Shown here piece after piece: positions 1-64,000 of a DNA stretch of 64,000 nucleotides. Source of the DNA: an uncultured Candidatus Saccharibacteria bacterium (lineage in GTDB: Bacteria; Patescibacteriota; Minisyncoccia; Phycocordibacterales; CSBR16-119). The translations under genes and the position numbers were made by a program. The stretch spans positions 85,560 through 149,559 of the forward strand of contig CAZLAD010000002.1 in NCBI GenBank assembly GCA_964557535.1. The letters are read 5' to 3'. How positions within the stretch are numbered: the first letter of the stretch is position 1; each line of letters begins with the position of its first letter. The notes below the pieces were generated by a model that did not search any database, was not told the DNA's origin, and saw only the letters and a list, made by a program, of their open reading frames with translations.

Positions 1-47
1 AATCTCTAACGGGACAAGTAACCCCAAGTATATACAAAAATAGCCTT

Positions 48-1919
48 TTATTCCACCGTTACGGATTTGGCCAAACCTTCGGGCTTGTCTGGATTTTTAC
101 CCTTCAGAACCGCCAACTCAAAAGCCAATATTTGAAGAGGTATAACATTAACAAACGGTGAAAATTCCTCTTTGACTTCTGGCATTTCAATGTGTACCGT
201 CGCCGGAATATTTGCCTTATTTCCCCTAGTCACAAGAGCGATGATCGGTGCTCCGCGCGCCTCAGCTTCTTTTATATTAGAAATCATTTTATCAATCTGT
301 GAAGACGAAGTGGCAATAGCAACAACCGGCATATGTGCACCCAAAAGACCGATTGGGCCATGCTTCATTTCTGAGGCAGCATAACCTTCGGCATGAATCC
401 CGGCGATTTCTTTGATTTTCAGAGCACCCTCAAGCGCTATCGGATAAGAAACGCCTCGTCCCAGATAATATGCGCTCGTAGCGTCTTTTAAAATGGAAAT
501 TGCCCGATTAATACTTTCTCTGTTCATGGAAACAACTTCATCAATATAAATTGGCAGTGACTGAAGTTCCTCGAACATTTTTTGATAAACATTTTTCGAG
601 AGATTTCCATTAATTCTAGCCAAGTGCAAAGAAAGCATCATGGCAACAGTCATCTGTGCCATAAAAGCTTTTGTCGAAGCAACGCCGAGTTCTCGTCCTG
701 CACGCAAAAATATTCCCGCATCGGTCATTTCAGCCAAATGAGACCCTTCGACATTACAAATCCCAAGGATTATGGCGCCGAGTTCCTTGGCATGTTCAAG
801 AGCCCCAATAGTATCTGCGGTCTCACCAGACTGAGAGATCCCAATAACAATACTTCCTGGACCAACCATTGTTTTTCGATACCTAAACTCACTTGCAAGT
901 TCCACGCTTACAGCAATACCGGCAATTGCCTCGCACCAATATTTAAAAAGTAGCGCAGAATTATAGGAAGTGCCATGCGCTACAACATAGATAACAGACG
1001 CTTGTGCCAAAACTTTTTCGTATTCTTTGATCCCACCCAAAACCACTTCCATGTCCTTATGATGCAACCTGCCCTGTAAAACATTTTCAATCATGCGTGA
1101 TTGTTCGTGAATTTCTTTATCCATCCAAAACTTATATTCTCCTTTTTCAACAGCATACAGAGTGGATTCCAGGTGTTTTATTTCAGGAATCTCTTCTTCC
1201 CCCGTACGGGAATCTTCTACTGTATAACCATCTTTGGTCGCAGTAATAATTCTGTGTGATGGAACAACGACATACGTTTCTGTATAATGTGCAAATGGAT
1301 AAACTTCCGAAGCAATGAAAAATTCCTTTTCACCGTCGTGTTCACCCACTCCAATACGCATGGTACGACCTCTAACCGCACCAACAAATGTCTCGGGTTC
1401 ATCAAGCGACATAACAATAAAAGCAAACGTTCCCTCTACTTGACCTAGTGCCAAACGAACGGATTCTTTTAGATTTTTATTTGATATTTTTTGGATGTAC
1501 TCAATCCAATTAACTAAAATCTCCGAGTCAGTGTCAGAAGCAAGTTTTAGTTTCTTGCCAGTTTCTTTCTCGATTGTTTCTTTGAGTGATAAATAGTTTT
1601 CTATGATTCCATTATGAACAATTATTAACCGTTGATTTTGGCTTAAATGAGGATGAGCATTGCGATCTTCGGGAGCACCATGGGTCGCCCAACGATTGTG
1701 CCCAATGGCAATGTTGGATTTCATGGATTCGTGATCGTGAACAACAACTAAAAATTCTTCTAGACAATCTTCGCCACCCTTTTTCCTAATTAAAAATTTA
1801 TCACCAGAAGCGATAGCAATCCCGAAGCCGTGATACCCTCTAGTCTCCGCCCTTTTTAGAGCGTCGATAACAATATCCGGGGCATTTCTCTTACCTATAT
1901 ATCCAATAATTCCACACAT
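48..1919 (-). CDS. glmS: glutamine--fructose-6-phosphate aminotransferase
   Basis: N-terminal MCGIIGY class-II amidotransferase motif, two C-terminal SIS domains, ends KSVTVE. ATG at 1919; the ORF track extends to a TTG at 1937. Confidence 0.93.
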   Translation of the reverse strand: MCGIIGYIGKRNAPDIVIDALKRAETRGYHGFGIAIASGDKFLIRKKGGEDCLEEFLVVVHDHESMKSNIAIGHNRWATHGAPEDRNAHPHLSQNQRLIIVHNGIIENYLSLKETIEKETGKKLKLASDTDSEILVNWIEYIQKISNKNLKESVRLALGQVEGTFAFIVMSLDEPETFVGAVRGRTMRIGVGEHDGEKEFFIASEVYPFAHYTETYVVVPSHRIITATKDGYTVEDSRTGEEEIPEIKHLESTLYAVEKGEYKFWMDKEIHEQSRMIENVLQGRLHHKDMEVVLGGIKEYEKVLAQASVIYVVAHGTSYNSALLFKYWCEAIAGIAVSVELASEFRYRKTMVGPGSIVIGISQSGETADTIGALEHAKELGAIILGICNVEGSHLAEMTDAGIFLRAGRELGVASTKAFMAQMTVAMMLSLHLARINGNLSKNVYQKMFEELQSLPIYIDEVVSMNRESINRAISILKDATSAYYLGRGVSYPIALEGALKIKEIAGIHAEGYAASEMKHGPIGLLGAHMPVVAIATSSSQIDKMISNIKEAEARGAPIIALVTRGNKANIPATVHIEMPEVKEEFSPFVNVIPLQILAFELAVLKGKNPDKPEGLAKSVTVE

Positions 1920-1988
1920 GAGTATGATTTTACACAAAACAAACCCCTTTTAAAAGGCAGAAATCTATCACTTTTAAATAACAAATCT

Positions 1989-2026
1989 GTATCATTTTTG
2001 TGGACGACCGTCCACAAAAATGATAC
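1989..2026. repeat. 38-bp near-perfect palindrome GTATCATTTTTGTGGACG-AC-CGTCCACAAAAATGATAC (copy 1)
   Basis: Seen directly. Abuts the stop codon of the wHTH-Cas2-like gene. Confidence 0.85.
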
Positions 2027-2028
2027 GC

Positions 2029-2613
2029 CTACAGATCAAATATTTTCTTCAATCTTTTTTCATTCTCTATATAACTTGTTTCCAAATAAATCACCTCTTC
2101 GACGAGCTTCGTGTCGGTCTTTATAAGATCGATCAAACCTTCACTTTTGTATGGGTACACCCACACGCTTGTTTGTAAAAGTCGAAACCCAATTTCTTGG
2201 AGTTTTCGACGGAAACGATTTCTACTCCCGCGACTTTTCTCCGGCACATCATAGACAACTACTCGCCATTTACCATCCCATTCTTTTTTGATTGGAATCT
2301 TATAGATATTCTTAAGATATGAGTCCCCTTTGTCTGTGATTTCCACATAAACTTCCCCACCACGAACACTCCTTTTTAAAAGTCCGAGCTTTATCAGTTT
2401 TTCCATCGAACGCTTGGCGCGAAAAATATGAGAGCGATTATCTCCAAGTTTTAGATTTTTTAATATCTTAATGGCGTTTGGCGCCATCATCGTCATACTC
2501 AACATCCCAGCAGTATAAATAGTCCGAAGCAAAACTTCCTGCCAATTTATTCTGTCTTTCCCTGCATATTTCGGCAATTTTATTTTCTTACGTCTTTCAC
2601 CACCCTTACTCAT
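2029..2613 (-). CDS. winged-helix DNA-binding domain fused to a Cas2-like domain (putative regulator)
   Basis: The N-terminal half has wHTH-like features (GLLKRSVRGGEVYVEITDKG wing). The C-terminal half WRVVVYDVPEKSRGSRNRFRRKLQEIGFRLLQTSVWVYPY follows the Cas2/VapD-fold pattern (VxxYDV..RRR..kL...G.R.Q.SVf). Long palindromes flank it on both sides. Confidence 0.55.
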   Translation of the reverse strand: MSKGGERRKKIKLPKYAGKDRINWQEVLLRTIYTAGMLSMTMMAPNAIKILKNLKLGDNRSHIFRAKRSMEKLIKLGLLKRSVRGGEVYVEITDKGDSYLKNIYKIPIKKEWDGKWRVVVYDVPEKSRGSRNRFRRKLQEIGFRLLQTSVWVYPYKSEGLIDLIKTDTKLVEEVIYLETSYIENEKRLKKIFDL

Positions 2614-2620
2614 TTTTTAA

Positions 2621-2662
2621 ATGTAACATTTAGTTGGACGACCGTCTAGTTTAATGTGACAT
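2621..2662. repeat. imperfect palindrome with the same GGACGACCGTC core (copy 2)
   Basis: 15 of 20 arm positions are symmetric. Lies 8 nt upstream of the start codon of the wHTH-Cas2-like gene. Confidence 0.6.
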
Positions 2663-2691
2663 AACTATGTTGAAAAATTAAAATAAAAGCC

Positions 2692-2943
2692 CTATTTAAA
2701 AGGCATTAAAAACGAACGAAGCCCCGACGCATTTGCGTGGGGCTTCGGCATGTAGTACTTACCCCGTGGGGTTTCCTTTTGTTGTCTTGGGTTTTGTTCG
2801 ATCTTCAAGTTAAAGTGCTTGCTCCAATAAGGCGCAGTCACCAATACGAGGAAGAGAAGGACGAAGAAAACCAAGATTCCAGTGTATTCGTTTGGCTCGG
2901 GTTTGATTCCAAGCTTTTTGCTAATTCCGTATCCTGGTCCCAT
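2692..2943 (-). CDS. small membrane protein (hypothetical)
   Basis: 83-aa ORF with a central hydrophobic helix. Its 3' end runs through a terminator hairpin (2711-2748) and the stop codon lies in the U-tract. Confidence 0.4.
   Translation of the reverse strand: MGPGYGISKKLGIKPEPNEYTGILVFFVLLFLVLVTAPYWSKHFNLKIEQNPRQQKETPRGKYYMPKPHANASGLRSFLMPFK
2711..2748 (-). terminator. terminator GAAGCCCCGACGC-AUUUGC-GUGGGGCUUC plus U-tract
   Basis: Overlaps the 3' end of the small membrane-protein ORF. Confidence 0.6.
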
Positions 2944-2978
2944 GTGCGCTTGTTTTAAACAAAAATATTATAAATGTT

Positions 2979-5069
<2,091 letters not shown>

Positions 5070-5133
5070 TTACCGCATTTTTAGCTTATTGTGGAGCAAA
5101 ATCTAAATTTTCTAAATCCCAATAACTTGTTAA

Positions 5134-5265
5134 GCGAAACGAAACCATTCATGAAAAGGACTTTCGGAGGCGAGCCTGCCTTTTGAAGGACAGGCTCGCC
5201 GAGAAGGAACGGACGGCCATTTACAGGCCGTACCGTGTGCCTTTTCATGAATGGCTTCGTGGAGC
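5134..5265. repeat. GC-rich multi-hairpin element A, closed by a roughly 20-bp outer stem
   Basis: Outer stem CGAAACCATTCATGAAAAGG / CCTTTTCATGAATGGCTTCG. Inner hairpins GGCGAGCCUGCC-UUUUGAA-GGACAGGCUCGCC and ACGGACGGCC-AUUUACA-GGCCGUACCGU. Confidence 0.6.
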
Positions 5266-5297
5266 AATTTAATAAGTCAAATTTTTAAGCGGAGTAA

Positions 5298-5366
5298 GGC
5301 GGGGCTTTTGAAAGTCTGAGGACGTAGTGCAAAGACACGCTCCCGCGGGACTTGAAAAAGCCCCGC
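5298..5366. repeat. GC-rich hairpin element B with conserved 33-nt core
   Basis: GGCGGGGC...GCCCCGC closing stem. Core GAGGACGTAGTGCAAAGACACGCTCCCGCGGGA is shared with the element at 52684-52773. Confidence 0.65.
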
Positions 5367-5380
5367 TTTGCGAAGCCTTT

Positions 5381-5860
5381 TTAGTAGGTTACTTCGATTA
5401 CACGCTCAACGGTTCTCTCAGTATTTTCTCCGCACGGAGTATTTGTCCCCTTTGAAATAATTCGAACTCCGCCAAATGGATCAATCTTATCGACGGACAA
5501 ACTCGCACAAGTAGAAGACGTTCCATCAGACAAAGGAATTTCAAATGTCGCAACAGACGGTTGTAAATAATTTACTTCGATAGCAATGCCCGCACAATCT
5601 ATCCCATTAAGTCCTTGACCAAAAGAATTGACGCGCAAATCGTGATAAAGCGCACACTCAACTCCAGAGTCAGCCGCATAAAAGGATTTATTGGCATCGG
5701 TTGCCGATCCAGACAAAACAACTTGCTTGAGCGAAATATTGGCAATACCCACCGCCATCGCCAAAACAACAGAAGCCAAAAGGACGGAAAAAAGCGCCAC
5801 AAATCCGCCAGATGATTCACTGCTCGCTTGGGATTTTAAATTTTTTAATGAGATTTTCAT
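5381..5860 (-). CDS. membrane-anchored Cys-containing protein at the distal end of the pilus operon (possible minor pilin-like)
   Basis: N-terminal SSGGFVALFSVLLASVVL hydrophobic segment resembling a prepilin leader but lacking Glu+5. Four Cys in the extracellular part. Confidence 0.45.
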   Translation of the reverse strand: MKISLKNLKSQASSESSGGFVALFSVLLASVVLAMAVGIANISLKQVVLSGSATDANKSFYAADSGVECALYHDLRVNSFGQGLNGIDCAGIAIEVNYLQPSVATFEIPLSDGTSSTCASLSVDKIDPFGGVRIISKGTNTPCGENTERTVERVIEVTY

Positions 5861-5876
5861 AATTTATAAATTTATT

Positions 5877-6542
5877 TTATGGATTGATCCAATTCGAAAG
5901 ATTATATTCGTAGGAAACACTATGAGTTTTCGTACCCTGTATCCAATCCACTCGTGAAGTCACAGTAATTTCCGACGGAGAGATACTTTCGATTGATATG
6001 CTTCTGGTAAAAATTGAAGCAAAAGAGTCCAGTCCATCAATCGAATCATAACTAAAGTGACCAGAGCTTTCTGTGTAGGTCATCGGCGGACAACCTTCAT
6101 TAGGACAAGCAACCGGAGTACTGATCGTCCAAGGATCAACGTAACAAAACTCTGAAGAGATACAATAATCAAGTTCAGATAAAACGGCAGACCATCCGCC
6201 AGATGGATTTGAAATCGATACTGTGTCTCGAATGTTGTGAATCAATTCTGCGCCCTCCATGGCCAAGTAACCAGCCGTAAATTTATTTTTCACAAAATTT
6301 GTATTAGCAATTCCCGAAGCCGTAATAGCGATTAGACCCGTGATTGCTGTGGCAAATATAGCCACGGCGACGAGTGTTTCGATAAGGGTGAATCCGCGCA
6401 CCAAATTTGGTTTATTTTGTGTATCTCCGAAGAAACTGCCATGAGGATTTTTCTTTGAATTTGGTGTTCGGATAAATCCGCGCGTAAAATTCGCATTTTC
6501 TGAATCGGTCTTTATTGTTTTTTTATTTAAAGGAATATTCAT
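5877..6542 (-). CDS. type IV pilin-like / pseudopilin protein
   Basis: Prepilin cleavage-methylation motif RGFTLIETLVAVAIFA (G-1, F+1, E+5). Start taken at MNIPLNKK (6542) rather than the track start 6701, which overlaps the upstream gene. Confidence 0.75.
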   Translation of the reverse strand: MNIPLNKKTIKTDSENANFTRGFIRTPNSKKNPHGSFFGDTQNKPNLVRGFTLIETLVAVAIFATAITGLIAITASGIANTNFVKNKFTAGYLAMEGAELIHNIRDTVSISNPSGGWSAVLSELDYCISSEFCYVDPWTISTPVACPNEGCPPMTYTESSGHFSYDSIDGLDSFASIFTRSISIESISPSEITVTSRVDWIQGTKTHSVSYEYNLSNWINP

Positions 6543-6552
6543 AAATTTAATA

Positions 6553-7284
6553 TCAAGGACCAGCCGGACCAGCAGGACCAACCGGTCCACCGGTTGAGCC
6601 AGTACCAGTGGTTGTAGTAGATCCGTTGTCTGGTATAGAAACAACATCAAGCACACGCTGAGACACTGTCGTCTGCATATTAAAATCTGTCTCGGCGCCA
6701 CTTAAATTTACAGTACCGACCAAAATGATGGTTATGGTTGGTTGTTTGCCGTCATCTATCTGCGAACCATCGACGATGAAGCCAGATTTATCTGGATCTA
6801 TGTATATCTCCGGTGGAGTAATTGGAACCATCGTCCCAGAAGCAAAGTTGAGATTGTTATAATCTTTTTTCCAAATAATGCCACCGTTTATATAATAAGC
6901 GACTTGATTATACGGATCAGCTGATGAATATTGCCAATAAGGTTCAAAAGAAATACTTTCACACGGACCAAAGCTTGGGTTATCTGGACCATCGTTGGTC
7001 AATGGACCAGATGAAACACTATAAACATCGTTATACGTAACTGCACCAGAATCCACACAAACAAAGTAATTCCCCAATCTCATCGAGCGGGCCATATCTT
7101 CCATGATAAAGCTCATGTTGTCGATGATGGCGCGCATGGACTGGGTTTTTCTACTCGTGGTATTCACACCCAGCACCGCACCGATACCAACAACCATGAT
7201 CACCGTAAACAAACCAATAGAAATCATCACTTCCACCAAAGTAAATCCTTTCTCGTATTGTTTTTTGACTGTTGCACGCTTCAT
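6553..7284 (-). CDS. type IV pilin-like protein with collagen-like Gly-Pro C-terminal tail
   Basis: KGFTLVEVMISIGLF prepilin motif. C-terminus ...GTGSTGGPVGPAGPAGP. Confidence 0.8.
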   Translation of the reverse strand: MKRATVKKQYEKGFTLVEVMISIGLFTVIMVVGIGAVLGVNTTSRKTQSMRAIIDNMSFIMEDMARSMRLGNYFVCVDSGAVTYNDVYSVSSGPLTNDGPDNPSFGPCESISFEPYWQYSSADPYNQVAYYINGGIIWKKDYNNLNFASGTMVPITPPEIYIDPDKSGFIVDGSQIDDGKQPTITIILVGTVNLSGAETDFNMQTTVSQRVLDVVSIPDNGSTTTTGTGSTGGPVGPAGPAGP

Positions 7285-7293
7285 GATTTTATT

Positions 7294-8034
7294 TTATCTG
7301 ATGTTTATATATCCCGAAGACCAAATAGAAACGTATTTGTGCGATCCTGACGGAGAAGTAATTTTCAAGAAAACATTGTTGTGTGGTGATACACCACCAT
7401 CATCCTGTGCGCCGTCTAGAATTATCGGGTTACCGCGCGGACGAGTAAAAGAGATAAAAGCTTGTGTACCCAAAACACCGTCGCAAGACAAACCAACGTA
7501 CTCAAAATCAAAACAAATCATGTCAATCACGTCACCGGAAGTTATCCTGATTTCTTCTAAACACTCTGATTCGGCACCAAGTCCGAAGCATCCTTCATAA
7601 GTCGATTCCGTAGTATCCCAAAAATCCCTATCGATCTCTATAACATTTGGATCGAGAACGGAGTTTTTGTTGAAATAATAAACGAAACCTTTGCCGGCCA
7701 AATCCCAACCATTTTGCGTATCTGTCTGAAATGCAATACCGTAACTCGGTTTCCAATCAAGAGGAGTTGACTGAATACTTCCGGGCGGAAATACTGGCAA
7801 ACTTCCAGACACCGCATCGGTCTGCGCACGCTTGATCTGCAGAGCAATATCCTGAGCTAAATTTTGCAAAGACACGTTGTTACTAAAATTTCTGTAATTG
7901 AAAAGTACGGTCGAAGAAATAGCCGCAAATATTCCCATCACGACAACAAGCTCAAGGGCGGTCATGCCCTTGTTTGTTGAAACGCTTCTATCAGAAGCGA
8001 GCCTGATTATTTTTTTATAAAAAAATCCAAACAT
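7294..8034 (-). CDS. type IV pilin-like / pseudopilin protein
   Basis: KGMTALELVVVMGIFAAI prepilin-type N-terminus after a basic leader. Confidence 0.75.
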   Translation of the reverse strand: MFGFFYKKIIRLASDRSVSTNKGMTALELVVVMGIFAAISSTVLFNYRNFSNNVSLQNLAQDIALQIKRAQTDAVSGSLPVFPPGSIQSTPLDWKPSYGIAFQTDTQNGWDLAGKGFVYYFNKNSVLDPNVIEIDRDFWDTTESTYEGCFGLGAESECLEEIRITSGDVIDMICFDFEYVGLSCDGVLGTQAFISFTRPRGNPIILDGAQDDGGVSPHNNVFLKITSPSGSHKYVSIWSSGYINIR

Positions 8035-8855
8035 TAGAACAAACTTCCAAAGAATACTCCAATGGAAGACATATCAACATTATACAAGAACGCTACTATT
8101 GCGCCTACAATAATAAATGGTCCAAATGGAATTTGATCGCTTGGTTTCTTGCCATAAATAATCATGAGCGCGATACCAAAAACAGCGCCAATCCAAAAAG
8201 CCAAGAGAAGTCCAGCAAATCCATAAGATAGTCCGAGAATCCAGCCAATTGGCAGAGCAAGTTTTACATCGCCAAAGCCCATTCCTCGCCCACGTGTTAT
8301 CGCCCACAAGACAAAAATCGGCAAAGCAAGAATCGGTCCAGCAAGAAATCCCAAAAATGGCAGTCCCCCATAAACAAGCGGAATAATGGACAAAATCATA
8401 AGCGGATAGACGAAATCGTTTGGAATTATCTTGTGACGAAAATCATAGACAAAAATCAAAATCAGAAAACTGTAAACAGTAAAGTAGAAAATGATGTTGA
8501 GCAAAAACGATTCGGGTCGCAAGTAAAGAAGCGGTAGAAAATGCGACACAATTGCCACAAATCCCACTCCAGTAAAAAACTCTACGAGCGGATACTGCAA
8601 AGATATACGCGCGCCACCGTGACGAGTTCGACCACCTTGGATGATATATGAAATGATCGGAATAAGCTCAAACCAACGCAAAGGCTTGCCTGTAACAGCA
8701 CATTTTGATCGGCCACCAAGACCTCGACCAGTACCATAACGCAAAACTACGACGTTTAGAAAACTTCCGATAATTGAACCAAATACAAAAATAAAAATAG
8801 ATGTAACTAAAGACATGCCTAAAGTATAACCCAAAAAGACTTGAAGGGTTATCAA
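8034..8855 (-). CDS. pilD: prepilin peptidase (A24 family)
   Basis: GSFLNVVVLRYG and Cys-containing N-terminal region, FGDVKLALPIGWILG aspartyl-protease motif, 7-8 TM helices. The real start may be M14 (8816). Confidence 0.88.
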   Translation of the reverse strand: MITLQVFLGYTLGMSLVTSIFIFVFGSIIGSFLNVVVLRYGTGRGLGGRSKCAVTGKPLRWFELIPIISYIIQGGRTRHGGARISLQYPLVEFFTGVGFVAIVSHFLPLLYLRPESFLLNIIFYFTVYSFLILIFVYDFRHKIIPNDFVYPLMILSIIPLVYGGLPFLGFLAGPILALPIFVLWAITRGRGMGFGDVKLALPIGWILGLSYGFAGLLLAFWIGAVFGIALMIIYGKKPSDQIPFGPFIIVGAIVAFLYNVDMSSIGVFFGSLF

Positions 8856-8867
8856 ACCTGGTGAAAA

Positions 8868-8900
8868 ACAAAAACCCCGCCGAAGCGGGGTTTTTGTTTT
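8868..8900 (-). terminator. terminator AAAACCCCGCCGAAGCGGGGUUUUUGUUUUUU
   Basis: Immediately downstream of the major pilin gene. Confidence 0.85.
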
Positions 8901-8913
8901 TTAAGACAATTAA

Positions 8914-9417
8914 CTAAGGGGTTGGTTCACATCTGTACGGATCACTTGAAGTTCCGGCTCCTGCAATAGAATAATCAGTCGTAGCGGTTCCTCCTCCGGC
9001 AAAACCCTGAGAATCTACACAAAAGAATGTACCGTTTGCAAGCATTTGCATGTGAGCGGCCCAACTACCGTTATTAGAGTTGCAGTCGGCACCAGCGAGC
9101 GGACCATTTGAGCTGTTATCCCATTGTCCAACTTGTTTTGCGGCCGCTTCGAACAAGCCGTAAGGGTCAGATGTTGGAACGTTACAAACATCGTTATAAG
9201 AAAGAGTATCATCAAACATAATCTCCGCTTCGGCGCGCATGGAGGAGAGACTTCCCTTTGCACCAGCGTCACGGCCCTTGCTTCGAGCCGTTCCCAGAGA
9301 TGCGAGAACGATTGAGGCGAGGATACCGATGATCGCGACCACGACCAAAAGTTCAATTAGAGTGAAACCCTTCGCGTTGCTCAGGGCCTGCGGCCCCTTT
9401 TTAAATCCAAATTTCAT
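8914..9417 (-). CDS. major type IV pilin
   Basis: [21 protein letters not shown] canonical class III signal. 167 aa with C-terminal Cys pair. Followed by a strong terminator. Confidence 0.9.
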
Positions 9418-9514
9418 ATTAAAAAATTTCGTTAGTTATGCTTATAAATTTTTAGATGACTTTATTATATCACGCAATGGATTGGTCAATACAACCAAAA
9501 GACAAATCTGTGGA

Positions 9515-10717
9515 TTAAGCGATCGAACTTGCAATGTTGTAAATCGGCACCAAAATAGAAGTTAGGAGAATTCCAACCCCAAGACCGAGAAGCACGATCA
9601 TCGCTGGCTCAATAAGACCAATCAATGTGTCAACCGCGTCGTCGACTTCGCGTCGATAAAAATCCGCAAGAGTTTTTAGAATTGATCCAAGTGAACCCGT
9701 CTCTTCACCGACTTTAATCATCTGCACCATTATTGATGGGACCTCGACATGTCGCCCCATGGCTTCGGACAAAGTCTTTCCGGATTTTACTGATTCCAAC
9801 GCTTCTCTTAGGATAACTGTGTAAACTTGATTGCCCACCACATCAGCTGTGATTTCAATAGCCCGAACGATTGAAATACCCGAAGAAAGCATCGTGTTTA
9901 AGTTGTCAGAAATACGCGAAAGATACATTTTTTTGTACAAATCACCGATAAGCGGAAGAGAAATTTTGAGATGGTCCAAGTACTGTTTTCCCTTGTCACT
10001 TCGATGAAACCAGAAAAGGTAAACGATAAGTGCTACGAAAAATATCGCAATGAAAATTCCATAATTGACCAAGAAGCTACTTATGCCGATGATGATACTA
10101 GTATAGATGGGAATTTCTTGACCAGATTCGAGCAAAAGCTGTGACAGGTTTGGGATGACCATCGTAAACATAAGAAGCATAACGGTGATAAACACCACGA
10201 TAACAAATGCCGGATAAATCAAAGCGTTGCGAGTTTTTGAAGTCAAATTATACTGTCGATCCAAATACTGAGCCAAATATTCAAAAGTTTCGTTTAGTTT
10301 TCCAGATTCTTCACCGGCTTTTATCATGTTTACATAAAATTCCGAGAAAGTGTCAGGGTGCTTGGCTAATGCGTCAGATATGGACGAACCTGCCTGTAAA
10401 TCGTCACTAACTCCGCGCAACTGATTTGCCAACATTTTGTTGTCGGCATTGTCGGAAAGCATGGTAAAAGCTTTCAAGGCCGAAATTTGTGAGGAAAAGA
10501 GTGTGGCGAGTTGTCGCGACATGACCACCACGTCACGAAGCGGTACCCGATCAAGAAAAGTCCCTCTCAAAAAAGATTTGCTTTCTTCTCCTTTGAGCGA
10601 CACCACGATAAATCCGCGTCGCTGAAGTGCAGAAATTGCCACGGTTTTATTTAGGGCATCAATTGAACCGTCTTTTTTCTTCCCTTCTTGGTCTAGGACT
10701 TTGTATTTGAATAACAT
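9515..10717 (-). CDS. pilC: type IV pilus assembly platform protein PilC (GspF family)
   Basis: Two GspF repeats, three TM segments. 400 aa. Confidence 0.9.
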   Translation of the reverse strand: MLFKYKVLDQEGKKKDGSIDALNKTVAISALQRRGFIVVSLKGEESKSFLRGTFLDRVPLRDVVVMSRQLATLFSSQISALKAFTMLSDNADNKMLANQLRGVSDDLQAGSSISDALAKHPDTFSEFYVNMIKAGEESGKLNETFEYLAQYLDRQYNLTSKTRNALIYPAFVIVVFITVMLLMFTMVIPNLSQLLLESGQEIPIYTSIIIGISSFLVNYGIFIAIFFVALIVYLFWFHRSDKGKQYLDHLKISLPLIGDLYKKMYLSRISDNLNTMLSSGISIVRAIEITADVVGNQVYTVILREALESVKSGKTLSEAMGRHVEVPSIMVQMIKVGEETGSLGSILKTLADFYRREVDDAVDTLIGLIEPAMIVLLGLGVGILLTSILVPIYNIASSIA

Positions 10718-10723
10718 AAATTT

Positions 10724-11788
10724 TTATAACAATGCTTCAAAACTTTTTTTGTTGAACGCATGATAACGTGCGTCTTCGACACTAATTTCACCCCGACGAA
10801 CCAAATCAAGAAGTGAGTGATTCATATCAATCATGCCCTGTTGAGAACTGGTCTCGATAATCAAATCTATCTCATGAGTACGATTTTCACGGATAAGATT
10901 TGCTACGGCTTTGTTGTTGATCAAAAGTTCGTAAGCCGGCACAAGTCCGCCGTTGATACGAGGGATAAGCCTCTGAGAGAAAATTCCTGCCAAAGAATTC
11001 GCAAGTTGTGACCTAGCTTGGTCTTGTTGTTCTGCAGGAAAAGAGTCGATGATACGATCGATTGTCTGTGAAGCGTTGTTGGTGTGAAGCGTTGAAATAA
11101 CCAAATGACCTGTTTCGGCGGCAGTTACGGCCGCAGAAATAGTGTCGCGACTACGCATTTCGCCAATCATCAAAACATTTGCATCCTGGCGAAACGCGGA
11201 TTTCAAGGCTGTGGCAAAAGTTTGGGTGTCGATTCCGACTTCTCGCTGATCGATGATGGATTTTTTGGATTCAAACAAATATTCGATTGGTTCTTCGATA
11301 GTGATGATGTGCTCAGATCGTTCGTTGTTGATGAGATCTATTATCGAAGCCATTGTGGTCGATTTACCCTGTCCGACTGGACCAACAATCAGGAAAAATC
11401 CTTGTTTTATTCTGGCAAATTCTGCCAAGGACGGCGGAAGTCCGAGTTCGGCAAAAGTTTTGACCTGTGGGATAAGTCGAAGAGCGATTCCGATTTTACC
11501 TTTTTGAAAATACGCATTTCCGCGCAGACGATTTGTTTTTTGGTAATTGTAAGCGAAATCAATTTCCTGATTTACTAAAAATTCCTGAAATTTTTTATCA
11601 TCGCCAATCATGTGTTTTATCATGGCGATGACCTCTTCTTGCCCAAGAGGTTCTTGGTTGACCATCGGCACTAACTGAGTCGCGACTCTGATGTTCGGTA
11701 CTCTATCGGTTGCCAAATGCAAATCAGAACCGTTGGCAACAACGACCTGTTCGATTAAATTTTGTAATTTTTGAACTGCTGAATCCAT
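10724..11788 (-). CDS. pilT: twitching motility ATPase PilT
   Basis: Walker A GPVGQGKSTT. Asp box and His box LVISTLHTNNASQTIDRI. 354 aa. Confidence 0.9.
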   Translation of the reverse strand: MDSAVQKLQNLIEQVVVANGSDLHLATDRVPNIRVATQLVPMVNQEPLGQEEVIAMIKHMIGDDKKFQEFLVNQEIDFAYNYQKTNRLRGNAYFQKGKIGIALRLIPQVKTFAELGLPPSLAEFARIKQGFFLIVGPVGQGKSTTMASIIDLINNERSEHIITIEEPIEYLFESKKSIIDQREVGIDTQTFATALKSAFRQDANVLMIGEMRSRDTISAAVTAAETGHLVISTLHTNNASQTIDRIIDSFPAEQQDQARSQLANSLAGIFSQRLIPRINGGLVPAYELLINNKAVANLIRENRTHEIDLIIETSSQQGMIDMNHSLLDLVRRGEISVEDARYHAFNKKSFEALL

Positions 11789-11817
11789 CCCGTTAGAGAT
11801 AGCAAACTTTCGTTTGC
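11789..11817 (-). promoter_or_regulatory. proximal half of the leader-helix motif (AUCUCUAACGGG-AUG) plus hairpin GCAAAC-GAAA-GUUUGC upstream of pilT
   Basis: CCCGTTAGAGAT sits directly 3' of the pilT start codon on the plus strand. The hairpin co-varies with the pilN copy. Confidence 0.5.
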
Positions 11818-11869
11818 GTATCTAATTTATTATTTTGTAAATAATCGACGACCATCTGATTTAATCTAA

Positions 11870-13618
11870 TTAAAACTTATAAACTTCAGTTATCGGAATT
11901 TGGCCGTTTACAGCCTTGATCAAAGCATCTTCTTTCATCGTAAGCATTCCCTTTGATCTAACAACGGCGTGAATGTCGAGCTCTGTCGGTGATTTCAATA
12001 TTGCCGACTCAACGTCTTTGTCTACTTCAAACATTTCAAAAATCGCCATACGTCCTCTTGTTCCCGAAGGACAGGTTGCTGAAGGCACTGTCTTAATCAT
12101 TTTATCACCTATTTTTATTTTTGCTCTATGTTCTGCTGGAAAATCAGCAAATTCTTTGTTGATAATTGCAGAAATAGATTCATCCATAGGCACTTCTTCG
12201 CGTGCATCTTCGCAGGTCTTCTTTGCAAGTCTCTGAGCAATCGCGAGTACAAGTGTCGGTGCAATCAAAAATGGATCAACACCCATGTCGATAAGACGTG
12301 GGATTGCTCCAGCTGAGTTGTTGGTGTGGAGCGTCGATAATACCAAGTGACCGGTCAATGCCGCTTGTATGGCAAGTGAGGCCGTTTCCTTGTCGCGAAT
12401 TTCTCCAACAAGAATAACGTCCGGATCTTGGCGCAAAATTGAACGAAGTCCCGAGGCAAAAGTATACCCGATTTCCGGCATAACCTGAGACTGACTAACG
12501 CCGTCGACATGATATTCGACTGGATCTTCAAGGGAGACGACGTTTTTGGATTCGCGATCGATTTCGTTTAGCATGGCGTATAGGGTCGTAGTTTTACCGG
12601 AACCTGTCGGACCCGTAATCAAAACAATTCCGTAAGGCACTTCTAGTGCGCGCTTCACCATCTCTAGATGTTCTGAAGTCATATCGAGATCTTCCAGACT
12701 TTTTACGCCCTTTTCTGCATCCAAAATTCGCATAACGACTTTTTCTCCATAATACGCAGGGAAAGTCGAAACACGTAAATCAATTTTGCGTCCATCAATT
12801 TTTGCCGTGAATCCACCGTCTTGGGGTTTGCGTTTTTCGTCGAGACGGAGTTTGGATAGTATTTTTATACGCGCGACAACCCCAGAATAGACATTTAGGG
12901 GGAGAGTGAGCGAGGTGTGCAATTCCCCATCAACACGAAAACGGACTTTGACTTCTTTGCCGGTATTTTCGATATGAATATCAGAAGCCATTCCTTCGAC
13001 AGCGTGGCGTAAAATGACGGCGACGACTTTGATGATAGGTGCTTCTTCGACAATCTTTCTCTCGTCGACTTCCTCGGCTTCGGTCTCAGAAATTCTCGAA
13101 CCCTTGGCATTCTTTTGATCTCTCATTTGGGCTTCGGCTTGAGACAACTCGGTATCAAGATCCGAAAGGGCCTGATCAACCTCTCCGGTCATTCCTCGAT
13201 AGCTATCCAAAACAGCGTCATAGGTCTTTTTGGTTATAACAAAAAGTTTATATGGGAGTTCATTTCTAGAAGAAATAAATTGTAAAGCATCAAGCGAATC
13301 GGTTCTGGCGGGATTGACGATTCCCACTTCCAAAACTTTATCTTTGAGTCCAACCGGCACGAACCCATACTGACGAGCTGAATCTTCGGATAGATACTCC
13401 AAAACCCTAGGGTCAAGTTCTTTTTGAGTAACAGACTTTGAAGGAATGCCAAAGAACTGGCTCTTGAAAGCAAGTAGTGCTTCATCATCGATATCTGTTT
13501 CTTTGGCCAAAGCCTCATCGACGTCACCGTTGTATTTTTTTTGAGCAGCTGTGGAAACCCGTGCCAACAACTCTGGCGTCAAAAGACCTTGTTTGACGAG
13601 TCCCTCAAGAAAACTCAT
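11870..13618 (-). CDS. pilB: type IV pilus assembly ATPase PilB (GspE family)
   Basis: Walker A TGPTGSGKTTT. LVLSTLHTNNSAGAIPRL. N-terminal GSPII domain. 582 aa. Confidence 0.92.
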   Translation of the reverse strand: MSFLEGLVKQGLLTPELLARVSTAAQKKYNGDVDEALAKETDIDDEALLAFKSQFFGIPSKSVTQKELDPRVLEYLSEDSARQYGFVPVGLKDKVLEVGIVNPARTDSLDALQFISSRNELPYKLFVITKKTYDAVLDSYRGMTGEVDQALSDLDTELSQAEAQMRDQKNAKGSRISETEAEEVDERKIVEEAPIIKVVAVILRHAVEGMASDIHIENTGKEVKVRFRVDGELHTSLTLPLNVYSGVVARIKILSKLRLDEKRKPQDGGFTAKIDGRKIDLRVSTFPAYYGEKVVMRILDAEKGVKSLEDLDMTSEHLEMVKRALEVPYGIVLITGPTGSGKTTTLYAMLNEIDRESKNVVSLEDPVEYHVDGVSQSQVMPEIGYTFASGLRSILRQDPDVILVGEIRDKETASLAIQAALTGHLVLSTLHTNNSAGAIPRLIDMGVDPFLIAPTLVLAIAQRLAKKTCEDAREEVPMDESISAIINKEFADFPAEHRAKIKIGDKMIKTVPSATCPSGTRGRMAIFEMFEVDKDVESAILKSPTELDIHAVVRSKGMLTMKEDALIKAVNGQIPITEVYKF

Positions 13619-13691
13619 ATTAAAAAGAGGTTAAATTTTCTAATATTCCATGAACAACGACTTTTGATTGTAAATTCTTTACTGACATAAT

Positions 13692-14423
13692 TTACATATT
13701 TCTTTGAATAAATTCACCAAAAGCGTTTTTGTCTTCACTTGAAATTGTTCCGCCAAGTACCTCAACTGTCACATTTTTCAAACAGGTTTTTGTTGACACA
13801 CCATACTGAAAAGCGCCAAACGAACCAGTAGTGCAAGAAGATTGTGGTCCACCATAAACAACCGACAAACCATTTGGTAACTTAAACGTATAACCAACTA
13901 TCGGCGGTGGTGTTACGCCCTGCGCGCTGTAATTTATAGTAGTCGGTGTCCAAGAACTAGGATAAAAAATATCGGTATTACCAAGTTTTACAGCACTCCA
14001 CGCCTCCGGACCAGGAGTAAATATGACATCTCCTCCAGACCCCAAACCAGTATCAGTATTGTCAGCTCCAAAAGGGGCAAATGGATTTGGACGACCTTCG
14101 TTGCCCGGCTGGACAAGCGTGATACTGAAATCTTGTAGTGACTGGAAAGCGAGTGAGGAAAAAATATCATCATTTAATTTAATAGCTTTTAGATTGATTA
14201 GCTGATTGACAAACTCTTGGCTAATCTTGTTGGCTTCTGCTCCTGTTAGGGGGTTTGGATTTACAATTGAACTAACTGGACTACTGCCGGCCGAGGTTTC
14301 GAGGGTGTTGTTTGGTGTCACCGTCTGAACATTTTTTGTTTTACCGAAAAATAGAAAATACGCCAGTCCCAACAGAGCCAAAATTATAACGAAGATTATT
14401 ATGTTTTTGATATTCTTACCCAT
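13692..14423 (-). CDS. membrane-anchored hypothetical protein in the pilus operon
   Basis: N-terminal TM helix, Ser/Thr/Gly-rich extracellular region. Sits between pilO and pilB. Confidence 0.55.
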   Translation of the reverse strand: MGKNIKNIIIFVIILALLGLAYFLFFGKTKNVQTVTPNNTLETSAGSSPVSSIVNPNPLTGAEANKISQEFVNQLINLKAIKLNDDIFSSLAFQSLQDFSITLVQPGNEGRPNPFAPFGADNTDTGLGSGGDVIFTPGPEAWSAVKLGNTDIFYPSSWTPTTINYSAQGVTPPPIVGYTFKLPNGLSVVYGGPQSSCTTGSFGAFQYGVSTKTCLKNVTVEVLGGTISSEDKNAFGEFIQRNM

Positions 14424-14426
14424 TTT

Positions 14427-15068
14427 TTAATCCTTAAGACGATAAGTATTAATCTTGAACAAATATTTATATTGATCGGTATAAACTTTGTCCTTTTCAG
14501 AAGTTCCTGGGGTGAAAGTAATAGACTGAATATCGATCAGACGCAAACTTCTCTCCATCAGCCCCATAAAAGCCACGAAATCTTTGTATGAACCCTCGAC
14601 AGAAAATTGAAGTTCGAAAATATCGTAATCCAAGTTGTCTGTTGGCGATACGGCTGTTCGACGAACCGGCGTGGTCGCTGTAGTAGAAGTTGTTGAGGCG
14701 GTGTTTTCTGTTGATCCTTCTGGTTTTTCTTCTTCCTCTTCCACGAATTGCTTTGGCTCAAATTGGACGTTTCTGACAACGATGCCTTGGTTGGAGGCTT
14801 GTTCTTGGATCTCTAAAATAAGTTTGATGTTATCAACAGTGTCTGGTAACATTTTTTCTAATTTTGCCAAATCTTCTGGGGCAAAACTATTCAATTTGGT
14901 GGTCAAACGATCGCGTTCTTTTTGGAGGTTTGCAGAATTTTGTAGGGCTTGCTCGTAAGCCTCACTCTCCTTCTGGATAGTTTCGATTTCAGAATATATG
15001 GGTTTTGTAATAAGGATAAATCCCCCGATTCCAACCCCTATTAAAACTATTGGTAATAACCATTTCAT
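14427..15068 (-). CDS. pilO: PilO-like pilus assembly protein
   Basis: N-terminal TM, coiled-coil, acidic low-complexity linker. Position in pilMNO. Confidence 0.6.
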   Translation of the reverse strand: MKWLLPIVLIGVGIGGFILITKPIYSEIETIQKESEAYEQALQNSANLQKERDRLTTKLNSFAPEDLAKLEKMLPDTVDNIKLILEIQEQASNQGIVVRNVQFEPKQFVEEEEEKPEGSTENTASTTSTTATTPVRRTAVSPTDNLDYDIFELQFSVEGSYKDFVAFMGLMERSLRLIDIQSITFTPGTSEKDKVYTDQYKYLFKINTYRLKD

Positions 15069-15071
15069 AAA

Positions 15072-15767
15072 TTAACTTTGATTAGGCATCACATTAGAAG
15101 CATCATCTGTTGGTAATGTTGGCGATACGGGCAATGTTTCGGGTATTATTTCTGGCTCGTTCAATGATTGCTGTCTTTCTAGGAAAGATTCATACACGAC
15201 CAGAGACTTGTCCACAGAAAAAGTTAGGTTGAAAGAAATGTTCCCGAACTGATCAAGTGTAAAACTAGAAAATATTGGATTTTTAATGAAATTATTTTGA
15301 GCAAAGAGATCCGACTGCAATGCAATATAATTATAACCTTTTGCTTGACCGTTTATCTTTATATTAACAAGATTTGGATTTTGTTTATTGAATTCATAAG
15401 AGAAATCAGAATAACGAACTGTCGGAAGAGTAATTTCACCCAAAAGAGAAAATATAGGTGAAACAGCAACATGATTATCTAAAATTATCGTAGACGCCTT
15501 CATGCGCTTATCTAGAAGTTGGAGTTTTGTTATAAGTGTTGGCTCAAAAGCCGCTTTCGCTCTGACCAAAGATTCTTTGTAGGACTCCAGAGTATTTAAA
15601 AGAGAAGAACGATAGAAATAAACCCCTCCGGCACCCAAAATTGAAGCGATAAAAATCAAAAGCGCCAAAAGATTTAATAGACCACCAAAACCACCCCCCG
15701 AACGCTTTGGTTCGCGCTCTGCTATCGTTTTTTTAGGTACAAAAGATGTTTGAAATTCTTTATCCAT
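15072..15767 (-). CDS. pilN: PilN-like pilus assembly protein
   Basis: Single N-terminal TM after a basic cytoplasmic segment, periplasmic domain. Follows pilM. Confidence 0.6.
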   Translation of the reverse strand: MDKEFQTSFVPKKTIAEREPKRSGGGFGGLLNLLALLIFIASILGAGGVYFYRSSLLNTLESYKESLVRAKAAFEPTLITKLQLLDKRMKASTIILDNHVAVSPIFSLLGEITLPTVRYSDFSYEFNKQNPNLVNIKINGQAKGYNYIALQSDLFAQNNFIKNPIFSSFTLDQFGNISFNLTFSVDKSLVVYESFLERQQSLNEPEIIPETLPVSPTLPTDDASNVMPNQS

Positions 15768-15883
15768 CCCGTTAGAGATAGCAAATCTTTAGATTTGCGT
15801 ATCTTTTTTATTATTCTTTGAGTAATTCACGACCATATTTTTGTATCTTTTGTGATTAACTTTAACTATAACATCTCTAACGG
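15768..15883 (-). promoter_or_regulatory. structured 5' leader upstream of pilN, closed by the 12/11-bp helix CCGUUAGAGAU ... AUCUCUAACGGG, ending directly at the AUG
   Basis: Plus-strand CCCGTTAGAGAT at 15768-15779 and ATCTCTAACGG at 15873-15883. Internal hairpin GCAAAUC-UAAA-GAUUUGC. TAGAAT sits 10 nt upstream of the distal half. Confidence 0.6.
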
Positions 15884-15896
15884 TATCCATAAAATT

Positions 15897-17036
15897 CTAT
15901 ACTAATTCTCTGAGTGCGAGTCCAGCTGCAACTCCAAACTCTGGACCAGATTCAGCTAAAATGTTTTCCAGAAACGCCGGTGCTTCGATCTGCGCAAATG
16001 AATTACCCATTGATACTTCTGTTCCGAATTTTTCCTTTGCTATCGGCAGAATACCTTTTAACAAAACTCCGCCACCAGTAAGTATAACTTTGTCGATGCT
16101 TTTATTATACTTCTTTTCATAATTCAACACCACATTACCTGCTTCAAAAAAAATATAATCAAGCGTCGATTGTATAACGGCAGACGCTTTAGGTTGTTTA
16201 GGATTATCATTTAATCCAAATTCTTTTTTCATATTTTCAGCATCATGAAAACTCAAACCCAAAGCCGTAACCATAGAGGCGGTGATATCGTGCGAGCCAC
16301 GATTAATTATGTGGAAGTCCTGAATAATGCCACGATCGACTATTGAAATCTTAGTTTTGGCTGCACCAATATCGAGTACCATCGATGTAGCGAGATCTCG
16401 TCCGAGACTTGAGCGCACAGAAGAAAACATTTCAATCTCAAAAAATTCCGTCGAGAGTTTGGCGTCAGCCACGAGACTTTTGTACTTATCGAGCGCTTCA
16501 TTGTGAATTGCGGCAACCAGTACTTTGGTTTTTTCTTGTTGCATATCGCCCGTGGTTGGTTTGTCTGAATCGTCTGTTAAATTATCGAGCGGACGTTTTG
16601 GCACAAGCCACCAATCAATAGACACTTCAGTGATTGGAACGGGAATGTAACGCCTGGCTTCGTTGTAAATAATCGAAGAAATATCTTTTTCATTTATATT
16701 TCCTGGAAGCTCCACTAGAAAAACAAGAGAGGCTGACGCGGGTATCGACATGGCGGAGTTATGAGTTGTTATATTTGCTTCCAGAAACAAATCATTCAGG
16801 GCTTTGACCAGCGCCTCTTCTGGGACAGATATTACTTGTCCGGCCTCGCCTTCTGCGTATGGGGCAACAGAAATAGAACCGTAAGTTTCCAAAACTGCTC
16901 TACCAGAAACTTTCTTGATCTGAACAACTTTTATAGCCGAAGCACCAACATCAATACCAATGACGCTTCCGCTGGAACCACTTTTTAAAACCCCAGAGAG
17001 TTTACCCAAGAGCCCTTTTAGCACTCCTTCTAACAT
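15897..17036 (-). CDS. pilM: type IV pilus assembly ATPase-like protein PilM (actin/FtsA fold)
   Basis: IGIDVGASAIKVVQI phosphate-1 motif, FtsA-like. 379 aa. Confidence 0.85.
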   Translation of the reverse strand: MLEGVLKGLLGKLSGVLKSGSSGSVIGIDVGASAIKVVQIKKVSGRAVLETYGSISVAPYAEGEAGQVISVPEEALVKALNDLFLEANITTHNSAMSIPASASLVFLVELPGNINEKDISSIIYNEARRYIPVPITEVSIDWWLVPKRPLDNLTDDSDKPTTGDMQQEKTKVLVAAIHNEALDKYKSLVADAKLSTEFFEIEMFSSVRSSLGRDLATSMVLDIGAAKTKISIVDRGIIQDFHIINRGSHDITASMVTALGLSFHDAENMKKEFGLNDNPKQPKASAVIQSTLDYIFFEAGNVVLNYEKKYNKSIDKVILTGGGVLLKGILPIAKEKFGTEVSMGNSFAQIEAPAFLENILAESGPEFGVAAGLALRELV

Positions 17037-17093
17037 ATATAGTAAAATTGTATCACAATATAATGATTGATATGGTTAAATTTGTTGATAATT

Positions 17094-17741
17094 ATGAGGA
17101 GTTTGATTAAAAAATTCTTTGCTAGCCTCTTTCCCGCCAAATGCGTGGTCTGTCGATCTTTTGGAACATTTATTTGTGAAAAAGATTTACGACAAATTCC
17201 CTTGTGCGCCAGACCAGACAAGGATTGGATTATTTCTGTTTGGAGCTACAAAAGCCCAGTGATTAAAAAACTTCTCTGGATGCTTAAATTTGAAAACAAG
17301 TTTGCCGTCATCGATGATATCGGCCAAAGTCTTTACGATCACCTCTTTGATGAGCTCACCGAACGGAGTATTTTTGACAATACCCAATCCCCAATTCTCG
17401 TCCCCATTCCACTTTCAAAGAAAAGTTTGCGTCGTCGCGGATACAACCAGTCAGAAATAATCGCAAAAGACCTAAGCGTGCGAAGTCAGGATAGATTGGT
17501 TGTAGAAAATATTTTGAAAAAAATAAAAGAAACGCCGACACAACATTCGATAAAAAATCGCAGTGTTAGGTTGCGAAATCTTCAAAATTCTTTTGCGATT
17601 AAAGATGACGTGTCGTTAAAAGGTAAAAATATAATTCTCGTTGATGACATAACGACTACGCACGCAACGCTTGTCGAAGCCAGACGAACGCTCAAAAACG
17701 CCGGAGCACGGAGCGTGATTGGATTTACCGTGGCGCACTAA
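17094..17741 (+). CDS. comFC: ComF-family phosphoribosyltransferase (competence protein ComFC-like)
   Basis: N-terminal Cys pairs (CVVCRS...C), C-terminal PRTase motif ILVDDITTTHATL. ATG at 17094 (MRSLIKKF); the track start at 17067 is a TTG. Confidence 0.8.
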   Translation: MRSLIKKFFASLFPAKCVVCRSFGTFICEKDLRQIPLCARPDKDWIISVWSYKSPVIKKLLWMLKFENKFAVIDDIGQSLYDHLFDELTERSIFDNTQSPILVPIPLSKKSLRRRGYNQSEIIAKDLSVRSQDRLVVENILKKIKETPTQHSIKNRSVRLRNLQNSFAIKDDVSLKGKNIILVDDITTTHATLVEARRTLKNAGARSVIGFTVAH

Positions 17742-17937
17742 TGGCGCTTTGTAGAACTTGAATTTTCTAACTCCAAAGAAGCGGGTTTTTGATGTTCTTG
17801 TACTTCCCGATCATCGATCTTCTATTTCTCACGAATATATTTTAGCATGTCTAAATAGTCGGTTTTTGTTTCGAATATCACCTGCTCGCGCGCCGACACC
17901 TCAATCAAATGACAAAAGTCATTTTCTTGAGTCATTG

Positions 17938-18024
17938 CGGAGACGAGAGGATTCGAACCTCCGAGGGCTTTTACACCCTACCTCGTTAGCAGTGAGGCGC
18001 TTTCGACCACTCAGCCACGTCTCC
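17938..18024 (-). tRNA. tRNA-Ser (anticodon GCU), class II with long variable arm
   Basis: Reverse complement folds as acceptor GGAGACG/CGTCTCC, D-loop GAGTGGTCGAA, anticodon loop CUGCUAA, long variable arm, T-loop GGAGGTTCGAATCCTCT. No encoded CCA. Confidence 0.85.
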
Positions 18025-18182
18025 ATGAGGCTCACATTAACATAAAATATGTGTATAATAAACCCGCGTAAATGGATGATTGGATGAGATGGGCAAGACA
18101 CAAACTGCTTTGTGTCGAGCCGGAGCCGAAAGCTCCGACCACGAATCCAATTGTCCCGAAGGGCGACAACGCAAAGCATGTT

Positions 18183-18269
18183 GGAGGATTGGATGAGTGG
18201 TTTAAATCAGCGGTTTACTAAACCGCCGGCTGGTAAAACGGCCCGTGAGTTCGAATCTCACATCCTCCG
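18183..18269 (+). tRNA. class II (Ser-like) tRNA with apparent ACU anticodon (unusual; possible pseudo- or atypical tRNA)
   Basis: Acceptor GGAGGAT/ATCCTCC, T-arm GTGAG-TTCGAAT-CTCAC, anticodon arm GCGGT-UUACUAA-ACCGC, long variable arm. Shares the GAGTGGT D-loop with the neighbouring tRNA-Ser. Confidence 0.6.
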
Positions 18270-18289
18270 CAAATTTTCTAAAAAAGCAA

Positions 18290-18311
18290 CCCCGGGCACT
18301 GTGGCCCGGGG
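18290..18311 (-). terminator. GC hairpin CCCCGGGC-ACUGUG-GCCCGGGG followed (minus strand) by a U-tract
   Basis: 8-bp GC stem. The minus strand continues UUGCUUUUUUAG. Lies 25 nt downstream of the small minus-strand ORF. Confidence 0.6.
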
Positions 18312-18335
18312 TATGAGGAGGTTGACCCTCTCGGA

Positions 18336-18446
18336 TCAACTACCAATGGTTAAAATCATGCACAGACAGATGAGGAAGACTACCACGAAAAGTCTTGGTC
18401 TCGTGGTGATCTCATCAAACAGATGCCAGCTGTACTCGGTCTTCAT
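18336..18446 (-). CDS. 36-aa hydrophobic peptide (MKTEYSWHLFDEITTRPRLFVVVFLICLCMILTIGS), candidate small membrane protein or type-I-toxin-like
   Basis: Not in the ORF track (under 60 aa). ATG 18446, TGA 18336-18338. Preceded by TTGACC-N16-TATTAT (18466-18493, minus strand) and followed by the terminator at 18290-18311. Confidence 0.35.
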   Translation of the reverse strand: MKTEYSWHLFDEITTRPRLFVVVFLICLCMILTIGS

Positions 18447-18465
18447 GGTGGTGTGGTTTTCCTTC

Positions 18466-18493
18466 ATAATACCCCAAAAGCAAATTTGGTCAA
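18466..18493 (-). promoter_or_regulatory. sigma70-like promoter TTGACC-N16-TATTAT
   Basis: The minus-strand -35 (18488-18493) and -10 (18466-18471) match the consensus. A G-tract block GGGTGTGGGGGTAAGGGGAGAGG lies just upstream. Confidence 0.45.
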
Positions 18494-18659
18494 GATTTAC
18501 CCCCATTTTCCTCTCCCCTTACCCCCACACCCATATTTATGTTTTTTAGGATGTTGTACGTTAGTTATTCTCTGAATATAGGTTTGGACTTGCACTCTCT
18601 AGGGGGAAATAGTGTATAATTAAAGGCGTTAGTAATTTATCAATTTATTTAAGGAAATT

Positions 18660-18920
18660 ATGCCAGCAAAAAAAGCAAACTCTGCATTTATGAAGCCGAT
18701 GACAATCTCTGCTGAACTAGCAGAAGTTGTCGGAAAAGGCCCAATGCCTCGTTCCGAAGTCGTCAAAGCTCTCTGGGCTTACATCAAGAAGAACGATCTT
18801 CAAGATCCAAAGAACAAGAGAAATATCAACGCTGATGCCAAACTCCAAGCCGTATTCGGTGGAAAGAAAGTAGTCAACATGTTTGAGATGACAAAGCTTG
18901 TCTCAAAACACCTTTCTTAA
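18660..18920 (+). CDS. SWIB/MDM2 domain protein
   Basis: 86 aa, ...VVKALWAYIKKNDLQDPKNKRNINADAKLQAVFGG...MFEMTKLVSKHL, typical of the SWIB fold. Confidence 0.7.
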   Translation: MPAKKANSAFMKPMTISAELAEVVGKGPMPRSEVVKALWAYIKKNDLQDPKNKRNINADAKLQAVFGGKKVVNMFEMTKLVSKHLS

Positions 18921-18929
18921 TCTTCCGTA

Positions 18930-18963
18930 GCAATCAAAAAATCCCCGTGAGGGGATTTTTTGA
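18930..18963. terminator. bidirectional rho-independent terminator AAAAAATCCCCGTGAGGGGATTTTTT
   Basis: Perfect hairpin with an A-tract on one side and a T-tract on the other, between convergent genes. Confidence 0.85.
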
Positions 18964-18967
18964 TTGC

Positions 18968-19474
18968 TTAGTTATTTCTTTGTTTATCACCAGGGACATC
19001 ACCTGTTCCAGATGAATAAAGTGTTTTATCTACAAACTTACCCTCTTTATCTCTTCCTATATATTTCCATTTTCCTAATGCTTCTTTATAAGCTTGTGCA
19101 ACTTTTGCACCCTCTGTTACAAGATAGTTTTCGTAAGCTTTTATCAAGGCTGGGTTTTCTTCCATTCTCTTTTCACCAAGCTTTGAATATTTTGCTGATA
19201 GTTGTTCTGGAGCCTGACCAAAAAATCCCATGATCTTACTTTTCAATGCTTCCATTTTGCCACCTTTCTCTGTCGCGGTTTCGGGTGTTTTATTTTCTAG
19301 TTGCCCCTTAGTTGCGTCTGCCCTGATTGCATCAGATGATTCACTGTCAATCATTCCTGTCTTTTCAGCATGTTCAACAGTCATTCCTGAGTCTACCCTC
19401 TCTTTAACGGCCTCATTAGATGTAAGTTCTTCTTTTCTGCCAGGCGCAACTTCTACTTTTGGTGCTTCTCTCAT
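18968..19474 (-). CDS. hypothetical hydrophilic protein (168 aa, Lys/Glu-rich)
   Basis: Long ORF with a TTTGTA-N17-TATAAT promoter upstream (19490-19520, minus strand). No recognisable domain. Confidence 0.55.
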   Translation of the reverse strand: MREAPKVEVAPGRKEELTSNEAVKERVDSGMTVEHAEKTGMIDSESSDAIRADATKGQLENKTPETATEKGGKMEALKSKIMGFFGQAPEQLSAKYSKLGEKRMEENPALIKAYENYLVTEGAKVAQAYKEALGKWKYIGRDKEGKFVDKTLYSSGTGDVPGDKQRNN

Positions 19475-19552
19475 AAAATTTAAAAATTAAATACTAATTT
19501 AGCGTCTTCTAAGAACTGGCTAAATTATACCAAAATCTCCAAAAGCTACAAA

Positions 19553-20695
19553 CTATAACCCTGTAGAAAATATCGCATTTAGTATCTCTTTTGTTTTTGG
19601 CCCCACTACCCCATCAGCTTTTAGACCATTGGCTTTTTGAAAATCCTTGACGGCCTGAAGCGTACACGGACCGAAGTTTCCTGTAAACGGACAGTCGTTC
19701 ATCGTCTTTGGCGGGTAGAAACCAATTTCGCGCAGACCATATTGGAGCGCCATAACGTCATTTGACAGACTCTTGCCTATCGGCTCTTTGCCCCATGAAT
19801 ACAAAAGGTTCTTCATGTCTTGGCGACCATTTAGATAATCATAAATTCCTCGTGTAGTGGCTCTAGCCATAACAAACGCCGACAAATCAAAAACCTCCGG
19901 TCGAGTTTGCGGTTCATAAATGTACGAATACTCGACGAGAACGCTCGGAATCTTTAGCGTTCGGTTTGACCCGAGGGCAATCAGATTAAAATCGGTAATA
20001 ACACCATTTTCGTCGGCCTTGTTCTTCTCGAGAGGCATGTCACTCACCGGAAAAGTCTGTTTCATTCTCTGGCCTATCGCTTCACCGATAATGATGGCGT
20101 CGTCGTGGTTTGGTAAATTTTCATCTGGGACATAAATAGAAAATCCAGAAAAGTCTCCACGCTCTTTTGGAGAATGGTTCGTGTCATCATTGAAATGAAT
20201 ATTGATAATGATATCGAAATCATTTTCACTGGCCCATTTGTTCACCCCATATAGTTGATAAGCAACTGTCGGCAACGCATCCGCGTGCGGAACTTGTTCG
20301 CCGGGATCAATTTCATTTTCACTAATCGCATTTTTAGTGCTTTCTTTGTGATTTTTTATAAATCTATTTATCTCTCGTTCTTCTTCATCAAAATATTCCT
20401 GAATTTCTGGTATATAGCCGTCGTCGTTTCTAGTTACCGTAACGCTTAATTGTGGATCTTTGGTTAGCTCTTCTTTGATCTTGTTGGCAAGTTGTAAATT
20501 TATAGCCTGCTCACTAACACCGTTGAAATATGCCCCCGAATATTTCTTGTCGTGACCTGGAATGACGAGAATTTTAATTGTTTCTCCCGCACGATAACGT
20601 AGAGCGTTTGGCAAAAACGCTTCTTCGCCAAATGACACTTTTGGTAAAAAACCAAAGATTATTATGATGGCGAAAATATTTAATTTCATAATCAA
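19553..20695 (-). CDS. N-acetylmuramoyl-L-alanine amidase (Amidase_3-like) with C-terminal peptidoglycan-binding domain
   Basis: Signal/TM N-terminus, KILVIPGHD zinc-amidase region, C-terminal LQAVKDFQKANGLKADGVVGPKT PG_binding_1 motif. Confidence 0.75.
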   Translation of the reverse strand: MIMKLNIFAIIIIFGFLPKVSFGEEAFLPNALRYRAGETIKILVIPGHDKKYSGAYFNGVSEQAINLQLANKIKEELTKDPQLSVTVTRNDDGYIPEIQEYFDEEEREINRFIKNHKESTKNAISENEIDPGEQVPHADALPTVAYQLYGVNKWASENDFDIIINIHFNDDTNHSPKERGDFSGFSIYVPDENLPNHDDAIIIGEAIGQRMKQTFPVSDMPLEKNKADENGVITDFNLIALGSNRTLKIPSVLVEYSYIYEPQTRPEVFDLSAFVMARATTRGIYDYLNGRQDMKNLLYSWGKEPIGKSLSNDVMALQYGLREIGFYPPKTMNDCPFTGNFGPCTLQAVKDFQKANGLKADGVVGPKTKEILNAIFSTGL

Positions 20696-21498
20696 TGTTT
20701 TATAGGCAAAACAACCCGAAACGTACTGCCGTGTCCCATGCCAGCAGAATACGCGGAAATCTCGCCGTGCAAAGCATGTACTATTTGCCTAGCCAAATAC
20801 AACCCAAGTCCCGAACCAGCCTCGGAAGCTTTCCCGGCTTTGCCACGCAAAAATTTATCAAAAAGCTCCGAAAGCTCCGCCTTATCAATACCAGGACCTG
20901 TGTCTTTGACCTCGACAACGGCCTTGTGATCTGGCTTCTTGAAACTTACACTGATTTCTCCTTTGTTGGTGTACTTAATAGCGTTATCAATCAAATTAAC
21001 AAAAACCTGTCGCAATTTATTTTGATCTGAACGAATAAAACATGGATTGTTATCGCCCTGAAAGACGAGTCTTAGACCCTTGGCCTCGGCCGACATGCGA
21101 AATTCCTCGACCAAACGACCAACGAAATCATGCAAATCAAATTCTTCGAATTTCATGACCATTCCGCCTTGTTCCATTTTTGAAATATCGAGTAAATCAT
21201 TGACTGTGCCGATGAGATCGTCAGTGGTCAAAAGCAGGTGGTTTACCGTTTCTATTGAAAACTTTTCTTTGAGTGAATCTAGTCCCCATTTTATAGAAGT
21301 AAGTGGACTGCGTAACTGATGTGTCGCAAAAGACAAAAATTCGTTTTTCCTTGCATCTAGATCTGTGAGGTTGGTGTTTAATTTCTGGAGCGCGTCTTTC
21401 TGTCGGCCTTGAGCTCTAGAATTTCTGATCAACAAAGCACCGATTGCCATCATAACAAGAAGCGTTCCAGTCAAAACGATATTTAGGGTTGTCTCCAT
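20692..21498 (-). CDS. sensor histidine kinase
   Basis: N-terminal TM, HisKA H-box (ATHQLRSPLTSI), N-box NLIDNAIKYT, DTGPGI, GSGLGLYLARQIV. Overlaps the amidase start by 4 nt. Confidence 0.88.
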   Translation of the reverse strand: METTLNIVLTGTLLVMMAIGALLIRNSRAQGRQKDALQKLNTNLTDLDARKNEFLSFATHQLRSPLTSIKWGLDSLKEKFSIETVNHLLLTTDDLIGTVNDLLDISKMEQGGMVMKFEEFDLHDFVGRLVEEFRMSAEAKGLRLVFQGDNNPCFIRSDQNKLRQVFVNLIDNAIKYTNKGEISVSFKKPDHKAVVEVKDTGPGIDKAELSELFDKFLRGKAGKASEAGSGLGLYLARQIVHALHGEISAYSAGMGHGSTFRVVLPIKH

Positions 21499-21528
21499 GC
21501 AAATATTTTAACACATTTACGAAACGAT

Positions 21529-21556
21529 TTGCGTGTATTTTATAACATAGTAGAAT
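21529..21556 (+). promoter_or_regulatory. sigma70-like promoter TTGCGT-N16-TAGAAT for the receiver gene
   Basis: The -10 ends 9 nt before the first base of the CCCGTTAGAGAT leader element. Confidence 0.5.
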
Positions 21557-21565
21557 TAAGCTCGT

Positions 21566-21681
21566 CCCGTTAGAGATGTTTTGTTTTACATAACTACGAA
21601 AGCGGTGACGTTACTATTTATAAAAGGTTTATCAAAATTTAATCAAGGTACGTCAGCCCAAGACTGACTATCTCTAACGGG
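21566..21681 (+). promoter_or_regulatory. structured 5' leader closed by a 12-bp long-range helix (CCCGUUAGAGAU ... AUCUCUAACGGG), ending 4 nt before the ATG
   Basis: Perfect 12-nt inverted pair at 21566-21577 and 21670-21681. Internal hairpin GUCAG-CCCAAGA-CUGAC at 21652-21668. See findings. Confidence 0.6.
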
Positions 21682-21685
21682 ATAA

Positions 21686-22042
21686 ATGAAAAAAGTTTTA
21701 ATTATCGAAGACGATTCTTTCCTTCAAGGACTAGCCGCGAACAAACTTTCAAAAAGTGATTTTGCCGTTACAACAGCGAGCAAGGGCGAGGACGCGGTAA
21801 CAAAAATAGTCAACGAGAAATTTGACTGTATACTGCTTGACCTTATGCTTCCAGATATTTCAGGATTCGACATTTTGAAAAATATCAAAGACGCTCACCA
21901 AAAAGTCCCTGTCATCGTTTTCTCCAACCTTTCGGACGACAAAGATATCAAAAGAGCCATGGATTTGGGCGCCGAGGAATACCTCATCAAATCAAACTTC
22001 ACTCTCGAAGAACTCGTCGAAAAAGTCAAAAAAGCCGCGTAA
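21686..22042 (+). CDS. stand-alone response-regulator receiver domain protein (CheY-like)
   Basis: DD...D...T...K receiver residues (IIEDD, ILLDLMLPD, VIVFS, K). 118 aa, no output domain. Confidence 0.88.
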   Translation: MKKVLIIEDDSFLQGLAANKLSKSDFAVTTASKGEDAVTKIVNEKFDCILLDLMLPDISGFDILKNIKDAHQKVPVIVFSNLSDDKDIKRAMDLGAEEYLIKSNFTLEELVEKVKKAA

Positions 22043-22065
22043 ACGACCCTTAAAAATCTCCGCAC

Positions 22066-22223
22066 TAAAAACAAGATGTTTTGCCTTAAAAGTCCGTTCT
22101 GTTTGAGGAGTGTCTAAACACTCCGAGTTAACGGATCTTTTTGGCTTAAAACATCTTGTTTTTAGGCTAGATTTTTTCTGGGTCTTGAATTTTTGGTTAC
22201 TTTTGCTTCAAGGCAAAAGTAAC
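22066..22223 (+). promoter_or_regulatory. nested hairpin region between the receiver gene and recG (terminator or attenuator-like)
   Basis: 18-nt perfect inverted repeat CTAAAAACAAGATGTTTT at 22066-22083 and 22148-22165, enclosing hairpin GGAGTG-TCTAAA-CACTCC (22107-22124). A third hairpin GTTACTTTTGC-TTCAAGG-CAAAAGTAAC lies at 22196-22223. Confidence 0.5.
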
Positions 22224-22250
22224 GGAGAGAGCTACTGTATAATAGAACTC

Positions 22251-24455
22251 ATGCAAATCTCGGAAAGGATTGAAGATAATTTTAGATTAACTCCAGACCA
22301 GAAAAAGGCTCTTTCGCGTCTCGGCTTGCAAACGATTGAAGATCTCCTATTTTACTTCCCCACCCGCTACAGCGACATAAGCGAAATCAAACTCATCCGC
22401 GATCTCGTCGCCGGCGATGTCGCGACAGTTTATGGCGAGATAAATAAACTCAAAGTCAAAAAAGCCTTTCGAAGCAAAATACCTATGGCCGAAGGCGTCA
22501 TCGATGACGGCACCGGCCGACTCAAAGTCACATGGTTTAACCAAGCCTACATCGGAAAAATGCTTCACGACGGACAGAAGGTTTCACTAACTGGAAAAAT
22601 TAGCGAAGGCAAATACGGCATGTCGATGTCGAATCCTGAATACGCGCCGACAGCTGGTCTCCCTATCGACATGCACAACACACTTTTCGCTGGAGAAAAT
22701 TCCGAAGAATTTTCATATCCAATTTATCCCGAAACTCGCGGCATCACTTCAAAATGGATTTATCACGCCGTGCAAAAAATTGTTGGGAGTGGAATCATAA
22801 AAAGTCTGAACGAATATATTCCGGAGGAGATTTTAGAAAAGTATCATTTACCGAAACTTTCAACAGCGCTGGTATGGATCCATATGCCAAAGAAAAAATC
22901 TGACGCCGATTCAGCTCGAAAACGTTTTGCCTTCGAAGAAGTTTTTATGATTCAGCTCGAAAAAGCCCGCGAGCGCGAAGAAAATCGCGAGAAAAAATCT
23001 TTTAAAATTTCTGTCGACAAAAAAGATATTCTGGATTTTACAAAACGCTTTCCATTCGAAATGACGGCCGGACAAAAATCAGCAATCGATGACATACTTC
23101 AAGACTTCCAAAAAGAATATCCGATGTCGCGACTTCTCGAAGGAGACGTTGGTTCGGGCAAAACAGCCGTCGCAGCCACGGCAGCGTATGCGGTGATCAA
23201 CAATAAGCCCTTCGACGTTGCTCGGGGCCGTTTGCAGACCTTCGGAAATCTGCAAACGGCCTACATGGCGCCGACGGAGATCTTGGCCAATCAACATTTT
23301 GAAAGTTTTATAAAATATTTTACTCACCCGTCCGAACGAGACGGTTCGGCTCGGGCGGGTACCGGCATCCAGGTCGGACTAATCACCGGCTCGGGATGCA
23401 AGAAGTTTCCGTCAAAAATAAACCCGACGGAGTGGACGGATATTTCAAAAGCCCAACTACTAAAATGGGTGGCCAATGGCGAAATCCCAATCCTTATCGG
23501 CACACACGCCCTCATTTACAAGTCCGTCAAGTTCAAACATTTGGCGCTTACCATCGTCGACGAACAGCATCGCTTCGGAACAAAACAACGCGGCAAATTG
23601 GCGAAAAAAGATGAATTTGCACCACATTTTCTGTCGATGACGGCGACGCCTATTCCCCGCACGCTCGCGCTCACCATCTACGGCGACCTCGATTTGACGC
23701 TCCTAGATGAAATGCCGGCTGGCCGAAAAAAAGTCATCACTGAAATCATCGCGCCCAACAAACGTGACGAAACATATGATTTTATAAAAAGTGAAATGGC
23801 AAACGGTCGCCAGCTCTACGTCATCTGCCCGAGAATTGATGAACCTGATCCGGATAAAGAATTTGCGTTACAGGCAAAGTCGGTCAAAGCCGAGGCACAG
23901 AGATTGAAACGTGAAATTTTCCCCGACAAAACAATCGGCATTCTGCATAGCAAAATGACACCAGCCGAAAAAGAACGCGTCATGGAAAAATTTGAAAAAG
24001 CCGAAATTGATATTTTATGCGCGACGTCAGTCGTCGAAGTCGGCGTGAACGTCCCAAACGCTACACTCATCATAATTGAAGGCGCGGAAAGATTCGGCCT
24101 GGCCCAACTTCACCAGCTTCGTGGACGTGTTATACGTTCGAACCATCAGGCGTATTGTTTCGTCATGCCAGAAAGCGTTAGCAAGAAAAGTGTGGATAGA
24201 TTGAAAGCTTTGAAGACTGCCAAAAATGGATTTGAACTTTCGGAACTCGACTTACAACTTCGCGGTTCAGGAGACCTAGCTGGCATGAAGCAATGGGGCG
24301 TCACAGACCTTGGTATGGAAGCGATCAAAAATATTAAAATGGTCGAAGCCGCGCGAAACGAAGCGCGTGAAATCGTAACCAACAACCTCCTGCCTAAATT
24401 CCCCGCCCTAGAAACTGAATTCCTAAAACGAGAAAAGAAAATTCACTTTGAATAA
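22251..24455 (+). CDS. recG: ATP-dependent DNA helicase RecG
   Basis: Wedge domain, helicase motifs GDVGSGKT, DEQHRFG, TATPIPRTL. ATG at 22251 (MQISER...) sits 7 nt after a TATAAT box; the track start at 22110 is upstream of that box. Confidence 0.92.
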   Translation: MQISERIEDNFRLTPDQKKALSRLGLQTIEDLLFYFPTRYSDISEIKLIRDLVAGDVATVYGEINKLKVKKAFRSKIPMAEGVIDDGTGRLKVTWFNQAYIGKMLHDGQKVSLTGKISEGKYGMSMSNPEYAPTAGLPIDMHNTLFAGENSEEFSYPIYPETRGITSKWIYHAVQKIVGSGIIKSLNEYIPEEILEKYHLPKLSTALVWIHMPKKKSDADSARKRFAFEEVFMIQLEKAREREENREKKSFKISVDKKDILDFTKRFPFEMTAGQKSAIDDILQDFQKEYPMSRLLEGDVGSGKTAVAATAAYAVINNKPFDVARGRLQTFGNLQTAYMAPTEILANQHFESFIKYFTHPSERDGSARAGTGIQVGLITGSGCKKFPSKINPTEWTDISKAQLLKWVANGEIPILIGTHALIYKSVKFKHLALTIVDEQHRFGTKQRGKLAKKDEFAPHFLSMTATPIPRTLALTIYGDLDLTLLDEMPAGRKKVITEIIAPNKRDETYDFIKSEMANGRQLYVICPRIDEPDPDKEFALQAKSVKAEAQRLKREIFPDKTIGILHSKMTPAEKERVMEKFEKAEIDILCATSVVEVGVNVPNATLIIIEGAERFGLAQLHQLRGRVIRSNHQAYCFVMPESVSKKSVDRLKALKTAKNGFELSELDLQLRGSGDLAGMKQWGVTDLGMEAIKNIKMVEAARNEAREIVTNNLLPKFPALETEFLKREKKIHFE

Positions 24456-24460
24456 AAACA

Positions 24461-24488
24461 AAACCACCCTTTCGGGTGGTTTTGTTTG
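24461..24488 (+). terminator. rho-independent terminator AAACCACCCTTTCGGGTGGTTTTGTTTG
   Basis: Hairpin plus U-tract immediately after the recG stop. Confidence 0.85.
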
Positions 24489-24494
24489 CAAATT

Positions 24495-25718
24495 TTATTT
24501 TTTAGCTAACTTCTCTTGCAATGAATTAATAATGACTGCATTTGCTATGTTCTGCCAAAGAACGGCACTTTTACCAGTTCTATTAGGATTACTACCATAC
24601 TCTTTCGTGTGGGCTTCTAGGATTTGACCAACTAGTTTTGAACCGTGTTTCTCCAAAAAATCTTCTGGAGCAACAGCCCAATCAAGTTCACCTTCTCTTT
24701 CTTCGAGTAAGAAACGTAGAGATGCGAATATAGGCATTATAAAACCTTTTGCAAGCCTGTAATCAACAATCTCTCCTGTGAAAGGTAACTTAATCTCTAA
24801 TGCTTTTTTATTTTCACCTTTCCCTCTATATTTTTCAACGCCTTTTATTCTACCGAAAATTTTAGTACCTGAATTTTTGGCGTAATCTTCAAAATTTTTG
24901 TAGAGATATTCGTATAATCTGACAATAGAAGGAAGTAGATGGTATATCTTTTCATAGGATGAACGATTTTTCTTGTTCGACCATTTTTTGAAACAAGAAT
25001 TGAGACCTGTATATGTAACTGTTGGTTGATTTGTTTCCGAATAAAGTTCTCTGTTAAGGGCCGTCATAAGTGCTATGAGTTCTTCGATTGGGAATACCGC
25101 TTCGTCGTCGCCTATATCCTGATTTTGATAGAAAATTATTTTCCTACTCAAACTTCCTAGTGCTTCTTTTATTGGATCAAACTCTTTATTTTGGTTACTT
25201 ATTGATTTTTCATCAACCTGCACACTTGTATTTCTCGCCCTCGCCAATTTAGTAGCAAATTCATCTGCCCCTTCTATGACTGTTACAAATATGGGTAGAT
25301 CTTTGAGTGATTCATCTTTTATTACTTTCTTCAATACTTCATATGTATGTCCCCCATCGACAAGACCTCCTTCTGAATTACCTTCTTCATCCTGACCAAA
25401 ATCAATAATTACTCTCTTGTCTTGATCATTAACTGCTGGAAAGTGTACCTTTTTAGCAATTAAGAGTAGTCCTCTGTTACAATCTGTGAAATATTCTGGT
25501 TCATCTTCCAAGGTTTCTAACATTTGTTTACATGGTTTACTATTGATATCAGGTTTTCTCGGATTAGGTACTAGTGGTATATCTTGAGGAAGGTCTTTAA
25601 GTAAAATAAAAAGGAAATGCGTCTTTATGACATCATTCCCCTCTGTGTCGTTATAATGCAACTTGCGAGTTATAGTCCTAGATTGTGAGTAATTAAACTC
25701 AAGATTTGTGTTCGTCAT
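24495..25718 (-). CDS. orphan 407-aa protein in an AT-rich islet next to a tRNA; possible ParB/Srx-fold (DGQHR/DGQQR-like) defence-associated protein
   Basis: GC about 36% against about 40% in the flanks. Motif GLVDGGHTYEV resembles the DGQHR/DGQQR signature of DndB/DUF262 ParB-like nucleases. Sits between the recG terminator and tRNA-Ile, with no integrase. Confidence 0.5.
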   Translation of the reverse strand: MTNTNLEFNYSQSRTITRKLHYNDTEGNDVIKTHFLFILLKDLPQDIPLVPNPRKPDINSKPCKQMLETLEDEPEYFTDCNRGLLLIAKKVHFPAVNDQDKRVIIDFGQDEEGNSEGGLVDGGHTYEVLKKVIKDESLKDLPIFVTVIEGADEFATKLARARNTSVQVDEKSISNQNKEFDPIKEALGSLSRKIIFYQNQDIGDDEAVFPIEELIALMTALNRELYSETNQPTVTYTGLNSCFKKWSNKKNRSSYEKIYHLLPSIVRLYEYLYKNFEDYAKNSGTKIFGRIKGVEKYRGKGENKKALEIKLPFTGEIVDYRLAKGFIMPIFASLRFLLEEREGELDWAVAPEDFLEKHGSKLVGQILEAHTKEYGSNPNRTGKSAVLWQNIANAVIINSLQEKLAKK

Positions 25719-25861
25719 ATATTTCTTATCTATAAAATTAATAATTTTACGTCAACTCAAAGCAGGGTTACTTTGGCCAACTTTGATCTGCGACAAGGTT
25801 GTCTTCAAATCAACATTGAAATTATATACTATGGAATATCTATTGTCAAAAAAATATTTTG

Positions 25862-25936
25862 TCCACCCTCCACGACTCGAACGTGGGACCCTCGAGGTAT
25901 AAGCTCGATGCTCTAACCAACTGAGCTAAGGGTGGT
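25862..25936 (-). tRNA. tRNA-Ile (anticodon UAU)
   Basis: Reverse complement: acceptor CCACCCU/AGGGUGG, D-arm GCUCAGUUGGUUAGAGC, anticodon arm UCGAG-CUUAUAC-CUCGA, T-arm CCACG-UUCGAGU-CGUGG, discriminator A. Confidence 0.8.
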
Positions 25937-25979
25937 CGGTCGCCCCATTATGCCTATTCGAGGGGGCGATTTCAAGCGA

Positions 25980-27983
25980 CTATTTCTTCAAGTCTTTCTT
26001 CTCGACATCTGTCATTTCTGGTTTTGGATCACCTTTTTTCTTTGATTCGGGGAGAACTTTTGGTTCGATGCCGAATTTTTTGATGAGTTCGTTGTATTCT
26101 TTTTGCTCCAGCGTTTCTTTTTCTATCAAAGCATTGGCAATTGCATCGAGGACTTCTCGCTTTTCGGCCAAAACTTTCTCGGCGACTTTCAAGCTATCAT
26201 CGATAATCTTTTTAACTTCTGAATCGATCGTCATGTTCATCTGATCAGAATATTCTTTCTCGCCAAATCCGCGTCCAAACATTACTTCCGAGTCATGTCC
26301 TTCGAGAGCAATCGGACCGATGGCGTCAGACATACCCCACTTCGTCACCATGGCGCGGGCCAATCGTGAAGCAACTTGTAGATCCGAAGAAGGTCCCGTT
26401 GTAACATCTCCAAAAATCATTTTCTCGGCTACATACCCGCCCAAAGACATGACGATGTCGTCGAGAAATTCTTTTCGTGTTTGAAGTTTGCGTTCTTCAA
26501 GTGGAAGCTTCATAGTAAATCCACCAGCGCGTCCGCGCGAAACGATTGTCACTTTATGAACTGGATCAGCGTCTGGAAGTACCGAGGCGATGAGCGCATG
26601 ACCGGCTTCGTGATACGCAGTGATTTTCTTTTCTTTTGGTGTGAGCAAATGACTTTTGCGTTCTGGACCAATGAGAACTTTTTCGATCGAGCTCAATACG
26701 TCTTCTTGGACCACCTTTTTTCGATCAGCGCGCGCGGCACGGATTGCGGCCTCGTTCATAAGCGACGCAAGGTCTGCGCCAGAAAATCCTGGTGTTCTCT
26801 CAGCTACAACTTTCAAATCAATATCAGTTTCAAGAGGTTTTTTCCTCGAGTGAATTTTGAGAATTTCTTCGCGGTCGCGTCTGTCTGGCAAATCAACCAT
26901 CACACGCCTATCAAATCGTCCGGGACGCAGAAGCGCTGGGTCGAGAACATCAGATCTGTTTGTCGCCGCCATGACGATAACTTTTTGATTTTGTTCGAAG
27001 CCATCCATTTCAGTCAAAATTTGGTTCAATGTTTGTTCGCGCTCGTCATTTCCACCACCAAATCCACTTCCTCGTTTGCGACCAACAGCATCAATCTCGT
27101 CGATAAAGACGATTGCCGGTGCGGCACGTTTGGCCATTTTGAAAAGATCGCGCACACGCGACGCGCCGACACCAACAAACATTTCCACGAAATCAGATCC
27201 AGATAAATGAAAGAATGGCACATTCGCTTCCCCAGCAACAGCTCTTGCAAGCAATGTCTTGCCTGTTCCTGGAGCACCTTCGAGAAGCACACCTTTTGGA
27301 ATTGAGGCGCCAATGTCTATAAACTTTTTCGGATTTTTCAAGAAGTCGACAATTTCTTCGAGTTCGGTTTTCGCCTCGCGGACACCGGCCACATCTTTGA
27401 ATGTCACGCGATTATTTTTGTCATCGGGATCCGTAAGTTTGGCTTTTGACTGACCAAAAGAAAATGCTTGCATACCGGCACCTTTTGCCTGACGAGACAA
27501 AAACCAAAAGAAAAGCAAAATAAAAATTACCGGGATCAAAAATGGCAACAAGTTGCCGATCCAATACCAAAACCCTGATTCGTTTTTGATTTCAATGTTT
27601 GATCGACTTAAATCATCGGCGGTTACGCCATAATTTGACAACGTTTCAGTCAGAGATGACTCTAATTCTTTTTTGGAAGTAACGACCGTACTCGACACAT
27701 CGTTTAAAGTAATTTCAAGTTTTTCTCCTTCAACTAAAATACTTTTTATTTCGCCCGCTTTTATTTTTTGGGACAAGGCAGAAAGCGTGATGTTTTCTGG
27801 TTTTGATTTATCAGAAGCAAAAAGAGAATACAGGGCCATAATAGTCAGGAGTATCAGAAAAACGCTCCACAATTTCGACATGAAACCGCCGTCGTTTTTC
27901 TTTTTGTTCTTATTTTTCTTGTTATCTTTCAATATTTCCATAATTTTTAAGTGTTTTGGATAAAACGTCCCGCTATTATACAA
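25980..27983 (-). CDS. ftsH: ATP-dependent zinc metalloprotease FtsH
   Basis: Two N-terminal TM helices, AAA Walker [22 protein letters not shown], zinc motif HEAGHAL. The start is uncertain (27983, 27941 or 27881). Confidence 0.92.
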
Positions 27984-27992
27984 TGAAAACCT

Positions 27993-28448
27993 ATGTCAGG
28001 AAAGCCGGAAACATTATTAAAAAACGCCAAATTTGGCCGAGATTACGAAACGATCGAGAAATACGAAGCGGGTATTTCCTTGCGCGGATTTGAGGTCAAA
28101 TCACTCAAAGATCACCAGGGCTCTATCAGCGAATCTTATGTCGCTATCCGTAATGGCGAGGCCTACCTTCTAAACGCCCATATCCCCGCCTACCAGCCCA
28201 AAAATACCCCCGAGGGCTTCGACCCGTACCAAGAGCGCAAACTGCTCCTATCGAAGCGTGAGCTCACCGAACTTGCTGACAAAGTCAAACGCGGTAACTT
28301 GACAATTATGCCTATTTCAATGTATAATAATGGCAAGAAAATCAAGGTAAACTTGGCTTTGGCGCGCGGTAAGAAAAAGTTCGACAAGCGTCTTAGTATA
28401 AAGAAAGCGGACATTGAAAGAGACTTGGGCCGAAGATTGAAAAATTAG
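27993..28448 (+). CDS. smpB: SsrA-binding protein SmpB
   Basis: 151 aa, typical SmpB sequence ([18 protein letters not shown]...), basic C-terminal tail, followed directly by tmRNA. Confidence 0.92.
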
Positions 28449-28508
28449 GACTTTGAAAATTTATTCCCGGCCGTTCACGATGGCTTGATGATTATTCGTC
28501 TGGCTTTC

Positions 28509-28884
28509 GGGGATGACCGGCTTTGACATTTGATTCCCTTTTGTTAGCGCATGTCGAGCTGAAGTAACTCGTCAAACTGCTTCAAACCCTTAGATGCAAA
28601 ATCTAAAGGACTAGTGAAGTCTCCATTTCAAATGAAGGCTTTCACTCCAGCTTTCGCGTAAGCCAGGGCTGGTGTCATTCATTCTGAATCCTGATACGGA
28701 TGAATGGCATAATAAAATCGGGATAAGCGCTCGGCCTTCTCGCCCGCGCGACAAAAATCTAGAGATCGATTCGTGTTTGTTTTGTTTATCCTATAGAACA
28801 CGTCTCTAAATCAAAAGATAAACTACACATGTAGACCCTAGCAGAAGCATCTTATGGACGGGGGTTCAATTCCCCCCATCTCCA
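28509..28884 (+). ncRNA. ssrA: tmRNA (SsrA)
   Basis: 5' GGGGAUG pairs with 3' CAUCUCC including the G3-U wobble. T-arm GGGGGUUCAAUUCCCCC then ACA. An internal reading frame ends ...QMKAFTPAFA*. Terminator follows. Confidence 0.8.
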
Positions 28885-28890
28885 CAATTA

Positions 28891-28922
28891 GCAAAAGACT
28901 CCTTCGGGGGTCTTTTGCTTTT
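28891..28922 (+). terminator. rho-independent terminator GCAAAAGACUCCUUCGGGGGUCUUUUGCUUUU
   Basis: Hairpin plus U-tract after tmRNA. Confidence 0.8.
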
Positions 28923-28962
28923 GGTGGTAAAATATAATTATTAGAAGCTTAAGAAATTTCTT

Positions 28963-29391
28963 ATGATCGAAATAAATTGGTTAGCAATTGTTGTGTGTGG
29001 AGTCGTGGCGATGATTATCGGCATGATTTGGCACAGTAAAGTTTTGTTTGGCCCTACATACATGAAAGCTATCGGCGCCGACCCAAATATGTCAAAGGAG
29101 AAAATGGCCGAGATTCAGAAAAAGATGTGGCAGCTCTATATCGCACAATTTGTTTTGGTGTTACTACAGGTCAGGGTTTTGTGGTATTACATCGCCGGAG
29201 CAATCCAAGTAATGTCTCCGATTTCAAATGCCTTCTGGATTTGGCTTGGATTCGTCCTACCAACACTTGCTGGACAATGGATGTGGAGCGCTCGTCCACG
29301 TAAATGGGCCTGGAAAGGATTTTTGATTTCCGCTGGATACAATCTCGTCCTCTTCATCGTCTTTGCGCTCATACTTGGAGCTTGGATGTAA
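28963..29391 (+). CDS. small integral membrane protein (DUF-type, 4 TM)
   Basis: Hydrophobic throughout, Trp-rich. Followed by a terminator. Confidence 0.6.
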   Translation: MIEINWLAIVVCGVVAMIIGMIWHSKVLFGPTYMKAIGADPNMSKEKMAEIQKKMWQLYIAQFVLVLLQVRVLWYYIAGAIQVMSPISNAFWIWLGFVLPTLAGQWMWSARPRKWAWKGFLISAGYNLVLFIVFALILGAWM

Positions 29392-29407
29392 TCTAAAATT
29401 TAGAAAA

Positions 29408-29440
29408 GAAAAGCCCCGACATGTCGGGGCTTTTCTTTTA
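29408..29440. terminator. bidirectional terminator AAAGCCCCGACAUGUCGGGGCUUUUCUUUU
   Basis: Between convergent genes. Confidence 0.85.
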
Positions 29441-30157
29441 ATCCAACGTATATTCCCCCACCCTTGTCCTCTTTATCGAATATGCGATCCCGCCCATTTC
29501 ATTTGCAATACTTCGAACATAAGTTCCCGAGGAACAATTTATTTTAAATTTTGCGATTTGGAATTTCTCTGGAGCATTTTCTAAAATGTTTTTCCAAGCA
29601 CTTTTGATTTCTTCTTGACGGAAATCACCATGAACGAGATTGATTCGGTGCTGAATTTCCATCAAAACATCTTTCGCGGAAATGAAGTGCTCCTCCAATT
29701 TATCTAAACTAAAAATCTCAATTTCTTTTGTCGGCGCCTCAAAATCAACTCCATCTCGCGCCATTTGAAAAAGTGGTTTTCCGTCTACCGTCTTTGACGA
29801 ATACGCCGGATATTTTTGTGTATGTTTTCCAACAAAACTATCCTCGCTACCCATTACCATTTTCTCGCGGTCGCGAATGTTTGGTAATCTTGGGATTCCG
29901 AGGATGTCGTATGTGTCGGTTTGAACTCCGAACAAAACTTCGAAAATGTATTCTTTATCGAGACCCAAATACTCATCTTTCTTCTTGCATTCCTCGCCCG
30001 TGAGCACTATCAAAAGCCCCTCAGCCATTGGGTCCAGCCGTCCAGCATAAGTCATGGGAACACCATTGTATTCTGAATTCTCTGCGCGAAATCTCTCCAG
30101 ACACTCAAGCGGCGTTTCGCCAAGATTTTTGTAGAGTTTTAAAACAATCTTATTCAT
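29438..30157 (-). CDS. truB: tRNA pseudouridine(55) synthase TruB
   Basis: GRLDPMAEGLLIVLTGE catalytic Asp motif. 239 aa. Confidence 0.88.
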   Translation of the reverse strand: MNKIVLKLYKNLGETPLECLERFRAENSEYNGVPMTYAGRLDPMAEGLLIVLTGEECKKKDEYLGLDKEYIFEVLFGVQTDTYDILGIPRLPNIRDREKMVMGSEDSFVGKHTQKYPAYSSKTVDGKPLFQMARDGVDFEAPTKEIEIFSLDKLEEHFISAKDVLMEIQHRINLVHGDFRQEEIKSAWKNILENAPEKFQIAKFKINCSSGTYVRSIANEMGGIAYSIKRTRVGEYTLD

Positions 30158-31023
30158 TTGATAATAGTTATTAGGACTATTCCTAGGGTAAAAAGAATTA
30201 ACGACAAAATCTTTCGTTTTGTTAACTTCTCTTTCAAAACGAACACGCCCGACAATACGGCAAACAAGAATCCGGTTGATTGTACAGCCAAGACATAGGA
30301 CGTTGGACCACTAGAGAAAGCAAACATCGTCGATACATAACTAAGTGCCATAAAAATTCCAAATAAAGTCAGTGGCCAGAATTTTGGTTTTATTTTTTGT
30401 AAGTCATCTTTCTTTTTATAAATAAAAATAAGTATTAAGAAAATTATAGAAGCCCCCAAAGTATTCACGAAACTATAGAAGACAGGCGTTGACACAGTTA
30501 ACGAAACTTTGTCCAGAGTTGATCCGATAGCCATACAAAACATAGCAATAATCATATAGACGACCGCCCTATTATATTTTTTACCGCTATCGCCCGAGAC
30601 ATTTTCTGAAAGTAAAAGATATGTAGCGTACACAATAACAAAAATACCAATAATTCCAACAAGGCTCGGCACCTCTTTAAGTAAAATAAAAGATGTCCCA
30701 ATATTAAAAACCGGAAGTATAGCTTTTATTGGAGTAACTTGGACGATTTCACCCTCTCGTATGGCTTTATATAAAAAGTGTGTTTGTACTGGATATAAAA
30801 CAAACCAGATAATCAAAAGTGGCCACCAGAAACGCCAAGGCAAGTGCCAAATATCGTTAGGTATTGGTAAAAACAAAAACAGCAACAACATGGGTAGTAG
30901 ACAAAAAGTTTGCATGACAAAACCCATACCGAAATTGCTGAAAGAACCCGTAAGACTTTTTTCATACGTTCTCCGAGCACCAGAAGTAATAGCACTAAAT
31001 AAAGCAAAAGGGAGCCATGGCAT
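30154..31023 (-). CDS. EamA/DMT-family membrane transporter
   Basis: About 10 TM helices in two repeated halves. Overlaps the truB start by 4 nt. Confidence 0.6.
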   Translation of the reverse strand: MPWLPFALFSAITSGARRTYEKSLTGSFSNFGMGFVMQTFCLLPMLLLFLFLPIPNDIWHLPWRFWWPLLIIWFVLYPVQTHFLYKAIREGEIVQVTPIKAILPVFNIGTSFILLKEVPSLVGIIGIFVIVYATYLLLSENVSGDSGKKYNRAVVYMIIAMFCMAIGSTLDKVSLTVSTPVFYSFVNTLGASIIFLILIFIYKKKDDLQKIKPKFWPLTLFGIFMALSYVSTMFAFSSGPTSYVLAVQSTGFLFAVLSGVFVLKEKLTKRKILSLILFTLGIVLITIIK

Positions 31024-31049
31024 AAAAGTATTCTAACATAGCCATAGGC

Positions 31050-31077
31050 TTGGCTTTTTCCAAAAATCGGGTAGAAT
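31050..31077 (+). promoter_or_regulatory. sigma70-like promoter TTGGCT-N16-TAGAAT, 7 nt before the efp ATG (leaderless-type)
   Basis: -35 at 31050-31055, -10 at 31072-31077, ATG at 31085. Confidence 0.5.
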
Positions 31078-31084
31078 ACGGAAC

Positions 31085-31678
31085 ATGTTATCTTATAGTG
31101 AAGTTCGAAAGAACAAAGTAATTATGTACGAAGGCGAGCCTTGGCTTGTCGTTGACGCGCACGTTTTTAGAAAGCAACAACGAAAACCAGTAAACGCCAC
31201 CAAACTCAAGAACCTCATTTCTGGGCGTATGGTCGAGACGACTTTTCACGTCTCGGACAAAGTCGAAGAAGCCGACATGGGTAAACGCACAATCAAATTC
31301 CTCTTCCAGAAAAAAGATGAGCTATGTTTCGTCGATCCGAAAAACCCAGCCGATCGCATGTTTCTCTCTGGCGAACTTCTCGGTGACCAAATAAAATTTT
31401 TAAAAGAAAATACCGAAGCAACCGCCAGCATCTTCACCAACGATGACGACGAGGAACAAATTATCGCTATCGAGCTCCCGGTCAAGATGGCTTTCGAAGT
31501 CAAAGATGCGCCACCATCGATCAAGGGCGACACCGCAACCGGCGGCAACAAAGTTGTGACTTTGGAAAACGGTGCGAAGCTCGACGTTCCCCTATTCGTG
31601 GAAGCTGGAGATAAAATCATCGTAAACACTGAAACTGGAGAATATGTCGAAAGGTACAAGGAAAGTTTTGATGCGTAG
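31085..31678 (+). CDS. efp: elongation factor P
   Basis: 197 aa, three-domain EF-P, N-terminal KOW-like region. Confidence 0.9.
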   Translation: MLSYSEVRKNKVIMYEGEPWLVVDAHVFRKQQRKPVNATKLKNLISGRMVETTFHVSDKVEEADMGKRTIKFLFQKKDELCFVDPKNPADRMFLSGELLGDQIKFLKENTEATASIFTNDDDEEQIIAIELPVKMAFEVKDAPPSIKGDTATGGNKVVTLENGAKLDVPLFVEAGDKIIVNTETGEYVERYKESFDA

Positions 31679-31735
31679 TGTGAAGTGAGTCGGAAGTAGC
31701 AAGTCGTAAGTCGCAAAGAAAATACAAAGAGCGAA

Positions 31736-31764
31736 GGGCCGAAAGACTTACAGTCCCTCGGCCC
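31736..31764 (+). terminator. hairpin GGGCCGA-AAGACUUACAGUCCC-UCGGCCC after efp
   Basis: 7-bp GC stem followed by a U-rich stretch. Confidence 0.5.
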
Positions 31765-31788
31765 TTGGTGTTTCGGTCTAAGCCGAAC

Positions 31789-31998
31789 TCAGAAATACAT
31801 GACAACGTACTTTCCGTCTGATCCCCTCTCGACGTGGAAGATGACGTTTTCTGGTCCGAGATAAGTGGCCTTATCTGGTCCTTTACGTCTAAGGAGATCG
31901 AGTCTGACCCTTCGCCCTTCGGAGAATGGTGTTGGCTCTGTTATCACGTTGTCAAAAGAACGATCCTGTCCTGCTTGAGTCCCGGTGGTGGTTGGCAT
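31789..31998 (-). CDS. small GC-rich orphan ORF (about 69 aa, MPTTTGTQAGQDRSF...GKYVVMYF)
   Basis: GC about 55% with atypical codons. Its own promoter-like TTCGCA...TATATT lies upstream. Downstream of the purA terminator. The track ORF is longer (to 32256) and overlaps purA. Confidence 0.35.
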   Translation of the reverse strand: MPTTTGTQAGQDRSFDNVITEPTPFSEGRRVRLDLLRRKGPDKATYLGPENVIFHVERGSDGKYVVMYF

Positions 31999-32049
31999 GG
32001 GATGTAAAATGTTCGTTGGTTGATAATATAACACGAAATCCCAAAATGC

Positions 32050-32078
32050 GAAAGCCCCGCGAGAATACGCGGGGCTTC
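32050..32078 (-). terminator. terminator AAAGCCCCGCGAGAAUACGCGGGGCUUCG
   Basis: Hairpin 20 nt after the purA stop. Confidence 0.7.
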
Positions 32079-32098
32079 GCCTTGTGGGCGTAAAAGAA

Positions 32099-33453
32099 CT
32101 AAGTGCTTTCCTCAGAGACTTCCGAATCAGACTTCTGGTTGATGCCAAGCCCAAGGAAAGATTCAGCTCCGAGAGCTTTGTGAGCACCGACTTGATCACG
32201 ATGAACCGTTTCCTTACGATCGGGGCCCATGGAGATCGTGTTGATGGGAACTCCAACCGCTTCTTCGATCAGGTTGACGTACACTTGAAACTGACTCGGC
32301 AGGCCACGATCGGCTTGCAAGCCATTCCATCCCGGCAACACCGTGTATTCGGGCTCAACGCCAATAGTGATGTCGTAAGGCATGCAGTCCGTCAACTTCC
32401 CGTTGATACGGTAGTGCGTACAGACCTTCACGAAATCGAAACCGTTCAGAACGTCGGCTTTCGTCATCGCAAGCTCGGTGATACCGTTCACCATCACTGC
32501 ATAACGCAGTGCTGGGAGATCAAGCCATCCACAACGACGCGGGCGTCTCGTGGTACTACCGAACTCGTCTCCAGCCTTGCGGATGGCTTCACCGATTTCG
32601 TTATCAAGCTCGGTCGGAAACGGACCACTGCCAACCCTAGTACAGTACGCCTTGAAGATCCCAGTGATATTCCCGATCCTGTTTGGAGCAACACCAAGTC
32701 CAGTACAAGCTCCTGCAGAGATCGTGTTACTACTCGTCACGAACGGGTATGTACCGAAATCAATGTCGAGCAATGTACCTTGAGCCCCTTCGGCCAAGAC
32801 ACGTTTACCTGCACGTAAAGCATCGTTCAAGTAATGCTCGCAATCGACCATCTTGAATTCACGCAACTGCTCCACCGCATCCAGCCACTCCTGTTCGGCT
32901 TCGGTTTTCATACCGGGCCGATCATAAAGAGAGAGTAGTCTTTCGTGCTTTAGTACAAGCGTTGCGTAGCGATCCCTGAAAGCTGGCAATGAAAGGTCCC
33001 CGAGACGCAGACCGTTACGTCCGGTCTTGTCCATATAGGTTGGACCAATGCCCTTTAGGGTACTACCGATTTTCTCGAGTCCCTTTTCGGCTTCGCTTGC
33101 GGCATCAAGTGCACGATGCGTTGGTAGGATGAGGTGTGCGCGACGCGAAAGCAGTAATGCCTTGCGCACATCTACGCCGTCAGCTTCCAGGGCCTTCGCC
33201 TCCTTCAGGAAGATCACCGGGTCCACCACCACACCATTCCCCACCAAGTTCACAGTGCCCTCGCGGAACACACCGCTTGGGATGGTATGCAGGACATGCT
33301 TGTGCCCTTCGAAGAGCAGTGTGTGACCGGCATTCGGTCCACCTTGGAAACGAGCAACAATGTCGTAATCCGGCGCAATCACATCAGTGACTTTTCCTTT
33401 GCCCTCGTCGCCCCACTGGGCGCCAAGGAGAACATCCATTCTAGTGTGTCCCA
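32099..33453 (-). CDS. purA: adenylosuccinate synthetase (GC-rich, probably horizontally acquired)
   Basis: P-loop GAQWGDEGKGK, GTP and IMP-binding motifs. GC about 55% against about 40% genome-wide. Start taken at MGHTRMDVLLG. Confidence 0.9.
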
Positions 33454-33567
33454 TTTGTGGGGGTTTTGGTTTTTGTTTCAATTTTTAAAGCCCAGGGAAT
33501 CCCTAGGCTTTGCAATCCTCGACAAATTTATATGAAATTACATCTCGTGTCAATTCAAATCTCAAAA

Positions 33568-33600
33568 GAAAAGAGCCCCGAGAATACGGGGCTCTTTTCT
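33568..33600. terminator. bidirectional terminator AAAGAGCCCCGAGAAUACGGGGCUCUUUUCU
   Basis: After the secY stop. Confidence 0.85.
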
Positions 33601-33627
33601 CATTTCCAATTTCTAACCTCTAACTTT

Positions 33628-34896
33628 TTAGTATTGTCTCATTGAAACCTGTCCTTCGACTTTCTTCAAAATATCCAGGATGACCGACACGACGATTAGC
33701 ACTGCCGTACCTCCGATGGCCAAAGTCGAAAGCCCTGTCACTTGTTGCATAATTATCGGAAGCACAGCCACAAGACCAAGGAAAATCGCACCCAAAAAAG
33801 TGATTCGAGAAACAATCTTACCAATATACTCACTCGTCGAAACTCCTGGACGAATACCTGGAATAAACGCACCATTTTTCTGTAAATTTGTAGCAACAGA
33901 ATCCGGATCAAAAGTTACTGCTGTGTAGAAATATGTAAACAAAAACACCAGAACAAAGTACGCCAGAGCATAAATCCAAGTAGATTGCATAAACCAAGTC
34001 ATGGCTTTTGAAACAGCCAACAAGAACGCATGTGACGAATTAGCGAAAAAGTTAGCAATAAGTTGTGGAAACAAAAGTAACGATAGCGCAAAGATGACTG
34101 GCATAACTCCGGCCTGGTTGATACGTAGTGGTAGGTATGATGATCTAGCTGCCGCAGTTCCTCCGGCTCTAGCCTGATTTGCGTATGTTATTGGAAGCAA
34201 TCTTTCAGCTTCGGTGATGATAATAATTCCCGCAATAAGAATTAAAGCGACGACGACGAATCCGATATAAGTTAGAAGTTGTGCCTTGTCAAAAGTAAAT
34301 ATAAGCTGACTAATTTGTCCTGGGAGCGCTGCCACAATACCCGCAAAGATAATAACGGATACACCATTTCCAATACCTCGTTCTGAGATAAGCTCACCCA
34401 ACCAAACCAAAAACATAGATCCGGCCATAACAACAATCATTGCGAGAGCTTTCTCGTAAGCGGTCAAAGCTTCCAGAACGCCATTTTGAAAAAGAATAGT
34501 TAGAAGCGCGTATCCTTGGATAAGAGAAAGTGGGACTGTCAGATATCTAGAATATTTGGCAAATTGTGTTCGTCCCATCTCGCCCTCTTCATGATACATT
34601 GACTTAAGTCTAGGAGACATAAGAGTCAAGAGTTGCATGATAATTGATGCAGTAATATAAGGACCGACTCCCATCATTACAATAGACAAGGCTGACAATC
34701 CACCACCAGAGAAAATATTTAAAACACCCAGAAGCTGGTTACTCTCGAGGAATCCTTGTAGACGAAAAGCATCAACACCTGGTATCGGAATAGTCGAAAG
34801 CAATCTAAATATTGCCAATATTAACAAAACAAAAATTATTTTCTTGCGAAGATACTTGTCCGTGAAAACTAATTTTATTTTTTGCCAAAGTGTCAT
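33628..34896 (-). CDS. secY: preprotein translocase subunit SecY
   Basis: 10 TM helices, typical SecY. 422 aa. Confidence 0.95.
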   Translation of the reverse strand: MTLWQKIKLVFTDKYLRKKIIFVLLILAIFRLLSTIPIPGVDAFRLQGFLESNQLLGVLNIFSGGGLSALSIVMMGVGPYITASIIMQLLTLMSPRLKSMYHEEGEMGRTQFAKYSRYLTVPLSLIQGYALLTILFQNGVLEALTAYEKALAMIVVMAGSMFLVWLGELISERGIGNGVSVIIFAGIVAALPGQISQLIFTFDKAQLLTYIGFVVVALILIAGIIIITEAERLLPITYANQARAGGTAAARSSYLPLRINQAGVMPVIFALSLLLFPQLIANFFANSSHAFLLAVSKAMTWFMQSTWIYALAYFVLVFLFTYFYTAVTFDPDSVATNLQKNGAFIPGIRPGVSTSEYIGKIVSRITFLGAIFLGLVAVLPIIMQQVTGLSTLAIGGTAVLIVVSVILDILKKVEGQVSMRQY

Positions 34897-34897
34897 T

Positions 34898-34959
34898 CCA
34901 TTAGTAAATTAAATTTGTAATTTTTTTATCAACTTATCTTCCGCTGATTTACTAACGGG
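34898..34959 (-). promoter_or_regulatory. variant leader helix upstream of secY (CCCGUUAGUAAA ... UUUACUAAUGG-A-AUG)
   Basis: Same architecture as the pilN and receiver leaders, with compensatory changes on both strands. Confidence 0.55.
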
Positions 34960-34969
34960 ACAAGTCATT

Positions 34970-35419
34970 TTACTTTACTGAACCGCCAGCTTTTTCAATT
35001 GCTGTTTTTGCTGTTCCGGAAATTTCTAAACCTAGAATTTTGAATTTCTTTTTGACTTCTCCTCTTGCGAGAATTTTTACGTTAGGATTCTTGCCGCGAA
35101 CTTTTTTGACCAGACTCTTTTCCAGAAGCGCACTCAAATTTATCGTATCTCCATCTTTGAAATTTTCTTCTAGAACGTCAATGTTTACGACTGTTGGTCG
35201 AATTTTTGATCCATCGACACTTGCTGATCTATTTTTACCGTGTCCGCGAAGTTTTGGAAATTTCTTGATGGTGTCACGAAGCTCAGGACGAACTCCATGA
35301 GAACCGTGTGCCCACTGACCTTTTGTTCCGCGTCCAGAAGTCTTGCCACGCTTGCCTCCTCGGCCGATAAGCTTGGTTTTCTTGTTCTTGGTTTTTCTTA
35401 CTAAATTATTTGTTTGCAT
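34970..35419 (-). CDS. rplO: 50S ribosomal protein L15
   Basis: Gly/Lys/Arg-rich N-terminus (GRGGKRGKTSGRGTKGQ). Confidence 0.93.
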   Translation of the reverse strand: MQTNNLVRKTKNKKTKLIGRGGKRGKTSGRGTKGQWAHGSHGVRPELRDTIKKFPKLRGHGKNRSASVDGSKIRPTVVNIDVLEENFKDGDTINLSALLEKSLVKKVRGKNPNVKILARGEVKKKFKILGLEISGTAKTAIEKAGGSVK

Positions 35420-35429
35420 AAAAGTCTTA

Positions 35430-36053
35430 TTATTCTACCACTTCACCCTTGGCTTTTGGTAATTTTGCTGGTTTCAAAGTCTTTAGGGCGATGACGACGG
35501 CCTTGGCGTTATTCAAATGAGTCTTTGAGCGAGAAAAGATTTTACTGGTGACATTTTTCAAGCCACCCAAAATCATAATGTCACGAATTGCACCACCCAC
35601 AACCAGACCCTTGCCCGAGTTTGGCATAAGCATAACGCGAGACGCCTTGAATTTACCTTCGACTGCGTGACTTATGGACATGTCCTTGGTTGTCGCGATT
35701 TTAAACATGTGCTTTCGAGCAGAGGCAACGGCTTTGTTGATGGCAAGAGTTGTGTCAGAAGATTTACCAAGACCAAGACCAACTGAACCCTTTTTGTCTC
35801 CCACAAGCATTGCTACTGAAAAAGAGAATCGGCGACCACCAGAAACTACACGCGTAACGCGACGAATAGACAGGATTTTCTGATCAAATTCAGGCTTTTC
35901 TCGTCGTTCAGAAGTTTTGCGTCTATCACCACCTCGGCCATAAGAACGTCCAGAAGAAGATGTCGATCCCGAGCCTTTTTGGTATGACGAAGGAGACTTT
36001 GGAGCCACGGCTACGTCTGTCTTTACTTCTGTTGTTGTATTTGGAGTATCCAT
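35430..36053 (-). CDS. rpsE: 30S ribosomal protein S5 (with N-terminal low-complexity extension)
   Basis: RVTRVVSGGRRFSFSVAMLVGDKKGSVGLGLGKS core. Confidence 0.93.
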   Translation of the reverse strand: MDTPNTTTEVKTDVAVAPKSPSSYQKGSGSTSSSGRSYGRGGDRRKTSERREKPEFDQKILSIRRVTRVVSGGRRFSFSVAMLVGDKKGSVGLGLGKSSDTTLAINKAVASARKHMFKIATTKDMSISHAVEGKFKASRVMLMPNSGKGLVVGGAIRDIMILGGLKNVTSKIFSRSKTHLNNAKAVVIALKTLKPAKLPKAKGEVVE

Positions 36054-36062
36054 AAAAATTAT

Positions 36063-36413
36063 TTAAAAGTTTAAACCGCCTTCGCGCGCACTGTCGGCCA
36101 AAAGCTTAACTCGACCAGTATAATTAAATCCGTTTCGATCGAACACGACTGAATCGATTTTGGCAGATTTTGCGAGTCCAGCCAAAAGCTTTCCAACTTC
36201 GACAGCTCGATCTCTTTTGGTGCCTTTTTTGATCTTGATGTCAGAAGCAGAAACCAAAGTAGTTCCTTTCGTATCATCAATAATCTGCGCATAAATGTTT
36301 TTGTTGGAACGATAAACAGAAAGTCGTGGTCGCTCTGATGTACCAGAAATTTTCGTACGAATCTTGCGCTTGATTCTGGCTCGACTATTTGATTTTCCTT
36401 TTCTTGTTTGCAT
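36063..36413 (-). CDS. rplR: 50S ribosomal protein L18
   Basis: 116 aa, L18 family. Confidence 0.9.
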
Positions 36414-36428
36414 ATAAGTATTTCAAAA

Positions 36429-36965
36429 TTATACGGCCTTCTTACCTTGTTTTCGGCGGATAAACTCACCTTCGTATCGAATTCCCTTGCCTTTGTATGG
36501 TTCTGGTTTCTTCCAATCACGTAGCTTGGCAGCAAAAGCACCAACAGATTCTTTGTCTGAACCGGTAATAGTAACAATGTTTTTTTCTGCCGTAACCTTT
36601 AGATCTGCCGGAATAGGAACAATGACTGGATGAGAAAACCCGAGAGCCAACTTGATACTATCACCAGTGACTTCGGATTTGAATCCGACACCTTCGATAA
36701 TAAGCTTCTTTACGAAAGGTTCGTTTACGCCCTTGATCATATTTTTAACATGCGAAGCGTATGTTCCCCAAAGAGCTTTGGTTGGACCTTCAGCATTGGC
36801 TGGAGTGAAAGTTATCTCGTCGCCAGCAATATTAATAGCTACGATTTTCGTTTTAAAATCTTTTTTTAGCTCACCCTTTGCACCTTTTACTGTCAAAGTG
36901 ATACCCTCAAGAGCGACAGTGGTGCCGGTTGGGATTTTTATAATTTGTTTTCCTACTCGTGACAT
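36429..36965 (-). CDS. rplF: 50S ribosomal protein L6
   Basis: 178 aa, two-domain L6. Confidence 0.93.
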   Translation of the reverse strand: MSRVGKQIIKIPTGTTVALEGITLTVKGAKGELKKDFKTKIVAINIAGDEITFTPANAEGPTKALWGTYASHVKNMIKGVNEPFVKKLIIEGVGFKSEVTGDSIKLALGFSHPVIVPIPADLKVTAEKNIVTITGSDKESVGAFAAKLRDWKKPEPYKGKGIRYEGEFIRRKQGKKAV

Positions 36966-36994
36966 ATATGTTTATTTATAGTGAGTTTATCGAA

Positions 36995-37384
36995 CTACCA
37001 AATTCGGAATAACGCTTCCCCGCCGACCAATTCTTTGCGGGCATCGTCTGCAATCATCACACCTTTTGGCGTCGACAAAACCATCATGCCATACCCCTGG
37101 CGAACAGGCTTGATGTCTTTGGCTTTGATGTACACACGCTTTGAAGGTTTGGAAATTCGCTCGACATCAGTGATGCGAGGTGCTTTGTCTTTGACGATTA
37201 GTTCCATTTCTAGGAAAAATTTATTACCCTCGGTCGTCATCTTCGAAGCCTTGGCGATAAATTTGCCTTTAACCAAGCAATTGGCAATAGCGTGGCGAAG
37301 ATTTGAATAAGGAACAAGAACCGTTTTGTGTCCGGCGATTCCAGCGTTCTTGATCTTTATTAACATGTTGGCAATTTTGTCCAT
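36995..37384 (-). CDS. rpsH: 30S ribosomal protein S8
   Basis: 129 aa, S8. Confidence 0.93.
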   Translation of the reverse strand: MDKIANMLIKIKNAGIAGHKTVLVPYSNLRHAIANCLVKGKFIAKASKMTTEGNKFFLEMELIVKDKAPRITDVERISKPSKRVYIKAKDIKPVRQGYGMMVLSTPKGVMIADDARKELVGGEALFRIW

Positions 37385-37427
37385 ATATTTTATTTAGTAA
37401 GTCGGAAGTAGTAAGTCGTAAGTCGCT

Positions 37428-37697
37428 TTACCAAGATGACTTGCGAACACCTGGAACTTCACCTATAGAAGCTAATTCGCGGAATTTGATACGAGAAAGT
37501 CCAAAGTCTCGTAGATATCCTCGTGGACGACCAGTGATCCCGCAACGATTCTTTACGCGTGTTGGACTAGAATTTTTTGGAAGCTTCTGAAGACCTTCGT
37601 AGTCTCCGGAAGCCTTAAGAGCTGCTCTTTTAGCAGCGTATTTTGCAACCATTTTGATGCGCTTATTATTTCGCGCGATTACTGATTTTTTAGCCAT
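37428..37697 (-). CDS. rpsN: 30S ribosomal protein S14 (long form)
   Basis: 89 aa, C-terminus [33 protein letters not shown]. Confidence 0.93.
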
Positions 37698-38133
37698 TGT
37701 TTTTTAGCTGTTAGCTTCTGGCCATTAGCTATTAGCTAAAGGCTAATGGCTAATGGCTCCGGTTCAGTAATATCTCACGTTTTTTCTTGAAGGTCCCGAG
37801 GGGCATTCAAGGAGAAACGCGGATTAAACTGAACTGAGGGCTATATTAGCAGATTGAGATTTTATGTCAATCAAAATAATTTGAGCCCCGGTCTTGTTAG
37901 ACCAGGGCCCCATAGCTGACACGTAAAGTGCTTTTGATAGCGACTTGAATAGCCAAAGGACTTTGGTCCTCGGCAGGGGCAAGAGCACCTGCAAGAATGC
38001 TCTGCCACCCGCCGAGACCATACGACTTGTTGGCATGAACTCTATCATACTCCAACCATATTGTCAAGCGATTTTGGACAATCTTTTACTACCCTGAATT
38101 TATTCATTCCAACGTTCCTCATTGTCTCCACCG

Positions 38134-38170
38134 GACCGTCTCCGCTAGGCCGGACCTAGCGGAGACGGTC
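38134..38170. repeat. perfect 16-bp GC-rich hairpin GACCGTCTCCGCTAGG-CCGGA-CCTAGCGGAGACGGTC
   Basis: Seen directly. Adjacent to palindrome copy 3. No U-tract on either strand. Confidence 0.7.
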
Positions 38171-38184
38171 TCGCGGATAAAAAT

Positions 38185-38222
38185 GTATCATTTTTGTGGA
38201 CGGTCGTCTCAAAAAATGATAC
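38185..38222. repeat. long AT-arm/GC-core palindrome, copy 3 (GTATCATTTTTGTGGACGGTCGTCTCAAAAAATGATAC)
   Basis: Near-identical to the palindrome at 1989-2026 downstream of the wHTH-Cas2-like gene. Confidence 0.8.
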
Positions 38223-38290
38223 GCAAGAAAAATTATGAGATATGAAACAAGAAAGCCCGCGGGCGGCTTTCAAGGGCCAAGAGCGGGCTA

Positions 38291-38689
38291 TTAGGCAGAT
38301 TTGAGGTGGTAACGGCCTTCGAGATAGACACGAAGGGCGTCTTGTACGATTATCAGATCTTTTGTTTCTAGCTCCTCAGACAGAAGGTTCGGCACCATCT
38401 CGATGAAATAGTGCTGGAACATGGCCGCTAGATCATCCAACTCTTCGTTGAAGTTTGCCATGTCTTTTGGAGTAGCTCTGTGATTCCATTCAGTAATCGG
38501 TAGGGCTGCTGGCACGCGATTTCCAGAAAGCCCTTTAAAGGCTATCCTATGCGCTTTTGAGAGAGCTATGTCGATCATACTCACCAACGTGAGCAAACGA
38601 CTCGCCTCTTTAGGGAACAGTTCGCGAATGAGATCGTGCACTGTGGGGATCTCATTTTTTGAGGTCTCATTTTTAGTTAGCATGGCCAC
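38291..38689 (-). CDS. orphan 132-aa protein inserted between rplE and rpsN
   Basis: Higher GC (about 47%). Five spaced His residues (possible DinB-like helical bundle, speculative). Confidence 0.55.
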   Translation of the reverse strand: MAMLTKNETSKNEIPTVHDLIRELFPKEASRLLTLVSMIDIALSKAHRIAFKGLSGNRVPAALPITEWNHRATPKDMANFNEELDDLAAMFQHYFIEMVPNLLSEELETKDLIIVQDALRVYLEGRYHLKSA

Positions 38690-38775
38690 TGAGTTTGTTT
38701 TACCTTACACCAATCTCTAAAAAAACAAAAGCCCCTTTTGGGGCGATTGTTTTCTTAATACTTAATTCCTAATTC

Positions 38776-39315
38776 TTACTTCTTAAACGGAATTCCGAGG
38801 TAATCGAAGAATGCTTTAGCTTCTTCTTTGTTCTTTGCAGTCGTTACAAATGTGATCGCGAGGCCAAAAACGTCTTTGAGTTCTTCGTCCCCTGTTTCTG
38901 GGAAGATCGTGTGTTCTTTGATACCGATTGTCAGGTTTCCGACGTCATCGATTCCTTTCGATTCGAGTCCGCGGAAGTCTTTGGTTCGAGGAAATGACAC
39001 ATGGATTAGTTTGTCGACAAACGAATTCATGCGTTCACCGCGAAGTGTAACCATCTGACCAATGACTTCGTTTTCGCGAAGTTTGAAAGACGCGATTGAC
39101 TGTTTGGCTGCACGTGGAGATGTTTTCTGGCCAGTAATCTTGGCAAGTCGGTCAGCGATAAAATCATTTTTATTTTTATCGTTTTTCATTTTCGATCCTG
39201 TTCCAGAAGAAACAACGACTTTTACCAATCGTGGCGCAGACAAAGGATTTTTGTAACCAAATTTTGGTTTCAAAACCTTGTAAGTATTTGCTAGTTTTTG
39301 TTTAGTAGTTTCCAT
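38776..39315 (-). CDS. rplE: 50S ribosomal protein L5
   Basis: 179 aa, L5. Confidence 0.93.
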   Translation of the reverse strand: METTKQKLANTYKVLKPKFGYKNPLSAPRLVKVVVSSGTGSKMKNDKNKNDFIADRLAKITGQKTSPRAAKQSIASFKLRENEVIGQMVTLRGERMNSFVDKLIHVSFPRTKDFRGLESKGIDDVGNLTIGIKEHTIFPETGDEELKDVFGLAITFVTTAKNKEEAKAFFDYLGIPFKK

Positions 39316-39352
39316 ATTCTAAAGGTTATAGGTATTAGGTGATAGGTTATAG

Positions 39353-39652
39353 TTATCTGATTTCATTGCCGGATTTGGTGGCAACACGGACCTTTTTACC
39401 ATTAATAAGTTTTGCTTTAACTCTGGTCGGTTTGTTGTTGTCGACAAGCATGACATTTGAGGCGCTGATTGGCGCAGACATTTCAATTATTGCCCCAGCT
39501 TTGTTGGCAGTCTTTTTCTTGTGAACTTTGCGGACATTGACACCTTCGACGATAACTTTGTTAGCCTCACGAAAAACCTTCAAGACCTTGCCTGTCTTGC
39601 CTTTGTCAGATCCTGCTACCACTATTACGTTGTCGTTTTTTCTGATATTCAT
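39353..39652 (-). CDS. rplX: 50S ribosomal protein L24
   Basis: KOW motif region. 99 aa. Confidence 0.92.
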   Translation of the reverse strand: MNIRKNDNVIVVAGSDKGKTGKVLKVFREANKVIVEGVNVRKVHKKKTANKAGAIIEMSAPISASNVMLVDNNKPTRVKAKLINGKKVRVATKSGNEIR

Positions 39653-39656
39653 AAAA

Positions 39657-40028
39657 TTATAGAACCTCTGGGGCTAGTGACACGATTTTCTGATAACCTT
39701 TTTCACCAATTTCTCTTGGAATTGGACCGAAGATTCGTCCAGCCTTTGGTTCGAACTTACCTTTTTCGATGATAACTACAGCGTTGTCGTCAAAAGAAAT
39801 ATATGAACCATCTTTGCGACGAAAAGGTTTGGTCGTACGTACAACAACAGCGTGATGAACGTCTTTCTTTTTTATCATCTTGCGAGGCGAAGCTGTTTTG
39901 ACAGCGATAACTACCAAATCACCAAGCGAAGCATATCGACGTTTTGATCCGCCGAGAACTTTGAAGACGCGAGCTGACAAAGCTCCTCCGTTATCTGCCA
40001 CTGTTACATTTGTTCCGTCTTGAATCAT
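39657..40028 (-). CDS. rplN: 50S ribosomal protein L14
   Basis: 123 aa, MIQ... Confidence 0.93.
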   Translation of the reverse strand: MIQDGTNVTVADNGGALSARVFKVLGGSKRRYASLGDLVVIAVKTASPRKMIKKKDVHHAVVVRTTKPFRRKDGSYISFDDNAVVIIEKGKFEPKAGRIFGPIPREIGEKGYQKIVSLAPEVL

Positions 40029-40034
40029 AAAAGT

Positions 40035-40292
40035 TTAGATTTTCTTAGTTACTTTGAAATACTTCGTTTTCGAAATCGGACGTGTTTCAATCATTTCTAC
40101 CTTGTCACCGATTTTGAATTCATTGTTCTCGTCGTGAGCCTGGTAACGCTTGTCTTTCTTGAAAAATTTCTGATATTTGGCGTGCTTGACGAATCTTGGC
40201 ACAGTAACAACCACGGTCTTGTCGTTGCCGTCCTTGACCACAGTTCCCTGTAGTACTTTTGGTTTTTTAGTTGTATTACTGTCTGTTTTCAT
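40035..40292 (-). CDS. rpsQ: 30S ribosomal protein S17
   Basis: 85 aa, S17. Confidence 0.92.
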   Translation of the reverse strand: MKTDSNTTKKPKVLQGTVVKDGNDKTVVVTVPRFVKHAKYQKFFKKDKRYQAHDENNEFKIGDKVEMIETRPISKTKYFKVTKKI

Positions 40293-40300
40293 AAAATTTA

Positions 40301-40486
40301 TTATTTTGTATTACGAGCGGTAAGCTCTGTGTTGATACGAGCAATGTCTCGTCGCAACTCTTTCATGCCGTGGTTTTTGGCTCGGCCAGAAACGTTGAAT
40401 CGCATTTTTTGCAATTCGGCTGATTTTTCAGCCTTTTGCTTATGCAAATCAGCAACGCTTGTGGATTTTAAATCAAGTTTCTTCAT
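40301..40486 (-). CDS. rpmC: 50S ribosomal protein L29
   Basis: 61 aa, L29. Confidence 0.9.
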   Translation of the reverse strand: MKKLDLKSTSVADLHKQKAEKSAELQKMRFNVSGRAKNHGMKELRRDIARINTELTARNTK

Positions 40487-40495
40487 ATTACATTT

Positions 40496-40921
40496 TTATT
40501 TATTTCTGGCAACTACGCGAGTCTTGACTGGCAATTTTGTTCCCGCTTTGCGCAAAGCCTCTTTGCAGATAGCTTCTGTCGCACCGTCGGCCTCGAAAAT
40601 GATGCGTCCTGGGTGAACTTCGAAACAGTACCCCTTCAAATCTCCTTTTCCCTTACCCATTCCGACTTCTGCGGCCTTGGCAGTAACTGGTCGGTCAGGG
40701 AAAATACGAATCCAAGACTTACCTTCTTTGGTCAAATGTCGAACCATAGCCTTTCGAGCAGATTCAATCTGAGCGGAAGTAACACGAGCCATAGATTCAG
40801 CTTTCAAGCCAAAAGACCCGAAGCTCACTTCTATTCCACGAGTGTCGGCACGCTTCATCTTAAGAGGATTTTTGCGGGCCGTTTGCCACTTTCGATATTT
40901 AACTTTTTTAGGAAACATCAT
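40496..40921 (-). CDS. rplP: 50S ribosomal protein L16
   Basis: 141 aa, L16. Confidence 0.93.
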   Translation of the reverse strand: MMFPKKVKYRKWQTARKNPLKMKRADTRGIEVSFGSFGLKAESMARVTSAQIESARKAMVRHLTKEGKSWIRIFPDRPVTAKAAEVGMGKGKGDLKGYCFEVHPGRIIFEADGATEAICKEALRKAGTKLPVKTRVVARNK

Positions 40922-40934
40922 ATAAATTCATTTA

Positions 40935-41618
40935 TTACTTGCCGTGAGCATTAGTCGAACGGTCTTTTTCAAAAACCTCGCCTCGGTAGATCCAGACCTT
41001 GATACCAAGTGTTCCATAGTAGAGCACTGCACGTTCGCGAGCAAAATCAACATCAGCACGCAAAGTTTGAAGCGGGATAGAACCTTGTTTAACTTCTTCT
41101 CGACGAGCCATGTCAGCACCGTTCAAGCGACCCGAAACAACGATACGAGCTCCTTTGACTTCGCGAGAAGCCATGACTTTATCAAGAGTCTGCTTGATAA
41201 CGCGTCGGAATGGAAGACGTTTTTCGAGACCCTCGACGATGGTATATGCCACGATTTGTGCGTCTGCATCAGGGTTCGTTACTTCCTGAATATCGATTTT
41301 GAAATCTTCTGGAATAGAGATTTTATTTTTTGTCATCATCTTCGTCAAATCTTCGCGAAGCTTTTTGGCACCCTCGCCTGATCGGCCGATGATAACACCA
41401 GGACGAGCAGTCTTGATGATGATGCGAGCGCCTTTGCGTGAACGTTCAATTTCAACAGACGACAAATATGCTGAGCGCAGTTTTTTCGTAAGCCAAGCAC
41501 GAATCAAAATATCAGACTTCAAAGTCTCGGCGAATTTCTTGCCAGTAGAAAACCAGCGAGATTTCCAATCTCGAAGCACTACTAGTCTATGTGAATATGG
41601 GTTTACTTTTTTTGACAT
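40935..41618 (-). CDS. rpsC: 30S ribosomal protein S3
   Basis: KH domain. 227 aa. Confidence 0.93.
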   Translation of the reverse strand: MSKKVNPYSHRLVVLRDWKSRWFSTGKKFAETLKSDILIRAWLTKKLRSAYLSSVEIERSRKGARIIIKTARPGVIIGRSGEGAKKLREDLTKMMTKNKISIPEDFKIDIQEVTNPDADAQIVAYTIVEGLEKRLPFRRVIKQTLDKVMASREVKGARIVVSGRLNGADMARREEVKQGSIPLQTLRADVDFARERAVLYYGTLGIKVWIYRGEVFEKDRSTNAHGK

Positions 41619-41622
41619 ATTA

Positions 41623-42090
41623 TTAGCTGTTAGCTGTTAGCTTTTGGCTTTTAGCTTTTTTGGCGACCCCCGCTCGGGCTGGCTTTTTGACTGTAGCCTT
41701 CTTGGCAACGGGTTTTTCGGCTTTTTCTACTTTGATCTCTGCTACTTCCTTGGCACCAGCAGATTTTTTGGAAGCCAAAGTTACCACAACATGGCAAGTT
41801 CTTTTATTTATCGGATATCCGGAACCACGAGCACGAGGTCGCATACGTTTCAATGTGATGCCTTTGTTGACCTCGATACTTTTGACCATCAAATCAGCAG
41901 TGTCGACACCAGAATTTACGCGAGCATTAGCGATCGCAGAATCAATCAATTTTTTGATTGGGTCAGCAGAGCGTTTCGGCATAAAAGACAAAATCAAAGA
42001 CGCATTCTGAGCAGATTTACCAACGACGGCCTTCGCCACTAGGCGGACCTTTCGAGGTGATTGTCTGTAGTTTTTAAGAATGGCTTTCAT
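41623..42090 (-). CDS. rplV: 50S ribosomal protein L22 (with C-terminal Ala/Lys extension encoded by a TAGC-type repeat)
   Basis: 155 aa. The C-terminal tail ...KKAKSQKLTANS is encoded by the GCTAA repeat block at 41625-41665. Confidence 0.92.
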   Translation of the reverse strand: MKAILKNYRQSPRKVRLVAKAVVGKSAQNASLILSFMPKRSADPIKKLIDSAIANARVNSGVDTADLMVKSIEVNKGITLKRMRPRARGSGYPINKRTCHVVVTLASKKSAGAKEVAEIKVEKAEKPVAKKATVKKPARAGVAKKAKSQKLTANS

Positions 42091-42095
42091 ATATT

Positions 42096-42452
42096 TTATT
42101 TCTTCTTATCAGCACCCTTATCTGCAGTCGCGGCTTTGGCAGACTGAGCAGCTGCGATTTCAGATTCTTTCTTCTTCTGCTCAAGCTCTTTCATAAGCTT
42201 ACCGCCGTGTCGGTGGAATTTACGGGTCGGAGAAAATTCACCCAATCGGTGTCCAACCATGTCTTCGGTGACGAAAACTTTGATGTGGTCTTTGCCATTG
42301 TGAACGCCAAAAGAAAAGCCAATCATTTCAGGAGCGATTTGGGAAGCTCTGGCCCACGTGTTAATAACCCCAGTTTCTTGGGGCTTTTTTCCAGCAATCT
42401 TCTTTAGAAGCTTTGCATCTATGTATGGACCTTTTTTAAGTGATCTTGTCAT
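42096..42452 (-). CDS. rpsS: 30S ribosomal protein S19 (with C-terminal extension)
   Basis: [18 protein letters not shown] motif. Confidence 0.93.
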
Positions 42453-42632
42453 TGTTGTTTAATGAGAAATCGTCGTCATGGCTAGGTCGTGGGTCTCTAG
42501 AGAATCCAGAGCGTCACCGCCATCTTCGTATTTCATTTTCAAAAAAATTCAGGCCCTTCGGCCGAATAGGTAGCATACTAGCAGATAGGGTTTTGAAAGT
42601 CAAACTTGGTAAGCCAGTTTCTTTTTAATAAT

Positions 42633-42660
42633 TGACAATATGGCTTATATATGATACTAT
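42633..42660 (+). promoter_or_regulatory. sigma70-like promoter TTGACA-N16-TACTAT for the opposite-strand lipoprotein gene
   Basis: -35 at 42633-42638, -10 at 42655-42660, ATG at 42679. Confidence 0.5.
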
Positions 42661-42678
42661 CATGCAAAACCAACCCTG

Positions 42679-43182
42679 ATGAAGCACCTGCTCTTCCTTT
42701 TTTCCTGTGCGTTGTTCATCTTCTCCTGCGCCAACCCTTCCCTCGAGGAAGAAGCGATGGGTGAGATCACACAGCTCCAACCCAACAACCAAAGCGCATC
42801 TATGGAACCAACGAGTGCAATAGATGAGCACCTGCGGTTCAAACTCCCCCAAGGTTCATACCAGAATCTGGTCTATCTGATGGAGTTGAATGCAATAATC
42901 GGCGAGCATGCTGACCTGACCACTTGGTGGTATGCGACCCCACCGATAAATGGGTACGTTCACGACCTGAACGTAATACAAGGACCTACACCTGAGGAAT
43001 GGCGTCAACTCCAAACTCCTCGATGGATCCTGGTCCATGTGAGATCCAAAGGTGCACCTTGGGGAGAGAAATTGTTTTCCTACAGTCTTCTGCCGAGCGA
43101 TGACATCCTCTTCGATTCACCCGCAGACACGGTCCATGCAGACATGATCCGAGATGCTATAAACGAAATACTGAAGGAGTAA
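42679..43182 (+). CDS. putative lipoprotein (167 aa), high-GC, inserted antisense within the S10 operon
   Basis: Signal peptide with a lipobox-like LFSCA/IFSC. GC about 50% with atypical codons. Has its own promoter and terminator. Confidence 0.6.
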   Translation: MKHLLFLFSCALFIFSCANPSLEEEAMGEITQLQPNNQSASMEPTSAIDEHLRFKLPQGSYQNLVYLMELNAIIGEHADLTTWWYATPPINGYVHDLNVIQGPTPEEWRQLQTPRWILVHVRSKGAPWGEKLFSYSLLPSDDILFDSPADTVHADMIRDAINEILKE

Positions 43183-43202
43183 ACGCACTAATGAACAACG
43201 CG

Positions 43203-43236
43203 AAAGCGCCCCGAGTATACGGGGCGCTTTCTGCTT
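43203..43236 (+). terminator. terminator AAAGCGCCCCGAGUAUACGGGGCGCUUUCUGCUUUUCU (bidirectional-capable)
   Basis: Perfect hairpin plus U-tract after the lipoprotein gene, 3 nt from the rplB stop. Confidence 0.8.
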
Positions 43237-43238
43237 TT

Positions 43239-44093
43239 CTACACAATCTTCTGCTGATTTCTCTTTGTTTTTCTGCGAGTAACCACTTGATTGTTTGAGT
43301 ATTTCTTTGATTTTCGAGTTTTGACTCCGTAAGCGAGTTTTCCGTGACGAGTCTTTGGACCTCGGCGAAGTCCGATTCCCTGTCGTCCTTCTCCTCCACC
43401 GTGTGGGTGATCAACTGGACTCATGGCCGAACCGCGAACCGTTGGGCGAATGCCCTTCCAGCGACTTCGTCCAGCTTTACCAAAGTTTGTAAGTTTCCAT
43501 TCAGCGTTTGAAACTTCGCCGACACATGCCCAAGCAAGCGTTGGAACTTTTCGAACTTCAGTTGAAGGCATTTTTAGGAATGTCTTGTCGCCATCATGTG
43601 CCACAACCTGCAGGAACGATCCAGCAGACCTGGCGAGCTTGGCACCGCCGTTTGTCTTGATCTCGACGTTGTAAACAAAAGTACCAACTGGAATATTTAC
43701 AAGCGGAAGTCGATTACCAAGTTTTGGTTCGGCAGTCTTTGAGACAATAAATTTGTCTCCGACTTTTGCACCCTTTGGAATTACGACATAACGTTTTTCA
43801 CCATCAGCATAAACAGCAAGTGATATAAAAGCGTTTCGATTTGGATCGTATTCGACGGTTGTAAATTTAGCTGGGATATCAAATTTGTTGTATTTGAAAT
43901 CGACATCGCGATAAGAACGCTTGTGTCCACCTCCTTTGTGCGGAGTAGTAATGCGTCCCTGGTTGTTGCGACCAACATGGCGTTTACCACCTTTGGTCAA
44001 TTTCTTGTGCGGATGCTTGGTCGTCAAATTGTCTCGATAAGAAACAACTGTCATTCCACGGCGTCCGGCTGATGTTGGTTTGAACTTCTTCAT
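43239..44093 (-). CDS. rplB: 50S ribosomal protein L2
   Basis: 284 aa, L2. Confidence 0.95.
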   Translation of the reverse strand: MKKFKPTSAGRRGMTVVSYRDNLTTKHPHKKLTKGGKRHVGRNNQGRITTPHKGGGHKRSYRDVDFKYNKFDIPAKFTTVEYDPNRNAFISLAVYADGEKRYVVIPKGAKVGDKFIVSKTAEPKLGNRLPLVNIPVGTFVYNVEIKTNGGAKLARSAGSFLQVVAHDGDKTFLKMPSTEVRKVPTLAWACVGEVSNAEWKLTNFGKAGRSRWKGIRPTVRGSAMSPVDHPHGGGEGRQGIGLRRGPKTRHGKLAYGVKTRKSKKYSNNQVVTRRKTKRNQQKIV

Positions 44094-44215
44094 TTGATTA
44101 TCGTTTTTAAAACACTACTTATCGGCAAGTGCAACCATAATTTGTAAATTAAGAAGCCTTGAGCCCTTAGCTTTTAGCCGTTAGCTAACGGCCAATGGCT
44201 AAGAGCTAACAGCTC

Positions 44216-44653
44216 TTAGATGAATTCTATCTTGTCTCCCTTTTTCAAGGTGACGTATGCTTTGCGACCTCCGCGCTTAACGCCATTTGCCGTCTGACGG
44301 AACACTCGTTTCGTCGGAATTGCGAGGACGTTTACGCGAACCGGTGTAAAACCGTAAATTGCCTTGATGGCTTTTACGACTTCAATCTTGTTCGCGCCCG
44401 GATAGACATCAAATGTATAGACGTTTTGATCTGAGACATTGGCGGCCTTCTCCGTAATACGAGGATTTCGGATAACCATAGAATCAACTTTGGCTGTTCC
44501 CTTCTTTGCCTCCTTTACGACCGCGGGCTTTTCGGCTTTTTCTGCAACCCCCGCCCGAACGACCGATTTTCGGTCGGGCAGGTTTTTAGCCGCTACTTTT
44601 TTTGTAGCTGGTGCTGGCTTCTTCTTGTCATCAGATTTTGAAAAAATTCCCAT
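44216..44653 (-). CDS. rplW: 50S ribosomal protein L23 (with N-terminal basic extension)
   Basis: 145 aa. Confidence 0.88.
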   Translation of the reverse strand: MGIFSKSDDKKKPAPATKKVAAKNLPDRKSVVRAGVAEKAEKPAVVKEAKKGTAKVDSMVIRNPRITEKAANVSDQNVYTFDVYPGANKIEVVKAIKAIYGFTPVRVNVLAIPTKRVFRQTANGVKRGGRKAYVTLKKGDKIEFI

Positions 44654-44654
44654 A

Positions 44655-45320
44655 TTATTTATCTAATTTAGCTGACAAAGTCGCGAGTGACTCCGCAGGA
44701 TTGACTATTAATAGGTATCGGTGATTCAAAACATCTGACACGGAAAGATTTCTAAGCTCGTTAACTTCCACGTACGGAATGTTGTTGTAGCTTTTCTTTA
44801 CAGTTTCGTTTACTTGATCAATCGCGACCTGAGCTACGACTTTCTTTGAGCCTTTCAAGCGCTCAAATCCAGATATATTTCCAAGTGCGTTCATGATAGT
44901 TGCAGCTTCTTTGGTCTTGATGGTCGATGGAGAAATGTTGTCGACAAACAAGATCTGACCTTTGCGGAATTTCTCTGATAGTAGTGTGAACAAAGCCGCT
45001 CGGTTCATTTTCTTGTTAATCTTTTTCTTGTAGTTTCTCTCAGGCGTTGGACCATGAGCAATACCTCCACCAACCCAAATCGGTGAACGTTTAGAACCAT
45101 GTCTGGCGCGTCCTGTACCCTTTTGTTTCCAAGGCTTCTTGCCTGTTCCCGAAACTTCTGAACGATCTTTAGTTTTTGCGGTATTGGCCCGAGCATTTGA
45201 TTGCTGTGACGTAAATACTTGGTGAACCAAGTCGGCATTCCAATTAAGCCCGAAAATACTTTCCGGAAGTTCAATACTTCCTGCTTCTTTTCCTTTTTTA
45301 TCGTAAATTAAAGCTTTCAT
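44655..45320 (-). CDS. rplD: 50S ribosomal protein L4
   Basis: 221 aa, L4. Confidence 0.93.
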   Translation of the reverse strand: MKALIYDKKGKEAGSIELPESIFGLNWNADLVHQVFTSQQSNARANTAKTKDRSEVSGTGKKPWKQKGTGRARHGSKRSPIWVGGGIAHGPTPERNYKKKINKKMNRAALFTLLSEKFRKGQILFVDNISPSTIKTKEAATIMNALGNISGFERLKGSKKVVAQVAIDQVNETVKKSYNNIPYVEVNELRNLSVSDVLNHRYLLIVNPAESLATLSAKLDK

Positions 45321-45324
45321 ATAT

Positions 45325-45948
45325 TTATCCGGTTATTGTTACCAATGTTCCACGTCGACCAGGAATTGCTCCCTTTACCAATATTTTTGAATTTTCATTG
45401 TCTACTGCTAGAACTTTCAGATTCTTTACAGAGACGATATCTCCGCCCATGCGTCCGGCCATGCGAATGTCTTTGGCTACACGTCCGCCGGCTCGTCCAC
45501 CCGAACCAGAAATTGTTCCGGCTTCACGCTCAGAATGTTTCTGACCGTGTGAACGGCGACCTCCTTTGAAGCCATGTCGTTTAACAACACCCTGAAAGCC
45601 TTTACCCTTTGACACGCCTGTAACCACAACAGTATCACCAACGGCAAATGTCGTAGCATCTACTGTGTCACCGAGATTAAGTCCTGATGTTGCGCCTTTT
45701 TCTAATCGGTATTCTTTCAAGTGACGGAAATTTCCAAGACCTTTTAGATGACCTTTTAGAGGTTTGTTGACGCGAGATTCTTTCATTTCACTGTAACCAA
45801 ACTGAATAGCATCATAACCATCAGTTGCCACAGTTTTGATTTGGACGACTTTCATCGGTCCTGCTTCGACGAGGGTCGCTGGGAACACGTTCCCTGACTC
45901 GTCGAAGAACTGCGTCATATTTACTTTTTTTCCTAATATAAATTTCAT
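45325..45948 (-). CDS. rplC: 50S ribosomal protein L3
   Basis: 207 aa, L3. Confidence 0.93.
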   Translation of the reverse strand: MKFILGKKVNMTQFFDESGNVFPATLVEAGPMKVVQIKTVATDGYDAIQFGYSEMKESRVNKPLKGHLKGLGNFRHLKEYRLEKGATSGLNLGDTVDATTFAVGDTVVVTGVSKGKGFQGVVKRHGFKGGRRSHGQKHSEREAGTISGSGGRAGGRVAKDIRMAGRMGGDIVSVKNLKVLAVDNENSKILVKGAIPGRRGTLVTITG

Positions 45949-46022
45949 AATTTTTAGTTAAGTTACTCCCTCCGCGTCAAACGCAGTTAGAGCATTGTAA
46001 CCATAAGTTCGAAGTCTGGTAA

Positions 46023-46388
46023 TTACACCATCTTTACATCAATCTCGACTCCCGAAGGCAAATTCAAGTTTGTAAGTGCTTCAATCGTTTTCGCAGATGG
46101 ATTCAAGATGTCAATAAGACGTTTGTGCGTCCTGATCTCGAACTGTTCTCGTGCATCTTTGTAAACGAATGGTGAACTATTTACAGTGTACTTCTTGATC
46201 TCTGTCGGTAGAGGTACCGGACCCAGAATCGTCGCATCGTGGCGAGCGGCTGTGTCGATAATCTGTTTGACTGAGTTGTCGAGAATCTTATTTTCATAAG
46301 CTCGGACACGAATTCGAAGCACTACTTTGTCTGACTTTGTAGTCGTTTTCTTTACTGATGTTTTTGATTGTGCTTTTTTTGTCGCCAT
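46023..46388 (-). CDS. rpsJ: 30S ribosomal protein S10 (with N-terminal extension)
   Basis: 121 aa. Confidence 0.92.
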
Positions 46389-46414
46389 AATTTAATGAGC
46401 TAATTATTTTTGAA

Positions 46415-47614
46415 TTATTTTGTGATCTTTGTGACGACTCCAGCACCGACAGTTCTGCCTCCCTCTCGGATAGCAAAACGCATCTTTTCTTCGAGTGCGA
46501 CCGGTGCAACCAATACAACCTTCAAGTTAACAGTATCTCCAGGCATAACCATTTCGGCTCCTTCTGGGATAGTAACTTCTCCGGTAACGTCAGTTGTTCG
46601 GATGTAAAACTGTGGTTTGTAACCTTTGAGGAATGGAGTGTGTCGGCCACCTTCTTCTTTCTTCAAGATGTAGGCTTCACATTCAAATTCTGTGTGAGGT
46701 GTAACTGATCCAGGTATTGCAAGAACTTGTCCACGGTGAACATCTTCTTTCTTCACACCTCGGAGCAAGATTCCAGCATTGTCTCCAGCCATACCTTCGT
46801 TTAGCTGTTTGTTAAACATTTCGATTCCAGTAACTGTTGTTTTAACAGTGTCTTTGATACCGACGATTTCAACGTCTTGACCAACTTTGACAACTCCTCG
46901 TTCGATTTTACCTGTAGCAACTGTTCCACGTCCTTCGATAGAGAAAATGTCTTCGATAGGCATAAGGAAAGGTTTTTCAAGATCACGAACTGGTGTTGGG
47001 ATGTAAGTATCTAGAGTATTTGCAAGTTCTAGAACTTTCTGGGCCCATTCGTCATTGTTATCAGCTGATTCAAGAGCTTTTAGACCTGAACCTCGGATAA
47101 CTGGGGCACCGGCACCATCAAATCCCTGCTTTGTAAGCAATTCACGGATTTCTTCTTCGACTAGGTCGATCATGTCTTTATCATCAACCATGTCGCACTT
47201 GTTTAGGAAAACGATAATCTTTGGCACACCTACTTGCTTTGCAAGCAAAACGTGTTCGCGTGTCTGTGGCATCGCACCATCAGTTGCGGCTACGACAAGT
47301 ACAGCGCCGTCCATTTGAGCGGCACCAGTAATCATGTTTTTGATGTAGTCGGCGTGACCTGGGGCGTCGATGTGAGCGTAGTGACGATTTGGAGTTTCGT
47401 ACTCATTGTGAGAAAGGGCGATGGTGATACCACGAGCCTTTTCTTCTGGAGCTGAGTCAATGTCGTTGACACCTTTTAGCTTCGCAGAGTAGCCCCCTCC
47501 TTGTCGTCCAAGGACAGAGAGAATAGCGGCTGTTAATGTTGTCTTGCCGTGGTCGACGTGGCCGATTGTACCAACGTTGACGTGAGGCTTACTTCGATCA
47601 AATGCTTCTGCCAT
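46415..47614 (-). CDS. tuf: elongation factor Tu
   Basis: [19 protein letters not shown] GTPase motifs. 399 aa. Confidence 0.97.
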
Positions 47615-47834
47615 ATATTTACATTGGTTGACGGGCGTAACTTTTAGACACGAGAACGCGCTCCAAAAATTAAACTCGCCAACATATATTAATTTTTAAT
47701 AAAACCGCGAGCTTCAAACAAGTCTGATAAATTCAGCCCGCGTTTGACGCGGGAAATTCGGCAGAATCGCTAGAAGCTATTGCGTAAGGACATACTATAT
47801 TAGAAGTTTAGACGAGTCAAGTATTTGGGTAACG

Positions 47835-47858
47835 AAAAACCCCGCCTTGCGGGCGGGG
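47835..47858 (-). terminator. terminator CCCCGCC-UUGC-GGGCGGGG plus U-tract (minus strand)
   Basis: 30 nt downstream of the 114-aa gene stop. Confidence 0.75.
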
Positions 47859-47887
47859 CTCTCACAATCGTTCACAAGGCAACTTGC

Positions 47888-48232
47888 CTAGTCGGCTCTC
47901 ATCTGCAGTACTGGCACCCAACTTCCCGTTGCAAGACCGTGGATCACGTAGGTTCTGTCGAACCAAACGCGAAAGAGTCGCTCTTTGAGCACGGCCCTGA
48001 TCACTTCGTACCAATCACTCTCCTTTCTGATGCAACGCTTCAGGTGGGTTTCATGCTCCAACACTTCAGATCTCCACATGCTTTCCTTTGCTTGAAGATC
48101 AATGCCCTTGTCCACATCCTTGAAATCGATTTGAAATTCGAAGTCAAGGTCTGCATCGCTTTTGGAAAGCTTCTCAGCTATTTCTTTCAACTGTCGGAGT
48201 CCTGCTAGGATATCCGTGCTTCGCTTTGTCAT
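47888..48232 (-). CDS. orphan 114-aa protein, higher-GC, own promoter and terminator
   Basis: GC about 48%. TTGACA-N17-TAATTT lies upstream on the minus strand. No recognisable domain. Confidence 0.5.
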   Translation of the reverse strand: MTKRSTDILAGLRQLKEIAEKLSKSDADLDFEFQIDFKDVDKGIDLQAKESMWRSEVLEHETHLKRCIRKESDWYEVIRAVLKERLFRVWFDRTYVIHGLATGSWVPVLQMRAD

Positions 48233-48285
48233 CGGCGTGGGTTTTGTTGAAAATTATCATGCATTCTTGTTATTGTCAAACTTCA

Positions 48286-48314
48286 TTGACTTCCCTGTAT
48301 TTTCAAGCTAGAAT
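48286..48314 (+). promoter_or_regulatory. sigma70-like promoter TTGACT-N17-TAGAAT for infC
   Basis: -35 at 48286-48291, -10 at 48309-48314. Confidence 0.5.
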
Positions 48315-48345
48315 TGCCAAACGTTTAAAGAAAAACAAGGAATCA

Positions 48346-48864
48346 TTGAGAAATAGAATAAACAACCAAATACGTACCGAAGAAGTTCGTCTCATCGAAG
48401 GTGCCGAAGGTATGCCGACCGGCGTCATGAAGACCGCCGACGCTATAGCACTCGCCGCCGAACACGGACTTGATCTCATCGAGATTACCGCGACTGCCAA
48501 CCCACCCATTGCAAAAATAATGGATTATGGTAAATTCGAGTACGAACAAAACAAGAAGCAGAAAGTTGCAAAGGCAAATGCACACCGAACCGAGACCAAA
48601 TCTATCCAGATTAAAGTCGCAACAGGTGACCACGATCTCGCTCTAAAAGCGAAAAAGGCGTCCGAATGGCTCGCCGAAGGACATCGTGTAAAGATTGAAC
48701 TGTATCTCGTCGGTCGCTCGAAGTACACCGCTGACACTTTCAAAAAAGAACGTCTAGATCGAGTACTTCATCTCATCACTGAGAATTACAAAATTGCCGA
48801 GGCCTACAAACCAAGTCCCCGTGGCGTCATGATCACCATCGAGAGAGACACAAAGAAAAATTAA
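48346..48864 (+). CDS. infC: translation initiation factor IF-3 (non-AUG start likely)
   Basis: RINNQIRTEEVRLI...GVMKT...DLIEI... typical of IF-3. The track N-terminus (from 48226) lies upstream of the promoter, and a TTG at 48346 follows AAGGAA. The start position is uncertain. Confidence 0.8.
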   Translation: MRNRINNQIRTEEVRLIEGAEGMPTGVMKTADAIALAAEHGLDLIEITATANPPIAKIMDYGKFEYEQNKKQKVAKANAHRTETKSIQIKVATGDHDLALKAKKASEWLAEGHRVKIELYLVGRSKYTADTFKKERLDRVLHLITENYKIAEAYKPSPRGVMITIERDTKKN

Positions 48865-48932
48865 GAAAGCCATTAGCCTTTAGCCATTAGTTTTTAGCTA
48901 ACGGCCAACGGCTAAGAGCTAAAAGCTATAAT

Positions 48933-49157
48933 ATGAAAACAAACAAATCACTAGCCAAAAGAATAAAGATCACCAAAACCGGCAAGCTCAAAGCTCGCAA
49001 ACCTGGTTTTAACCATTTCAATGCAAAACAAAAGCGCCGAAAGCAACTCCAGGGCAAGACAGCTATCGACATGGTGCTGACAAACAGAGCCAAGGCCCGA
49101 TTCTTCCCTTACGCGAATACAAAGGTCCGAAAGCCAAAACCGGAAACTAAAAAATAG
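48933..49157 (+). CDS. rpmI: 50S ribosomal protein L35
   Basis: 74 aa, basic. Confidence 0.85.
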   Translation: MKTNKSLAKRIKITKTGKLKARKPGFNHFNAKQKRRKQLQGKTAIDMVLTNRAKARFFPYANTKVRKPKPETKK

Positions 49158-49182
49158 CCACTAACAACTAAACACTAATTCT

Positions 49183-49527
49183 ATGACTAGAGTAAAACGA
49201 GGAACAATTTCGCTAAAACGAAGAAAGAATGTATTGGCCAAGGTCAAAGGCTATCGATTTGGACGTTCAACCAAAGAACGCGAAGCAAAAGTCGCTATCA
49301 AACACGCTGGTGCTCACGCCTTTGCTCACCGCAAGGACAAGAAGGCCGACAAGCGCGCCCTCTGGCAGGCAAAAATAAACGCCGCTGTTAGACCACTTGG
49401 CATGACCTACTCACGATTCATCGAAGCCTTGAAGAAGAAAAACATCGAACTTGACCGCAAAATCCTCGCTGACATTGCCAAGAATCATCCAGAAAGTTTC
49501 AAGGCGATTGTGGAACTAGTGAAATAA
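49183..49527 (+). CDS. rplT: 50S ribosomal protein L20
   Basis: 114 aa, MTRVKRG... Confidence 0.93.
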   Translation: MTRVKRGTISLKRRKNVLAKVKGYRFGRSTKEREAKVAIKHAGAHAFAHRKDKKADKRALWQAKINAAVRPLGMTYSRFIEALKKKNIELDRKILADIAKNHPESFKAIVELVK

Positions 49528-49647
49528 ACCCACACACCAAGTTTTTGATTAAACCAGTTGCGATCATACGTTTTAGATAAAAAGATAATTATTAGTTACA
49601 CACTTAGAATTATTTAAAACTTGGTGTGCGGGTAAAATAATCTAAAT

Positions 49648-49676
49648 CAAAAAATCCCCGGGCGGGGATTTTTTGA
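49648..49676. terminator. bidirectional terminator AAAAAAUCCCCGGGCGGGGAUUUUUUG
   Basis: Between convergent genes. Confidence 0.85.
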
Positions 49677-49680
49677 TTAC

Positions 49681-50478
49681 CTAATTAATTTCTACCGACC
49701 CTAAATCAATCAATGTAGCGTTTTGGATTACCAAAGTCTTGCCATTCTTTTTGTACATATAAGATGTTTCCGTTCCACTATCCGTTTGAACGGATCCGTA
49801 ATAAAATATTTTGCCGTTAATAGTGGTTGTTTGGTTAAAGAAAGAAGGATTGAAGTTAGAGGGTAAATTATAAGGATAGAATTTTATACTATTAAATTTA
49901 TTTCCTGACGACAATTCAACATAAGTACCATTTGGAATATTGCCGGAGGTAATATTTACTCCAGCGTCATGATTGAAAGAGAAACCTTGGCCACTATAAG
50001 AGGTGTTTGAATTTTGAATTGCCGGCGTTGTAACTGTAAACGTTCCGCTTTTTACTACGAGGCTTCCTGATTCGATCCCTATCTGATAACTATTTGTATT
50101 TAATCCCGTGAAACTCTTACCTGGATTGATGGCTGTCCACTGATACGAACCTTGCGATGCAGGAATAGGGGCTTGAGTTATTTGACCATGATCTTTTCCT
50201 CCGCTCATCAAACCAATAGTTACATTCTGAACCCCACAACTTGTCCATTTGATAGTCACCTGTTTACCCGTAGTGTATGCCGCGCCCTGAACTGGAGAAC
50301 TAACGGTAATACTAGGCGTACAAGCAATTGGATCTGTTTGTGGCTTCGGAGTCGTCGAATTTGCCGGTTCCGTTTCTGGCCAAGGTTCGTAGGATACGTT
50401 TGATTTCTTGTGCGTGAAAAACAAAAACGCAAAGACCAAAACCAAGGCGACGAGAATTGCGATGATTATGTTTTTCAT
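49681..50478 (-). CDS. membrane-anchored surface protein (hypothetical)
   Basis: ATG at 50478 (MKNIIIAILV...); the track extends to 50571. TM anchor, Ser/Thr/Gly/Asn-rich beta-rich ectodomain. Confidence 0.55.
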   Translation of the reverse strand: MKNIIIAILVALVLVFAFLFFTHKKSNVSYEPWPETEPANSTTPKPQTDPIACTPSITVSSPVQGAAYTTGKQVTIKWTSCGVQNVTIGLMSGGKDHGQITQAPIPASQGSYQWTAINPGKSFTGLNTNSYQIGIESGSLVVKSGTFTVTTPAIQNSNTSYSGQGFSFNHDAGVNITSGNIPNGTYVELSSGNKFNSIKFYPYNLPSNFNPSFFNQTTTINGKIFYYGSVQTDSGTETSYMYKKNGKTLVIQNATLIDLGSVEIN

Positions 50479-50533
50479 ATGATCGAATTTTACCTTTTTG
50501 TCGAGATTTCTGGAATTGGTTGTGGGGATAAGA

Positions 50534-50557
50534 GAACAGCCCCCGCGGGGGCTGTTC
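50534..50557 (-). terminator. hairpin GAACAGCCCCCGCGGGGGCUGUUC
   Basis: Perfect 11-bp stem after the 118-aa gene stop, with a weak U-tract. Confidence 0.5.
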
Positions 50558-50578
50558 CAAAGTTGGTACATTCACCAT

Positions 50579-50935
50579 TTACGGCGAGTAAGTCTTGAGC
50601 TCTTCCAGCAAGGGGGCGGTGCTTATTTTCGAACCGCCCGAAAAGCTTTGATGTGACGCGCTCGTGCTTCGGCTGATAGTGTCAAAGACGATCTCGTCCC
50701 ATCCGGCCGGTAACGCTCGCCAAAACCTAACCGTAAGTGGCGACCGGCACGAGACGCCGATGTTTGTGCTATTGAAATCCGACAACGTCACGGCCTTTTT
50801 GTACGCCTCGTTCTCGAGCGCGGTCTGAAATACTCCTCCAGCGACGGTGTCCAGTTCGTTGTCAGGAGCAAAGGCCTGGGCCCGCAAGAATGTGCTCACA
50901 AGCACGAAAAGTACAGCAGCAATGATGTTCTTCAT
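50579..50935 (-). CDS. secreted 118-aa protein, GC-rich (about 52%)
   Basis: Signal peptide MKNIIAAVLFVLVSTFLRAQA. Atypical composition. Confidence 0.55.
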   Translation of the reverse strand: MKNIIAAVLFVLVSTFLRAQAFAPDNELDTVAGGVFQTALENEAYKKAVTLSDFNSTNIGVSCRSPLTVRFWRALPAGWDEIVFDTISRSTSASHQSFSGGSKISTAPLLEELKTYSP

Positions 50936-50962
50936 GGCAATCGGGTTTTGCTTATTATACTC

Positions 50963-52666
50963 CTATTTTATCTCTACAATCCTAAGCCTGATTTCTTTCT
51001 TATATCCAAAAACGGATTTTTCAATTGTGGCATAGAGATTTATACGTCCGTCGGGTTTTACGCGATCGCCAAAATCTTCGGGCTTTTTGAAAAAACTTAT
51101 CGCCTTCACGGCTTGCCCGCGAGAATTTTTGAAAGATAGTTCCAAATGATCCTTGGCCTTGCCGAAAATTTTCACATCAAAAATTTCAACGTCTTCGAAA
51201 AGAAATGTTGGTTTCGGATTCCCTGCCCCAAATGGCGCCAGGCGATCTATTTCGTTAAAAGTTTTTTCATTTACTTCATCGAGCGTTAGTATCGAATCAA
51301 AAGTAATTTGTTCGTCAGAATTTACTGAGACTTTCTCGGTTTTGTCATACGCTTCGACAAGTCTTTCCTCCAAAAAATGAATTTCTTCGTGCGAGACAGA
51401 GAATCCTCCGGCGCCAGCATGTCCGCCAAACTCCAGTAATGAATTTTCCCTCAGATTTGTCATGAGCTCGACAATGTTAACTGAGCCATCCGAACGACAT
51501 GAGCCTTTGATGACCGTTCCGCCCTCAAGTCCCCAGACGAAAGCCGGCTTTTTGTACTCGTCGACAATTTTCCCGGCGACTAGTCCCAAAACCCCAGCGC
51601 GCCACGTCGGATCACCGACGACCATAATACTGCGCTCAGCACGTTCCGGATGAGAAAAAGTTTTTTTGACCGATTTCATCATCGTCGCGACGAGAATTTT
51701 CCTCTCGTCATTCATCTTGGTCAGATTCATGGCGGCAAGTCCGGCCACGCCTTCGTCACTGGCCGACAGAAGTTCGTAGGCACGCATTGGAGAGTCCATT
51801 CTCGAGGCCGCGTTTAATTTCGGACAAATTGAAAACGTCACGTCGTCTTCTTGGAGATTTCTCGAATCAACATTAATCCGACGCAAAAGTTGTAAAAGTC
51901 CCGGCCGACGCGTCTGGCGCAAAACCTTCAGCCCGTAGTAAGCGAGCGCGCGGTTTTCCCGCACAAGCGGAACCATGTCGGCGAGCGTTGCGAGTCCTAC
52001 CATATCAAGCATCCATTTATCCGCGCCTTTCTTTACACCAAATTCTTCGCCGTACTTTTGGAAAAATCCTTGGACCAGTTTGAAAAAAACTCCCGAACCA
52101 CAAAGCATGTTGTCGGGATATTCGTCGCCTGGTTGTTTGGGATTTAGTATTAAACAATTTGGCAAAACGTCTTTCGGTAAATGATGATCGGTGATGATAA
52201 CTTCAAGTCCGAGACTCTTGGCAAATTCGACATCTTCAACCGCCGTGATGCCGAGGTCGATCGTGATAATAAGCTTCGCACCACGTTCGGCAATCTCCTT
52301 GAGCGCTTCAGGATTGAGACCGTAGCCTTCTTTGTGTCTATCAGGGATATAGATTTCAAAATTTTCATATCCAACACTTTTAAAAAAATCGTTCGCTATC
52401 GTCGCCCCCGGAATACCATCGCAGTCATAGTCAGCAAATATGCAAATTCTCTCGTCACCCGTAATAGCCTGATGAACCCTCTCGACGACAGCGTCCATGT
52501 TCTTCATGAGATACGGATCATAGACGTGATTTTCATATGAAGGATTTAAGAATTCCTCGGCCTCGTCACTCGAAGAAATATCGCGATTAAAAAGAAGTCT
52601 TCGCGTCAGAGGCGAATATTTATCAAGCTCTTTTTCAACTTTTTTCGGAATTTCCTTCAAAGGCAT
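50963..52666 (-). CDS. recJ: single-stranded-DNA-specific exonuclease RecJ
   Basis: DHH and DHHA1 motifs (ICIFADYDCDGIPGA, DHH), C-terminal OB region. 567 aa. Confidence 0.9.
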   Translation of the reverse strand: MPLKEIPKKVEKELDKYSPLTRRLLFNRDISSSDEAEEFLNPSYENHVYDPYLMKNMDAVVERVHQAITGDERICIFADYDCDGIPGATIANDFFKSVGYENFEIYIPDRHKEGYGLNPEALKEIAERGAKLIITIDLGITAVEDVEFAKSLGLEVIITDHHLPKDVLPNCLILNPKQPGDEYPDNMLCGSGVFFKLVQGFFQKYGEEFGVKKGADKWMLDMVGLATLADMVPLVRENRALAYYGLKVLRQTRRPGLLQLLRRINVDSRNLQEDDVTFSICPKLNAASRMDSPMRAYELLSASDEGVAGLAAMNLTKMNDERKILVATMMKSVKKTFSHPERAERSIMVVGDPTWRAGVLGLVAGKIVDEYKKPAFVWGLEGGTVIKGSCRSDGSVNIVELMTNLRENSLLEFGGHAGAGGFSVSHEEIHFLEERLVEAYDKTEKVSVNSDEQITFDSILTLDEVNEKTFNEIDRLAPFGAGNPKPTFLFEDVEIFDVKIFGKAKDHLELSFKNSRGQAVKAISFFKKPEDFGDRVKPDGRINLYATIEKSVFGYKKEIRLRIVEIK

Positions 52667-52683
52667 TTTTCGATTATAGCAAA

Positions 52684-52773
52684 GCGGGGCCAGATTGCGG
52701 TTTTGACAATCCGAGGACTATAGTGCGTAGACACGCTTTCGCAGGATTGGAAAAATCTGCAATCTGGCCCCGC
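52684..52773. repeat. GC-rich hairpin element C (second copy of the B family)
   Basis: 13-bp perfect closing stem GGGGCCAGATTGC/GCAATCTGGCCCC. Core GAGGACTATAGTGCGTAGACACGCTTTCGCAGGA. Confidence 0.65.
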
Positions 52774-52794
52774 GCCCTATGCTACAATTTATTT

Positions 52795-53193
52795 ATGAAA
52801 ACAATTTTCGAGAAAATTATTGATGGTGAGATTCCATCGACAAAGGTTTACGAGGACGACAAATTCTTGGCTTTTTTAGATATTCATCCGGTTTCCAAAG
52901 GTCACACACTCCTAATAACCAAAACCCACTACACATGGATACACGAAGCACCCGATGAAATTGTCGGAGAAATTTTCATCAAGGCGAAAAGTCTAATCGA
53001 AGCGATGAGGGCAGGTCTTCCATGTGATTACGTTCAAGTCGGAGTCGTTGGCAACGAAGTCCCTCACTTTCACATCCATCTAATTCCAAGATTTTTGACC
53101 GAGGAAGTTCATATGTCATCAAGACCAGAAACTCCCTATGAAAATTCTGATGAGATGTCCGAATACGCCGAGAAAATAAAATCCCACCTCTAA
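52795..53193 (+). CDS. HIT-family (histidine triad) hydrolase
   Basis: HFHIHLIP histidine triad. ATG at 52795 (MKTIFEKIIDGEIPS); the track start at 52723 is upstream. Confidence 0.85.
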   Translation: MKTIFEKIIDGEIPSTKVYEDDKFLAFLDIHPVSKGHTLLITKTHYTWIHEAPDEIVGEIFIKAKSLIEAMRAGLPCDYVQVGVVGNEVPHFHIHLIPRFLTEEVHMSSRPETPYENSDEMSEYAEKIKSHL

Positions 53194-53211
53194 GCTCCAC
53201 TTACCGACGGA

Positions 53212-53347
53212 GCAAAACCTATTTAAATTTTTCTTCAACATCACCCGTAGGGTGCGCGCTAGTGAAAGCTTGGTAATCTTTGGTCTCCCGAGTGCTCGGA
53301 GGGAGACTTTGGCGCGCATCTTGAAGAAAAATTTAAATAGGTTTTGC
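53212..53347. mobile_element. MITE-like element: perfect 27-bp terminal inverted repeats flanking an 82-bp GC-rich structured core
   Basis: Left GCAAAACCTATTTAAATTTTTCTTCAA (53212-53238), right TTGAAGAAAAATTTAAATAGGTTTTGC (53321-53347). The core contains GCGCGC pairs and a CTCCCGAG/CTCGGAGGGAG hairpin. Between convergent HIT and pgk. Confidence 0.5.
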
Positions 53348-53358
53348 GAAGTTCCTTG

Positions 53359-54477
53359 CTACTGTTCTAGTGCTTGTATCCCCGGCAATGTTCCCTTGGC
53401 CAAAAATTCTAGCATTGCCCCACCACCAGTTGAGACAAATGAAATTTTGTCTTGAAGTCCCATTTCTTTGACCAAGTTCACGGTGTCGCCGCCACCGAGA
53501 ATTGACGTGGCGCCAGATTCGGCAATCGCTCGAAGAACTTTTTTACTGCCATCGGCATAACCTTCTTCATAAAGCCCAAGCGGTCCGTTCCAGAGAATTG
53601 TCTTGAATGTTGGAATAGTTTTTATAAGCTCAGCCAAAGTGTTCGGGCCAACATCGACAATTACATCTTCTGCGACAATATTTGGAAGTTCCTTGGCCTC
53701 CCCGCCCCCAACCACAACATCAAAAGGAATTTTAATATGATCTTTGTTGAAAAATTCCGCAACTTTAGCATCTTTGTCTACCAAAGATTTACCAACGTGC
53801 AAGCCAATCGTTTGGAAAAAATTGTTTGCAAGAGCGCCACCGATAAAAATCTGATCAGCGATCGTTTCAAACTTCCTGATCAAAGCAATTTTGGTATCAA
53901 ATTTCGCCCCGCCCAGGATAAATAGGAACGGGTGTTCAGGCTTTTCGATTGCTTTACCCAAATTCGCAATTTCTTTCTGTAGCCAAAATCCCGCATACGC
54001 CTGTAGATAGTCCGGCACGCCGACGATAGAGGCGTGAGCCCGATGCGACACCGCGAAAGCATCGTTGACATACATGTCGGCAAGCGAGGCCAAGAAACTT
54101 GCGAACTTCTCATCATTTTTCTCTTCGCCGTCGTTTTGTCGCAAATTTTCAAGGAGGATAACATCACCCGGCATCATATCCTGCACAATCGCCCTGATAG
54201 TATCGTGATCCCATGTCGGCACAAAATTTACTTTGACGAATTGTTGTAAATATTCGGCAATAGGTTTCAAAGATTCTTTTTTATCTCTGCCTATATGGCT
54301 CATGACTATCACTTTCGCTCCGCCTTTTTGCAAAAAATTGATAGTTTCTAGACTTTTCTGTATGCGCCAATCTTCACTTGCATCCACGGTGCCGTTTTTG
54401 CCAAGCGAAACATTGAAATCCACGCGCACGAGCACTTTCCTTTCTTTTAAATTTGTAACTTCTTGGATATTTTTCAT
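53359..54477 (-). CDS. pgk: phosphoglycerate kinase
   Basis: 372 aa, RVDFNV..., hinge and C-terminal nucleotide-binding motifs. Confidence 0.92.
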   Translation of the reverse strand: MKNIQEVTNLKERKVLVRVDFNVSLGKNGTVDASEDWRIQKSLETINFLQKGGAKVIVMSHIGRDKKESLKPIAEYLQQFVKVNFVPTWDHDTIRAIVQDMMPGDVILLENLRQNDGEEKNDEKFASFLASLADMYVNDAFAVSHRAHASIVGVPDYLQAYAGFWLQKEIANLGKAIEKPEHPFLFILGGAKFDTKIALIRKFETIADQIFIGGALANNFFQTIGLHVGKSLVDKDAKVAEFFNKDHIKIPFDVVVGGGEAKELPNIVAEDVIVDVGPNTLAELIKTIPTFKTILWNGPLGLYEEGYADGSKKVLRAIAESGATSILGGGDTVNLVKEMGLQDKISFVSTGGGAMLEFLAKGTLPGIQALEQ

Positions 54478-55247
54478 TACTTGTTTGATTCTGACGTGAT
54501 TTTGATAATTTCACCAAAAAGTTTCGGTGTCAGGCTCGCTCGTCCGACAAGGAAACCATCGACGCCTGAGGTTTTCAAAATATCTTCGGCGTTGTTTGTC
54601 GAAACTGATCCGCCGTAAATAATTTTAACCGGCGGGACACTCGAGGTTTTGTAAATATCACCGACAATACGTTTGATCAATATCACGATTTCTTCTACTT
54701 CTGACGGCTTCGCATCACGCTTGGCGTTCTCGCCTATTGCCCAGACGGGCTCGTAAGCAACAATCACGTCTTTGACTCGCGACTTCGGCACGTCTTTGAA
54801 ACCTTCGGTTAATTGAAGTTTGAGAAGTCCCAGATATTCCAAATTCGGATCGCGTTTGGCCTCACCGATGCAAAGAATCGGCCTGACACCGACGGCGAGG
54901 GCGGTTTTCACTTTCTTGTTTATGAAGATATTGTCCTCTCCCATCGCCCGGCGTTCAGAGTGGCCGATGATGGCGTATTTGATCTTGGTTTCAAGAAGCG
55001 CCGAGTAGCCGGTAGAACCAGTATGTGCACCGTTTGGTTCTGGGAAAAAGTCTTGAGAGCCGAGAATGGCGGGCTTTGATGAAGCCTTGAGGCTCTCTAG
55101 GAATATAACTGGCGGACAAACCACGACTTCGACGTTTTTGAATTTTTTGGCGAATTTTTTGGTTTCGTTTAGGTAAGATTTGGCGAGTTTCAGGGTGTCA
55201 GGATTCGCCTTCCAGTTAGCCACAATGAGTTTTTTGTCGGATTTCAT
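54477..55247 (-). CDS. tpiA: triosephosphate isomerase
   Basis: ANWKAN, IGHSERR, AYEPVWAIG motifs. Confidence 0.93.
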   Translation of the reverse strand: MKSDKKLIVANWKANPDTLKLAKSYLNETKKFAKKFKNVEVVVCPPVIFLESLKASSKPAILGSQDFFPEPNGAHTGSTGYSALLETKIKYAIIGHSERRAMGEDNIFINKKVKTALAVGVRPILCIGEAKRDPNLEYLGLLKLQLTEGFKDVPKSRVKDVIVAYEPVWAIGENAKRDAKPSEVEEIVILIKRIVGDIYKTSSVPPVKIIYGGSVSTNNAEDILKTSGVDGFLVGRASLTPKLFGEIIKITSESNK

Positions 55248-55400
55248 AATCTAAATTGTAGCACGAACCCATTTTTATCATCCATAAAAGCATTAACCAC
55301 TTACTTGACAAAGATAGCTTTATATGATATCCTTCAACCAGAGAACCTTTACACAAATCCCGTCCCTTGGTTACACCAGGAAGACACAAACTGACAAGAA

Positions 55401-55673
55401 ATGAGAGAGACTAAGCTCAGAATTGAGAATTTCCTCCGCTATGTTGAACACCGCCCCTCAAGTGAGATCGTGGATTTCGCAAGATCACTACACTGGGATA
55501 TCATCAGGAACCTCCAGGAGTACAGAAGGATGATAAAGAATCCTCTTGGAATATCTAAGCGTTCCTTGTTCACTGAAGGTGTGCTTGGTCACGTTTCCAT
55601 CAATGTGGCAAGGTCTAATTTATTAGATATTGCCACAGCTAAGCAGATTGTGGATAACACCAAGCAAACCTAA
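55401..55673 (+). CDS. orphan 90-aa protein (higher-GC cassette, gene 1)
   Basis: GC about 47%. No recognisable domain. Confidence 0.45.
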   Translation: MRETKLRIENFLRYVEHRPSSEIVDFARSLHWDIIRNLQEYRRMIKNPLGISKRSLFTEGVLGHVSINVARSNLLDIATAKQIVDNTKQT

Positions 55674-55712
55674 CTAGGGTAGAGATTCACCTCTCTACCC
55701 TACTGTCCACGA

Positions 55713-56252
55713 ATGTGTGTTCGTGCTGATGAGTCCAAAAGGACGAAACAGTTGCACTTTAAAACAAATGAACCACCCCACCTCATGAACACCCCCAGTA
55801 ACGAACTGCACGCAATGGCAAACGAGCCAAAGCCGAACATCGAACAGGTGATCCTTGAGTGGGTCATACTGCTGAATAAGCTCAGTATCTTACACGGACA
55901 AGTGTTCATCTACGGAGTTAGCGAACAATTAGCCCGCAAAGCCTATTGCATGCTGCTAACCGAGGTGGAAAGCTCGCACGACAACACGGCCTTCGAAGTG
56001 ATGATCATGAGTCATGCCCAGCAGATCGTCAGCGAAGAACATGTCGATAATCCAATCTGGTCGTATTTTACTCGTGATGGGCAGGCTGGGATCGAACGTT
56101 CCAGTAATGAAGATCTCGATGCTTCCATTGTGCCCTTCATTGGGTTCCGAGGTACATGGGAAGAAGTGGCTCGCAAGCTCTTCGAGCTCGAGAAGCTCAT
56201 GCTTGCAAAAGCACAGGTTGCGGAGGTTCCGGAAGATCTGAAGAAGCAGTGA
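55713..56252 (+). CDS. orphan 179-aa protein (higher-GC cassette, gene 2)
   Basis: ATG at 55713, preceded by intercistronic hairpin GGGTAGAGA-TTCACC-TCTCTACCC. Terminator follows. Confidence 0.5.
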   Translation: MCVRADESKRTKQLHFKTNEPPHLMNTPSNELHAMANEPKPNIEQVILEWVILLNKLSILHGQVFIYGVSEQLARKAYCMLLTEVESSHDNTAFEVMIMSHAQQIVSEEHVDNPIWSYFTRDGQAGIERSSNEDLDASIVPFIGFRGTWEEVARKLFELEKLMLAKAQVAEVPEDLKKQ

Positions 56253-56270
56253 CCATGTTGTTCACACAGC

Positions 56271-56298
56271 GAACCCCGGCTAGTCCGGGGTTTTCTTC
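56271..56298 (+). terminator. terminator GAACCCCGGCUAGUCCGGGGUUUUCUUCU
   Basis: After the two-gene cassette, before nusA. Confidence 0.8.
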
Positions 56299-56437
56299 TA
56301 CTCATTTGACGAAAATCCTGTTTTCGTTTATTATTAGTACGTTATTGTCCTGGCTCGCGCCGGGATTTATTGTTAAAAGAGGCATTACAATTAAATAAGC
56401 TAAGGGCCAATGGCTAAAAGCTAACGGCTCAAAACAT

Positions 56438-57697
56438 ATGTTAGACCTAAAAACATTAAAATCCGCCCTGCTCCAACTCGAAGAAGAGCGAAAAATCCCA
56501 AGAGATAAAATCATCGACGCCATCGAGCAGTCTTTGGCGGCGGCGTACAAGAAAGATTACGGCAAGAAAGGCCAAATCATCCGCGTCAAACTCGACCTTG
56601 ATTCCGGCGCCCAAGAATTCTACCAAGTCAAAATCGTCGTCGATGAATCAACAGTTAGATTTCTAGCCGAAGGCGAAGAAGCTGATTTTGGCGATGACGA
56701 GAAACGCCCAAGCCGATTTGAACCGGTCGTTGAAAAAAATCCAAACGAGCCTGAACCACTCCCTGTTTTCAACCCAGAAAAGCACATGCTCATCGAAGAC
56801 GCCAAGAAAATCAAAAAGAACGTGGAACTTGGCGAAGAAATGATCTTCCCCCTCGAACTCAAAGACGACTTCGGACGCATCGCCGCTCAAACAGCCAAAC
56901 AAGTTATCATTCAAAGAATTCGTGAAGCTGAACGTGGCGCGGTCATGGAAGAATACGGCGACAAAGCCGAAGAAATAGTTTCCGGTGTTGTTCAAAAAGT
57001 TGAACGCGGGGTAATCTTTGTCGACTTCAACCGCGCAACCGGTGTGCTGGGCCGAGAAGAGCAAATCTTCGGCGAACGATTCATGCCGGGCCAGCGCATT
57101 CGCGCATACTTGATGGCCGTCGAAGAAACACCTCGCGGAGTAAATTTGGAACTTTCGAGATCTCACCCACGATTCCTCGAAGGTTTATTTGCAATTGAGT
57201 CTCCAGAAATAGCAAACGGTGTCGTCGAGATCAAGGCCATCGCTCGCGAAGCAGGGTCCCGATCGAAAATGGCGGTAAGTTCAAACGACAACAACATCGA
57301 TCCAATCGGTGCTTGTGTCGGTCAGAAAGGCTCACGCGTCACAACTGTCATGAATGAACTTGGTGGCGAGAAAATCGATATTATCGAATGGAGTGACAAC
57401 CCGACGGAATTTGTCGCGGCCTCACTTTCTCCTGCTAAAATCCAAAACATTGAACTAAACGAAGAAGAAAAAATTGCTACTATTACCGTTGCAAATGATC
57501 AGCTTTCACTTGCTATCGGCAAGGGCGGACAAAACGTTCGCTTGGCTGCAAAACTAACCGGCTGGAGAATCGATATCAAAAGCGATGAACCAGAACCGGT
57601 AGAAGAAGAAACTGTCGAACCATCTCCAGAAGAAGTTGTGGCAGAATCAGTAGAGGAAACTCCTAGCGCCGAAACGCCTGACAAGTCAGATGAATAA
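56438..57697 (+). CDS. nusA: transcription termination/antitermination factor NusA
   Basis: N-terminal domain, S1, two KH domains, acidic C-terminal tail. 419 aa. Confidence 0.9.
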   Translation: MLDLKTLKSALLQLEEERKIPRDKIIDAIEQSLAAAYKKDYGKKGQIIRVKLDLDSGAQEFYQVKIVVDESTVRFLAEGEEADFGDDEKRPSRFEPVVEKNPNEPEPLPVFNPEKHMLIEDAKKIKKNVELGEEMIFPLELKDDFGRIAAQTAKQVIIQRIREAERGAVMEEYGDKAEEIVSGVVQKVERGVIFVDFNRATGVLGREEQIFGERFMPGQRIRAYLMAVEETPRGVNLELSRSHPRFLEGLFAIESPEIANGVVEIKAIAREAGSRSKMAVSSNDNNIDPIGACVGQKGSRVTTVMNELGGEKIDIIEWSDNPTEFVAASLSPAKIQNIELNEEEKIATITVANDQLSLAIGKGGQNVRLAAKLTGWRIDIKSDEPEPVEEETVEPSPEEVVAESVEETPSAETPDKSDE

Positions 57698-57720
57698 TTA
57701 TAATTTTTAATCAAAAAATT

Positions 57721-58305
57721 ATGGCAAACATAAACGAAAAACCATCTAAATTCATGTACAACCTTCTTCACGTTCTTCCACCGTTTGTGGACGAGGCGAA
57801 AGGAATAGTAAACACAATTGTTGAAGTTTCTGCGGGAAGCATAAATAAATACGAACTAATTACCGAAAGCGGCCAACTAAAACTTGATCGTGTCGGATAT
57901 TCTTCCTTAGCATATCCATTTACCTATGGAGCAATTCCAGCAACCTGGGACTTCGATGGTGACCCGCTAGACGTTGAGATTGTAAACATTACCGAGCCTC
58001 TTGTTCCGGGATCTCTGGTAGAAATTCGAGTCATCGGAGTTATGAAATTCGTTGACGGAGGCGAAGTCGATGACAAAATTATCGCAGTTTTAAATAACGA
58101 TAAACGTTCTGACCACATCAAAAGCTACAAAGATTTGGGTGAGTACTGGGAAAAAGAGACGAAATACTATTGGGAGAACTACAAGGCCATGAAGAAGCCT
58201 GGCACGGGAGTAGTCGAGACTTTCCACGGACCAGAGGAAGCTATAAAAGTAATAAAAGAATGCGCGGAAAGATATCAAAAAGATTACGCGCCTAAACTTT
58301 CTTAA
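57721..58305 (+). CDS. ppa: inorganic pyrophosphatase (family I)
   Basis: DGDPLDV metal-binding motif. 194 aa. Confidence 0.88.
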   Translation: MANINEKPSKFMYNLLHVLPPFVDEAKGIVNTIVEVSAGSINKYELITESGQLKLDRVGYSSLAYPFTYGAIPATWDFDGDPLDVEIVNITEPLVPGSLVEIRVIGVMKFVDGGEVDDKIIAVLNNDKRSDHIKSYKDLGEYWEKETKYYWENYKAMKKPGTGVVETFHGPEEAIKVIKECAERYQKDYAPKLS

Positions 58306-58306
58306 A

Positions 58307-59326
58307 ATGAGCATCGAAATAAAAAAACTAGAAAAATCATTGGTGGAAATAAAAGGCGAAATTGACGCCGTGGAGCTCGAAAGTTTCCGCGCGACGGCTT
58401 TGAAAAAGCTTGGCGAATCTGTCGAAATTGATGGTTTCAGAAAGGGTCATGTACCGGCAAATATCCTAGAGCAAAAGCTTCCGGAAATGGCGATTTTGGA
58501 AGAAATGTCGCAAATGGCCTTGTCAAAAAATTACGGCAAAATCCTGATCGATAACAAAATCGATGCTATTGGCTATCCGAAAATAAATATTACGAAACTC
58601 GCCAAAGGCAATCCTCTCGGTTTTACTATCACTGTTGCCACACTTCCGGAAATAAAACTTCCCGACTACAAATCTCTCGCGAAAAAAGCGAATTCAAAAG
58701 AAGAAAAAGTCGAAGTGACTGACGAAGAATTCGAAGCTATCATCAAACAAGCCAAGATAATCCGCGCCAAAGAAGCGGTCAAGGGTGGCGAAATTGATGA
58801 GAATGCCCTACCGGAGCTCGATGACGAATATGTGAAAACTCTAGGTGGTTTTGAAAACCTAGAAGACTTCAACAAGAAAATTCGCGAAAATGTTCTCGCA
58901 GAAAAAGAGATGCGGGCCAAAGACAAGAAACGTTTAGAAATCATCGAGGCAATTATTTCTGAAACAAATCTCGAGGTTCCGGAAGTTCTCATTGATTCCG
59001 AAGTCCACAAAATGATTCATAAGATGAGAAATGATATCGAAGCCATGGGACTAAAATATGATGACTATCTGAAAACCCTAAACAAAACAGAAGCCGATCT
59101 TCACAAAGACTTCGAAAAAGACGCCGAGAAGCGTGCCAAGCTCCAACTCATCGTCGGCGAAATCGCCAAAGCTGAGAAAATCGAAGCACCAAAAGAAGCC
59201 GTGGAAGCCGAGGTAAAAAAAGTTACTGAAATTTACAAAGACGTAAGCCCTGAAAATGCCCGTGCCTATATCGAATCAGTCCTCCAGAACGAAGAAGTCT
59301 TCAAATTCCTCGAAGCCCAAAAATAG
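58307..59326 (+). CDS. tig: trigger factor (short form)
   Basis: N-terminal ribosome-binding GFRKGHVP signature. 339 aa. Position upstream of clpP. Confidence 0.8.
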   Translation: MSIEIKKLEKSLVEIKGEIDAVELESFRATALKKLGESVEIDGFRKGHVPANILEQKLPEMAILEEMSQMALSKNYGKILIDNKIDAIGYPKINITKLAKGNPLGFTITVATLPEIKLPDYKSLAKKANSKEEKVEVTDEEFEAIIKQAKIIRAKEAVKGGEIDENALPELDDEYVKTLGGFENLEDFNKKIRENVLAEKEMRAKDKKRLEIIEAIISETNLEVPEVLIDSEVHKMIHKMRNDIEAMGLKYDDYLKTLNKTEADLHKDFEKDAEKRAKLQLIVGEIAKAEKIEAPKEAVEAEVKKVTEIYKDVSPENARAYIESVLQNEEVFKFLEAQK

Positions 59327-59384
59327 TGTAGAATCAATCCATTACAAGCTAACTGCTAAAAGCTAACAACTAATAGCTCCAAAA

Positions 59385-59975
59385 ATGTTAATCCCAACCG
59401 TAATCGAAAAATCTTCATTCGGCGAAAGAGCCTACGACATTTATTCCAGACTTTTACGTGAACGAATCATCTTTGTCACGGGAGAAATAAATGATCAAAT
59501 GGCCAACACTGTCGTTGCTCAATTACTATTTCTTGAATCCGAAGATCCGAAAAAAGACATTAGTCTATACGTCAACTCCCCGGGGGGATCGGTCTCGGCT
59601 GGTATGGCAATCGTTGATACGATGAACCACATCAAACCGGAAGTTTCGACCATCTGCGTCGGTATTGCAGCCTCGATGGGCGCCTGGATCCTCTCTCAGG
59701 GCCAAAAAGGTAAAAGATTTGTCCTACCAAATGCTGAAGTGTTGATTCATCAACCACTTGGCGGAGTTTCTGGTCAAGCATCTGACATACTCATCACTGC
59801 CGAAAATATCATCAAAATCAAAAACAAGATGGCGAAAATGCTTGCAGACGCAACCGGTCAAAAAGTAGAAAAAATAATAAAAGATGTCGATCGCGATTTT
59901 TGGATGGACGCCGATGAAGCCAAAAAATACGGAATTGTCGACAAAATAATGACCAAACCGCCTTCAAAGAAATAA
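59385..59975 (+). CDS. clpP: ATP-dependent Clp protease proteolytic subunit
   Basis: Ser-His-Asp triad context ([15 protein letters not shown]). 196 aa. Confidence 0.93.
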
Positions 59976-60011
59976 GCGGAACAAAACATAATTTAAAAAG
60001 ACAATACGGAG

Positions 60012-60090
60012 AAAGGTCTGCCTTTTGAAGGACAGACCTTTCGAGTCTTTAGCGGCTCGCTGTTTACAAGCGAGAACGCGTGTCTTTTTT
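60012..60090 (+). terminator. clpP 3' hairpin cluster ending in ACGCGUGUCUUUUUU
   Basis: Hairpin AAAGGUCUGCC-UUUUGAA-GGACAGACCUUU (60012-60040), also found at 5170-5200. A second hairpin and a U-tract follow. Confidence 0.6.
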
Positions 60091-60109
60091 AATTATGTTT
60101 TGCGGAGCG

Positions 60110-61735
60110 CTACCTACTCAAGTCAAATCCCCACAAGATACCGTCCTTTTTGTTTATGAAGCCGAGATAATCTTCGGAAGCATTTAATTGCAAGTTTGTG
60201 GCATCAATATAAGCTTTGTCCTTGGAGATAAAATCATAAATAATATTGCCGGTCATGTCTGTGGCATTTATTGTCCACAAAACATCATTGAAACTAATTT
60301 TACCTTTGTACCAATCATCCGGATAAAGAGCATTGGCCATGCTCGTGGCTGCAGCACAGTAAATTTTCTTGGAGTCTTTTGTCCAAACGCACTTTTCTGG
60401 CAGAGTCGATGGCGATATAGAAGTCTTTTTGCCAGAAGCAGTCTCTAAAATAAAAGTCGATAGGCTGTTTTTTGCATACACAGAATACAAAATCTTTTTA
60501 CCGTCAGGACTTGAAAGTGTAGTAAGCCCATTTTCGCCACCTAAATTTTTCGCAAATGTTCCACTTGGATTACCGAGAGTATATGAGTAACCGAGGGCGC
60601 GTCCCGAAGCTTTGGTCGTGAGATTAATTTTTGCATTATTTGCAAAATCCGCTATCCACTCTGTTATAGGACTCGTGAAAATTTGTTTCTTGGCCTTTGT
60701 GGCAAAATTATAAGTAAAACCACTAACTCCTCCAGAGACCGGACCCAGATAAAAGAAATTCTTTTTGTCTCGAGACAAAGCGACAGTCTTTATGTTTTCT
60801 GGTAAATAATCCCCGTTGACCTCGGCAACTTTCGGCACAGCGTCACGCTCTTCTTTGGTTAGATTTGGATCGATTTTAGGAAAAGTAAGTTTGGCAACAT
60901 AAGTCTCTATTTTTCTATCTTTCAAATATCGAAAAACAACATTTGTAGCCGTATCATCAAAAAAGGCTTCGACGACAGACGGTATGGTTTTGTTTGAGCG
61001 AACGATTGGTTGTTCTTTCTTCCTTGTAGCATTATCAAAAACAGTTCCAGAAACAGCATCTACAAATCTAGCCACCAACACACTTTCGGTCTTTGGAGCT
61101 TTTTTAACCTGAGTGAAATTTGTAATTCCTTGGAAAGAGTTTAGTTTGCCGTAGGTTTTCGGACCAATAACCCCATCCCCCGTCAAGCCATTTTTGTTTT
61201 GGAAATCAACGACGGCGTTTTTCATATCGGTGTCGTAATTGTTATCAACGATAAGCCCCGGGGTTGGAGTCTGTCTATTTAGAACTGTCTTGATCGCCAC
61301 AACCTCATCGGCCTTGTCACCAAAGTTAATCGTTTTATATCCAGAAAAATCAAAAACTTCGACAATGTTTGTTTCTGGTGTATTTGAATCAACTTCTGGA
61401 AGTTCGCGTTCTTCACTAATAAATGTAAATCCAGCAACAGGCGCAGAAGAAAGCGGTTTCAAAACAGGATTATCTTCTATGATAACGACGGTGGTGCTTG
61501 GAATCGGACTTTCTGGATTATTTTGATTTGAGGATGATGTTTCGGATTTCGGTTTGTCTTTGCCATTCAGATCATTCTCCCCCGAACTCGTGCCAAATGG
61601 ATCTTCAATACCCGTCGAAGTTGGAGTGTTTCGGATTTTTTTATTTTGAGCATCCTGAACAACGATCCAGGTAAAAATTATTACCAAGAAAAGTGCAACG
61701 AAACCCAGGATTTTAAATAATTTCTTGTTTTGCAT
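60110..61735 (-). CDS. membrane-anchored extracellular protein with peptidoglycan-binding domain and beta-propeller-like C-terminal region
   Basis: N-terminal TM, PG_binding_1-like AVVDFQNKNGLTGDGVIGPKTYGKL. 541 aa. Confidence 0.6.
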   Translation of the reverse strand: MQNKKLFKILGFVALFLVIIFTWIVVQDAQNKKIRNTPTSTGIEDPFGTSSGENDLNGKDKPKSETSSSNQNNPESPIPSTTVVIIEDNPVLKPLSSAPVAGFTFISEERELPEVDSNTPETNIVEVFDFSGYKTINFGDKADEVVAIKTVLNRQTPTPGLIVDNNYDTDMKNAVVDFQNKNGLTGDGVIGPKTYGKLNSFQGITNFTQVKKAPKTESVLVARFVDAVSGTVFDNATRKKEQPIVRSNKTIPSVVEAFFDDTATNVVFRYLKDRKIETYVAKLTFPKIDPNLTKEERDAVPKVAEVNGDYLPENIKTVALSRDKKNFFYLGPVSGGVSGFTYNFATKAKKQIFTSPITEWIADFANNAKINLTTKASGRALGYSYTLGNPSGTFAKNLGGENGLTTLSSPDGKKILYSVYAKNSLSTFILETASGKKTSISPSTLPEKCVWTKDSKKIYCAAATSMANALYPDDWYKGKISFNDVLWTINATDMTGNIIYDFISKDKAYIDATNLQLNASEDYLGFINKKDGILWGFDLSR

Positions 61736-61737
61736 AA

Positions 61738-63258
61738 TTATTGTGTAACTATAGCATTTCCCCCCTCACTTGTAGGATACTTACTAAAGTGCATTGCGTC
61801 TTTCAAAGTGGCCCAGCCTCCTCCCCAACCCCAACCCTGTTCCGTCCACATTTGTACAAAGGCTGGTGGCATATCTGTAGTAAGTTGATTTTGACTAGGT
61901 GGACTAAATGGATTTTGTGCTGGATTTATATCTACAGCAACACCGAAAGCATGGGCCGACCAAGTATTTGTCCCTTTGACTTTTCTACAATTATAACCGC
62001 CGATGCTTTTTATTTCGTAAAAATCTTGTCCGCCAGCGTTAACCCACTGAGCGTTGACTGCCTGAATACTACTCACCAAACCTTCATAGATTTTAAATGT
62101 CTTACCAAAAGCGGTAACTTGTTCCATTTTTGTTTGATCACAAGCGGCTAGAGTTGTAGTAGTCCCGTCGACTAAGTTTAGTGTTATTGTCTCACCCACC
62201 GCACCCGTACCGATACCAGTTTCTGGTTCACTTGCGGGGTTAATATAAACGACCGGTATATTTATTCCCAAATTCGCAGCTAGGTTTGGATTGATTGTGT
62301 TTAAAATAATCCACGCACCGAGAGCAAGCACTAGACCCAAAACCGCATTCAACATCATTTCCTTGCCCGAACTTTTACCACCAATAGCGTCTGTGGACAT
62401 GTACGTGATCGCCCCAACAACAATCATGATAAACGCGAGTATCCCAGCCACAACGATAAGTAGTGTGAAAAAACCTCGAATGAAATTACCGAGCGCTGAA
62501 CATGGCGGATTTTCGCAGGTATTCGAAAATCCGGGCAATTGGACCAGAGGAAAGGTTTGTGGATCAAAAGTGGTGCTTATGGGAGCAGAATTGAATTGAT
62601 CCAAAGAATGAGAAAATCCGTATGGAAAGATTCCATTCTCACTTCCGGGCATGTTGTTACTTTCGTCTTCCATAACTCTAACCCACGCTGGAGGAGAACC
62701 ATCGCATACTACCCCGAGAAAACCATCTTCACAATCATAGGTCAACATTGCCCCTGAAACATAATAGGCATCCGATGAAGACACGAGCGCTATTGTCGAA
62801 TAATAAGACGAATCAAAATCTCCACCAGGAACGACCAAGTGGAAATAGAATTGGCAATCCCATCCACTATAATCAGTTAAACACCCCTCTGTAGTGGCTT
62901 TGTAAATTAAAGTAAAATCATTTTGCAAAACAGTGATTGGGTCTCCATCTGCCACATCAATGTCCGGATCTGGAATAAGCCCAAACTGAGTATAAAAATT
63001 GTAACTTCTTATAGTAATCTCTATTGCTTGATCGATACAATTTTGTGTCTTAATATCTACATAGACAAGCGGCTCATTGCCAGGATAAGTAAAATCATCC
63101 GCAGGCATATCAGCATTGGTGCGCCACTTAGCAGCAACAACTTCACACTCGCCCGTCTGTGCCGAAACCGGCTCTGAAAAACTACAGAATAAAAAAACAA
63201 CGGTAACAAGCAAGGATACTATTAGAAATGTCGTTTTTTTGTTCTGAAATATCTTCAT
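61738..63258 (-). CDS. secreted Cys-rich protein with two TM helices and C-terminal LAS/M15-type peptidase-like motif
   Basis: Signal peptide. Hydrophobic hairpin GFFTLLIVVAGILAFIMIVVGAI...AVLGLVLALGAWIIL. C-terminal SAHAFGVAVDI (SxHxxGxAxD) and DAMHF motifs. Confidence 0.55.
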   Translation of the reverse strand: MKIFQNKKTTFLIVSLLVTVVFLFCSFSEPVSAQTGECEVVAAKWRTNADMPADDFTYPGNEPLVYVDIKTQNCIDQAIEITIRSYNFYTQFGLIPDPDIDVADGDPITVLQNDFTLIYKATTEGCLTDYSGWDCQFYFHLVVPGGDFDSSYYSTIALVSSSDAYYVSGAMLTYDCEDGFLGVVCDGSPPAWVRVMEDESNNMPGSENGIFPYGFSHSLDQFNSAPISTTFDPQTFPLVQLPGFSNTCENPPCSALGNFIRGFFTLLIVVAGILAFIMIVVGAITYMSTDAIGGKSSGKEMMLNAVLGLVLALGAWIILNTINPNLAANLGINIPVVYINPASEPETGIGTGAVGETITLNLVDGTTTTLAACDQTKMEQVTAFGKTFKIYEGLVSSIQAVNAQWVNAGGQDFYEIKSIGGYNCRKVKGTNTWSAHAFGVAVDINPAQNPFSPPSQNQLTTDMPPAFVQMWTEQGWGWGGGWATLKDAMHFSKYPTSEGGNAIVTQ

Positions 63259-63262
63259 AAGA

Positions 63263-63949
63263 TTATTGAACGTTTAATTTCAAAGATTCAGTAAATTTAC
63301 GAAATAGCTTTTTTTCTTCGTTGTATTCTAGAGAAACATTTATGACACCCGGCTTGTCTGTAATTACCCCCAGAGTATTTTTATCTCCTGCGCTCGCTGG
63401 CTGATTATTTAACCGCCAATTCATCACTATACTATTGCCTGTATACCAATCTTTGGCTAGAAAGTACGGTTCTGCGACCAAAGTAATTCTTGGTTGTTTT
63501 ATTGAAGTGTTTCCTGTAAAGGCTTTGGAATAATTTGGGGCGCCACGTAATTGATTGTACTCGTAAAAGACGATTTCTGGCTCGAACAGAGGAACGACGA
63601 TTGAGGCTTTGGCTGTTTTCTCGCTACTTGCCACAGACACGTCTATTTGATTGTTTCTATCTAAAATCTGATTACCAAAAATCATAGAGTTTTTACCAAA
63701 CCCTGATTGCGGAGCCAAATTTTTACCGTCTTTGGTCCAAGTATAGACGAAATTTTTGGCCGAGATGTTTATGCCCTTGCCATCTTTAACATTTGGAATA
63801 GCCGACACCCTAATAATTCCCTGTTTTATGGGCAGAGTCTTACCACGATAAAATGGCGGAGTATAACCATCGACTGATTCCCATATCAAATCAATTTCTC
63901 CGTCAAATTTAATGGTTTGTGTTTTCTCTACTTTGGTTCCATTTGCCAT
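63263..63949 (-). CDS. hypothetical beta-rich secreted protein (possibly N-terminally truncated by the window end)
   Basis: ORF-track protein. No domain recognised. Confidence 0.4.
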   Translation of the reverse strand: MANGTKVEKTQTIKFDGEIDLIWESVDGYTPPFYRGKTLPIKQGIIRVSAIPNVKDGKGINISAKNFVYTWTKDGKNLAPQSGFGKNSMIFGNQILDRNNQIDVSVASSEKTAKASIVVPLFEPEIVFYEYNQLRGAPNYSKAFTGNTSIKQPRITLVAEPYFLAKDWYTGNSIVMNWRLNNQPASAGDKNTLGVITDKPGVINVSLEYNEEKKLFRKFTESLKLNVQ

Positions 63950-64000
63950 AGTAACAACGACGAGTACTTGTTTCGACCCGCCAACAGGTGGAGCCGTAAA

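Follow-up and report, generated by a model that had tools for sequence, protein, structure and literature searches.

A short AIPR-family gene with a structured leader RNA, inserted as a one-gene cassette beside a tRNA gene in a Saccharibacteria genome

Introduction

The Pfam family AIPR (PF10592), which takes its name from abortive-infection phage resistance and is AbiU1-like, is listed among the Abi defense families in studies of defense islands (PMC10121019), and profile analyses have placed AbiU1, AIPR and COG1479 in the ParB superfamily, with a relationship to the N-terminus of DndB (PMC3506569, PMC3632139). AIPR proteins have been described as carrying an N-terminal HEPN domain (PMC3506569). 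The lactococcal AbiU system delays phage transcription, AbiUi alone being enough, according to a recent review in which AbiUi is modeled with a region resembling the FokI nuclease (PMC13064643). Our search of the literature on the mechanism of AIPR and on MZA, a named anti-phage system that includes the AIPR protein MzaE, returned only passing mentions or unrelated acronyms. MZA, as its name suggests, is a multi-gene system. To our knowledge, no mechanism has been shown for AIPR, although it is routinely counted as a defense family.

Here, we describe a short form of this family in a 64,000-nucleotide stretch of contig CAZLAD010000002.1 from an uncultured Candidatus Saccharibacteria bacterium (hereafter, the window). 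Patescibacteria have genomes of about 1 Mb and are hard to study in culture. The gene lies alone between recG and a tRNA gene and is preceded by a structured leader that is a candidate for a new regulatory RNA.

Results

A low-GC gene of the AIPR family lies between recG and tRNA-Ile(UAU)

The first-pass annotation of the window had singled out an ORF of visibly low GC content, estimated at about 36%, that was wedged between a strong terminator and a tRNA gene. The reading frame proved to be real, and both neighbors were recovered at the expected places:

24495..25718, minus strand: AIPR-family gene, short form; 407 aa, ATG start, stop codon at 24495-24497
22110..24455, plus strand: recG; left border of the AIPR insertion
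25861..25935, minus strand: tRNA-Ile(UAU), called by ARAGORN (anticodon TAT) and by the Rfam tRNA model (65.9 bits); the 3′ end of the tRNA bounds the insertion on the right

The measured GC content of the ORF is 35.0%, with a GC3 of 26.5%, making it the lowest among the 51 genes of the window (mean 42.8%, s.d. 3.6). It also carries the lowest-GC 1224-nt sliding window of the 64 kb, 0.5% of the sliding windows being equally low. The immediate surroundings consist of recG, whose real start is probably the ATG near 22251, the tRNA gene and ftsH; no restriction-modification or defense gene accompanies the ORF in the window, which contains no dnd genes, and no ssp genes lie nearby.

The annotation had recognized no mainstream family in the protein, a statement overturned by profile searching. 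The protein matches PF10592 with an E-value of 5.3e-28 and 99 bits against a gathering cut-off of 25, and the match extends over residues 51-364, corresponding to profile positions 3-290 of 308. The same profile is matched by all 61 aligned relatives and by all 995 homologs recovered from a large protein database, almost all of which are about 400 aa long and several of which bear the NCBI name ‘AIPR family protein’. The close clade, at 54-71% identity, consists of Parcubacteria/Patescibacteria MAGs, and the next relatives, at about 30% identity, come from Firmicutes, cyanobacterial plasmids and gut metagenomes. An exhaustive profile search returned 2163 representatives of 50%-identity clusters at E≤1e-3, 802 of them at E≤1e-30; nearly all were 390-420 aa long and were matched end to end. 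Judged by these profile matches, the short AIPR proteins are a large subfamily of fixed architecture.

Those relatives on plasmids and phages that were examined for a long, HEPN-containing form of the protein were all short (342-469 aa), and the link between AbiU1 and AIPR is therefore taken here from the literature (PMC3506569, PMC3632139). The PADLOC check proposed in the first-pass annotation came back empty: PADLOC-DB v2, including its Abi, Mza, GmrSD, Dnd and Ssp models, gave no family at E≤1 for the window protein, and five relatives gave no match at E≤10. Scans of the window protein against NCBIfam and PHROGs likewise produced no match; among the 61 members, three matched NCBIfam NF041935 (MzaE, ‘MZA anti-phage system associated AIPR family protein’) weakly, at an E-value of 1.3e-4. 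A Patatin match on the window protein (E 0.062) was dismissed as chance.

The protein is an AIPR module with a predicted ParB/Srx fold

Two domains were delineated in the protein, and four motifs stood out in alignment A1, the 61-sequence alignment from which conservation was scored:

25104..25718, minus strand: N-terminal ParB/Srx-like domain, residues 1-205, acidic (pI 4.95)
24498..25103, minus strand: C-terminal helical domain, residues 206-407, basic (pI 9.19)
25557..25565, minus strand: NPR motif, N52-P53-R54; R54 invariant
25470..25478, minus strand: NRG motif, N81-R82-G83, all invariant
25344..25358, minus strand: DGGHT motif, residues 121-125; D121 and G122 invariant, G123, H124 and T125 conserved in at least 90%
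25215..25238, minus strand: ARNTSVQV motif; A161, R162, N163, T164, S165, Q167 and V168 conserved in at least 90%

Comparison of the predicted model with 48,164 PDB chains returned ParB/Srx proteins as all of the top 11 matches, including KorB, ParB and PadC, and with the full-length model four ParB/Srx proteins were found among the top 24. The Foldseek search suggested in the first-pass annotation gave BrxU and the pNOB8 ParB-N domain as its best two matches. The predicted structure thus shows the N-terminal domain as a ParB/Srx fold, an assignment made at the level of the fold. Searches of the PDB by sequence and by profile produced no match, and none of the 61 members had sequence-profile similarity to ParBc, DUF262 or DndB at E≤5. 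From the segment GLVDGGHTYEV, which is indeed present at residues 118-128, the annotation had drawn a link to the ParB/Srx-fold nucleases of the DUF262 and DndB type; the fold class was borne out, but membership in DUF262 or DndB was not.

The DGGHT motif sits at the junction of a strand (residues 118-121) and a helix (residues 123-132) in the predicted model, which is the placement of the glycine-containing signature of ParB/Srx-type proteins (GERRxR, DGQQR or FGGCHR type). We take the NPR motif to resemble ParB box I ‘NPxQPR’, and ARNTSVQV presumably corresponds to ParB box III ‘ENLQR’. ARNTSVQV overlaps residues 164-174, the one stretch that the model predicts with low confidence. Conserved residues of the C-terminal domain comprise P329, R335, W347, N377, P378, G382, K383 and W388, and this domain found no solved structural relative when the full-length model was compared with the PDB.

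The AIPR domain begins after just 50 residues, which form β-strands 5-9, 12-19 and 30-39 of the same domain. There is accordingly no room for the N-terminal HEPN domain of the AIPR proteins of Makarova et al., nor for a FokI-like nuclease region as in AbiUi. Neither a HEPN match nor any additional domain was obtained from Pfam for the window protein or its 61 relatives, and no conserved Rx4-6H is present, the sole such string, at residue 14, having a non-conserved His. As far as its sequence can tell, the window protein is the AIPR module alone, lacking a HEPN or other effector domain.

The gene was inserted at a cargo hotspot abutting a tRNA 3′ end

A scan with RecG, using one genome per species, identified seven Patescibacteria/Saccharibacteria MAGs (RecG 73-87% identical) that share the gene order around recG. 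All seven retain the arrangement HK-RR-recG-[gap]-tRNA-Ile(UAU)-ftsH-smpB-tmRNA, where HK is a histidine kinase and RR a response regulator, and none of them has an AIPR homolog. The distance from the recG stop codon to the tRNA is 6, 7, 42, 336, 607, 623 and 1734 bp; the 6-bp and 7-bp gaps represent the empty site. Wider gaps hold unrelated genes, such as a NUDIX-like protein with a nucleotidyltransferase in one relative (L005) and a 199-aa hypothetical protein in another (L006). Nucleotide homology between the window and these relatives is lost at about 24455-24464 and is picked up again at about 25850-25860. Given the variable sizes and contents of the gaps and these breaks in homology, the stretch between recG and the tRNA 3′ end is a cargo hotspot.

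The low GC content, the absence from the seven relatives and the differing contexts of its homologs together show that the AIPR gene is a horizontally acquired insertion. The first-pass annotation had asked whether the gene is variably present at this locus, and had reasoned that a protein without a ParB/Srx-like fold whose gene is syntenic in all relatives would be a core gene; what emerged was the fold, together with a gene missing from every syntenic relative. Its description of an integration hotspot devoid of an integrase was also accurate. Although the insertion abuts the tRNA 3′ end, the islet contains no integrase ORF and is flanked by short chance repeats only, with neither att-like direct repeats nor a duplicated tRNA end; it therefore lacks the integrase and the tRNA 3′-end repeats of a tRNA-targeted integrative element.

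The cassette comprises a consensus promoter, a structured leader, the ORF and a terminator

Three further elements frame the ORF:

25821..25849, minus strand: σ70-type promoter, with TTGACA at 25849-25844, a 17-nt spacer and TATAAT at 25826-25821 (12 of 12 consensus positions)
25719..25815, minus strand: structured 5′ leader, about 97 nt long, with hairpins at about 25813-25783, 25781-25751 and 25750-25732
24456..24487, both strands: bidirectional intrinsic terminator with a perfect 14-bp stem and U-tracts on both strands

The promoter is situated between the tRNA 3′ end and the leader, and the -35 and -10 boxes, the latter often TG-extended, are kept upstream of Patescibacteria-clade homologs whose flanks are unrelated. 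Folding of the window leader yielded -24.0 kcal/mol with a z-score of -4.5. When 15 distinct leaders were aligned and folded with RNAalifold, the same three hairpins were obtained, with 28 pairs, 23 of which showed compensatory double changes. Paired cells amounted to 88.3% (71.8±1.3 in column shuffles), double-sided changes to 78 cells (26.4±4.4 in shuffles) and the covariation score to 0.567 (0.256 in shuffles); these figures include one degenerate sequence (L034), and none of 500 shuffles equaled the observed value on any measure. As a control, the 3′ partners were shifted by 1 to 3 columns, whereupon pairing fell to 31-47%. Hairpins 1 and 2 have similar A[C/U]CU loops, and hairpin 3 consists of AT only. 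The leader is kept with the gene across 54-71% protein identity; L134, a divergent member of the clade, has hairpin 3 without hairpins 1 and 2, and the stems of L034 are degenerate.

A covariance model built from the leaders was then run over 927 kb of the window and loci on both strands, where it matched only directly upstream of Patescibacteria-clade AIPR genes. The window leader, itself a training sequence, scored 71.7 bits, and two loci outside the training set scored 76.2 and 70.8 bits. Rfam 15 contained no match to the leader, the best scores being 7.7-17.8 bits against gathering thresholds of about 40-127. Because G-U pairs are frequent, the leader appears to fold on the sense strand, as mRNA. 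These covariation and search results mark the leader as a candidate cis-regulatory RNA that is new and absent from Rfam. We also considered whether it could be an integron attC site, and rejected this reading on its position 5′ of the ORF and downstream of the promoter, its three hairpins, its sense-strand G-U pairs and the lack of an integrase nearby. A leader peptide was rejected likewise, the 3-codon ORF in the window leader not being conserved.

The terminator hairpin, missed by a simple promoter/terminator scan, has a ΔG of -21.6/-22.0 kcal/mol (z -6.4/-6.0) on its two strands. It starts 7 nt past the AIPR stop codon and 1 nt past that of recG, the two genes being convergent. The first-pass annotation had assigned it to recG; the strong hairpin is there, but it most likely belongs to the AIPR cassette, as a GC-rich hairpin with a T-run behind it comes immediately after the stop codon in 12 of 14 clade members. 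The unit is thus promoter, leader, ORF and terminator, the layout of a monocistronic cassette. Sub-threshold Rfam matches near the terminator (Leu and Phe leaders, RNAI and others) were set aside as generic hairpin matches.

Homologs occupy varied neighborhoods, several of them with defense-like genes

In the Patescibacteria clade, the AIPR gene is always solo, and each homolog examined lies in a different context. Defense-like neighbors include a group of GIY-YIG, Ymh and patatin genes; DpnI; MutH; a CAP12/PCTIR TIR protein; a DNA methyltransferase with a small HNH protein; an SNF2/PLD protein with an MmeI/Eco57I type IIG enzyme; and RhuM. Other neighbors are HtrA with NUDIX, response regulators with a ParB_N protein, and a 1157-aa protein with Bro-N. 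These surroundings are suggestive of defense islands.

Across 50 non-redundant loci, the immediate upstream neighbor was a small HTH_3 (Xre) protein in 25 of 48 cases, nearly always in divergent orientation. Compared with PADLOC, the upstream HTH proteins matched Control_protein (a restriction-modification controller) in 10 cases, capH in 8 and HTH_VI in 12. Precomputed Pfam tables listed no HTH protein beside Patescibacteria-clade AIPR genes, and the HTH partner seems to be a feature of the Firmicutes-type clade alone, with examples on the 5.6-kb Enterococcus plasmid pML21 and on L. sakei pKCA54. No methyltransferase partner was consistently present. Relatives on very small plasmids adjoin replication and antitoxin genes, and further relatives were found on 17 IMG/VR viral contigs (prophage-like) and in the lytic Bacillus phage Goe8.

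Discussion

What is new at this locus is the leader RNA; the AIPR family is already known, and the minimal architecture seen here is not covered by defense databases. The locus presents a minimal AIPR protein, a predicted ParB/Srx-like core joined to a helical domain and free of any HEPN or nuclease module, in a one-gene cassette that moves through Patescibacteria. If the short form alone protects against phages or plasmids, the AIPR core would be the active part of the family, and the protein would offer a compact model of ParB/Srx NTP switches in immunity, beside GmrSD, SspE and the ParB and KorB clamps. A leader that covaries across proteins of 54-71% identity is a concrete new candidate regulatory RNA, and the occurrence of this leader in one clade and of a controller-like HTH in the other is a natural experiment on the need for tight control. 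Were the gene inert, the locus would still stand as a well-documented tRNA-adjacent cargo hotspot.

Comparison with named systems places the protein nearest to the AIPR/AbiU1 type. It shares with AbiU1/AIPR/COG1479 the ParB-like core (PMC3632139), and several of its homologs have restriction-modification genes nearby, as other members of the family do; it differs in that its gene stands alone as a monocistronic unit and carries an RNA leader, and the phage-resistance evidence for this type is that for lactococcal AbiU only. Unlike in MZA, whose AIPR component MzaE has a model that leaves the window protein itself unmatched, no partner genes accompany it in the window. The DUF262 proteins of GmrSD/BrxU and SspE differ from it: there is no profile match and no DUF1524/HNH, and DGGHT takes the place of DGQQR. 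DndB, a DGQHR-domain regulator of DNA phosphorothioation, is of similar size, shares the motif His and has an N-terminus related to AbiU1/AIPR (PMC3506569, PMC3632139), but no NCBIfam or Pfam match to DndB or DGQHR was found, the dndCDE context is absent and the motif ends in Thr instead of Arg. The CTP-binding proteins ParB, KorB and PadC are set apart by the GERRxR arginine pair, the HTH centromere-binding domain, ParA and parS-like repeats, none of which is seen here. As for control, the divergent HTH of the Firmicutes clade recalls the C-proteins of restriction genes in matching Control_protein, although a consistent methyltransferase partner is missing. The Patescibacteria clade has a structured RNA in the upstream position that the HTH occupies in the other clade, which recalls RNA-regulated toxin cassettes such as type III toxin-antitoxin systems (ToxIN/AbiQ); the leader, however, lacks the tandem repeats of an array and does not imply RNase activity.

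On balance, we lean toward regarding the protein as a defense-type, NTP-gated, DNA-targeting protein encoded by a horizontally acquired one-gene AIPR cassette. The NPR, NRG, DGGHT and RNTS.Q residues would form a ParB/Srx-type nucleotide (NTP) pocket; we liken these motifs to ParB boxes I-III, DUF262 and sulfiredoxin. Binding or hydrolysis of NTP would switch the action of the protein on DNA, by clamping and silencing or by cleavage, with the basic C-terminal domain contacting the DNA. Phage or plasmid DNA entering the cell would thereby be hindered in its transcription or replication. Such a protein would probably be harmful when mis-expressed, and would therefore need control, by the leader RNA in the Patescibacteria clade or by the divergent Xre HTH in the Firmicutes clade. 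The first-pass annotation had proposed an undescribed single-protein defense gene; a solo gene with a plausible defense role it is, but its family already had a name. A DNA-directed action of this kind is consistent with the delay in phage transcription reported for AbiU (PMC13064643).

A further, rather doubtful extension holds that the effector-less short AIPR protein is an autonomous single-protein immune or exclusion system, the ParB/Srx NTP switch being the entire sensor plus effector. Its dosage or activity would be governed in Patescibacteria by the new leader-RNA class, serving either as a binding site through which the protein regulates itself or as an RNA antitoxin of a type III-like kind, and in Firmicutes by a C-protein-like HTH. 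If true, it would be among the few native defense modules of the CPR (Candidate Phyla Radiation) with a dedicated riboregulator in reduced genomes.

The explanations that compete with a defense function differ in how far the evidence carries them. The protein could regulate by binding DNA in the manner of ParB or DndB, or could serve mobile DNA in its maintenance, exclusion or addiction, and persist as a selfish cassette; we think this rather unlikely. It would fit the regulatory or partition roles of the ParB/Srx relatives KorB, ParB and PadC, the description of DndB as a regulator (PMC3506569, PMC3632139), the relatives on very small plasmids and in a lytic phage, and the silence of the defense-database models. 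Yet the gene here is chromosomal and monocistronic, with no ParA partner and no parS- or centromere-like repeats, the recurrent neighbors elsewhere are restriction, TIR and Ymh-type genes rather than those of plasmid maintenance, and the literature ties the family to an experimentally defined Abi system (PMC3506569, PMC13064643). The kinship suggested in the first-pass annotation, with a DUF262/GmrSD-like (type IV, modification-dependent) or a DndB-like, phosphorothioate-linked restriction protein, takes its cue from the short motif; it is very improbable, as none of the 61 members matches a DUF262, DUF1524/HNH, DndB or DGQHR model, the C-terminal domain is helical and free of a His-Me finger, the PADLOC GmrSD, Dnd and Ssp models are silent and dnd/ssp genes are missing nearby. 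That the ORF is an ordinary core gene, or a chance reading frame in AT-rich spacer DNA, is practically impossible in view of 995 homologs with invariant motifs, a confident fold and absence from seven relatives.

For the leader, an alternative role can be weighed on the features of the cassette itself. In a type III-like arrangement, labile and abundant leader hairpins would neutralize the AIPR protein; upon shut-off of transcription by a phage, the leader would decay, the toxic protein would be freed and the infection would abort. We consider this quite unlikely. There are only two similar hairpins and no repeat array, leader and ORF are not divided by a terminator (hairpin 3 being AT-only), ParB/Srx proteins are not known as RNA-processing toxins, RNA binding by the protein is hypothetical, and hairpins 1 and 2 are lost in L134 and the stems eroded in L034. 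On the other side, a consensus promoter drives the leader and the ORF right behind it as one transcript; two of the hairpins resemble each other in their conserved loops and have covarying stems, and the leader has stayed with the gene over 54-71% protein identity; and the same position in the other clade is occupied by a regulator protein typical of toxic genes. An RNA antitoxin would be a special case of the defense reading, from which it differs in the role given to the leader.

Variable cargo between recG and tRNA-Ile(UAU)

Across the syntenic relatives of the window, the gap between recG and tRNA-Ile(UAU) carries cargo that differs from one relative to the next, as the following three loci illustrate.

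L004, 7778-8113: small ORF in the gap
L005, 10382-11993: genes in the gap for a NUDIX-like protein (188 aa), a nucleotidyltransferase (238 aa) and a membrane protein (91 aa)
L006, 10161-10760: gene for a 199-aa hypothetical protein
L006, 10830-11528: gene for a 232-aa product, flanked by the tRNA and ftsH

The tRNA gene itself (window 25861-25935, minus strand) is retained beside recG/ftsH in all relatives examined (L004-L007, L010, L011 and L017), with its orientation inverted in L011. A tRNA-Ile with a UAU anticodon is an uncommon bacterial solution for decoding AUA. On the recG side, the ORF as listed begins with a GTG at window position 22110; the homologues all align only from approximately residue 48, and translation probably begins at the ATG near 22251 (MQISERIEDNF).

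AIPR relatives on a phage and on plasmids

A 342-aa protein annotated as a putative AIPR protein is encoded by the lytic Herelleviridae phage vB_BmeM-Goe8 of Bacillus (L128, 2902-3930), where its gene is flanked by those for a tRNA-His guanylyltransferase and a sigma factor. The match is limited to the N-terminal ParB/Srx-like part (residues 46-222). Furthermore, the Enterococcus faecalis plasmid pML21 (L027) is only 5598 bp in size and has five annotated genes, encoding RepB, a hypothetical protein, an epsilon antitoxin, an HTH regulator and a short AIPR protein. The HTH+AIPR pair thus behaves like cargo of the plasmid. E. durans also has this plasmid, at 5.6-5.7 kb, as does a record for Corynebacterium ulcerans.

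Neighbours of AIPR genes in other loci

In one subclade of the HTH+AIPR loci, AIPR is followed in the same orientation by a gene for a conserved protein of approximately 730 aa.

L072, 4528-6714: ~730-aa protein gene
L076, 7206-9410: ~730-aa protein gene
L077, 1866-4067: ~730-aa protein gene
L080, 1811-4003: ~730-aa protein gene
L086, 7206-9404: ~730-aa protein gene

These five proteins share pairwise identities of 44-63%, and Pfam and PADLOC searches with the L076 copy returned no match. The HTH protein, AIPR and the ~730-aa protein may constitute a three-gene system. In addition, three other genes downstream of AIPR encode a GHKL HATPase_c_3 domain, an arrangement reminiscent of the MORC-AIPR link in the literature. 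Two Patescibacteria-clade loci, otherwise different, have in common a 52-aa ORF approximately 200 nt 5′ of the AIPR promoter (L131, 3641-3799; L133, 3675-3833), for which a Pfam search gave no match.

Other features of the window

17937-18024, minus strand: tRNA-Ser(GCT)
18183-18270, plus strand: tRNA-Ser with anticodon ACT (A34)
14427-15767, minus strand: second lowest-GC patch of the window, containing an ORF at 15072-15767 (GC 36.1%)
28509-28885, plus strand: tmRNA gene, immediately 3′ of smpB, tag peptide AKSKGLVKSPFQMKAFTPAFA

The two tRNA-Ser genes adjoin on opposite strands, and the same two tRNAs lie near each other in the relatives L005, L006 and L018; L011 has the tRNA-Ser with the ACT anticodon. 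Bacterial A34 tRNAs are rare, Arg(ACG) excepted. The ORF in the low-GC patch had no match in a Pfam search. Because the patch adjoins a PilO-like gene, it probably belongs to a type IV pilus operon instead of being foreign DNA. The tmRNA tag peptide differs between relatives.

Follow-up and report, generated by a model that had tools for sequence, protein, structure and literature searches.

The purA gene that lies between secY and efp in the 64-kb window (the whole stretch of 64,000 nucleotides analysed here) most probably, at about 0.88 on our own estimate, derives from a functional purA coding sequence that the ancestor of a small Paceibacteria-like clade acquired from an uncultured high-GC member of the Flavobacteriales, with the coding sequence being carried in an expression cassette of the recipient and exchanged there in place. 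The window itself is part of a Patescibacteria (CPR) genome of Paceibacteria-like type; the EF-P proteins of six species-level relatives are 84-95% identical to the window EF-P, and the EF-P relatives come from MAGs assigned to Patescibacteria, Nomurabacteria, Paceibacterota or Parcubacteria.

The purA product matches PF00709 over the full length of the profile (E=4e-162; 540 bits, with 27 as the cut-off; profile positions 1-416 of 416) and passes two NCBIfam equivalogs, i.e. NF002223 (537.5 bits, cut-off 402) and TIGR00184 (480.1 bits, cut-off 395.55). All 13 of the 13 catalytic or binding positions checked are identical to those of the Escherichia coli enzyme (D13, K16, N38, H41, T129, R143, Q224, T301, R303, R305, K331, D333 and S414, which we take to be its key residues). 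An intact ORF is kept in every relative, and dN/dS among the CPR copies is 0.08-0.12 (NG86), an approximate value given that dS, at 0.8-1.7, is near saturation. Judged by its sequence, purA is a functional adenylosuccinate synthase gene (EC 6.3.4.4), and it is shown to be under purifying selection; a pseudogene was rejected on the grounds of the intact ORF, the conserved catalytic residues and a dN/dS of ~0.1. Identity as the phage paralogue PurZ was likewise rejected, the product scoring 122 bits against NF038379 (cut-off 300) and no phage copy being more than 58% identical. The likely start codon is the ATG at 33454, which is kept in relatives; the mechanical ORF (32099-33481) opens at a TTG, and the ATG at 33439 is both the donor-homologous start and the public gene call (446 aa).

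Foreign origin and donor lineage of purA

The identity of the window PurA is 79-81% to the enzymes of uncultured Flavobacteriales whose genomes have 60-64% GC, 58-62% to those of other Bacteroidota and 45-48% to those of other phyla, with E. coli, Bacillus and a plant at 46-48%. Among the best 120 matches in a database of 5.8 billion proteins, every named source other than a CPR contig was 'Flavobacteriales bacterium', at 73-80% identity. At the nucleotide level, blastn aligned purA with two Flavobacteriales loci (L088 and L090) at 73% identity over 1231-1255 nt, with the homology stopping ~32 codons short of the window purA stop, and tblastx against the same two loci found no homology in the flanks of purA. 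Both of these loci have the arrangement fur-STAS-purA-rsmF, preceded in L090 by relA/spoT, and lie in DNA of 60-62% GC. Phage and plasmid collections yielded no carrier of the window purA, the best matches there being 58-61% identical and from Bacteroidota.

In outgroup-rooted neighbor-joining trees of PurA (Kimura-corrected distances, 200 bootstraps), the CPR copies group exclusively with the high-GC Flavobacteriales within the Bacteroidota (146/200), with Flavobacteriales monophyly at 133/200. Seven of the CPR-borne copies make up a clade of their own (168/200 and 171/200); on addition of the divergent L009 copy, an eight-copy CPR clade was recovered in only 17/200. An earlier neighbor-joining tree rooted on the alternative allele of L010 misplaced L009, and the outgroup-rooted tree was used instead. 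The purA phylogeny, nested in the donor group, is incongruent with the neighboring housekeeping genes. The proposal of a sequence-only reading of this DNA that purA was taken from a higher-GC donor is thus borne out by the identity gradient, the outgroup-rooted tree and the Patescibacteria neighbor genes, all of which are independent of composition; two findings that it had named beforehand as incompatible with that proposal, a bimodal GC content of unrelated cause and a PurA tree congruent with ribosomal proteins, do not hold for purA. These results show both the foreign origin of purA and the Flavobacteriales as its donor lineage. The opposite direction, from CPR to Flavobacteriales, was rejected because both fetched Flavobacteriales copies share the fur-STAS-purA-rsmF arrangement and fit the identity gradient within the Bacteroidota.

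The composition of purA also points toward the donor. The GC content is 53.6% in the coding sequence and 52.5% in the block at 31789-33481, in a window of 42.7% (42.75%), so that the earlier description of a GC-rich block stands, with its figures (~55% in a ~40% genome) being slightly overstated. No other 1341-bp window of the 64 kb is as GC-rich as purA (z=4.3; non-overlapping 1341-bp windows have a mean of 42.5%, sd 2.6%, and a maximum of 48.5%), and the GC content steps sharply at either end of the block. GC3 of purA is 0.56 compared with 0.40 +/- 0.063 in 60 core ORFs (z=2.6), with GC1 at 0.62 and GC2 at 0.42. Because the core genes smpB, tpiA, rpsH and efp also exceed 0.5, purA stands out less by its GC3 than by its total GC. 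The dinucleotide signature (delta*) did not single out purA, with 17 of 157 windows deviating more. GC3 lies between donor and host, and at 322 identical residues the donor has 0.77-0.82 and the window purA 0.54-0.55, which shows partial amelioration, from ~0.8 in the donor to ~0.55 here, the host being at ~0.40.

The cassette between secY and efp

In at least nine independent assemblies of related CPR genomes from different samples, flavobacterial-type purA occupies the interval from secY to efp; it adjoins efp and, if the contig extends so far, secY or gmk (L001, L002, L003/L004, L005/L007, L009, L011, L086/L087 and L091). SRA runs that contain the locus are SRR12486998, SRR12487045, SRR29564156, SRR21681304, SRR16481182, DRR736439, DRR783857 and SRR21875704. 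Because the same junctions recur in these assemblies, purA is not a chimera. The contig from which the window was taken is in the 0.2-1 Mb length class. In the loci of relatives, purA has 52-57% GC and its flanks 42-47%, and the copy of L092, a sequence without flanking genes, has 50.7%. Although purA had been thought to replace adk-map after secY, this is correct at the level of the clade only: in the window secY is followed directly by purA without adk-map, but all close relatives likewise have gmk and/or purA and no adk-map at this position, and it is a more distant Paceibacteria relative (L034) that keeps secY, a 176-aa ORF, adk and map. Of the marks of a mobile genomic island, neither an integrase or transposase ORF between secY and efp nor a nearby tRNA was found.

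The cassette, whose parts are given in Table 1, has the order terminator, promoter, leader hairpin, purA, hairpin, small ORF, terminator, and its features mark it as owned by the recipient. All relatives keep the promoter, the leader and the hairpin after purA, the last with other loop sequences, and the predicted promoter is evidently recipient DNA. The leader hairpin is identical in L096, a relative with a different purA allele; it is followed by an A-rich leader without a Shine-Dalgarno sequence. An Rfam search of 31500-33800 gave nothing above threshold, the weak matches being to the terminator hairpin only. A terminator-type repeat of ~42 nt brackets the promoter and purA (two matches in the window, zero expected), and this pair may simply be two related terminators. 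The C-terminal tail of PurA carries a loose G-x-L-L-x-[LIM]-G motif that is common to all CPR-borne PurA, including the alternative allele.

Table 1. Features of the purA locus, in window coordinates
Feature	Coordinates	Strand	Basis or remark
efp, convergent with purA; downstream boundary of the slot	31085..31678	plus	ORF and EF-P relatives
Terminator-like hairpin between small ORF and convergent efp	31734..31766	minus	15-bp stem
Small ORF, 69 aa	31789..31998	minus	Fast-evolving CPR family; 50% GC
Post-purA GC hairpin and T-rich tract	32036..32077	minus	Direct-repeat copy of secY terminator region, ~75% over ~42 nt
purA coding sequence (adenylosuccinate synthase)	32099..33454	minus	451 aa from ATG conserved in relatives, MGHTRMDVLL...
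CPR-specific PurA C-terminal tail, ~32 codons	32102..32195	minus	Tail comparison; not in Bacteroidota PurA
Donor-derived core, homologous to Flavobacteriales purA	32196..33439	minus	blastn match from donor ATG to near donor stop
5' leader hairpin AAGCCTAGGGATTCCCTGGGCTT	33488..33510	minus	RNAalifold 10-bp stem; compensatory changes at 2 pairs, 7 sequences
Predicted sigma-70-type promoter of purA, TTGACA-17-TAAATT	33525..33553	minus	Upstream of purA in all CPR relatives, with either allele
secY terminator hairpin	33567..33600	minus	Perfect 14-nt arms, TATTCT loop, then T-run
secY, last gene of ribosomal-protein operon; upstream boundary of the slot	33628..34896	minus	74-85% identical to SecY of CPR relatives

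The small ORF downstream of purA, which the sequence-only reading had counted as part of the imported block, comes instead from a CPR family whose members occur with either purA allele and are missing from the Flavobacteriales loci. An HMM of the family matches only ORFs 3' of purA (in L001, L002, L003, L005/L007, L009, L011, L086, L087 and L091), with no match in L006, L008 or the Flavobacteriales loci, and a homolog of 48% identity adjoins the alternative-allele purA in L096/L097. The AF2 model has a disordered N-terminus and a four-stranded beta-meander (pLDDT 82-89 for residues 31-69), for which Foldseek found no significant match in the PDB (best E=0.4).

The contents of the slot vary between close relatives. 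The SecY proteins of L096 and L011 are 95% identical, yet L011 has the Flavobacteriales-type purA and the PurA of L096 is only 40-46% (~45%) identical to that type. Nucleotide identity between these two genomes is 71-93% in secY/efp and 77-81% in the regulatory islands, compared with 23-67% in the purA coding sequence. Because some sister genomes have so different an allele in the same cassette, we conclude that the coding sequence was exchanged in place, i.e. by xenologous replacement. The alternative allele has 55% GC and no donor closer than 45%. The gmk genes of the slot are of three types, 29-33% identical to each other and all of 50-55% GC, and L006 and L008 have unrelated ORFs in the slot and no purA.

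Competing explanations for the locus and its GC content

A mis-joined Flavobacteriales fragment, arising in assembly or binning, would account for the sharp GC step at both ends of the block, and high-GC Flavobacteriales matches are very abundant in public metagenomes; nevertheless the chance of such an artefact is negligible, given that the junctions recur across different runs and MAG projects, that purA has only 73% nucleotide identity to the donor and a GC3 between those of donor and host, and that a promoter and leader conserved in CPR directly precede the start codon while a CPR-specific tail is fused in frame. Vertical inheritance, with the GC content following from the Gly-, Ala-, Arg- and Pro-rich composition of a highly conserved enzyme, is scarcely more credible. 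The high GC1 and GC2 are as expected for such proteins and the dinucleotide signature is no outlier, but synonymous GC3 is raised too, the slot of L006 and L008 is without purA, and vertical descent is refuted by the identity gradient, with 80% identity to one Flavobacteriales lineage, but only 40-46% to the purA product of sister CPR genomes and 45-48% to that of other phyla.

A different question is whether the Flavobacteriales-type purA entered once and then spread or, the secY-efp slot being a hotspot, entered several times. The variable contents of the slot in close relatives (three gmk types, two purA alleles and unrelated ORFs in L006/L008), the position of the L009 copy outside the seven-copy clade (17/200) and the 76-83% identity of CPR copies to each other, which makes them as divergent among themselves as from Flavobacteriales, would all fit repeated entry. 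Set against this are the exclusivity of the seven copies (171/200) and the N-terminal extension, tail motif, promoter and small ORF shared by all copies including that of L009, which make a single entry followed by faster evolution in CPR the simpler account; we regard repeated entry as unlikely. It is perhaps a little less doubtful, though still improbable, that a process intrinsic to the lineage, e.g. GC-biased gene conversion, maintains the GC content of purA and the accessory genes, an explanation that bears on composition and not on transfer. GC-rich accessory genes are found clade-wide, including purB, gmk, orphan ORFs and the alternative purA allele, for which there is no close donor, implying that part of the GC signal of purA may not be donor inheritance. 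The slots are, moreover, recombination-active. The fall of GC3 in purA from a donor value of 0.8 to an intermediate 0.55, on the other hand, fits simple amelioration.

The GC-rich orphans elsewhere in the window bear on the same point. Those at 38291-38689, 42679-43182, 47888-48232 (a minus-strand gene), 50579-50935 and 55401-56252 are all GC-enriched (GC3 z of 1.4 to 4.2), in agreement with the suggestion that they share the composition of purA; the further suggestion that they share its donor pool found no support. A HMMER scan with seven orphan proteins returned few homologs, all of them unnamed proteins, and no Flavobacteriales homolog was found for any GC-rich orphan. The family at 50579-50935 looks vertically inherited because it is syntenic in the CPR relative L094; it is GC-rich in both genomes despite an amino acid identity of 43%, which would be in keeping with an intrinsic source of GC.

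Proposed history and related systems

Patescibacteria generally lack nucleotide synthesis and rely on partners, and to our knowledge the partners of most of their lineages are unknown. In the history that we favor, i.e. transfer from Flavobacteriales into a recipient cassette, the clade ancestor would have gained purA from an uncultured donor of 60-64% GC, with only the coding sequence being retained, where the ribosomal-protein operon ends, between secY and efp and behind a promoter of the recipient; recombination through the conserved flanks is the most plausible route for the exchange of alleles. PurA would then convert salvaged IMP, with aspartate and GTP, to adenylosuccinate, which PurB, as encoded in L096, would turn into AMP, the two enzymes together enabling a cell with a reduced genome to regulate its own supply of adenylates. 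In L096, purB (Lyase_1 and ASL_C domains) is 2.3 kb from purA; purB, hpt and other AMP-branch genes were not found in the 64-kb window.

As a single metabolic gene passing from Bacteroidota to Patescibacteria, purA represents an expected kind of event and a fairly ordinary borrowing. A whole Paceibacteria-like clade nevertheless keeps this borrowed gene under purifying selection, at a locus repeatedly re-equipped with nucleotide-metabolism genes, which points to control of the AMP branch as a selected trait in reduced genomes, and the locus names a concrete and testable candidate donor or host lineage. It is conceivable, albeit rather unlikely, that the slot after secY is a dedicated, promoter-equipped 'landing pad' at which the clade keeps exchanging nucleotide-salvage genes of foreign origin (purA in two alleles, gmk in three types, with purB nearby). 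The GC-rich accessory genes of the clade, among them the window purA and, in one relative, a gene for a protein whose T9SS sorting domain is specific to Bacteroidota, would then derive from high-GC Flavobacteriales; if so, these Paceibacteria, for which no host is known so far, would have Flavobacteriales as their physical host or partner. In the literature searched we found no report of a purA transfer into Patescibacteria and no host link between Paceibacteria and Flavobacteriales.

Among known systems, the E. coli adenylosuccinate synthetase (PDB 1ADE and related structures) is of the same family and length class as the window PurA (48% identity, E=2.5e-113), which differs from it in having terminal extensions, whereas PurZ of Z-genome phages, a PurA paralogue, is a distant homolog only. 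The nearest counterparts are the Flavobacteriales purA genes (420-424 aa, 62-64% GC, GC3 0.76-0.80), of which that of L090 (GCA_016710965.1, contig JADJTW010000002.1) shares the start codon and all motifs, with 79-80% amino acid and 73% nucleotide identity over a 412-residue core; compared with these, the window PurA has five additional N-terminal and ~32 additional C-terminal residues, and its gene differs in GC3 (0.56) and in having a promoter and leader of CPR type. The locus also resembles cases of xenologous gene displacement, in which a foreign orthologue takes over the site of the resident gene, in that conserved flanks enclose deeply divergent orthologous coding sequences in close relatives, and departs from plain displacement in that a C-terminal tail motif is common to both purA alleles. 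Bacteroidota are reported to be over-represented as donors to Patescibacteria, including of gyrB into a Paceibacteria MAG, and Patescibacteria to have gained nucleotide-metabolism genes such as thyA (PMC12455944). The purA case has the donor phylum, recipient class and functional theme of those transfers, but concerns another gene, one that is clade-wide, occupies a fixed cassette downstream of secY and is replaced by a second allele in sister genomes.

Composition, integrity and layout of the purA locus

The GC content of the window is 42.75%, whereas that of purA, which encodes adenylosuccinate synthase and is the largest ORF between secY and efp (minus strand), is 53.6% (52.5% for the block 31789-33481). 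Among all 1341-bp windows across the 64 kb, purA is the GC maximum (z = 4.3; mean of the remaining windows 42.5%, sd 2.6%, maximum 48.5%), and its GC3 is 0.56 compared with 0.40 +/- 0.063 for 60 core ORFs. The GC-rich block proposed in the sequence-only reading is therefore real, although its figures of 55% versus 40% were slightly too strong. The dinucleotide signature did not distinguish purA from the rest of the window.

purA adjoins efp in at least nine contigs from related CPR genomes, each assembled independently, with secY or gmk (in relatives, gmk lies between secY and purA) also adjoining it wherever the contig extends far enough; an assembly artefact was rejected because of this shared linkage. 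The purA genes of the relatives have 52-57% GC, compared with 42-47% for their flanks. The contig from which the window comes belongs to the 0.2-1 Mb length class. The conservation of all 13 catalytic/binding residues checked in the window PurA, and a dN/dS of ~0.1 among the CPR copies, indicate that purA is very likely functional. Identity of the protein as PurZ was excluded.

Features of the secY-purA-efp locus (window positions)
Feature	Position	Strand	Remarks
secY	33628-34896	minus	upstream boundary; stop codon then terminator
secY terminator hairpin	33600-33567	minus	perfect 14-bp stem
predicted purA promoter	33553-33525	minus	TTGACA-17-TAAATT
leader hairpin	33510-33488	minus	10-bp stem, then A-rich leader
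purA start ATG	33454	minus	MGHTR, 5 residues upstream of donor Met at 33439
purA C-terminal tail		minus	~32 codons; not present in Bacteroidota PurA
GC hairpin after purA	32077-32051	minus	
small ORF	31998-31789	minus	69 aa
15-bp hairpin	31766-31734	minus	between small ORF and efp
efp	31085-31678	plus	convergent with purA

All relatives retain the promoter, the leader and the hairpin after purA, and among them the leader stem has two compensatory pairs; the purA leader has no Shine-Dalgarno sequence, and Rfam returned no family match at the locus. The small ORF, which had been counted as part of the acquired block, is better removed from it: its fast-evolving family is confined to CPR genomes, always 3' of purA, and is absent from the Flavobacteriales loci. 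In its AF2 model, which has no significant structural neighbours, the C-terminal 40 residues form a confident beta-meander.

Donor of purA and exchange of alleles

The window protein is a full-length PurA. Among the top 120 matches in a search of 5.8 billion proteins, all those with a named source and not on CPR contigs are 'Flavobacteriales bacterium' (73-80% identity); identity is only 58-62% to other Bacteroidota and 45-48% to E. coli, Bacillus and plants. Seven CPR copies form a clade of their own (171/200 bootstraps) in an NJ tree rooted on an outgroup, in which the CPR copies with these Flavobacteriales form an exclusive clade within Bacteroidota (146/200). Two Flavobacteriales purA loci with surroundings have the order fur-STAS-purA-rsmF (relA/spoT lies ahead in one, L090), 60-62% GC and a purA GC3 of 0.76-0.80. 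The DNA match to Flavobacteriales (73% identity, ~1240 nt) starts exactly at the ATG and ends ~32 codons ahead of the window purA stop, with no detectable donor flanking DNA in comparison with these loci. At 322 donor-identical residues GC3 is 0.77-0.82 in the donor but 0.54-0.55 in the window purA, reflecting partial amelioration towards the host value of 0.40. The earlier proposal of gain from a higher-GC donor is thus borne out, and the homology search and phylogeny it called for identify the donor lineage as Flavobacteriales.

Relatives L010, L096/L097 and P0123 have a different PurA at the same position, 40-46% identical to the window PurA and 56-61% identical among themselves, the best named matches of which are diverse Bacteroidota (41-45%). 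L096 has the same promoter and terminator, a leader hairpin identical to that of the window and a homologous small ORF. The SecY proteins of L096 and of L011, a relative with Flavobacteriales-type purA, are 95% identical. Between these two genomes, secY and efp are 71-93% identical in nucleotide sequence and the two regulatory islands 77-81%, compared with 23-67% for the CDS. A loose C-terminal tail motif, G-x-L-L-x-[LIM]-G, is common to every CPR-borne PurA, whichever the allele. Because the Flavobacteriales-type CPR PurA is far nearer to Flavobacteriales than to the alternative allele, the CDS must, on these identities, have been exchanged in place. Overall, it is well supported that the window purA is xenologous, derived from Flavobacteriales and fixed in a CPR clade within a recipient-owned expression cassette, where it alternates with a second allele.

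Slot contents, GC-rich orphans and other window features

The stretch between secY and efp also varies in its other genes. Three gmk types occur there, with mutual identity of only 29-33%, all of 50-55% GC; the slot of L006 holds gmk and an unknown ORF without purA, that of L008 only one unknown ORF, and a more distant Paceibacteria relative retains secY-adk-map. The suggested check for purB gave a split result, there being none within the 64-kb window but one in L096 (L096:11797-13167, plus strand, Lyase_1 and ASL_C), 2.3 kb from purA and likewise GC-rich (53.5%, GC3 0.61). That the slot is a landing pad for salvage genes fed by a Flavobacteriales host is unlikely.

The place matching the L096 purB holds DUF1761, tmRNA and smpB in the window. 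Between efp and truB, and overlapping the truB start by 4 nt, is an EamA/DMT transporter gene (30154-31023, minus, 36% GC) that is confined to the window lineage and to L001, which is identical; relatives L005-L011 and L096 lack it. The L006 EF-P is among the closest to that of the window (95%), but its SecY (74%) and L15 (66%) are the most distant; this discordance around the slot hints at possible recombination across the secY-efp boundary.

Five further ORFs had been suggested as possibly from the same donor pool as purA (38291-38689, 42679-43182, 47888-48232, 50579-50935 and 55401-56252). All are GC-enriched (GC3 z-scores 1.4-4.2), so the compositional likeness stands, but nothing links them to the donor of purA: they have no Pfam domains, an index-free HMMER scan against 1.84 billion representatives gave besides self-matches only a few homologues, unnamed and on short contigs, and no homologues lie within 10 kb of efp in relatives. 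The most GC-rich ORF in the window (50579-50935, minus, 54% GC, GC3 0.66) lies directly downstream of recJ, and its product is small and secreted (signal peptide …LRAQA). It has a 43% identical, syntenic homologue in the CPR relative L094; as this is also GC-rich, the excess of GC persists instead of decaying. Across the clade, accessory genes are GC-rich, a pattern for which simple amelioration is not a full explanation.

Two orphans interrupt the ribosomal-protein operon, 38291-38689 (minus) at rpsN/rplE (37698-38775) and 42679-43182 (plus; lipoprotein-like signal …FIFSC at the start) at rpsS/rplB (42453-43238). At rplE/rpsN each relative has an ORF of its own, not homologous to those of the others (gap 550-1348 bp; ORFs of 108-234 aa).

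Elsewhere, two divergently oriented 88-nt tRNA-Ser genes (18183-18270, plus; 17937-18024, minus) are 79% identical; one has a normal GCT anticodon, whereas ARAGORN assigns to the other an ACT anticodon (A34), unusual in bacteria. The overlapping ORF 18112-18549 is probably spurious. A tRNA-Ile gene (TAT anticodon, 25861-25935, minus) adjoins an AIPR abortive-infection protein gene (24495-25718, minus; PF10592, E=5e-28; 35% GC), a possible defence islet with compositional bias opposite to that of purA.

Host identity and Bacteroidota transfers

The closest relatives of EF-P, SecY, L15, L5 and TruB are Patescibacteria MAGs, with EF-P 84-95% identical in six species-level relatives and 51-62% identical in the next tier, labelled Nomurabacteria, Paceibacterota or Parcubacteria. 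The window also has genes for type IV pili and peptidoglycan hydrolases, a tmRNA and small inserts in its ribosomal operon, a gene content that fits a CPR episymbiont.

The T9SS type A sorting signal is specific to Bacteroidota. Relative L094, the recJ of which is 70% identical to that of the window, encodes a 346-aa secreted protein with such a domain (TIGR04183, 42 bits; L094:1745-2785, minus; also in L095), without counterpart in the window. With 54.5% GC and GC3 0.67 between flanks of 34-39% GC, the gene looks like another Bacteroidota-derived import, and it keeps alive the hypothesis of a Bacteroidota donor pool, possibly a Bacteroidota host, for the GC-rich genes of the clade. The literature searched contained no report of transfer of purA specifically into Patescibacteria. 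Bacteroidota are reported to be over-represented as donors to Patescibacteria, and the transfers described include one into Paceibacteria and nucleotide-metabolism genes (PMC12455944).

Follow-up and report, generated by a model that had tools for sequence, protein, structure and literature searches.

The Correia elements of Neisseria, also named NEMIS, are small, non-coding, multi-copy MITEs, which carry terminal inverted repeats, are flanked by target-site duplications and differ in presence or absence between strains. They are found inserted beside genes and are co-transcribed with them, and their repeats form an mRNA hairpin that can affect expression. The Rickettsia palindromic elements (RPEs) interrupt ORFs without breaking the frame, and form part of the translated protein. 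The REPIN/RAYT systems comprise hairpin-forming repeat doublets of about 100 nt, which are extragenic and come without target-site duplications. With regard to structures acting on translation, a long-range helix masks a downstream start and is opened by upstream ribosomes in E. coli rpmI-rplT and in MS2 coat-replicase, and translational bypass, with matching take-off and landing codons and an RNA structure at the gap, is known from T4 gene 60 and from the byp elements of Magnusiomyces mitochondria. The CPR/Patescibacteria possess tiny streamlined genomes, their translation initiation is poorly understood and, to our knowledge, they are not known for active repeat families.

Here, we focus on an inverted repeat that directly precedes secY in a 64-kb window, namely, the whole stretch of DNA that was analysed, and for which the closest SecY sequences are found in Patescibacteria/Paceibacteria MAGs. 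A preliminary description of this DNA had presented the repeat as a base-paired RNA or hairpin DNA structure in the leader of secY.

The repeat before secY and its copies in the window

The secY gene (33628..34896, minus strand; Pfam SecY E = 8.8e-101), whose start codon abuts the element, follows rplO (L15; 34970..35419, minus strand; Ribosomal_L27A in orthologous position), the stop codon of which lies 10 nt before the distal arm. The minus strand reads, in order, the rplO stop TAA, one A, ATGAC (34968..34964), TTGT, CCCGTTAGTAAA, a 39-nt interior, TTTACTAATGG, one A and the secY ATG. The distal arm CCCGTTAGTAAA (34959..34948), whose core TCCCGTTAG is an exact match to the family described below, provides the 5' strand of a helix termed P1, and pairs with TTTACTAATGG (34908..34898) through 11 pairs, one of them G-U. 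An extra pair outside these arms joins the T preceding CCCG to the A at 34897, while the canonical register places the outermost C opposite A. This A is the only nucleotide following TTTACTAATGG, and the helix adjoins the secY ATG (34896..34894) without a gap; with the A included, the proximal arm, or 3' strand of P1, reads TTTACTAATGGA (34897..34908, minus strand) and is flush with the ATG. RNAfold predicts the helix, with a folding energy of -16.4 kcal/mol and a z-score of -1.95, in line with the folding check that had been proposed.

The interior (34909..34947, minus strand) is variable and A-rich, and would be looped out in P1. The distal arm is preceded by the 5' flank ACTTGT (34960..34965, minus strand), the hallmark of a subfamily, which is also present in window copy a and in the loci L003, L183 and L190. 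The UUGU of this flank can wobble-pair with AUGA at the secY start and so extend P1 over the start codon, and RNAalifold pairs columns 4-7 with columns 74-77. The five bases with which secY begins (34896..34892) are repeated directly in the upstream ATGAC (34964..34968, minus strand), and the copy is flanked by AATGAC on both sides, as a target-site duplication. The same ATGAC begins an upstream ORF of 19 codons in the secY frame, read from the sequence as MTCPVSKSAEDKLIKKLQI followed by a stop (34909..34968, minus strand), which starts 1 nt past the rplO stop and ends 12 nt short of the secY ATG. A TAAAAT box at 34972..34967, 7 nt 5' of the distal arm, overlaps the rplO stop codon (34972..34970). 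The preliminary description had already given the arm sequences, their positions, the A and AUG that follow, the 11 pairs, the box and an enclosed segment of about 40 nt, all of which are borne out by the window sequence, with the flanking T-A pair as an addition.

Five copies of the element are found within the window, namely, the secY copy and copies a, b, c and d. The consensus arms CCCGTTAGAGAT / ATCTCTAACGGG occur at 2-13, 11789-11800, 15768-15779 / 15873-15884 and 21566-21577 / 21670-21681. Relative to this pair, the secY copy is changed on both strands at arm positions 9, 10 and 12 with complementarity kept, which corresponds to the three coordinated substitutions previously noticed.

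Copy a (2..13, minus strand) consists of the distal arm CCCGTTAGAGAT after glmS, the remainder lying beyond the window edge; a strain that is 100% identical over 8,891 overlapping nt (L210) completes it as ACTTGT-CCCGTTAGAGAT-38 nt-ATCTTCTAATGGG-ATG of gatC. Copy b (11789..11855, minus strand), located before a pilT-like gene, is 5'-truncated, with the proximal arm ATCTCTAACGGG (11800..11789) kept and the distal arm absent; its first bases are an internal ATGGT, and a 20-codon upstream ORF stops at a UAA within the arm. Copy c (15768..15884, minus strand), between pilM and a pilN-like gene, is complete, with arms ACCGTTAGAGAT / ATCTCTAACGGG and a 93-nt interior, and the ATGGAT upstream of it (15885..15890, minus strand) is a target-site duplication of the first bases of the gene (15767..15762). 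Copy d (21566..21681, plus strand), in the 5' region of a response-regulator gene with its ATG at 21686, is also complete, with perfect 13-bp arms and a 92-nt interior. Copies a and d carry no target-site duplication.

Four window copies share the inner arm bases AGAT. The secY copy, copy a and the copy at L003 form a short subfamily that has in common the ACTTGT flank, an interior of 38-39 nt and CUAAUGG in the proximal arm, the latter, which also occurs at L088, giving the G-U at pair 4. Thus defined, the subfamily includes, within one genome, both states of the three paired differences initially reported, as seen by comparing copy a with the secY copy.

The exact 8-mer CCCGTTAG occurs six times in the window, each time inside an element copy, and when the window was scanned for the 9-mer TCCCGTTAG and a partner 20-180 nt away that forms at least 12 of 13 pairs, only the three complete elements were recovered. 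A looser window scan for degenerate copies, allowing up to 3 core mismatches, returned noise only. The secY inverted repeat is not a product of chance. In other respects, GCTAANN heptamer arrays are present upstream of several window genes, at least one of them within the coding tail of L22. We considered CUAAC as a Shine-Dalgarno-like motif tied to these arrays, and set it aside, given that the arrays are not conserved in the relative at 90%.

An element family in Paceibacteria and its insertion sites

The copies belong to a large family with the architecture T-CCCGTTAG-NNNN ... NNNN-CTAACGGG-A followed by ATG, which is widespread in Paceibacteria (CPR). In protein-anchored Paceibacteria loci, the same architecture precedes secY (L027) and rplX (L017), and at a third locus (L028) three genes around secY are preceded by elements, map among them. 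A metagenome scan with the pattern CCCGTTAG-N80-110-CTAACGGGATG matched at least 120 stretches, giving 129 distinct elements among the matches listed. The pattern required the ATG and left arm positions 9-12 free, and all counts given below are taken over family members that are phylogenetically non-independent. Viral contigs scanned with the element pattern gave no match. Rfam searches, at the gathering threshold over the whole window and in E-value mode up to E = 10 for copy d and five element loci, returned tRNA and tmRNA only, and a description of the element was not found in a full-text literature search. This is a small palindromic element family, so far undescribed.

The outer 9 bp of the arms are strictly conserved across the family. 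At arm positions 9-12, A-U, G-C, U-A and C-G are all seen among the 128 distinct copies in the matches listed, and these positions are paired in 94-99% of them, compared with 60-69% (maximum 77%) when partners are shuffled. The T before CCCG, present in 127 of the 129 listed elements, pairs with the A of ATG, and the 13-bp arms as a whole are paired in 94-100% of the 128 distinct listed copies. Pairing ends sharply at position 13, which defines a helix of 12 bp plus the T-A pair. The U-A pair at position 9 is rare and limited, in these 128 copies, to the window, L003 and the map copy of L028. The halves, which would have varied independently had the preliminary reading been wrong, thus vary at their inner positions and stay paired; this supports the view that they form a base-paired helix rather than independent protein half-sites.

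Apart from the helix, little is shared. Elements span about 62-172 nt, arms included, in the copies seen. Their interiors vary both in length and in sequence, can be sorted into several structural types and carry no conserved ORF. In a position-specific profile, the sole common feature beyond P1 is a CU step ahead of the 3' arm, where many copies also have a local hairpin. The interior length modulo 3 is skewed (58/44/27 for the 129 listed elements); in-frame coding of the interior was rejected, as lengths are not multiples of 3. We also discarded a tRNA-like structure or RNase P/Z mimic, given that ARAGORN finds no tRNA-like fold and that the 3'-arm hairpin lacks a T-loop consensus, as well as a pseudoknot between the ACUUGU flank and the interior, for which copy e, L003 and L190 have complementary stretches, whereas L183, L088 and L093 have none.

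The comparison with related genomes bears on the origin of the element. Nearly all secY upstream regions of relatives are devoid of it, a mere 4-15 nt separating the secY ATG from the stop of rplO, and the site is empty in the three closest lineages (L201, L202/203 and L204; 90-91% SecY identity). These empty sites read TAA-N6-7-ATGACACTTTGG. Likewise, the pilM-pilN and pilB-pilT junctions are tight in L205-L207, which come from the same genomes or samples as the closest relatives, and no copy of CCCGTTAG or CTAACGGG was found in about 97 kb of sequence from these closest relatives. At pilN, three relatives show the empty site TAG-tatttt-ATGGATAAAGAA, and the window shows the filled site TAG-aatttt-ATGGAT-(A CCGTTAGAGAT ... 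CTAACGGG)-ATGGATAAAGAA; the two differ by exactly the element plus ATGGA(T). The idea of a conserved secY leader, which was to be examined through homologous secY upstream regions, is therefore not upheld by relatives that nearly all lack the element, and the preliminary interpretation is supported in part, as regards the helix.

Duplications at the target are not restricted to pilN. Among the matches listed, ATGNN stands directly before the T in 88 of 129 copies, and its two last bases equal the two bases after the real ATG in 78 of these 88, compared with 36.9 on average and at most 48 after shuffling. Duplications of 4-6 nt were also found, whose first base is always the A of ATG. The proximal ATG opens a long ORF in 116 of the 129 listed elements, and the proteins encoded downstream are mutually unrelated. 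With an orientation marker, 79 listed copies are placed one way relative to the gene vs 9 the other way. Tandem elements are present in L198, where each is flanked by ATGAA, and in L176. Copies within a genome are alike, as for b and c, and copies from different metagenomes are not.

The element is thus small and non-coding, with terminal inverted repeats, many copies, presence/absence polymorphism among related genomes and flanking target-site duplications, the one at pilN being verified against empty sites, as expected for a MITE. Because of the empty sites, the ATGNN duplications, the tandem copies, the likeness of copies within a genome and the truncation of copy b, we consider that the secY repeat is very probably a diverged copy of a start-codon-associated, mobile palindromic insertion element of the MITE-like type. 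A search of about 1.7 Mb of fetched loci for an autonomous element revealed no gene enclosed by two such ends at a distance of 0.2-4 kb, and no transposase was found among 20 window proteins. An enzyme acting on DNA has no means of recognising a start codon as such, and the near-exclusive location at start codons needs either strong selection or a targeting mechanism. Transposition may have proceeded by a DDE-type staggered cut anchored at ATG, with subsequent selection for start-codon sites.

Mobility also modifies how the covariation is to be read. Since the helix corresponds to the inverted repeats at the ends of a mobile insertion, part of the arm covariation can reflect descent from different master copies instead of compensatory evolution in place, and the 6 weak pairs of orthologous elements in the metagenome set are too few to measure the latter. 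The alignment of homologous secY regions proposed for scoring covariation could be carried out with a single relative bearing the copy, L003 (80% SecY identity), where the variant arms (TCCGTTAGTAAA / TTTACTAATGGG) and the ACTTGT flank are the same and the interior is 38 nt long, and which adds no further covariation. Between the window and L003, flank and arms are identical at 28 of 30 positions (93%), whereas the interior is identical at 61.5%, the level of secY third codon positions (61%); the arms are hence under constraint. In the SecY tree, L003 lies outside the clade formed by the window and its element-free relatives. Sharing of the secY copy with L003 requires either several precise losses, two gains at one site, or a transfer. 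Precise losses are easy between flanking direct repeats.

Start codons of the host and the candidate role of the helix

No Shine-Dalgarno-like motif was found upstream of roughly 75 window genes. Start codons in the window follow A/U-rich sequence, and a -10-like box lies 6-8 nt ahead of the ATG of many first genes, a geometry of the leaderless type. In the family, 44 of 87 listed copies have a TANNNT box whose end is 6-9 nt ahead of the duplicated ATG, and transcripts would therefore start at the duplicated ATG and include both arms. In 44 of 88 listed copies, the ORF beginning at this ATG runs through the interior without a stop, compared with 13 and 9 in the other frames, and the same frame is open in only 9 of 41 listed copies that lack the upstream ATG. 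Among the open ORFs of the listed copies, 24 end at the UAA inside C-UAA-CGGG-AUG, 17 end by an AUGA overlap and 3 continue in frame; the UAA lies at -7, inside CUAACGGG. Half of the upstream ORFs have early stops, and in-frame N-terminal extensions running through the element are present at L143, L145, L177 and L199.

Whether the helix acts in RNA or in DNA is weakly resolved by these sequences. Wobble pairs specific to the sense strand are seen only in the AC(Y)YGU subfamily, to which the secY copy belongs. There, AUGR is paired by the flank through wobble alone, CUAAUGG adds one G-U, and the sense fold is more stable than the antisense fold in 7 of 8 members. In the main class, G-U mismatches at positions 9-12 are not in excess of A-C mismatches (7 vs 12, listed copies), and the sense and antisense folding energies (-36.8 vs -36.4) do not differ significantly. 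Owing to this lack of G-U excess and to the equal energies, the arms could be conserved for DNA-level reasons alone, and the evidence for a helix acting as RNA is suggestive only.

Taken as a whole, the explanation to which we lean, at somewhat better than even chances, combines the mobile start-codon element with a pairing of its ends in the mRNA, which would mask the start and be opened by upstream translation. The element would be co-transcribed, and its two ends would pair as the 12-13-bp helix P1, the insertion being looped out. P1 would hide at least the first two bases (A and U) of the start codon and, in the ACUUGU subfamily to which the secY copy belongs, all of the AUG. Since the host has no Shine-Dalgarno sequences and depends on starts that are leaderless or tightly coupled, ribosomes would begin at the original site, which is retained, either the duplicated AUG upstream or, as with rplO here, the point where the preceding gene ends. 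On entering the element they would melt P1 and terminate at or beside the real AUG. The stop would be the UAA inside CUAACGGG or that of an AUGA overlap and, in the case of secY, a UAA 12 nt upstream; the real ORF would then be translated via coupling or re-initiation. At secY, ribosomes leaving rplO would meet an AUG 1 nt past the stop, read the 19-codon ORF through the distal arm, melt P1 and stop 12 nt before the secY AUG, which would be free for re-initiation. In this way, the helix may keep the insertion harmless and make the translation of the gene dependent on translation upstream. For the RNA masking and translational coupling step taken by itself, we estimate the chances at slightly below even. 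Such a relay cannot be obligatory, because copy b lacks the distal arm and the L003 copy lacks the upstream ATG.

A further reading, which we regard as rather doubtful, is that the element is self-neutralising at the RNA level, in a manner that would be intron-like but would operate via translation. After insertion at the first codons and duplication of the start codon, the fold would bring the original initiation site, either a leaderless 5' end or an upstream stop codon, beside the real AUG. The relay of ribosomes loaded at the upstream AUG could then follow several routes, namely, translation through the element with re-initiation, a hop across the base of the helix, or a cleavage restoring a leaderless mRNA, and start-codon specificity would arise from the requirement for this relay or from a targeting linked to initiation.

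A rival explanation is purely selfish DNA, in which the arms would be transposase-binding terminal inverted repeats that owe their complementarity to master copies, the mRNA helix and upstream ORFs being tolerated by-products. The target-site duplications, empty sites and tandem copies are in agreement with this, as are the missing G-U excess and the equal sense and antisense energies, the persistence of copy b without its distal arm, and the same inner arm bases (AGAT) in four copies of one genome. We nevertheless find it unlikely that this is the whole account, since the inner arm positions are too variable for one protein and yet complementary, symmetric ends leave the 79 vs 9 orientation unexplained, open upstream ORFs are four times as frequent as open control frames, and the wobble-only ACUUGU-AUG pairing is found on the sense strand. 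An effect in RNA might also consist in processing, whereby a host RNase, either RNase III-like or sequence-specific, would cut P1 at its 3' base and free a leaderless mRNA from the AUG. The host, with no Shine-Dalgarno and many promoters of the leaderless type, would be suited to it, in nearly all copies the AUG marks the exact end of the helix, whose length is fixed at 12-13 bp, and the conserved outer 9 bp could be read by a sequence-specific enzyme. However, the cleavage is purely hypothetical, 13 bp is short for RNase III, and the openness of the upstream ORF is left unexplained, which makes processing improbable. A self-cleaving ribozyme is unlikely, as the profile shows no conserved interior positions, nothing being conserved beyond P1 and the CU step, and no Rfam ribozyme matches.

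Two more rivals were considered. A dedicated cis-regulatory leader, such as a riboswitch, a thermosensor or a protein-binding RNA shared by a regulon and inherited vertically, would account for a conserved helix with covariation, and for the CU step and local hairpin before the 3' arm in many copies. It is largely refuted by the empty orthologous sites of the closest relatives, and the flanking target-site duplications, the functionally unrelated downstream genes, the unrelated interiors without a conserved core and the lack of an Rfam family also make it very improbable. A DNA recombination site, that is, an inverton with an invertible promoter or an attC-like folded site for a site-specific recombinase, has the least to recommend it and seems to us barely credible. 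The inverted repeats around a segment of roughly 40-150 bp beside gene starts recall the former, and the conserved core (GTTAG / CTAAC) with a variable but complementary remainder recalls the latter, as in attC. An inverton is contradicted by the essentially fixed orientation (79 vs 9), by the direct ATGNN duplications, which inversion does not yield, and by the lack of a recombinase among the 20 window proteins examined. For an integron attC site, the order of the core motifs, GTTAG ... CTAAC, is the reverse of the attC order RYYYAAC...GTTRRRY, and the flanking duplications and the location in housekeeping operons do not fit. The mobile start-codon element with a masked start thus remains the explanation that we prefer.

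Located at the start codons of essential genes (secY, map, gatC and pilus genes, among others), with the ATG duplicated and mostly in one orientation, the element offers a natural experiment on the choice of start codons in organisms without Shine-Dalgarno sequences, and on the tolerance of genomes to insertions at their most sensitive positions. In practical terms, gene callers misplace starts at elements; in L210, gatC is called 10 nt after the glmS stop, with a start upstream of the distal arm, and the element is consequently read as coding. Elements may further be used as strain-level markers. Should the relay or the masking prove true, this would be a novel means by which a mobile element is coupled to the translation of its host.

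Comparison with known systems

Among bypass systems, T4 gene 60 and the byp elements resemble the secY-type element as regards a mobile insertion in the translated path with matching flanking codons. In the secY-type element, however, the matching codon would be the initiator AUG, and the open upstream ORF with a nearby stop, present in many copies, fits re-initiation better than hopping. The attC sites share with it a short conserved core and a variable but structure-conserved remainder, but give no duplication. REPINs differ in being extragenic and not at start codons, and no integrase or RAYT was seen here.

The RPEs are, like the secY-type element, palindromic selfish insertions tolerated in expressed regions of reduced genomes, but the latter is located at first codons and most of its copies are not in frame. 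The E. coli rpmI-rplT and MS2 helices are comparable to the mode proposed for secY in their masked start, with stop-start adjacency (UAA-CGGG-AUG or AUGA) in the elements. These helices are gene-specific and vertically inherited, whereas here the helix would be brought by a mobile element, and the upstream frame by the target-site duplication.

The Correia/NEMIS elements share the terminal repeats, the duplications, the many copies and the presence/absence differences. They have 26-bp repeats, a TA duplication and a conserved interior, and are inserted in either orientation without a start-codon register, whereas the secY-type element has 13-bp arms with 4 variable paired positions, an ATG+NN duplication and interiors that are unrelated between genomes, and is polar and flush with the start codon. 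By analogy, the element appears to be most like the Correia/NEMIS MITEs in its working, and it also resembles masked-start translational coupling. It differs from Correia elements, RPEs, rpmI-rplT and MS2 in its start-codon register, its ATG-anchored duplication, its polarity and its variable but paired inner arm.

Family elements at gene starts

The small palindromic, MITE-like insertion elements of the CCCGTTAG family abut start codons, and loci fetched from other Paceibacteria genomes and metagenomes revealed further arrangements of them. Two different family elements lie in tandem 5' of one gene at L198 (2604-2840) and L176 (around 10143). At L198, an SD-like AAGGAGG is followed by ATGAAC-[E1]-ATGAAT-[E2]-ATGAAC, E1 and E2 being the two elements, so that ATGAA flanks each of them. 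Such tandems show that insertion was repeated, into the target regenerated before. At L199 (around 597), a family element is reversed relative to its gene, whose start is RNase HII-like. The element keeps the reading frame exactly, the proximal start (the ATG that otherwise abuts the 3' arm of the element) has changed to GTG, and translation appears to run through the element, adding 28 aa to the N-terminus.

Genes adjoining family elements also presented start-calling problems, namely, glmS in the window and gatC in L210, an identical strain. The longest glmS ORF (48-1937, minus strand) begins at a TTG, but the true start is the ATG at 1919, from which the protein reads MCGI. The gatC gene of L210 (8855-9217) was called from 10 nt past the glmS stop, and the call runs through the element.

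Other inverted repeats and heptamer arrays

The region 5' of ligA contains a structure spanning about 120 nt (5139-5260, minus strand), closed by 21-nt arms, ACGAAACCATTCATGAAAAGG and CCTTTTCATGAATGGCTTCGT, which enclose extra helices. In appearance it is either a structured RNA or a palindromic element of another kind, and an Rfam search of the window gave no match at this position. Between the response regulator gene and recG, a perfect 18-nt inverted repeat, CTAAAAACAAGATGTTTT / AAAACATCTTGTTTTTAG (22065-22165), encloses a further hairpin containing TCCGTT...AACGGA and overlaps the GTG at which recG is predicted to begin, a start that may be mis-called. Inverted repeats also occupy four other intergenic sites (49528-49633, 52684-52773, 53212-53347 and 59982-60102), mostly between convergent genes, with arms of 18-30 nt and spacers of 48-77 nt. 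Their sequences are unrelated to that of the CCCGTTAG family, and they may be bidirectional terminators or belong to different families of palindromic elements.

With regard to shorter repeats, arrays of a 7-nt unit, (GCTAANN)n, directly precede start codons at several sites of the window (arrays at 37690-37753, 41623-41651, 44155-44214, 48868-48927, 56399-56427 and 59348-59370), and at least one array lies within the L22 coding tail. In front of three of these arrays stands the complementary one, (NNTTAGC)n, and each such pair makes up a long, imperfect palindrome. A similar palindrome with a different heptamer, NNNGCCT, is found upstream of rplB in the 90% relative L202.

Translation starts, a variable operon slot and tRNA genes

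No Shine-Dalgarno-like motif was seen upstream of starts in the whole window, where the sequence preceding start codons is A/U-rich. In many first genes, TAnnnT boxes end 6-8 nt 5' of the ATG, which suggests that leaderless mRNAs are widespread in this organism. Genes exemplifying A/U-rich or TAnnnT-box starts lacking an SD are found at 20692-21498, 30154-31023, 50963-52666 and 54477-55247 (minus strand), and at 31085-31678 (plus strand).

Within the ribosomal protein operon, the extra genes carried between rplB and rpsS differ among the close relatives L202 (2668-3339), L203 (1407-2725) and L204 (868-2828), consisting of a hypothetical protein, a DUF3800 protein or two ORFs. The corresponding slot of the window (42679-43182, plus strand) contains an ORF on the opposite strand, and the slot looks like a variable insertion hotspot.

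A tRNA-Ser with an ACT anticodon (18183-18270) was called by ARAGORN opposite tRNA-Ser(GCT) (17937-18024). The Rfam tRNA model, at its gathering threshold, reported only tRNA-Ser(GCT) of the two, and the prediction with ACT is dubious or atypical. Further along, tRNA-Ile(TAT) (25861-25935) adjoins a gene (24495-25718, minus strand) for a 407-aa protein with an AIPR (abortive infection) domain, and this gene beside the tRNA may represent a small defence island.

Follow-up and report, generated by a model that had tools for sequence, protein, structure and literature searches.

The rplE–rpsN junction of a Paceibacteria genome: a variable transcription-unit boundary and a conserved rpsN leader RNA with a core resembling the S8 site of 16S rRNA

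Contents of the rplE–rpsN junction

In the window, the whole 64-kb stretch of DNA from a Patescibacteria (Paceibacteria) genome that was analysed here, rplE and rpsN lie on the minus strand and are separated by 1,078 bp (37698-38775). An earlier note on this DNA had described the two genes as split by an ORF and about 590 nt of non-coding DNA, which we can confirm, as the ORF extends from 38689 to 38291 and the non-coding part of the gap comprises 593 nt (37698-38290). The junction contains the following features, with the terminator calls being predictions from consensus matches:

38776-39315, minus strand: rplE (L5; Pfam Ribosomal_L5 and L5_C), last gene of the upstream transcription unit
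38718-38744, minus strand: predicted intrinsic terminator after rplE, GCCCCAAAAGGGGC followed by UUUUGUUUUUUU (terminator scan, 38744-38731)
38291-38689, minus strand: ORF132, orphan cargo gene, 132 aa from GTG, predicted to be all-helical
38245-38271, minus strand: predicted terminator after ORF132, GAAAGCCGCCCGCGGGCUUUC followed by UUGUUU (terminator scan, 38271-38251)
38185-38222, no strand assigned: solitary 38-bp palindrome with the core GGACGGTCGTC, matching 1989-2026 at 35 of 38 positions
38134-38170, no strand assigned: perfect 16-bp GC-rich hairpin with a 5-nt loop, GACCGTCTCCGCTAGG-CCGGA-CCTAGCGGAGACGGTC
37883-38067, minus strand: promoter-like site (38067-38039), long imperfect hairpin (38026-37958), and terminator-like hairpin (37910-37883), from consensus scans and folding
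37843-37870, minus strand: sigma-70-type promoter of the rpsN unit, TTGACA, 16 nt, TGC, TAATAT
37756-37839, minus strand: 5' leader RNA of 84 nt, consisting of P1, an S8-like asymmetric loop, P2, a CUC/AAA loop, P3, and a variable apical hairpin
37721-37757, minus strand: TAGC-type hairpin (15 of 16 bp) between the leader and the rpsN start codon, in the block 37702-37758
37428-37697, minus strand: rpsN (S14 of the long, 89-aa type; Pfam Ribosomal_S14 and ORF map), first gene of the downstream unit

According to the ORF map, the downstream unit has the order rpsN-rpsH-rplF-rplR-rpsE-rplO-secY, with rpsH, the gene for S8 (37384-36995), at the second position. The perfect GC hairpin, the palindrome copy, and the TAGC block that had been noted before were all located within 37698-38290. 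The description of this DNA as GC-rich was overstated, as the non-coding part has a GC content of 46.2% and ORF132 of 47.1%, compared to 42.7% in the whole window, and 17% of equal-sized windows reach at least the GC content of the segment. The description as structured is justified, because the strand from 38290 to 37875 folds far better than shuffled sequences (-176.8 versus -123.8 kcal/mol, z = -9.7) and thus exceeds chance. The spacer between leader and rpsN, which contains the TAGC hairpin, also folds well (z = -6.4), and further TAGC-like blocks are present at 44161-44214 and 48868-48924 of the window.

ORF132, for which the public gene call (P0001) gives an ATG start at 38683 and 130 aa, looks like a real gene that has no homologue. 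Its codon log-likelihood is 0.21, compared to 0.27 ± 0.08 for genes and -0.01 ± 0.13 for shadow ORFs, and AlphaFold2 modelled the single sequence with a pLDDT of 73 and a pTM of 0.64. No match was obtained in Pfam, NCBIfam, PHROGs, PADLOC, or the PDB sequences, a word search in 5.8 billion proteins returned only the protein itself, and HMMER, run exhaustively against 1.84 billion representatives, found two repeat proteins in addition to it. These two, a tandem-repeat protein and a PKD-repeat protein, were rejected as artefacts, as their scores are sums over many weak stretches. The AlphaFold model had no counterpart below E 0.4 among the PDB and BFVD folds, and BLAST and phmmer revealed no homology to the cargo proteins of relatives. 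The earlier designation as an orphan was correct. Upstream of ORF132, no recognisable promoter or Shine-Dalgarno sequence was detected and, being an orphan lacking these signals, it could be a spurious ORF.

An Rfam search of the spacer on both strands had been proposed in the earlier note as a check for RNA families, and with permissive filters no Rfam 15 family matched the region at E≤0.1. The best match within 37300-39000, a terminator look-alike, reached 23.6 bits (E 0.14), with the threshold being 40. At the gathering score, one tmRNA and two tRNAs were the only matches in the entire window, and ARAGORN found no tRNA or tmRNA inside the rplE–rpsN region. As a control, we found that no Rfam model detects the E. 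coli S8 operator either, and the silence of Rfam is therefore uninformative with regard to S8.

A variable site at a transcription-unit boundary

We recovered rplE homologues in 80 relatives. The adjacency of rplE and rpsN, which had been taken to be universal, fails in the present lineage: among 58 related species, the gap ranges from 57 to 3,789 bp with a median of 854 bp, exceeds 500 bp in 35 of them, and harbors one to six, mostly unrelated genes. At the six neighbouring ribosomal-gene junctions, the medians are at most 20 bp and the maxima below 240 bp, and rplE–rpsN is the sole permissive site within the ribosomal-gene run that was examined (rplN to rpsE). In an all-against-all BLAST, 61 of 81 proteins encoded in these islands were singletons. 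Pfam domains are scattered among the cargo and include pilin N_methyl, TruB, CAAX protease, guanylate kinase, ROK, HTH/Gp49, Schlafen AlbA_2, and PaaX_M. The insertion in the window is not unique; the junction varies across the lineage and separates two transcription units.

In the relatives, rplE is usually followed by an intrinsic terminator, variable cargo, and a sigma-70-type promoter, after which come a leader of about 85 nt and rpsN. Of 79 relatives, 57 have a terminator-like hairpin after rplE, compared to 20 of 318 control windows with such a hairpin, and the sequence TTGAC(A/T)-N16-17-TGn-TAGTAT is found directly 5' of the leader at 43 of 45 loci. In relatives with a short junction, the stop codon is followed by a terminator that abuts the -35 element, then by TTGACA-N17-TAGTAT and the leader. 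In the window, the candidate intrinsic terminators of the minus strand at 38744-38731, 38271-38251, and 37910-37883 each combine a GC-rich stem-loop with a U-run, and the last of them abuts the rpsN promoter.

The earlier note had suggested examining whether relatives hold the same insertion. They do not: L002, the closest relative (90% identity in L5), carries a different cargo of 2.4 kb within the same landmarks, which are a fragment of the rplE terminator, another terminator, and the promoter with the leader. Only these are shared in the gap. The common part of the rplE terminator is its 3' half, AGGGGCTTTTGTTT, and 18 nt of the ORF132 terminator, CCGCGGGCTTTCTTGTTT, are identical at the end of the different cargo; the promoter is also kept. 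As judged from these sequences, the different cargo between shared landmarks supports the view that cargo may be swapped at this site. The perfect GC hairpin at 38134-38170 has no counterpart in the closest relative or at any other locus. The palindrome and the rest of about 37880-38290 are likewise missing even from the closest relative, and the features highlighted in the earlier note are not conserved. A tblastn search of the spacer with the island proteins of relatives gave no pseudogene remnants.

A conserved leader RNA of rpsN

The leader was first spotted by eye and then analysed by a MAFFT alignment (A2) and covariation counts. A model of the leader (R1) gave one match per locus in 45 species at E<1e-5 and detected the leader of the window with 74.3 bits (E 2e-13). 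This was the single sense-strand match in the 64 kb, with the other match being a weaker antisense echo (26 versus 74 bits); the much lower antisense score and the presence of G-U pairs indicate that the element is an RNA of the sense strand. In the window and at 45 of 45 loci, rpsN-rpsH come immediately after the leader, and about 7-10 relatives have rpsN with no clear leader. With the closest relative, the block 37835-37769 is 91% identical. The leader has no match in Rfam 15.

In the structure-blind MAFFT alignment, 83% of the cells are paired, compared to 71% after shuffling, and the covariation score is 0.397, compared to 0.183 with shuffled alignments (0 of 500 shuffles) and 0.08-0.16 with slid controls. 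Changes on both sides occurred at 19 of 26 pairs. For the 45 leader sequences, 88% pairing and a covariation score of 0.545 versus 0.191 were obtained, and RNAalifold independently found P1, P2, and P3. Of the 18 sequences outside model building, 15-18 retain each of the pairs of P2, P3, and the core, except for the terminal P2 pair, which is retained in 12. The leader is a real structured RNA with strong covariation that was previously undescribed. The earlier proposal of an unannotated structured regulatory RNA inside the operon thus holds insofar as such an element exists (37839-37756), but it is not the part that had been highlighted.

The sequence is most strongly conserved in P3 and the CUC/AAA loop (UCUCC-UUAAG ... 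UUUAAG-AAAA), which lie outside the S8-like core; in two relatives (L024 and L047), the loop shows a swap from C/A to A/C. Spacers between leader and AUG are either short (14-21 nt) or, if long, form stable hairpins, in the relatives as well (mean z -3.3). We had also considered a constant single-stranded distance between leader and AUG, which is a weak argument only, as about as many unpaired exterior bases are obtained after shuffling the spacers. The start region of rpsN is AU-rich and has no Shine-Dalgarno sequence.

For the comparison with the S8 site, we used the definition given in PMC4176348, whose 16S reference may differ from helix 21 of the host itself. The site is a helix with an asymmetric internal loop, in which the invariant A642 is bulged and preceded by the base at position 641. 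The loop is closed by the pairs U598-A640 and C599-G639, and the 597-643 pair forms a triple with 641, which is G-C with U in rRNA, with isosteric combinations being tolerated. The 596-644 pair and an unpaired base 595 on the 5' side form a second triple (PMC4176348).

In the leaders, the corresponding core is 5'-R-A-U-C / 5'-G-A-U-A-U-Y with U and A bulged, and in the window it consists of 37825-37822 (AAUC) and 37774-37769 (GAUAUU), with U37772 and A37771 bulged. The asymmetric loop with its bulged A is present throughout, as the equivalent of A642 is A in 48 of 48 leaders, and that of U641 is U in 47, with C in the remaining one (L005). The closing pairs are likewise found, with U-A at 598-640 in 45 of 45 leaders (U37823-A37773 in the window) and C-G at 599-639 in 44 of 45 (C37822-G37774). 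The equivalent of 597-643 is always paired and covaries, being A-U in about 94% and G-C in three relatives (L023, L042, and L057), so that the commonest combination with 641 is A-U with U and differs from that of rRNA. At 596-644, we found 32 G-C and 12 A-U pairs, one C-G pair (L042), and no unpaired cases (alignment A4). The position of 595 is occupied by one or two unpaired 5' bases, which are mixed A/U/G/C and not conserved (A in about 40%), and an additional 1-nt bulge adjoins the C-G pair of the core. In L023 and L042, the core is xGUC/GAUACx (AGUC/GAUACU in L023) and shares GUC/GAUAC with 16S rRNA. By eye, the core of L057 appears to match as well, at a place where the model alignment is gapped. 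At all 45 loci, the leader is located on the mRNA that encodes S8.

At the level of sequence and predicted pairing, the leader core reproduces the core of the S8 site in 16S helix 21. A mimicry of the full-length helix 21 was considered and rejected, as R1 matches neither E. coli 16S helix 21 nor the spc operator, which limits the mimicry to the core motif. With filters off, R1 also gave no match at the E. coli rplX-rplE junction and hence no sign of homology to the gammaproteobacterial operator. From the 10-nt motif and the gene context, we infer that S8 is the ligand and that the leader may be an operator through which S8 autoregulates rpsN-rpsH and the genes that follow.

Explanations and comparison with known systems

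We propose that, in this lineage, the ribosomal-protein cluster is split at rplE–rpsN to give two transcription units, an explanation to which we assign as a whole a probability of roughly 65%. The rplE unit would end at the predicted intrinsic terminator, and the rpsN unit would start from its own sigma-70-type promoter with a transcript that begins with the conserved, irregular hairpin of about 85 nt. The DNA between terminator and promoter would be free of the constraints of operon transcription and coupled translation, and could have become a hotspot in which unrelated cargo comes and goes. In the present genome, the cargo would be a single species-specific, helical orphan gene of 130 aa with its own terminator, followed by about 370 nt of non-conserved hairpins that could be accounted for as terminator-like stems and the solitary palindrome, and the functional non-coding part would be the promoter and the leader. 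Free S8 in excess would bind to the leader with which the mRNA begins, lowering the expression of rpsN-rpsH and the later genes. As the leader lies at a short single-stranded distance from an AU-rich start that has no Shine-Dalgarno sequence, repression would most likely act on translation initiation.

It is in principle possible, though rather unlikely, that the leader is real and does not respond to S8, being a stabilising hairpin at the 5' terminus or the site of another factor, such as another ribosomal protein or an RNase, with a coincidental resemblance to the S8 site. Hairpins at the 5' terminus commonly protect mRNAs, and the element is located at the very 5' end of the transcript. Its strongest conservation, in P3 and the CUC/AAA loop, is outside the S8-like core, and as this block has no assignable counterpart in helix 21, another ligand or a second function is possible. 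The deviations from rRNA at the equivalents of 597-643 and 595 and the lack of an R1 match to helix 21 point in the same direction. However, six core bases including the bulged U-A are those of 16S helix 21 in nearly all of the 48 leaders, the two pairs adjoining the bulge covary, and a plain stabilising hairpin would need no invariant asymmetric loop. In addition, the S8 gene is the second one of the unit, and S8 is the repressor of the same gene set in E. coli (PMC3616713). These aspects argue for S8 as the ligand.

The possibility that the insertion is a decayed mobile-element remnant, in which ORF132, the hairpins, and the palindromes arrived together, had been raised in the earlier note, and we regard it as unlikely. 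Its support is limited and includes the palindrome family. In the window, the copy at 1989-2026 and a degenerate copy at 2623-2660 abut both ends of a gene (2613-2029) whose product has a PaaX_M domain (Pfam PF20803, E 1e-21). The same arrangement was found in the rplE–rpsN island of one relative (L079) and in L085-L090, with the palindromes being specific to each protein clade. The palindromes that flank PaaX-like genes are 36-48 bp long, often perfect, and abut both gene ends. PaaX proteins are DNA-binding repressors, a family that the palindrome-flanked protein resembles in its PaaX_M domain; the differences are that the palindromes are unusually long, that the copy in the rplE–rpsN spacer has no adjacent PaaX-like gene, and that binding is putative. 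The spacer palindrome probably either remains from a cassette that has been lost or is bound in trans. An arrival as a mobile element would also agree with a GC content of the segment slightly above that of the genome, with the orphan status of ORF132, and with a 20-nt inverted partial copy of the 3' half of the leader at 38224-38243 (pair I5). Nevertheless, ORF132 showed no sign of a transposase, integrase, or recombinase, none was among the best 25 of 38 Pfam families of the 80 island proteins of relatives, and the cargo boundaries have neither terminal inverted repeats nor a target-site duplication. The window contains no second copy of the block, with only the 38-bp palindrome being repeated. 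The palindrome is also no widespread repeat, as an exact-pattern scan of metagenomes gave one unrelated high-GC coding match and a viral scan gave none. The codon usage of ORF132 is host-like.

It is quite improbable that the region from 38067 to 37883 is an independent small RNA of about 150 nt, although the promoter-like site agrees at 10 of 12 positions, has an extended -10 TG, and is followed on its own strand by a terminator-like hairpin of 12 bp with a U-run, and although the predicted structure is strong. The region is conserved at none of the 80 related loci, including that of the 90%-identical relative, and gave only weak hairpin-type matches with Rfam. Promoter-like sites are only about twice as frequent in the region as in shuffled sequences (7 versus 3.9), and the terminator is equally well explained as insulation before the rpsN promoter, as in the relatives; both a short transcript and merely insulating terminators are possible. 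It is extremely improbable that a single large structured RNA gene, for instance one for a housekeeping RNA such as a divergent RNase P, 6S, or SRP RNA, takes up all of the 590 nt, in spite of the very negative folding z-score and the location in a highly expressed cluster. No Rfam family matches below E 0.1, and folding yields a row of separate local hairpins, which are mostly palindromic in DNA and three of which are terminator-like. Moreover, the closest relative lacks the sequence, which would not be expected for a housekeeping RNA.

The explanation by a split cluster with a variable cargo site and an S8-type leader can be extended tentatively, and with considerable doubt, to a scenario for the lineage. 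Paceibacteria might have rebuilt the control of the spc genes by cutting the cluster at rplE–rpsN and evolving a new, non-homologous leader that senses S8, while the gap would have become a permanent entry point for genes that are foreign or have newly arisen. Palindrome-bracketed, PaaX-like cassettes might have been among them, with solitary palindromes possibly left behind upon the loss of such cassettes.

Autoregulatory leaders of ribosomal proteins are textbook examples of rRNA mimicry. If the proposal is true, the independent evolution of an S8-type leader in ultra-small bacteria would mean that nature has solved the same control problem a second time. The S8 reading is directly testable, as the core has 10 nt and offers a clear point mutant. 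With respect to annotation and synteny, the assumption of a fixed rplE–rpsN junction has to be corrected for this large lineage, in which orphan genes collect at that site.

Integration hotspots between conserved core genes, or islets, are a general concept, and the rplE–rpsN site resembles them in being a fixed position whose genes differ from species to species and are mostly unrelated and often orphans. It differs from them in its location inside an otherwise rigid ribosomal cluster, in having neither a recombinase nor a tRNA target, and in its flanks, which are a terminator on the one side and a promoter with a leader on the other.

The S8 operator is known only from Gammaproteobacteria (PMC3616713). 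As far as it is summarised in PMC3616713 and PMC4176348, the translational operator of the E. coli spc operon (Cerretti et al., 1988; Merianos et al., 2004) imitates the helix 21 site by a hairpin in the mRNA, with an asymmetric loop, an invariant bulged A, and an adjacent base triple. The predicted leader operator would share these aspects, as well as the extra single-base bulges relative to rRNA and a gene set that includes rpsN and rpsH. However, the E. coli operator overlaps the rplE start codon in a continuous operon, whereas the leader is the 5' end of a separate rpsN transcript, and the strand order of the motif is permuted in the E. coli operator and as in rRNA in the leader. The two are non-homologous, and the leader, whose S8 binding is predicted, mostly has A-U at 597-643 and possesses the additional conserved CUC/AAA loop and P3. 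With 16S helix 21, the leader shares the C-G and U-A pairs and the 2-nt U-A bulge of the 3' strand, and it also has two further pairs and an unpaired base on the 5' strand; the sequence outside the core is unrelated, and the leaders differ by the prevalent A-U at 597-643 and the variable 595.

Lineage-restricted, covarying 5' UTRs that mimic rRNA have been described by comparative genomics for other ribosomal-protein genes (Fu et al., 2013, PMC3616713; Eckert and Weinberg, 2020, PMC7247131), and the leader analysed here resembles them in all these respects. The texts of PMC3616713 and PMC7247131 do not mention rpsN, rpsH, or Parcubacteria, and a full-text search found no literature that links the spc operon to Patescibacteria. 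Relative to these published ribosomal-protein leaders, the rpsN leader would be a separate family.

Features of the rplE-rpsN gap

In the S10-spc ribosomal-protein cluster, which is encoded on the minus strand of the window, 1,078 bp separate rplE from rpsN, both assigned with Pfam. This gap, the orphan ORF and the hairpins that the earlier note had described there are all present, as listed here with the neighboring genes and signals.

39315..38776, minus strand, rplE (encoding L5)
38744-38731, rplE terminator with U-run
38689..38291, minus strand, ORF132, the orphan ORF, 132 aa from a GTG (public gene call P0001, 130 aa from the ATG at 38683)
38185-38222, 38-bp palindrome
38134-38170, perfect 16-bp GC-rich hairpin
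37870-37843, rpsN promoter, TTGACA-N16-TGC-TAATAT
37839-37756, match of the leader RNA model
37702-37758, TAGC block
37697..37428, minus strand, rpsN (encoding S14)

ORF132 had no homologue in Pfam, NCBIfam, PHROGs, PADLOC, PDB sequences or the searches of 5.8 billion proteins and 1.84 billion representatives, and its AlphaFold model had no fold match in the PDB or BFVD. Its codon usage (0.21) is within the range of genes (0.27 ± 0.08; shadow ORFs, -0.01 ± 0.13), the AlphaFold2 model from the single sequence alone is helical and confident (pLDDT 73), and a terminator lies 3' of the ORF, which together suggest that ORF132 is a genuine gene. No clear promoter or Shine-Dalgarno sequence was found for ORF132. 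Three contigs of the same organism have identical copies of it.

The non-coding remainder of the gap comprises 593 nt. Its description as structured was borne out, as the fold of 38290->37875 is much stabler than that of shuffled sequence (z = -9.7), but "GC-rich" applies only mildly, since its 46.2% GC, compared with 42.7% for the window, is reached by 17% of equal-sized windows. Three terminator-like hairpins lie on the operon strand, at 38271-38251, at 38222-38185 (followed by AUUUUUAU) and at 37910-37883, the last of which adjoins the -35 element of the rpsN promoter as rplE terminators do in short-junction relatives. A promoter-like site at 38067-38039 could, together with a hairpin and a terminator, specify an RNA of ~150 nt, a non-conserved candidate that we rate low. 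Low-complexity TAAG/ACTT repeats (e.g., TTAAGAAGTAAGAATTAGGAATTAAGTATTAAG) with many stop codons in several frames fill the spacers at 38745-38790, after rplE, and 36995-37427, between rpsN and rpsH.

Rfam gave no convincing match over the gap region (best E 0.14), and at its gathering score the whole window contained only a tmRNA and two tRNAs. The tRNA-Ile with anticodon TAT at 25861-25935 (-) is supported by both ARAGORN and Rfam. ARAGORN additionally called a tRNA-Ser with anticodon ACT at 18183-18270 (+), without Rfam support; a supported tRNA-Ser(GCT) is ~160 nt away on the opposite strand.

Variable cargo at a transcription-unit boundary

The conserved adjacency of rplE and rpsN on which the earlier note had relied does not extend to this lineage. 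In the rplE neighborhoods of 80 species-level relatives, the L5-S14 gap ranged from 57 to 3,789 bp (median 854 bp; >500 bp in 35/58), whereas the L14-L24, L24-L5, S14-S8, S8-L6, L6-L18, and L18-S5 junctions had medians of at most 20 bp and never exceeded 240 bp. Expanded gaps hold one to six ORFs, and all-against-all BLAST left 61 of the 81 encoded island proteins as singletons and found none resembling ORF132. Their Pfam matches are scattered (pilin-type N_methyl, TruB, CAAX protease, guanylate kinase, ROK, an HTH/Gp49 pair, Schlafen AlbA_2, and PaaX_M), with no transposase or integrase family among the best 25 of the 38 Pfam families.

The same insertion was not shared by the relatives compared, as their cargo differs. 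The closest one, L002, whose L5 is 90% identical, carries another 2.4 kb with three ORFs and has only four landmarks in common with the window, all of them short: the rplE terminator in its 3' half (AGGGGCTTTTGTTT), another terminator (CCGCGGGCTTTCTTGTTT, 38262-38245), the -10 region of the promoter, and a 68-nt block adjoining rpsN on its upstream side (91% identical). The insertion is ordinary variable cargo, typical of the lineage, at an operon split. In L002, ~110 nt with a long hairpin (AAAACATCGCTCAAAAAGAC...GTCTTTTTGAGCGATGTTTT) lie between the rplE stop and the common terminator (4540-4690), so that sub-segments of the junction also turn over. The S14 type varies as well among L002-L081, where most loci have a short 61-aa form; the long 89-aa form occurs in the window, L002, L004, L072, and L079. 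Thus, rpsN itself, which adjoins the variable junction, has apparently undergone replacement in this lineage.

In relatives with short junctions, the rplE stop is followed by a GC hairpin with a T-run, TTGACA-N17-(TGn)TAGTAT, a conserved element, and rpsN. A terminator-like hairpin is found within 160 nt past rplE in 57/79 loci, compared with 20/318 coding control windows, and a promoter lies immediately 5' of the conserved element in 43/45. The cargo is therefore located between the terminator and the promoter, where, we infer, insertions break neither a transcript nor coupled translation.

The 38-bp palindrome has its best copy at 1989-2026 and a degenerate one at 2623-2660, adjoining the stop and the start, respectively, of a PaaX_M-domain gene (2613..2029). 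Homologues of this gene in other Paceibacteria, encoding proteins of ~190 aa, have palindromes of 36-48 bp, often perfect, at both ends, beginning at most a few nucleotides from the start and stop codons, and each protein clade has its own palindrome sequence (core GGACGGTCGTCC in one, GCTATAGC in another). Such bracketed genes occur in L085-L090 (around 2380-3125) and, in L079 (4590-5262), within the locus's own rplE-rpsN island. The bracketing palindromes may act as operators or delimit a small mobile cassette, and the solitary copy at 38185-38222 would accordingly be either a putative site to which the PaaX-like protein binds in trans or the footprint of a lost cassette.

A conserved leader RNA upstream of rpsN

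Lining up rpsN-upstream sequences first drew attention to the motif RAUC-CGYGUUU-CUCC-UUAAG-(variable hairpin)-UUUAAG-AAAA-AAACRCG-A-GAUAUY, part of a conserved leader of ~85 nt. In a structure-blind MAFFT alignment of 30 sequences, it consists of an outer helix P1, an asymmetric loop, P2 (7 bp), a 3x3 CUC/AAA loop, P3 (6 bp), and a variable apical hairpin, and RNAalifold independently recovered the same three helices. Paired cells amounted to 83% (71% when shuffled), both sides had changed in 19/26 pairs, and the covariation score of 0.397 was reached by none of 500 shuffles (0.183) and exceeded the slid controls (0.08-0.16).

The covariance model R1, searched against 655 kb (the window and 80 loci), gave a single match per locus, on the gene strand and invariably just upstream of rpsN, in 45 loci at E<1e-5 and more weakly in four. 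The window match (74.3 bits, E 2e-13) is the sole sense-strand match in 64 kb, the only other one being its weaker antisense echo. Among 18 non-seed sequences, the P2, P3 and core pairs were retained in 15-18 and the terminal P2 pair in 12; over all 45, pairing was 88% and covariation 0.545 versus 0.191, in an alignment that was fitted to the model and is thus biased towards structure. The frequent G-U pairs, together with an antisense score of just 26 bits, point to a sense-strand RNA. Retention is poor in the outermost P1 pairs, which fits a transcription start a few nucleotides inside the model, in which case the leader would form the extreme 5' end of the mRNA. The unannotated regulatory RNA that the earlier note had suspected thus exists as a structured RNA, but in the rpsN leader and not in the conspicuous GC hairpins.

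The leader has no match in Rfam 15, is not mentioned in two surveys of ribosomal-protein leaders (PMC3616713, PMC7247131), and a literature search found no paper connecting the spc operon with these bacteria; it appears to be undescribed so far. A 20-nt inverted repeat (85% matched, borderline significance) pairs 38224-38243 with 37770-37789, the former being an inverted partial copy of the leader 3' half (CAAGAAAAA..GAGATAT) just past the ORF132 terminator; an old rearrangement may have left it at the border of the island.

Between P1 and the rpsN AUG lie 7-136 nt (median 28). Spacers without a predicted hairpin measure 7-21 nt (mostly 14-21) and are AU-rich without a Shine-Dalgarno sequence, while long ones form stable hairpins (mean z -3.3; the window TAGC hairpin, -6.4). 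This pattern fits repression at translation initiation, albeit weakly, because shuffled spacers have similar unpaired lengths. TAGC/GCCATTAGC hairpin spacers lie directly upstream of ribosomal-protein genes at 37721-37757 (before rpsN), 44165-44215 (between rplW-like and rplB-like ORFs), and 48868-48923 (between an infC-like ORF and rpmI), and relatives have analogous CTAG-rich ones in the leader-to-rpsN gap.

Comparison with S8 binding sites

The primary binding site of S8, in 16S helix 21, is a helix broken by seven conserved loop nucleotides, with the triples (G597-C643)-U641 and A595-(A596-U644) and an invariant A642; the latter triple corresponds to G595-(C596-G644) in Thermus and A80-(A81-U11) in the E. 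coli mRNA (PMC4176348). E. coli helix 21 has AAGUC in its 5' strand and GAUACU in its 3' strand.

Positions of the S8 site in 16S rRNA and their counterparts in the leader and the window
C599-G639: C-G in 44/45 leaders; C37822-G37774
U598-A640: U-A in 45/45; U37823-A37773
U641 and A642 (bulged): U in 47/48, A in 48/48; U37772, A37771
G597-C643: A-U, with G-C in L023, L042, and L057; A37824-U37770
A596-U644: G-C in 32, A-U in 12, unpaired in 0; A37825-U37769
A595 (unpaired): 1-2 unpaired bases, not conserved; UU

The S8 gene, rpsH, is second in the downstream unit, and E. coli S8 represses the same gene set (PMC3616713). On the basis of this S8-like core, the encoded S8 and the E. coli precedent, we propose the leader as a candidate S8 autoregulatory operator, and we classify it as a putative ribosomal-protein leader of the rRNA-mimic type, a kind already known. 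R1 matched neither the E. coli spc operator nor E. coli helix 21, and the leader and this operator are not homologues. Rfam's silence on S8 is uninformative, because the E. coli operator also escapes Rfam. Sequence conservation is strongest at UCUCC-UUAAG / UUUAAG-AAAA, a part of the leader outside the S8-like core that shows a swap of C/A to A/C in L024 and L047 and a U-A replacement in L073; a second ligand or function would be compatible with this. In comparison with the rRNA, most leaders have A-U instead of G-C at 597-643, the base at 595 is variable, and one additional base is bulged next to the C-G pair. Additional single-base bulges likewise occur in the E. coli mRNA operator and are thought to reduce its affinity relative to rRNA (PMC3616713).
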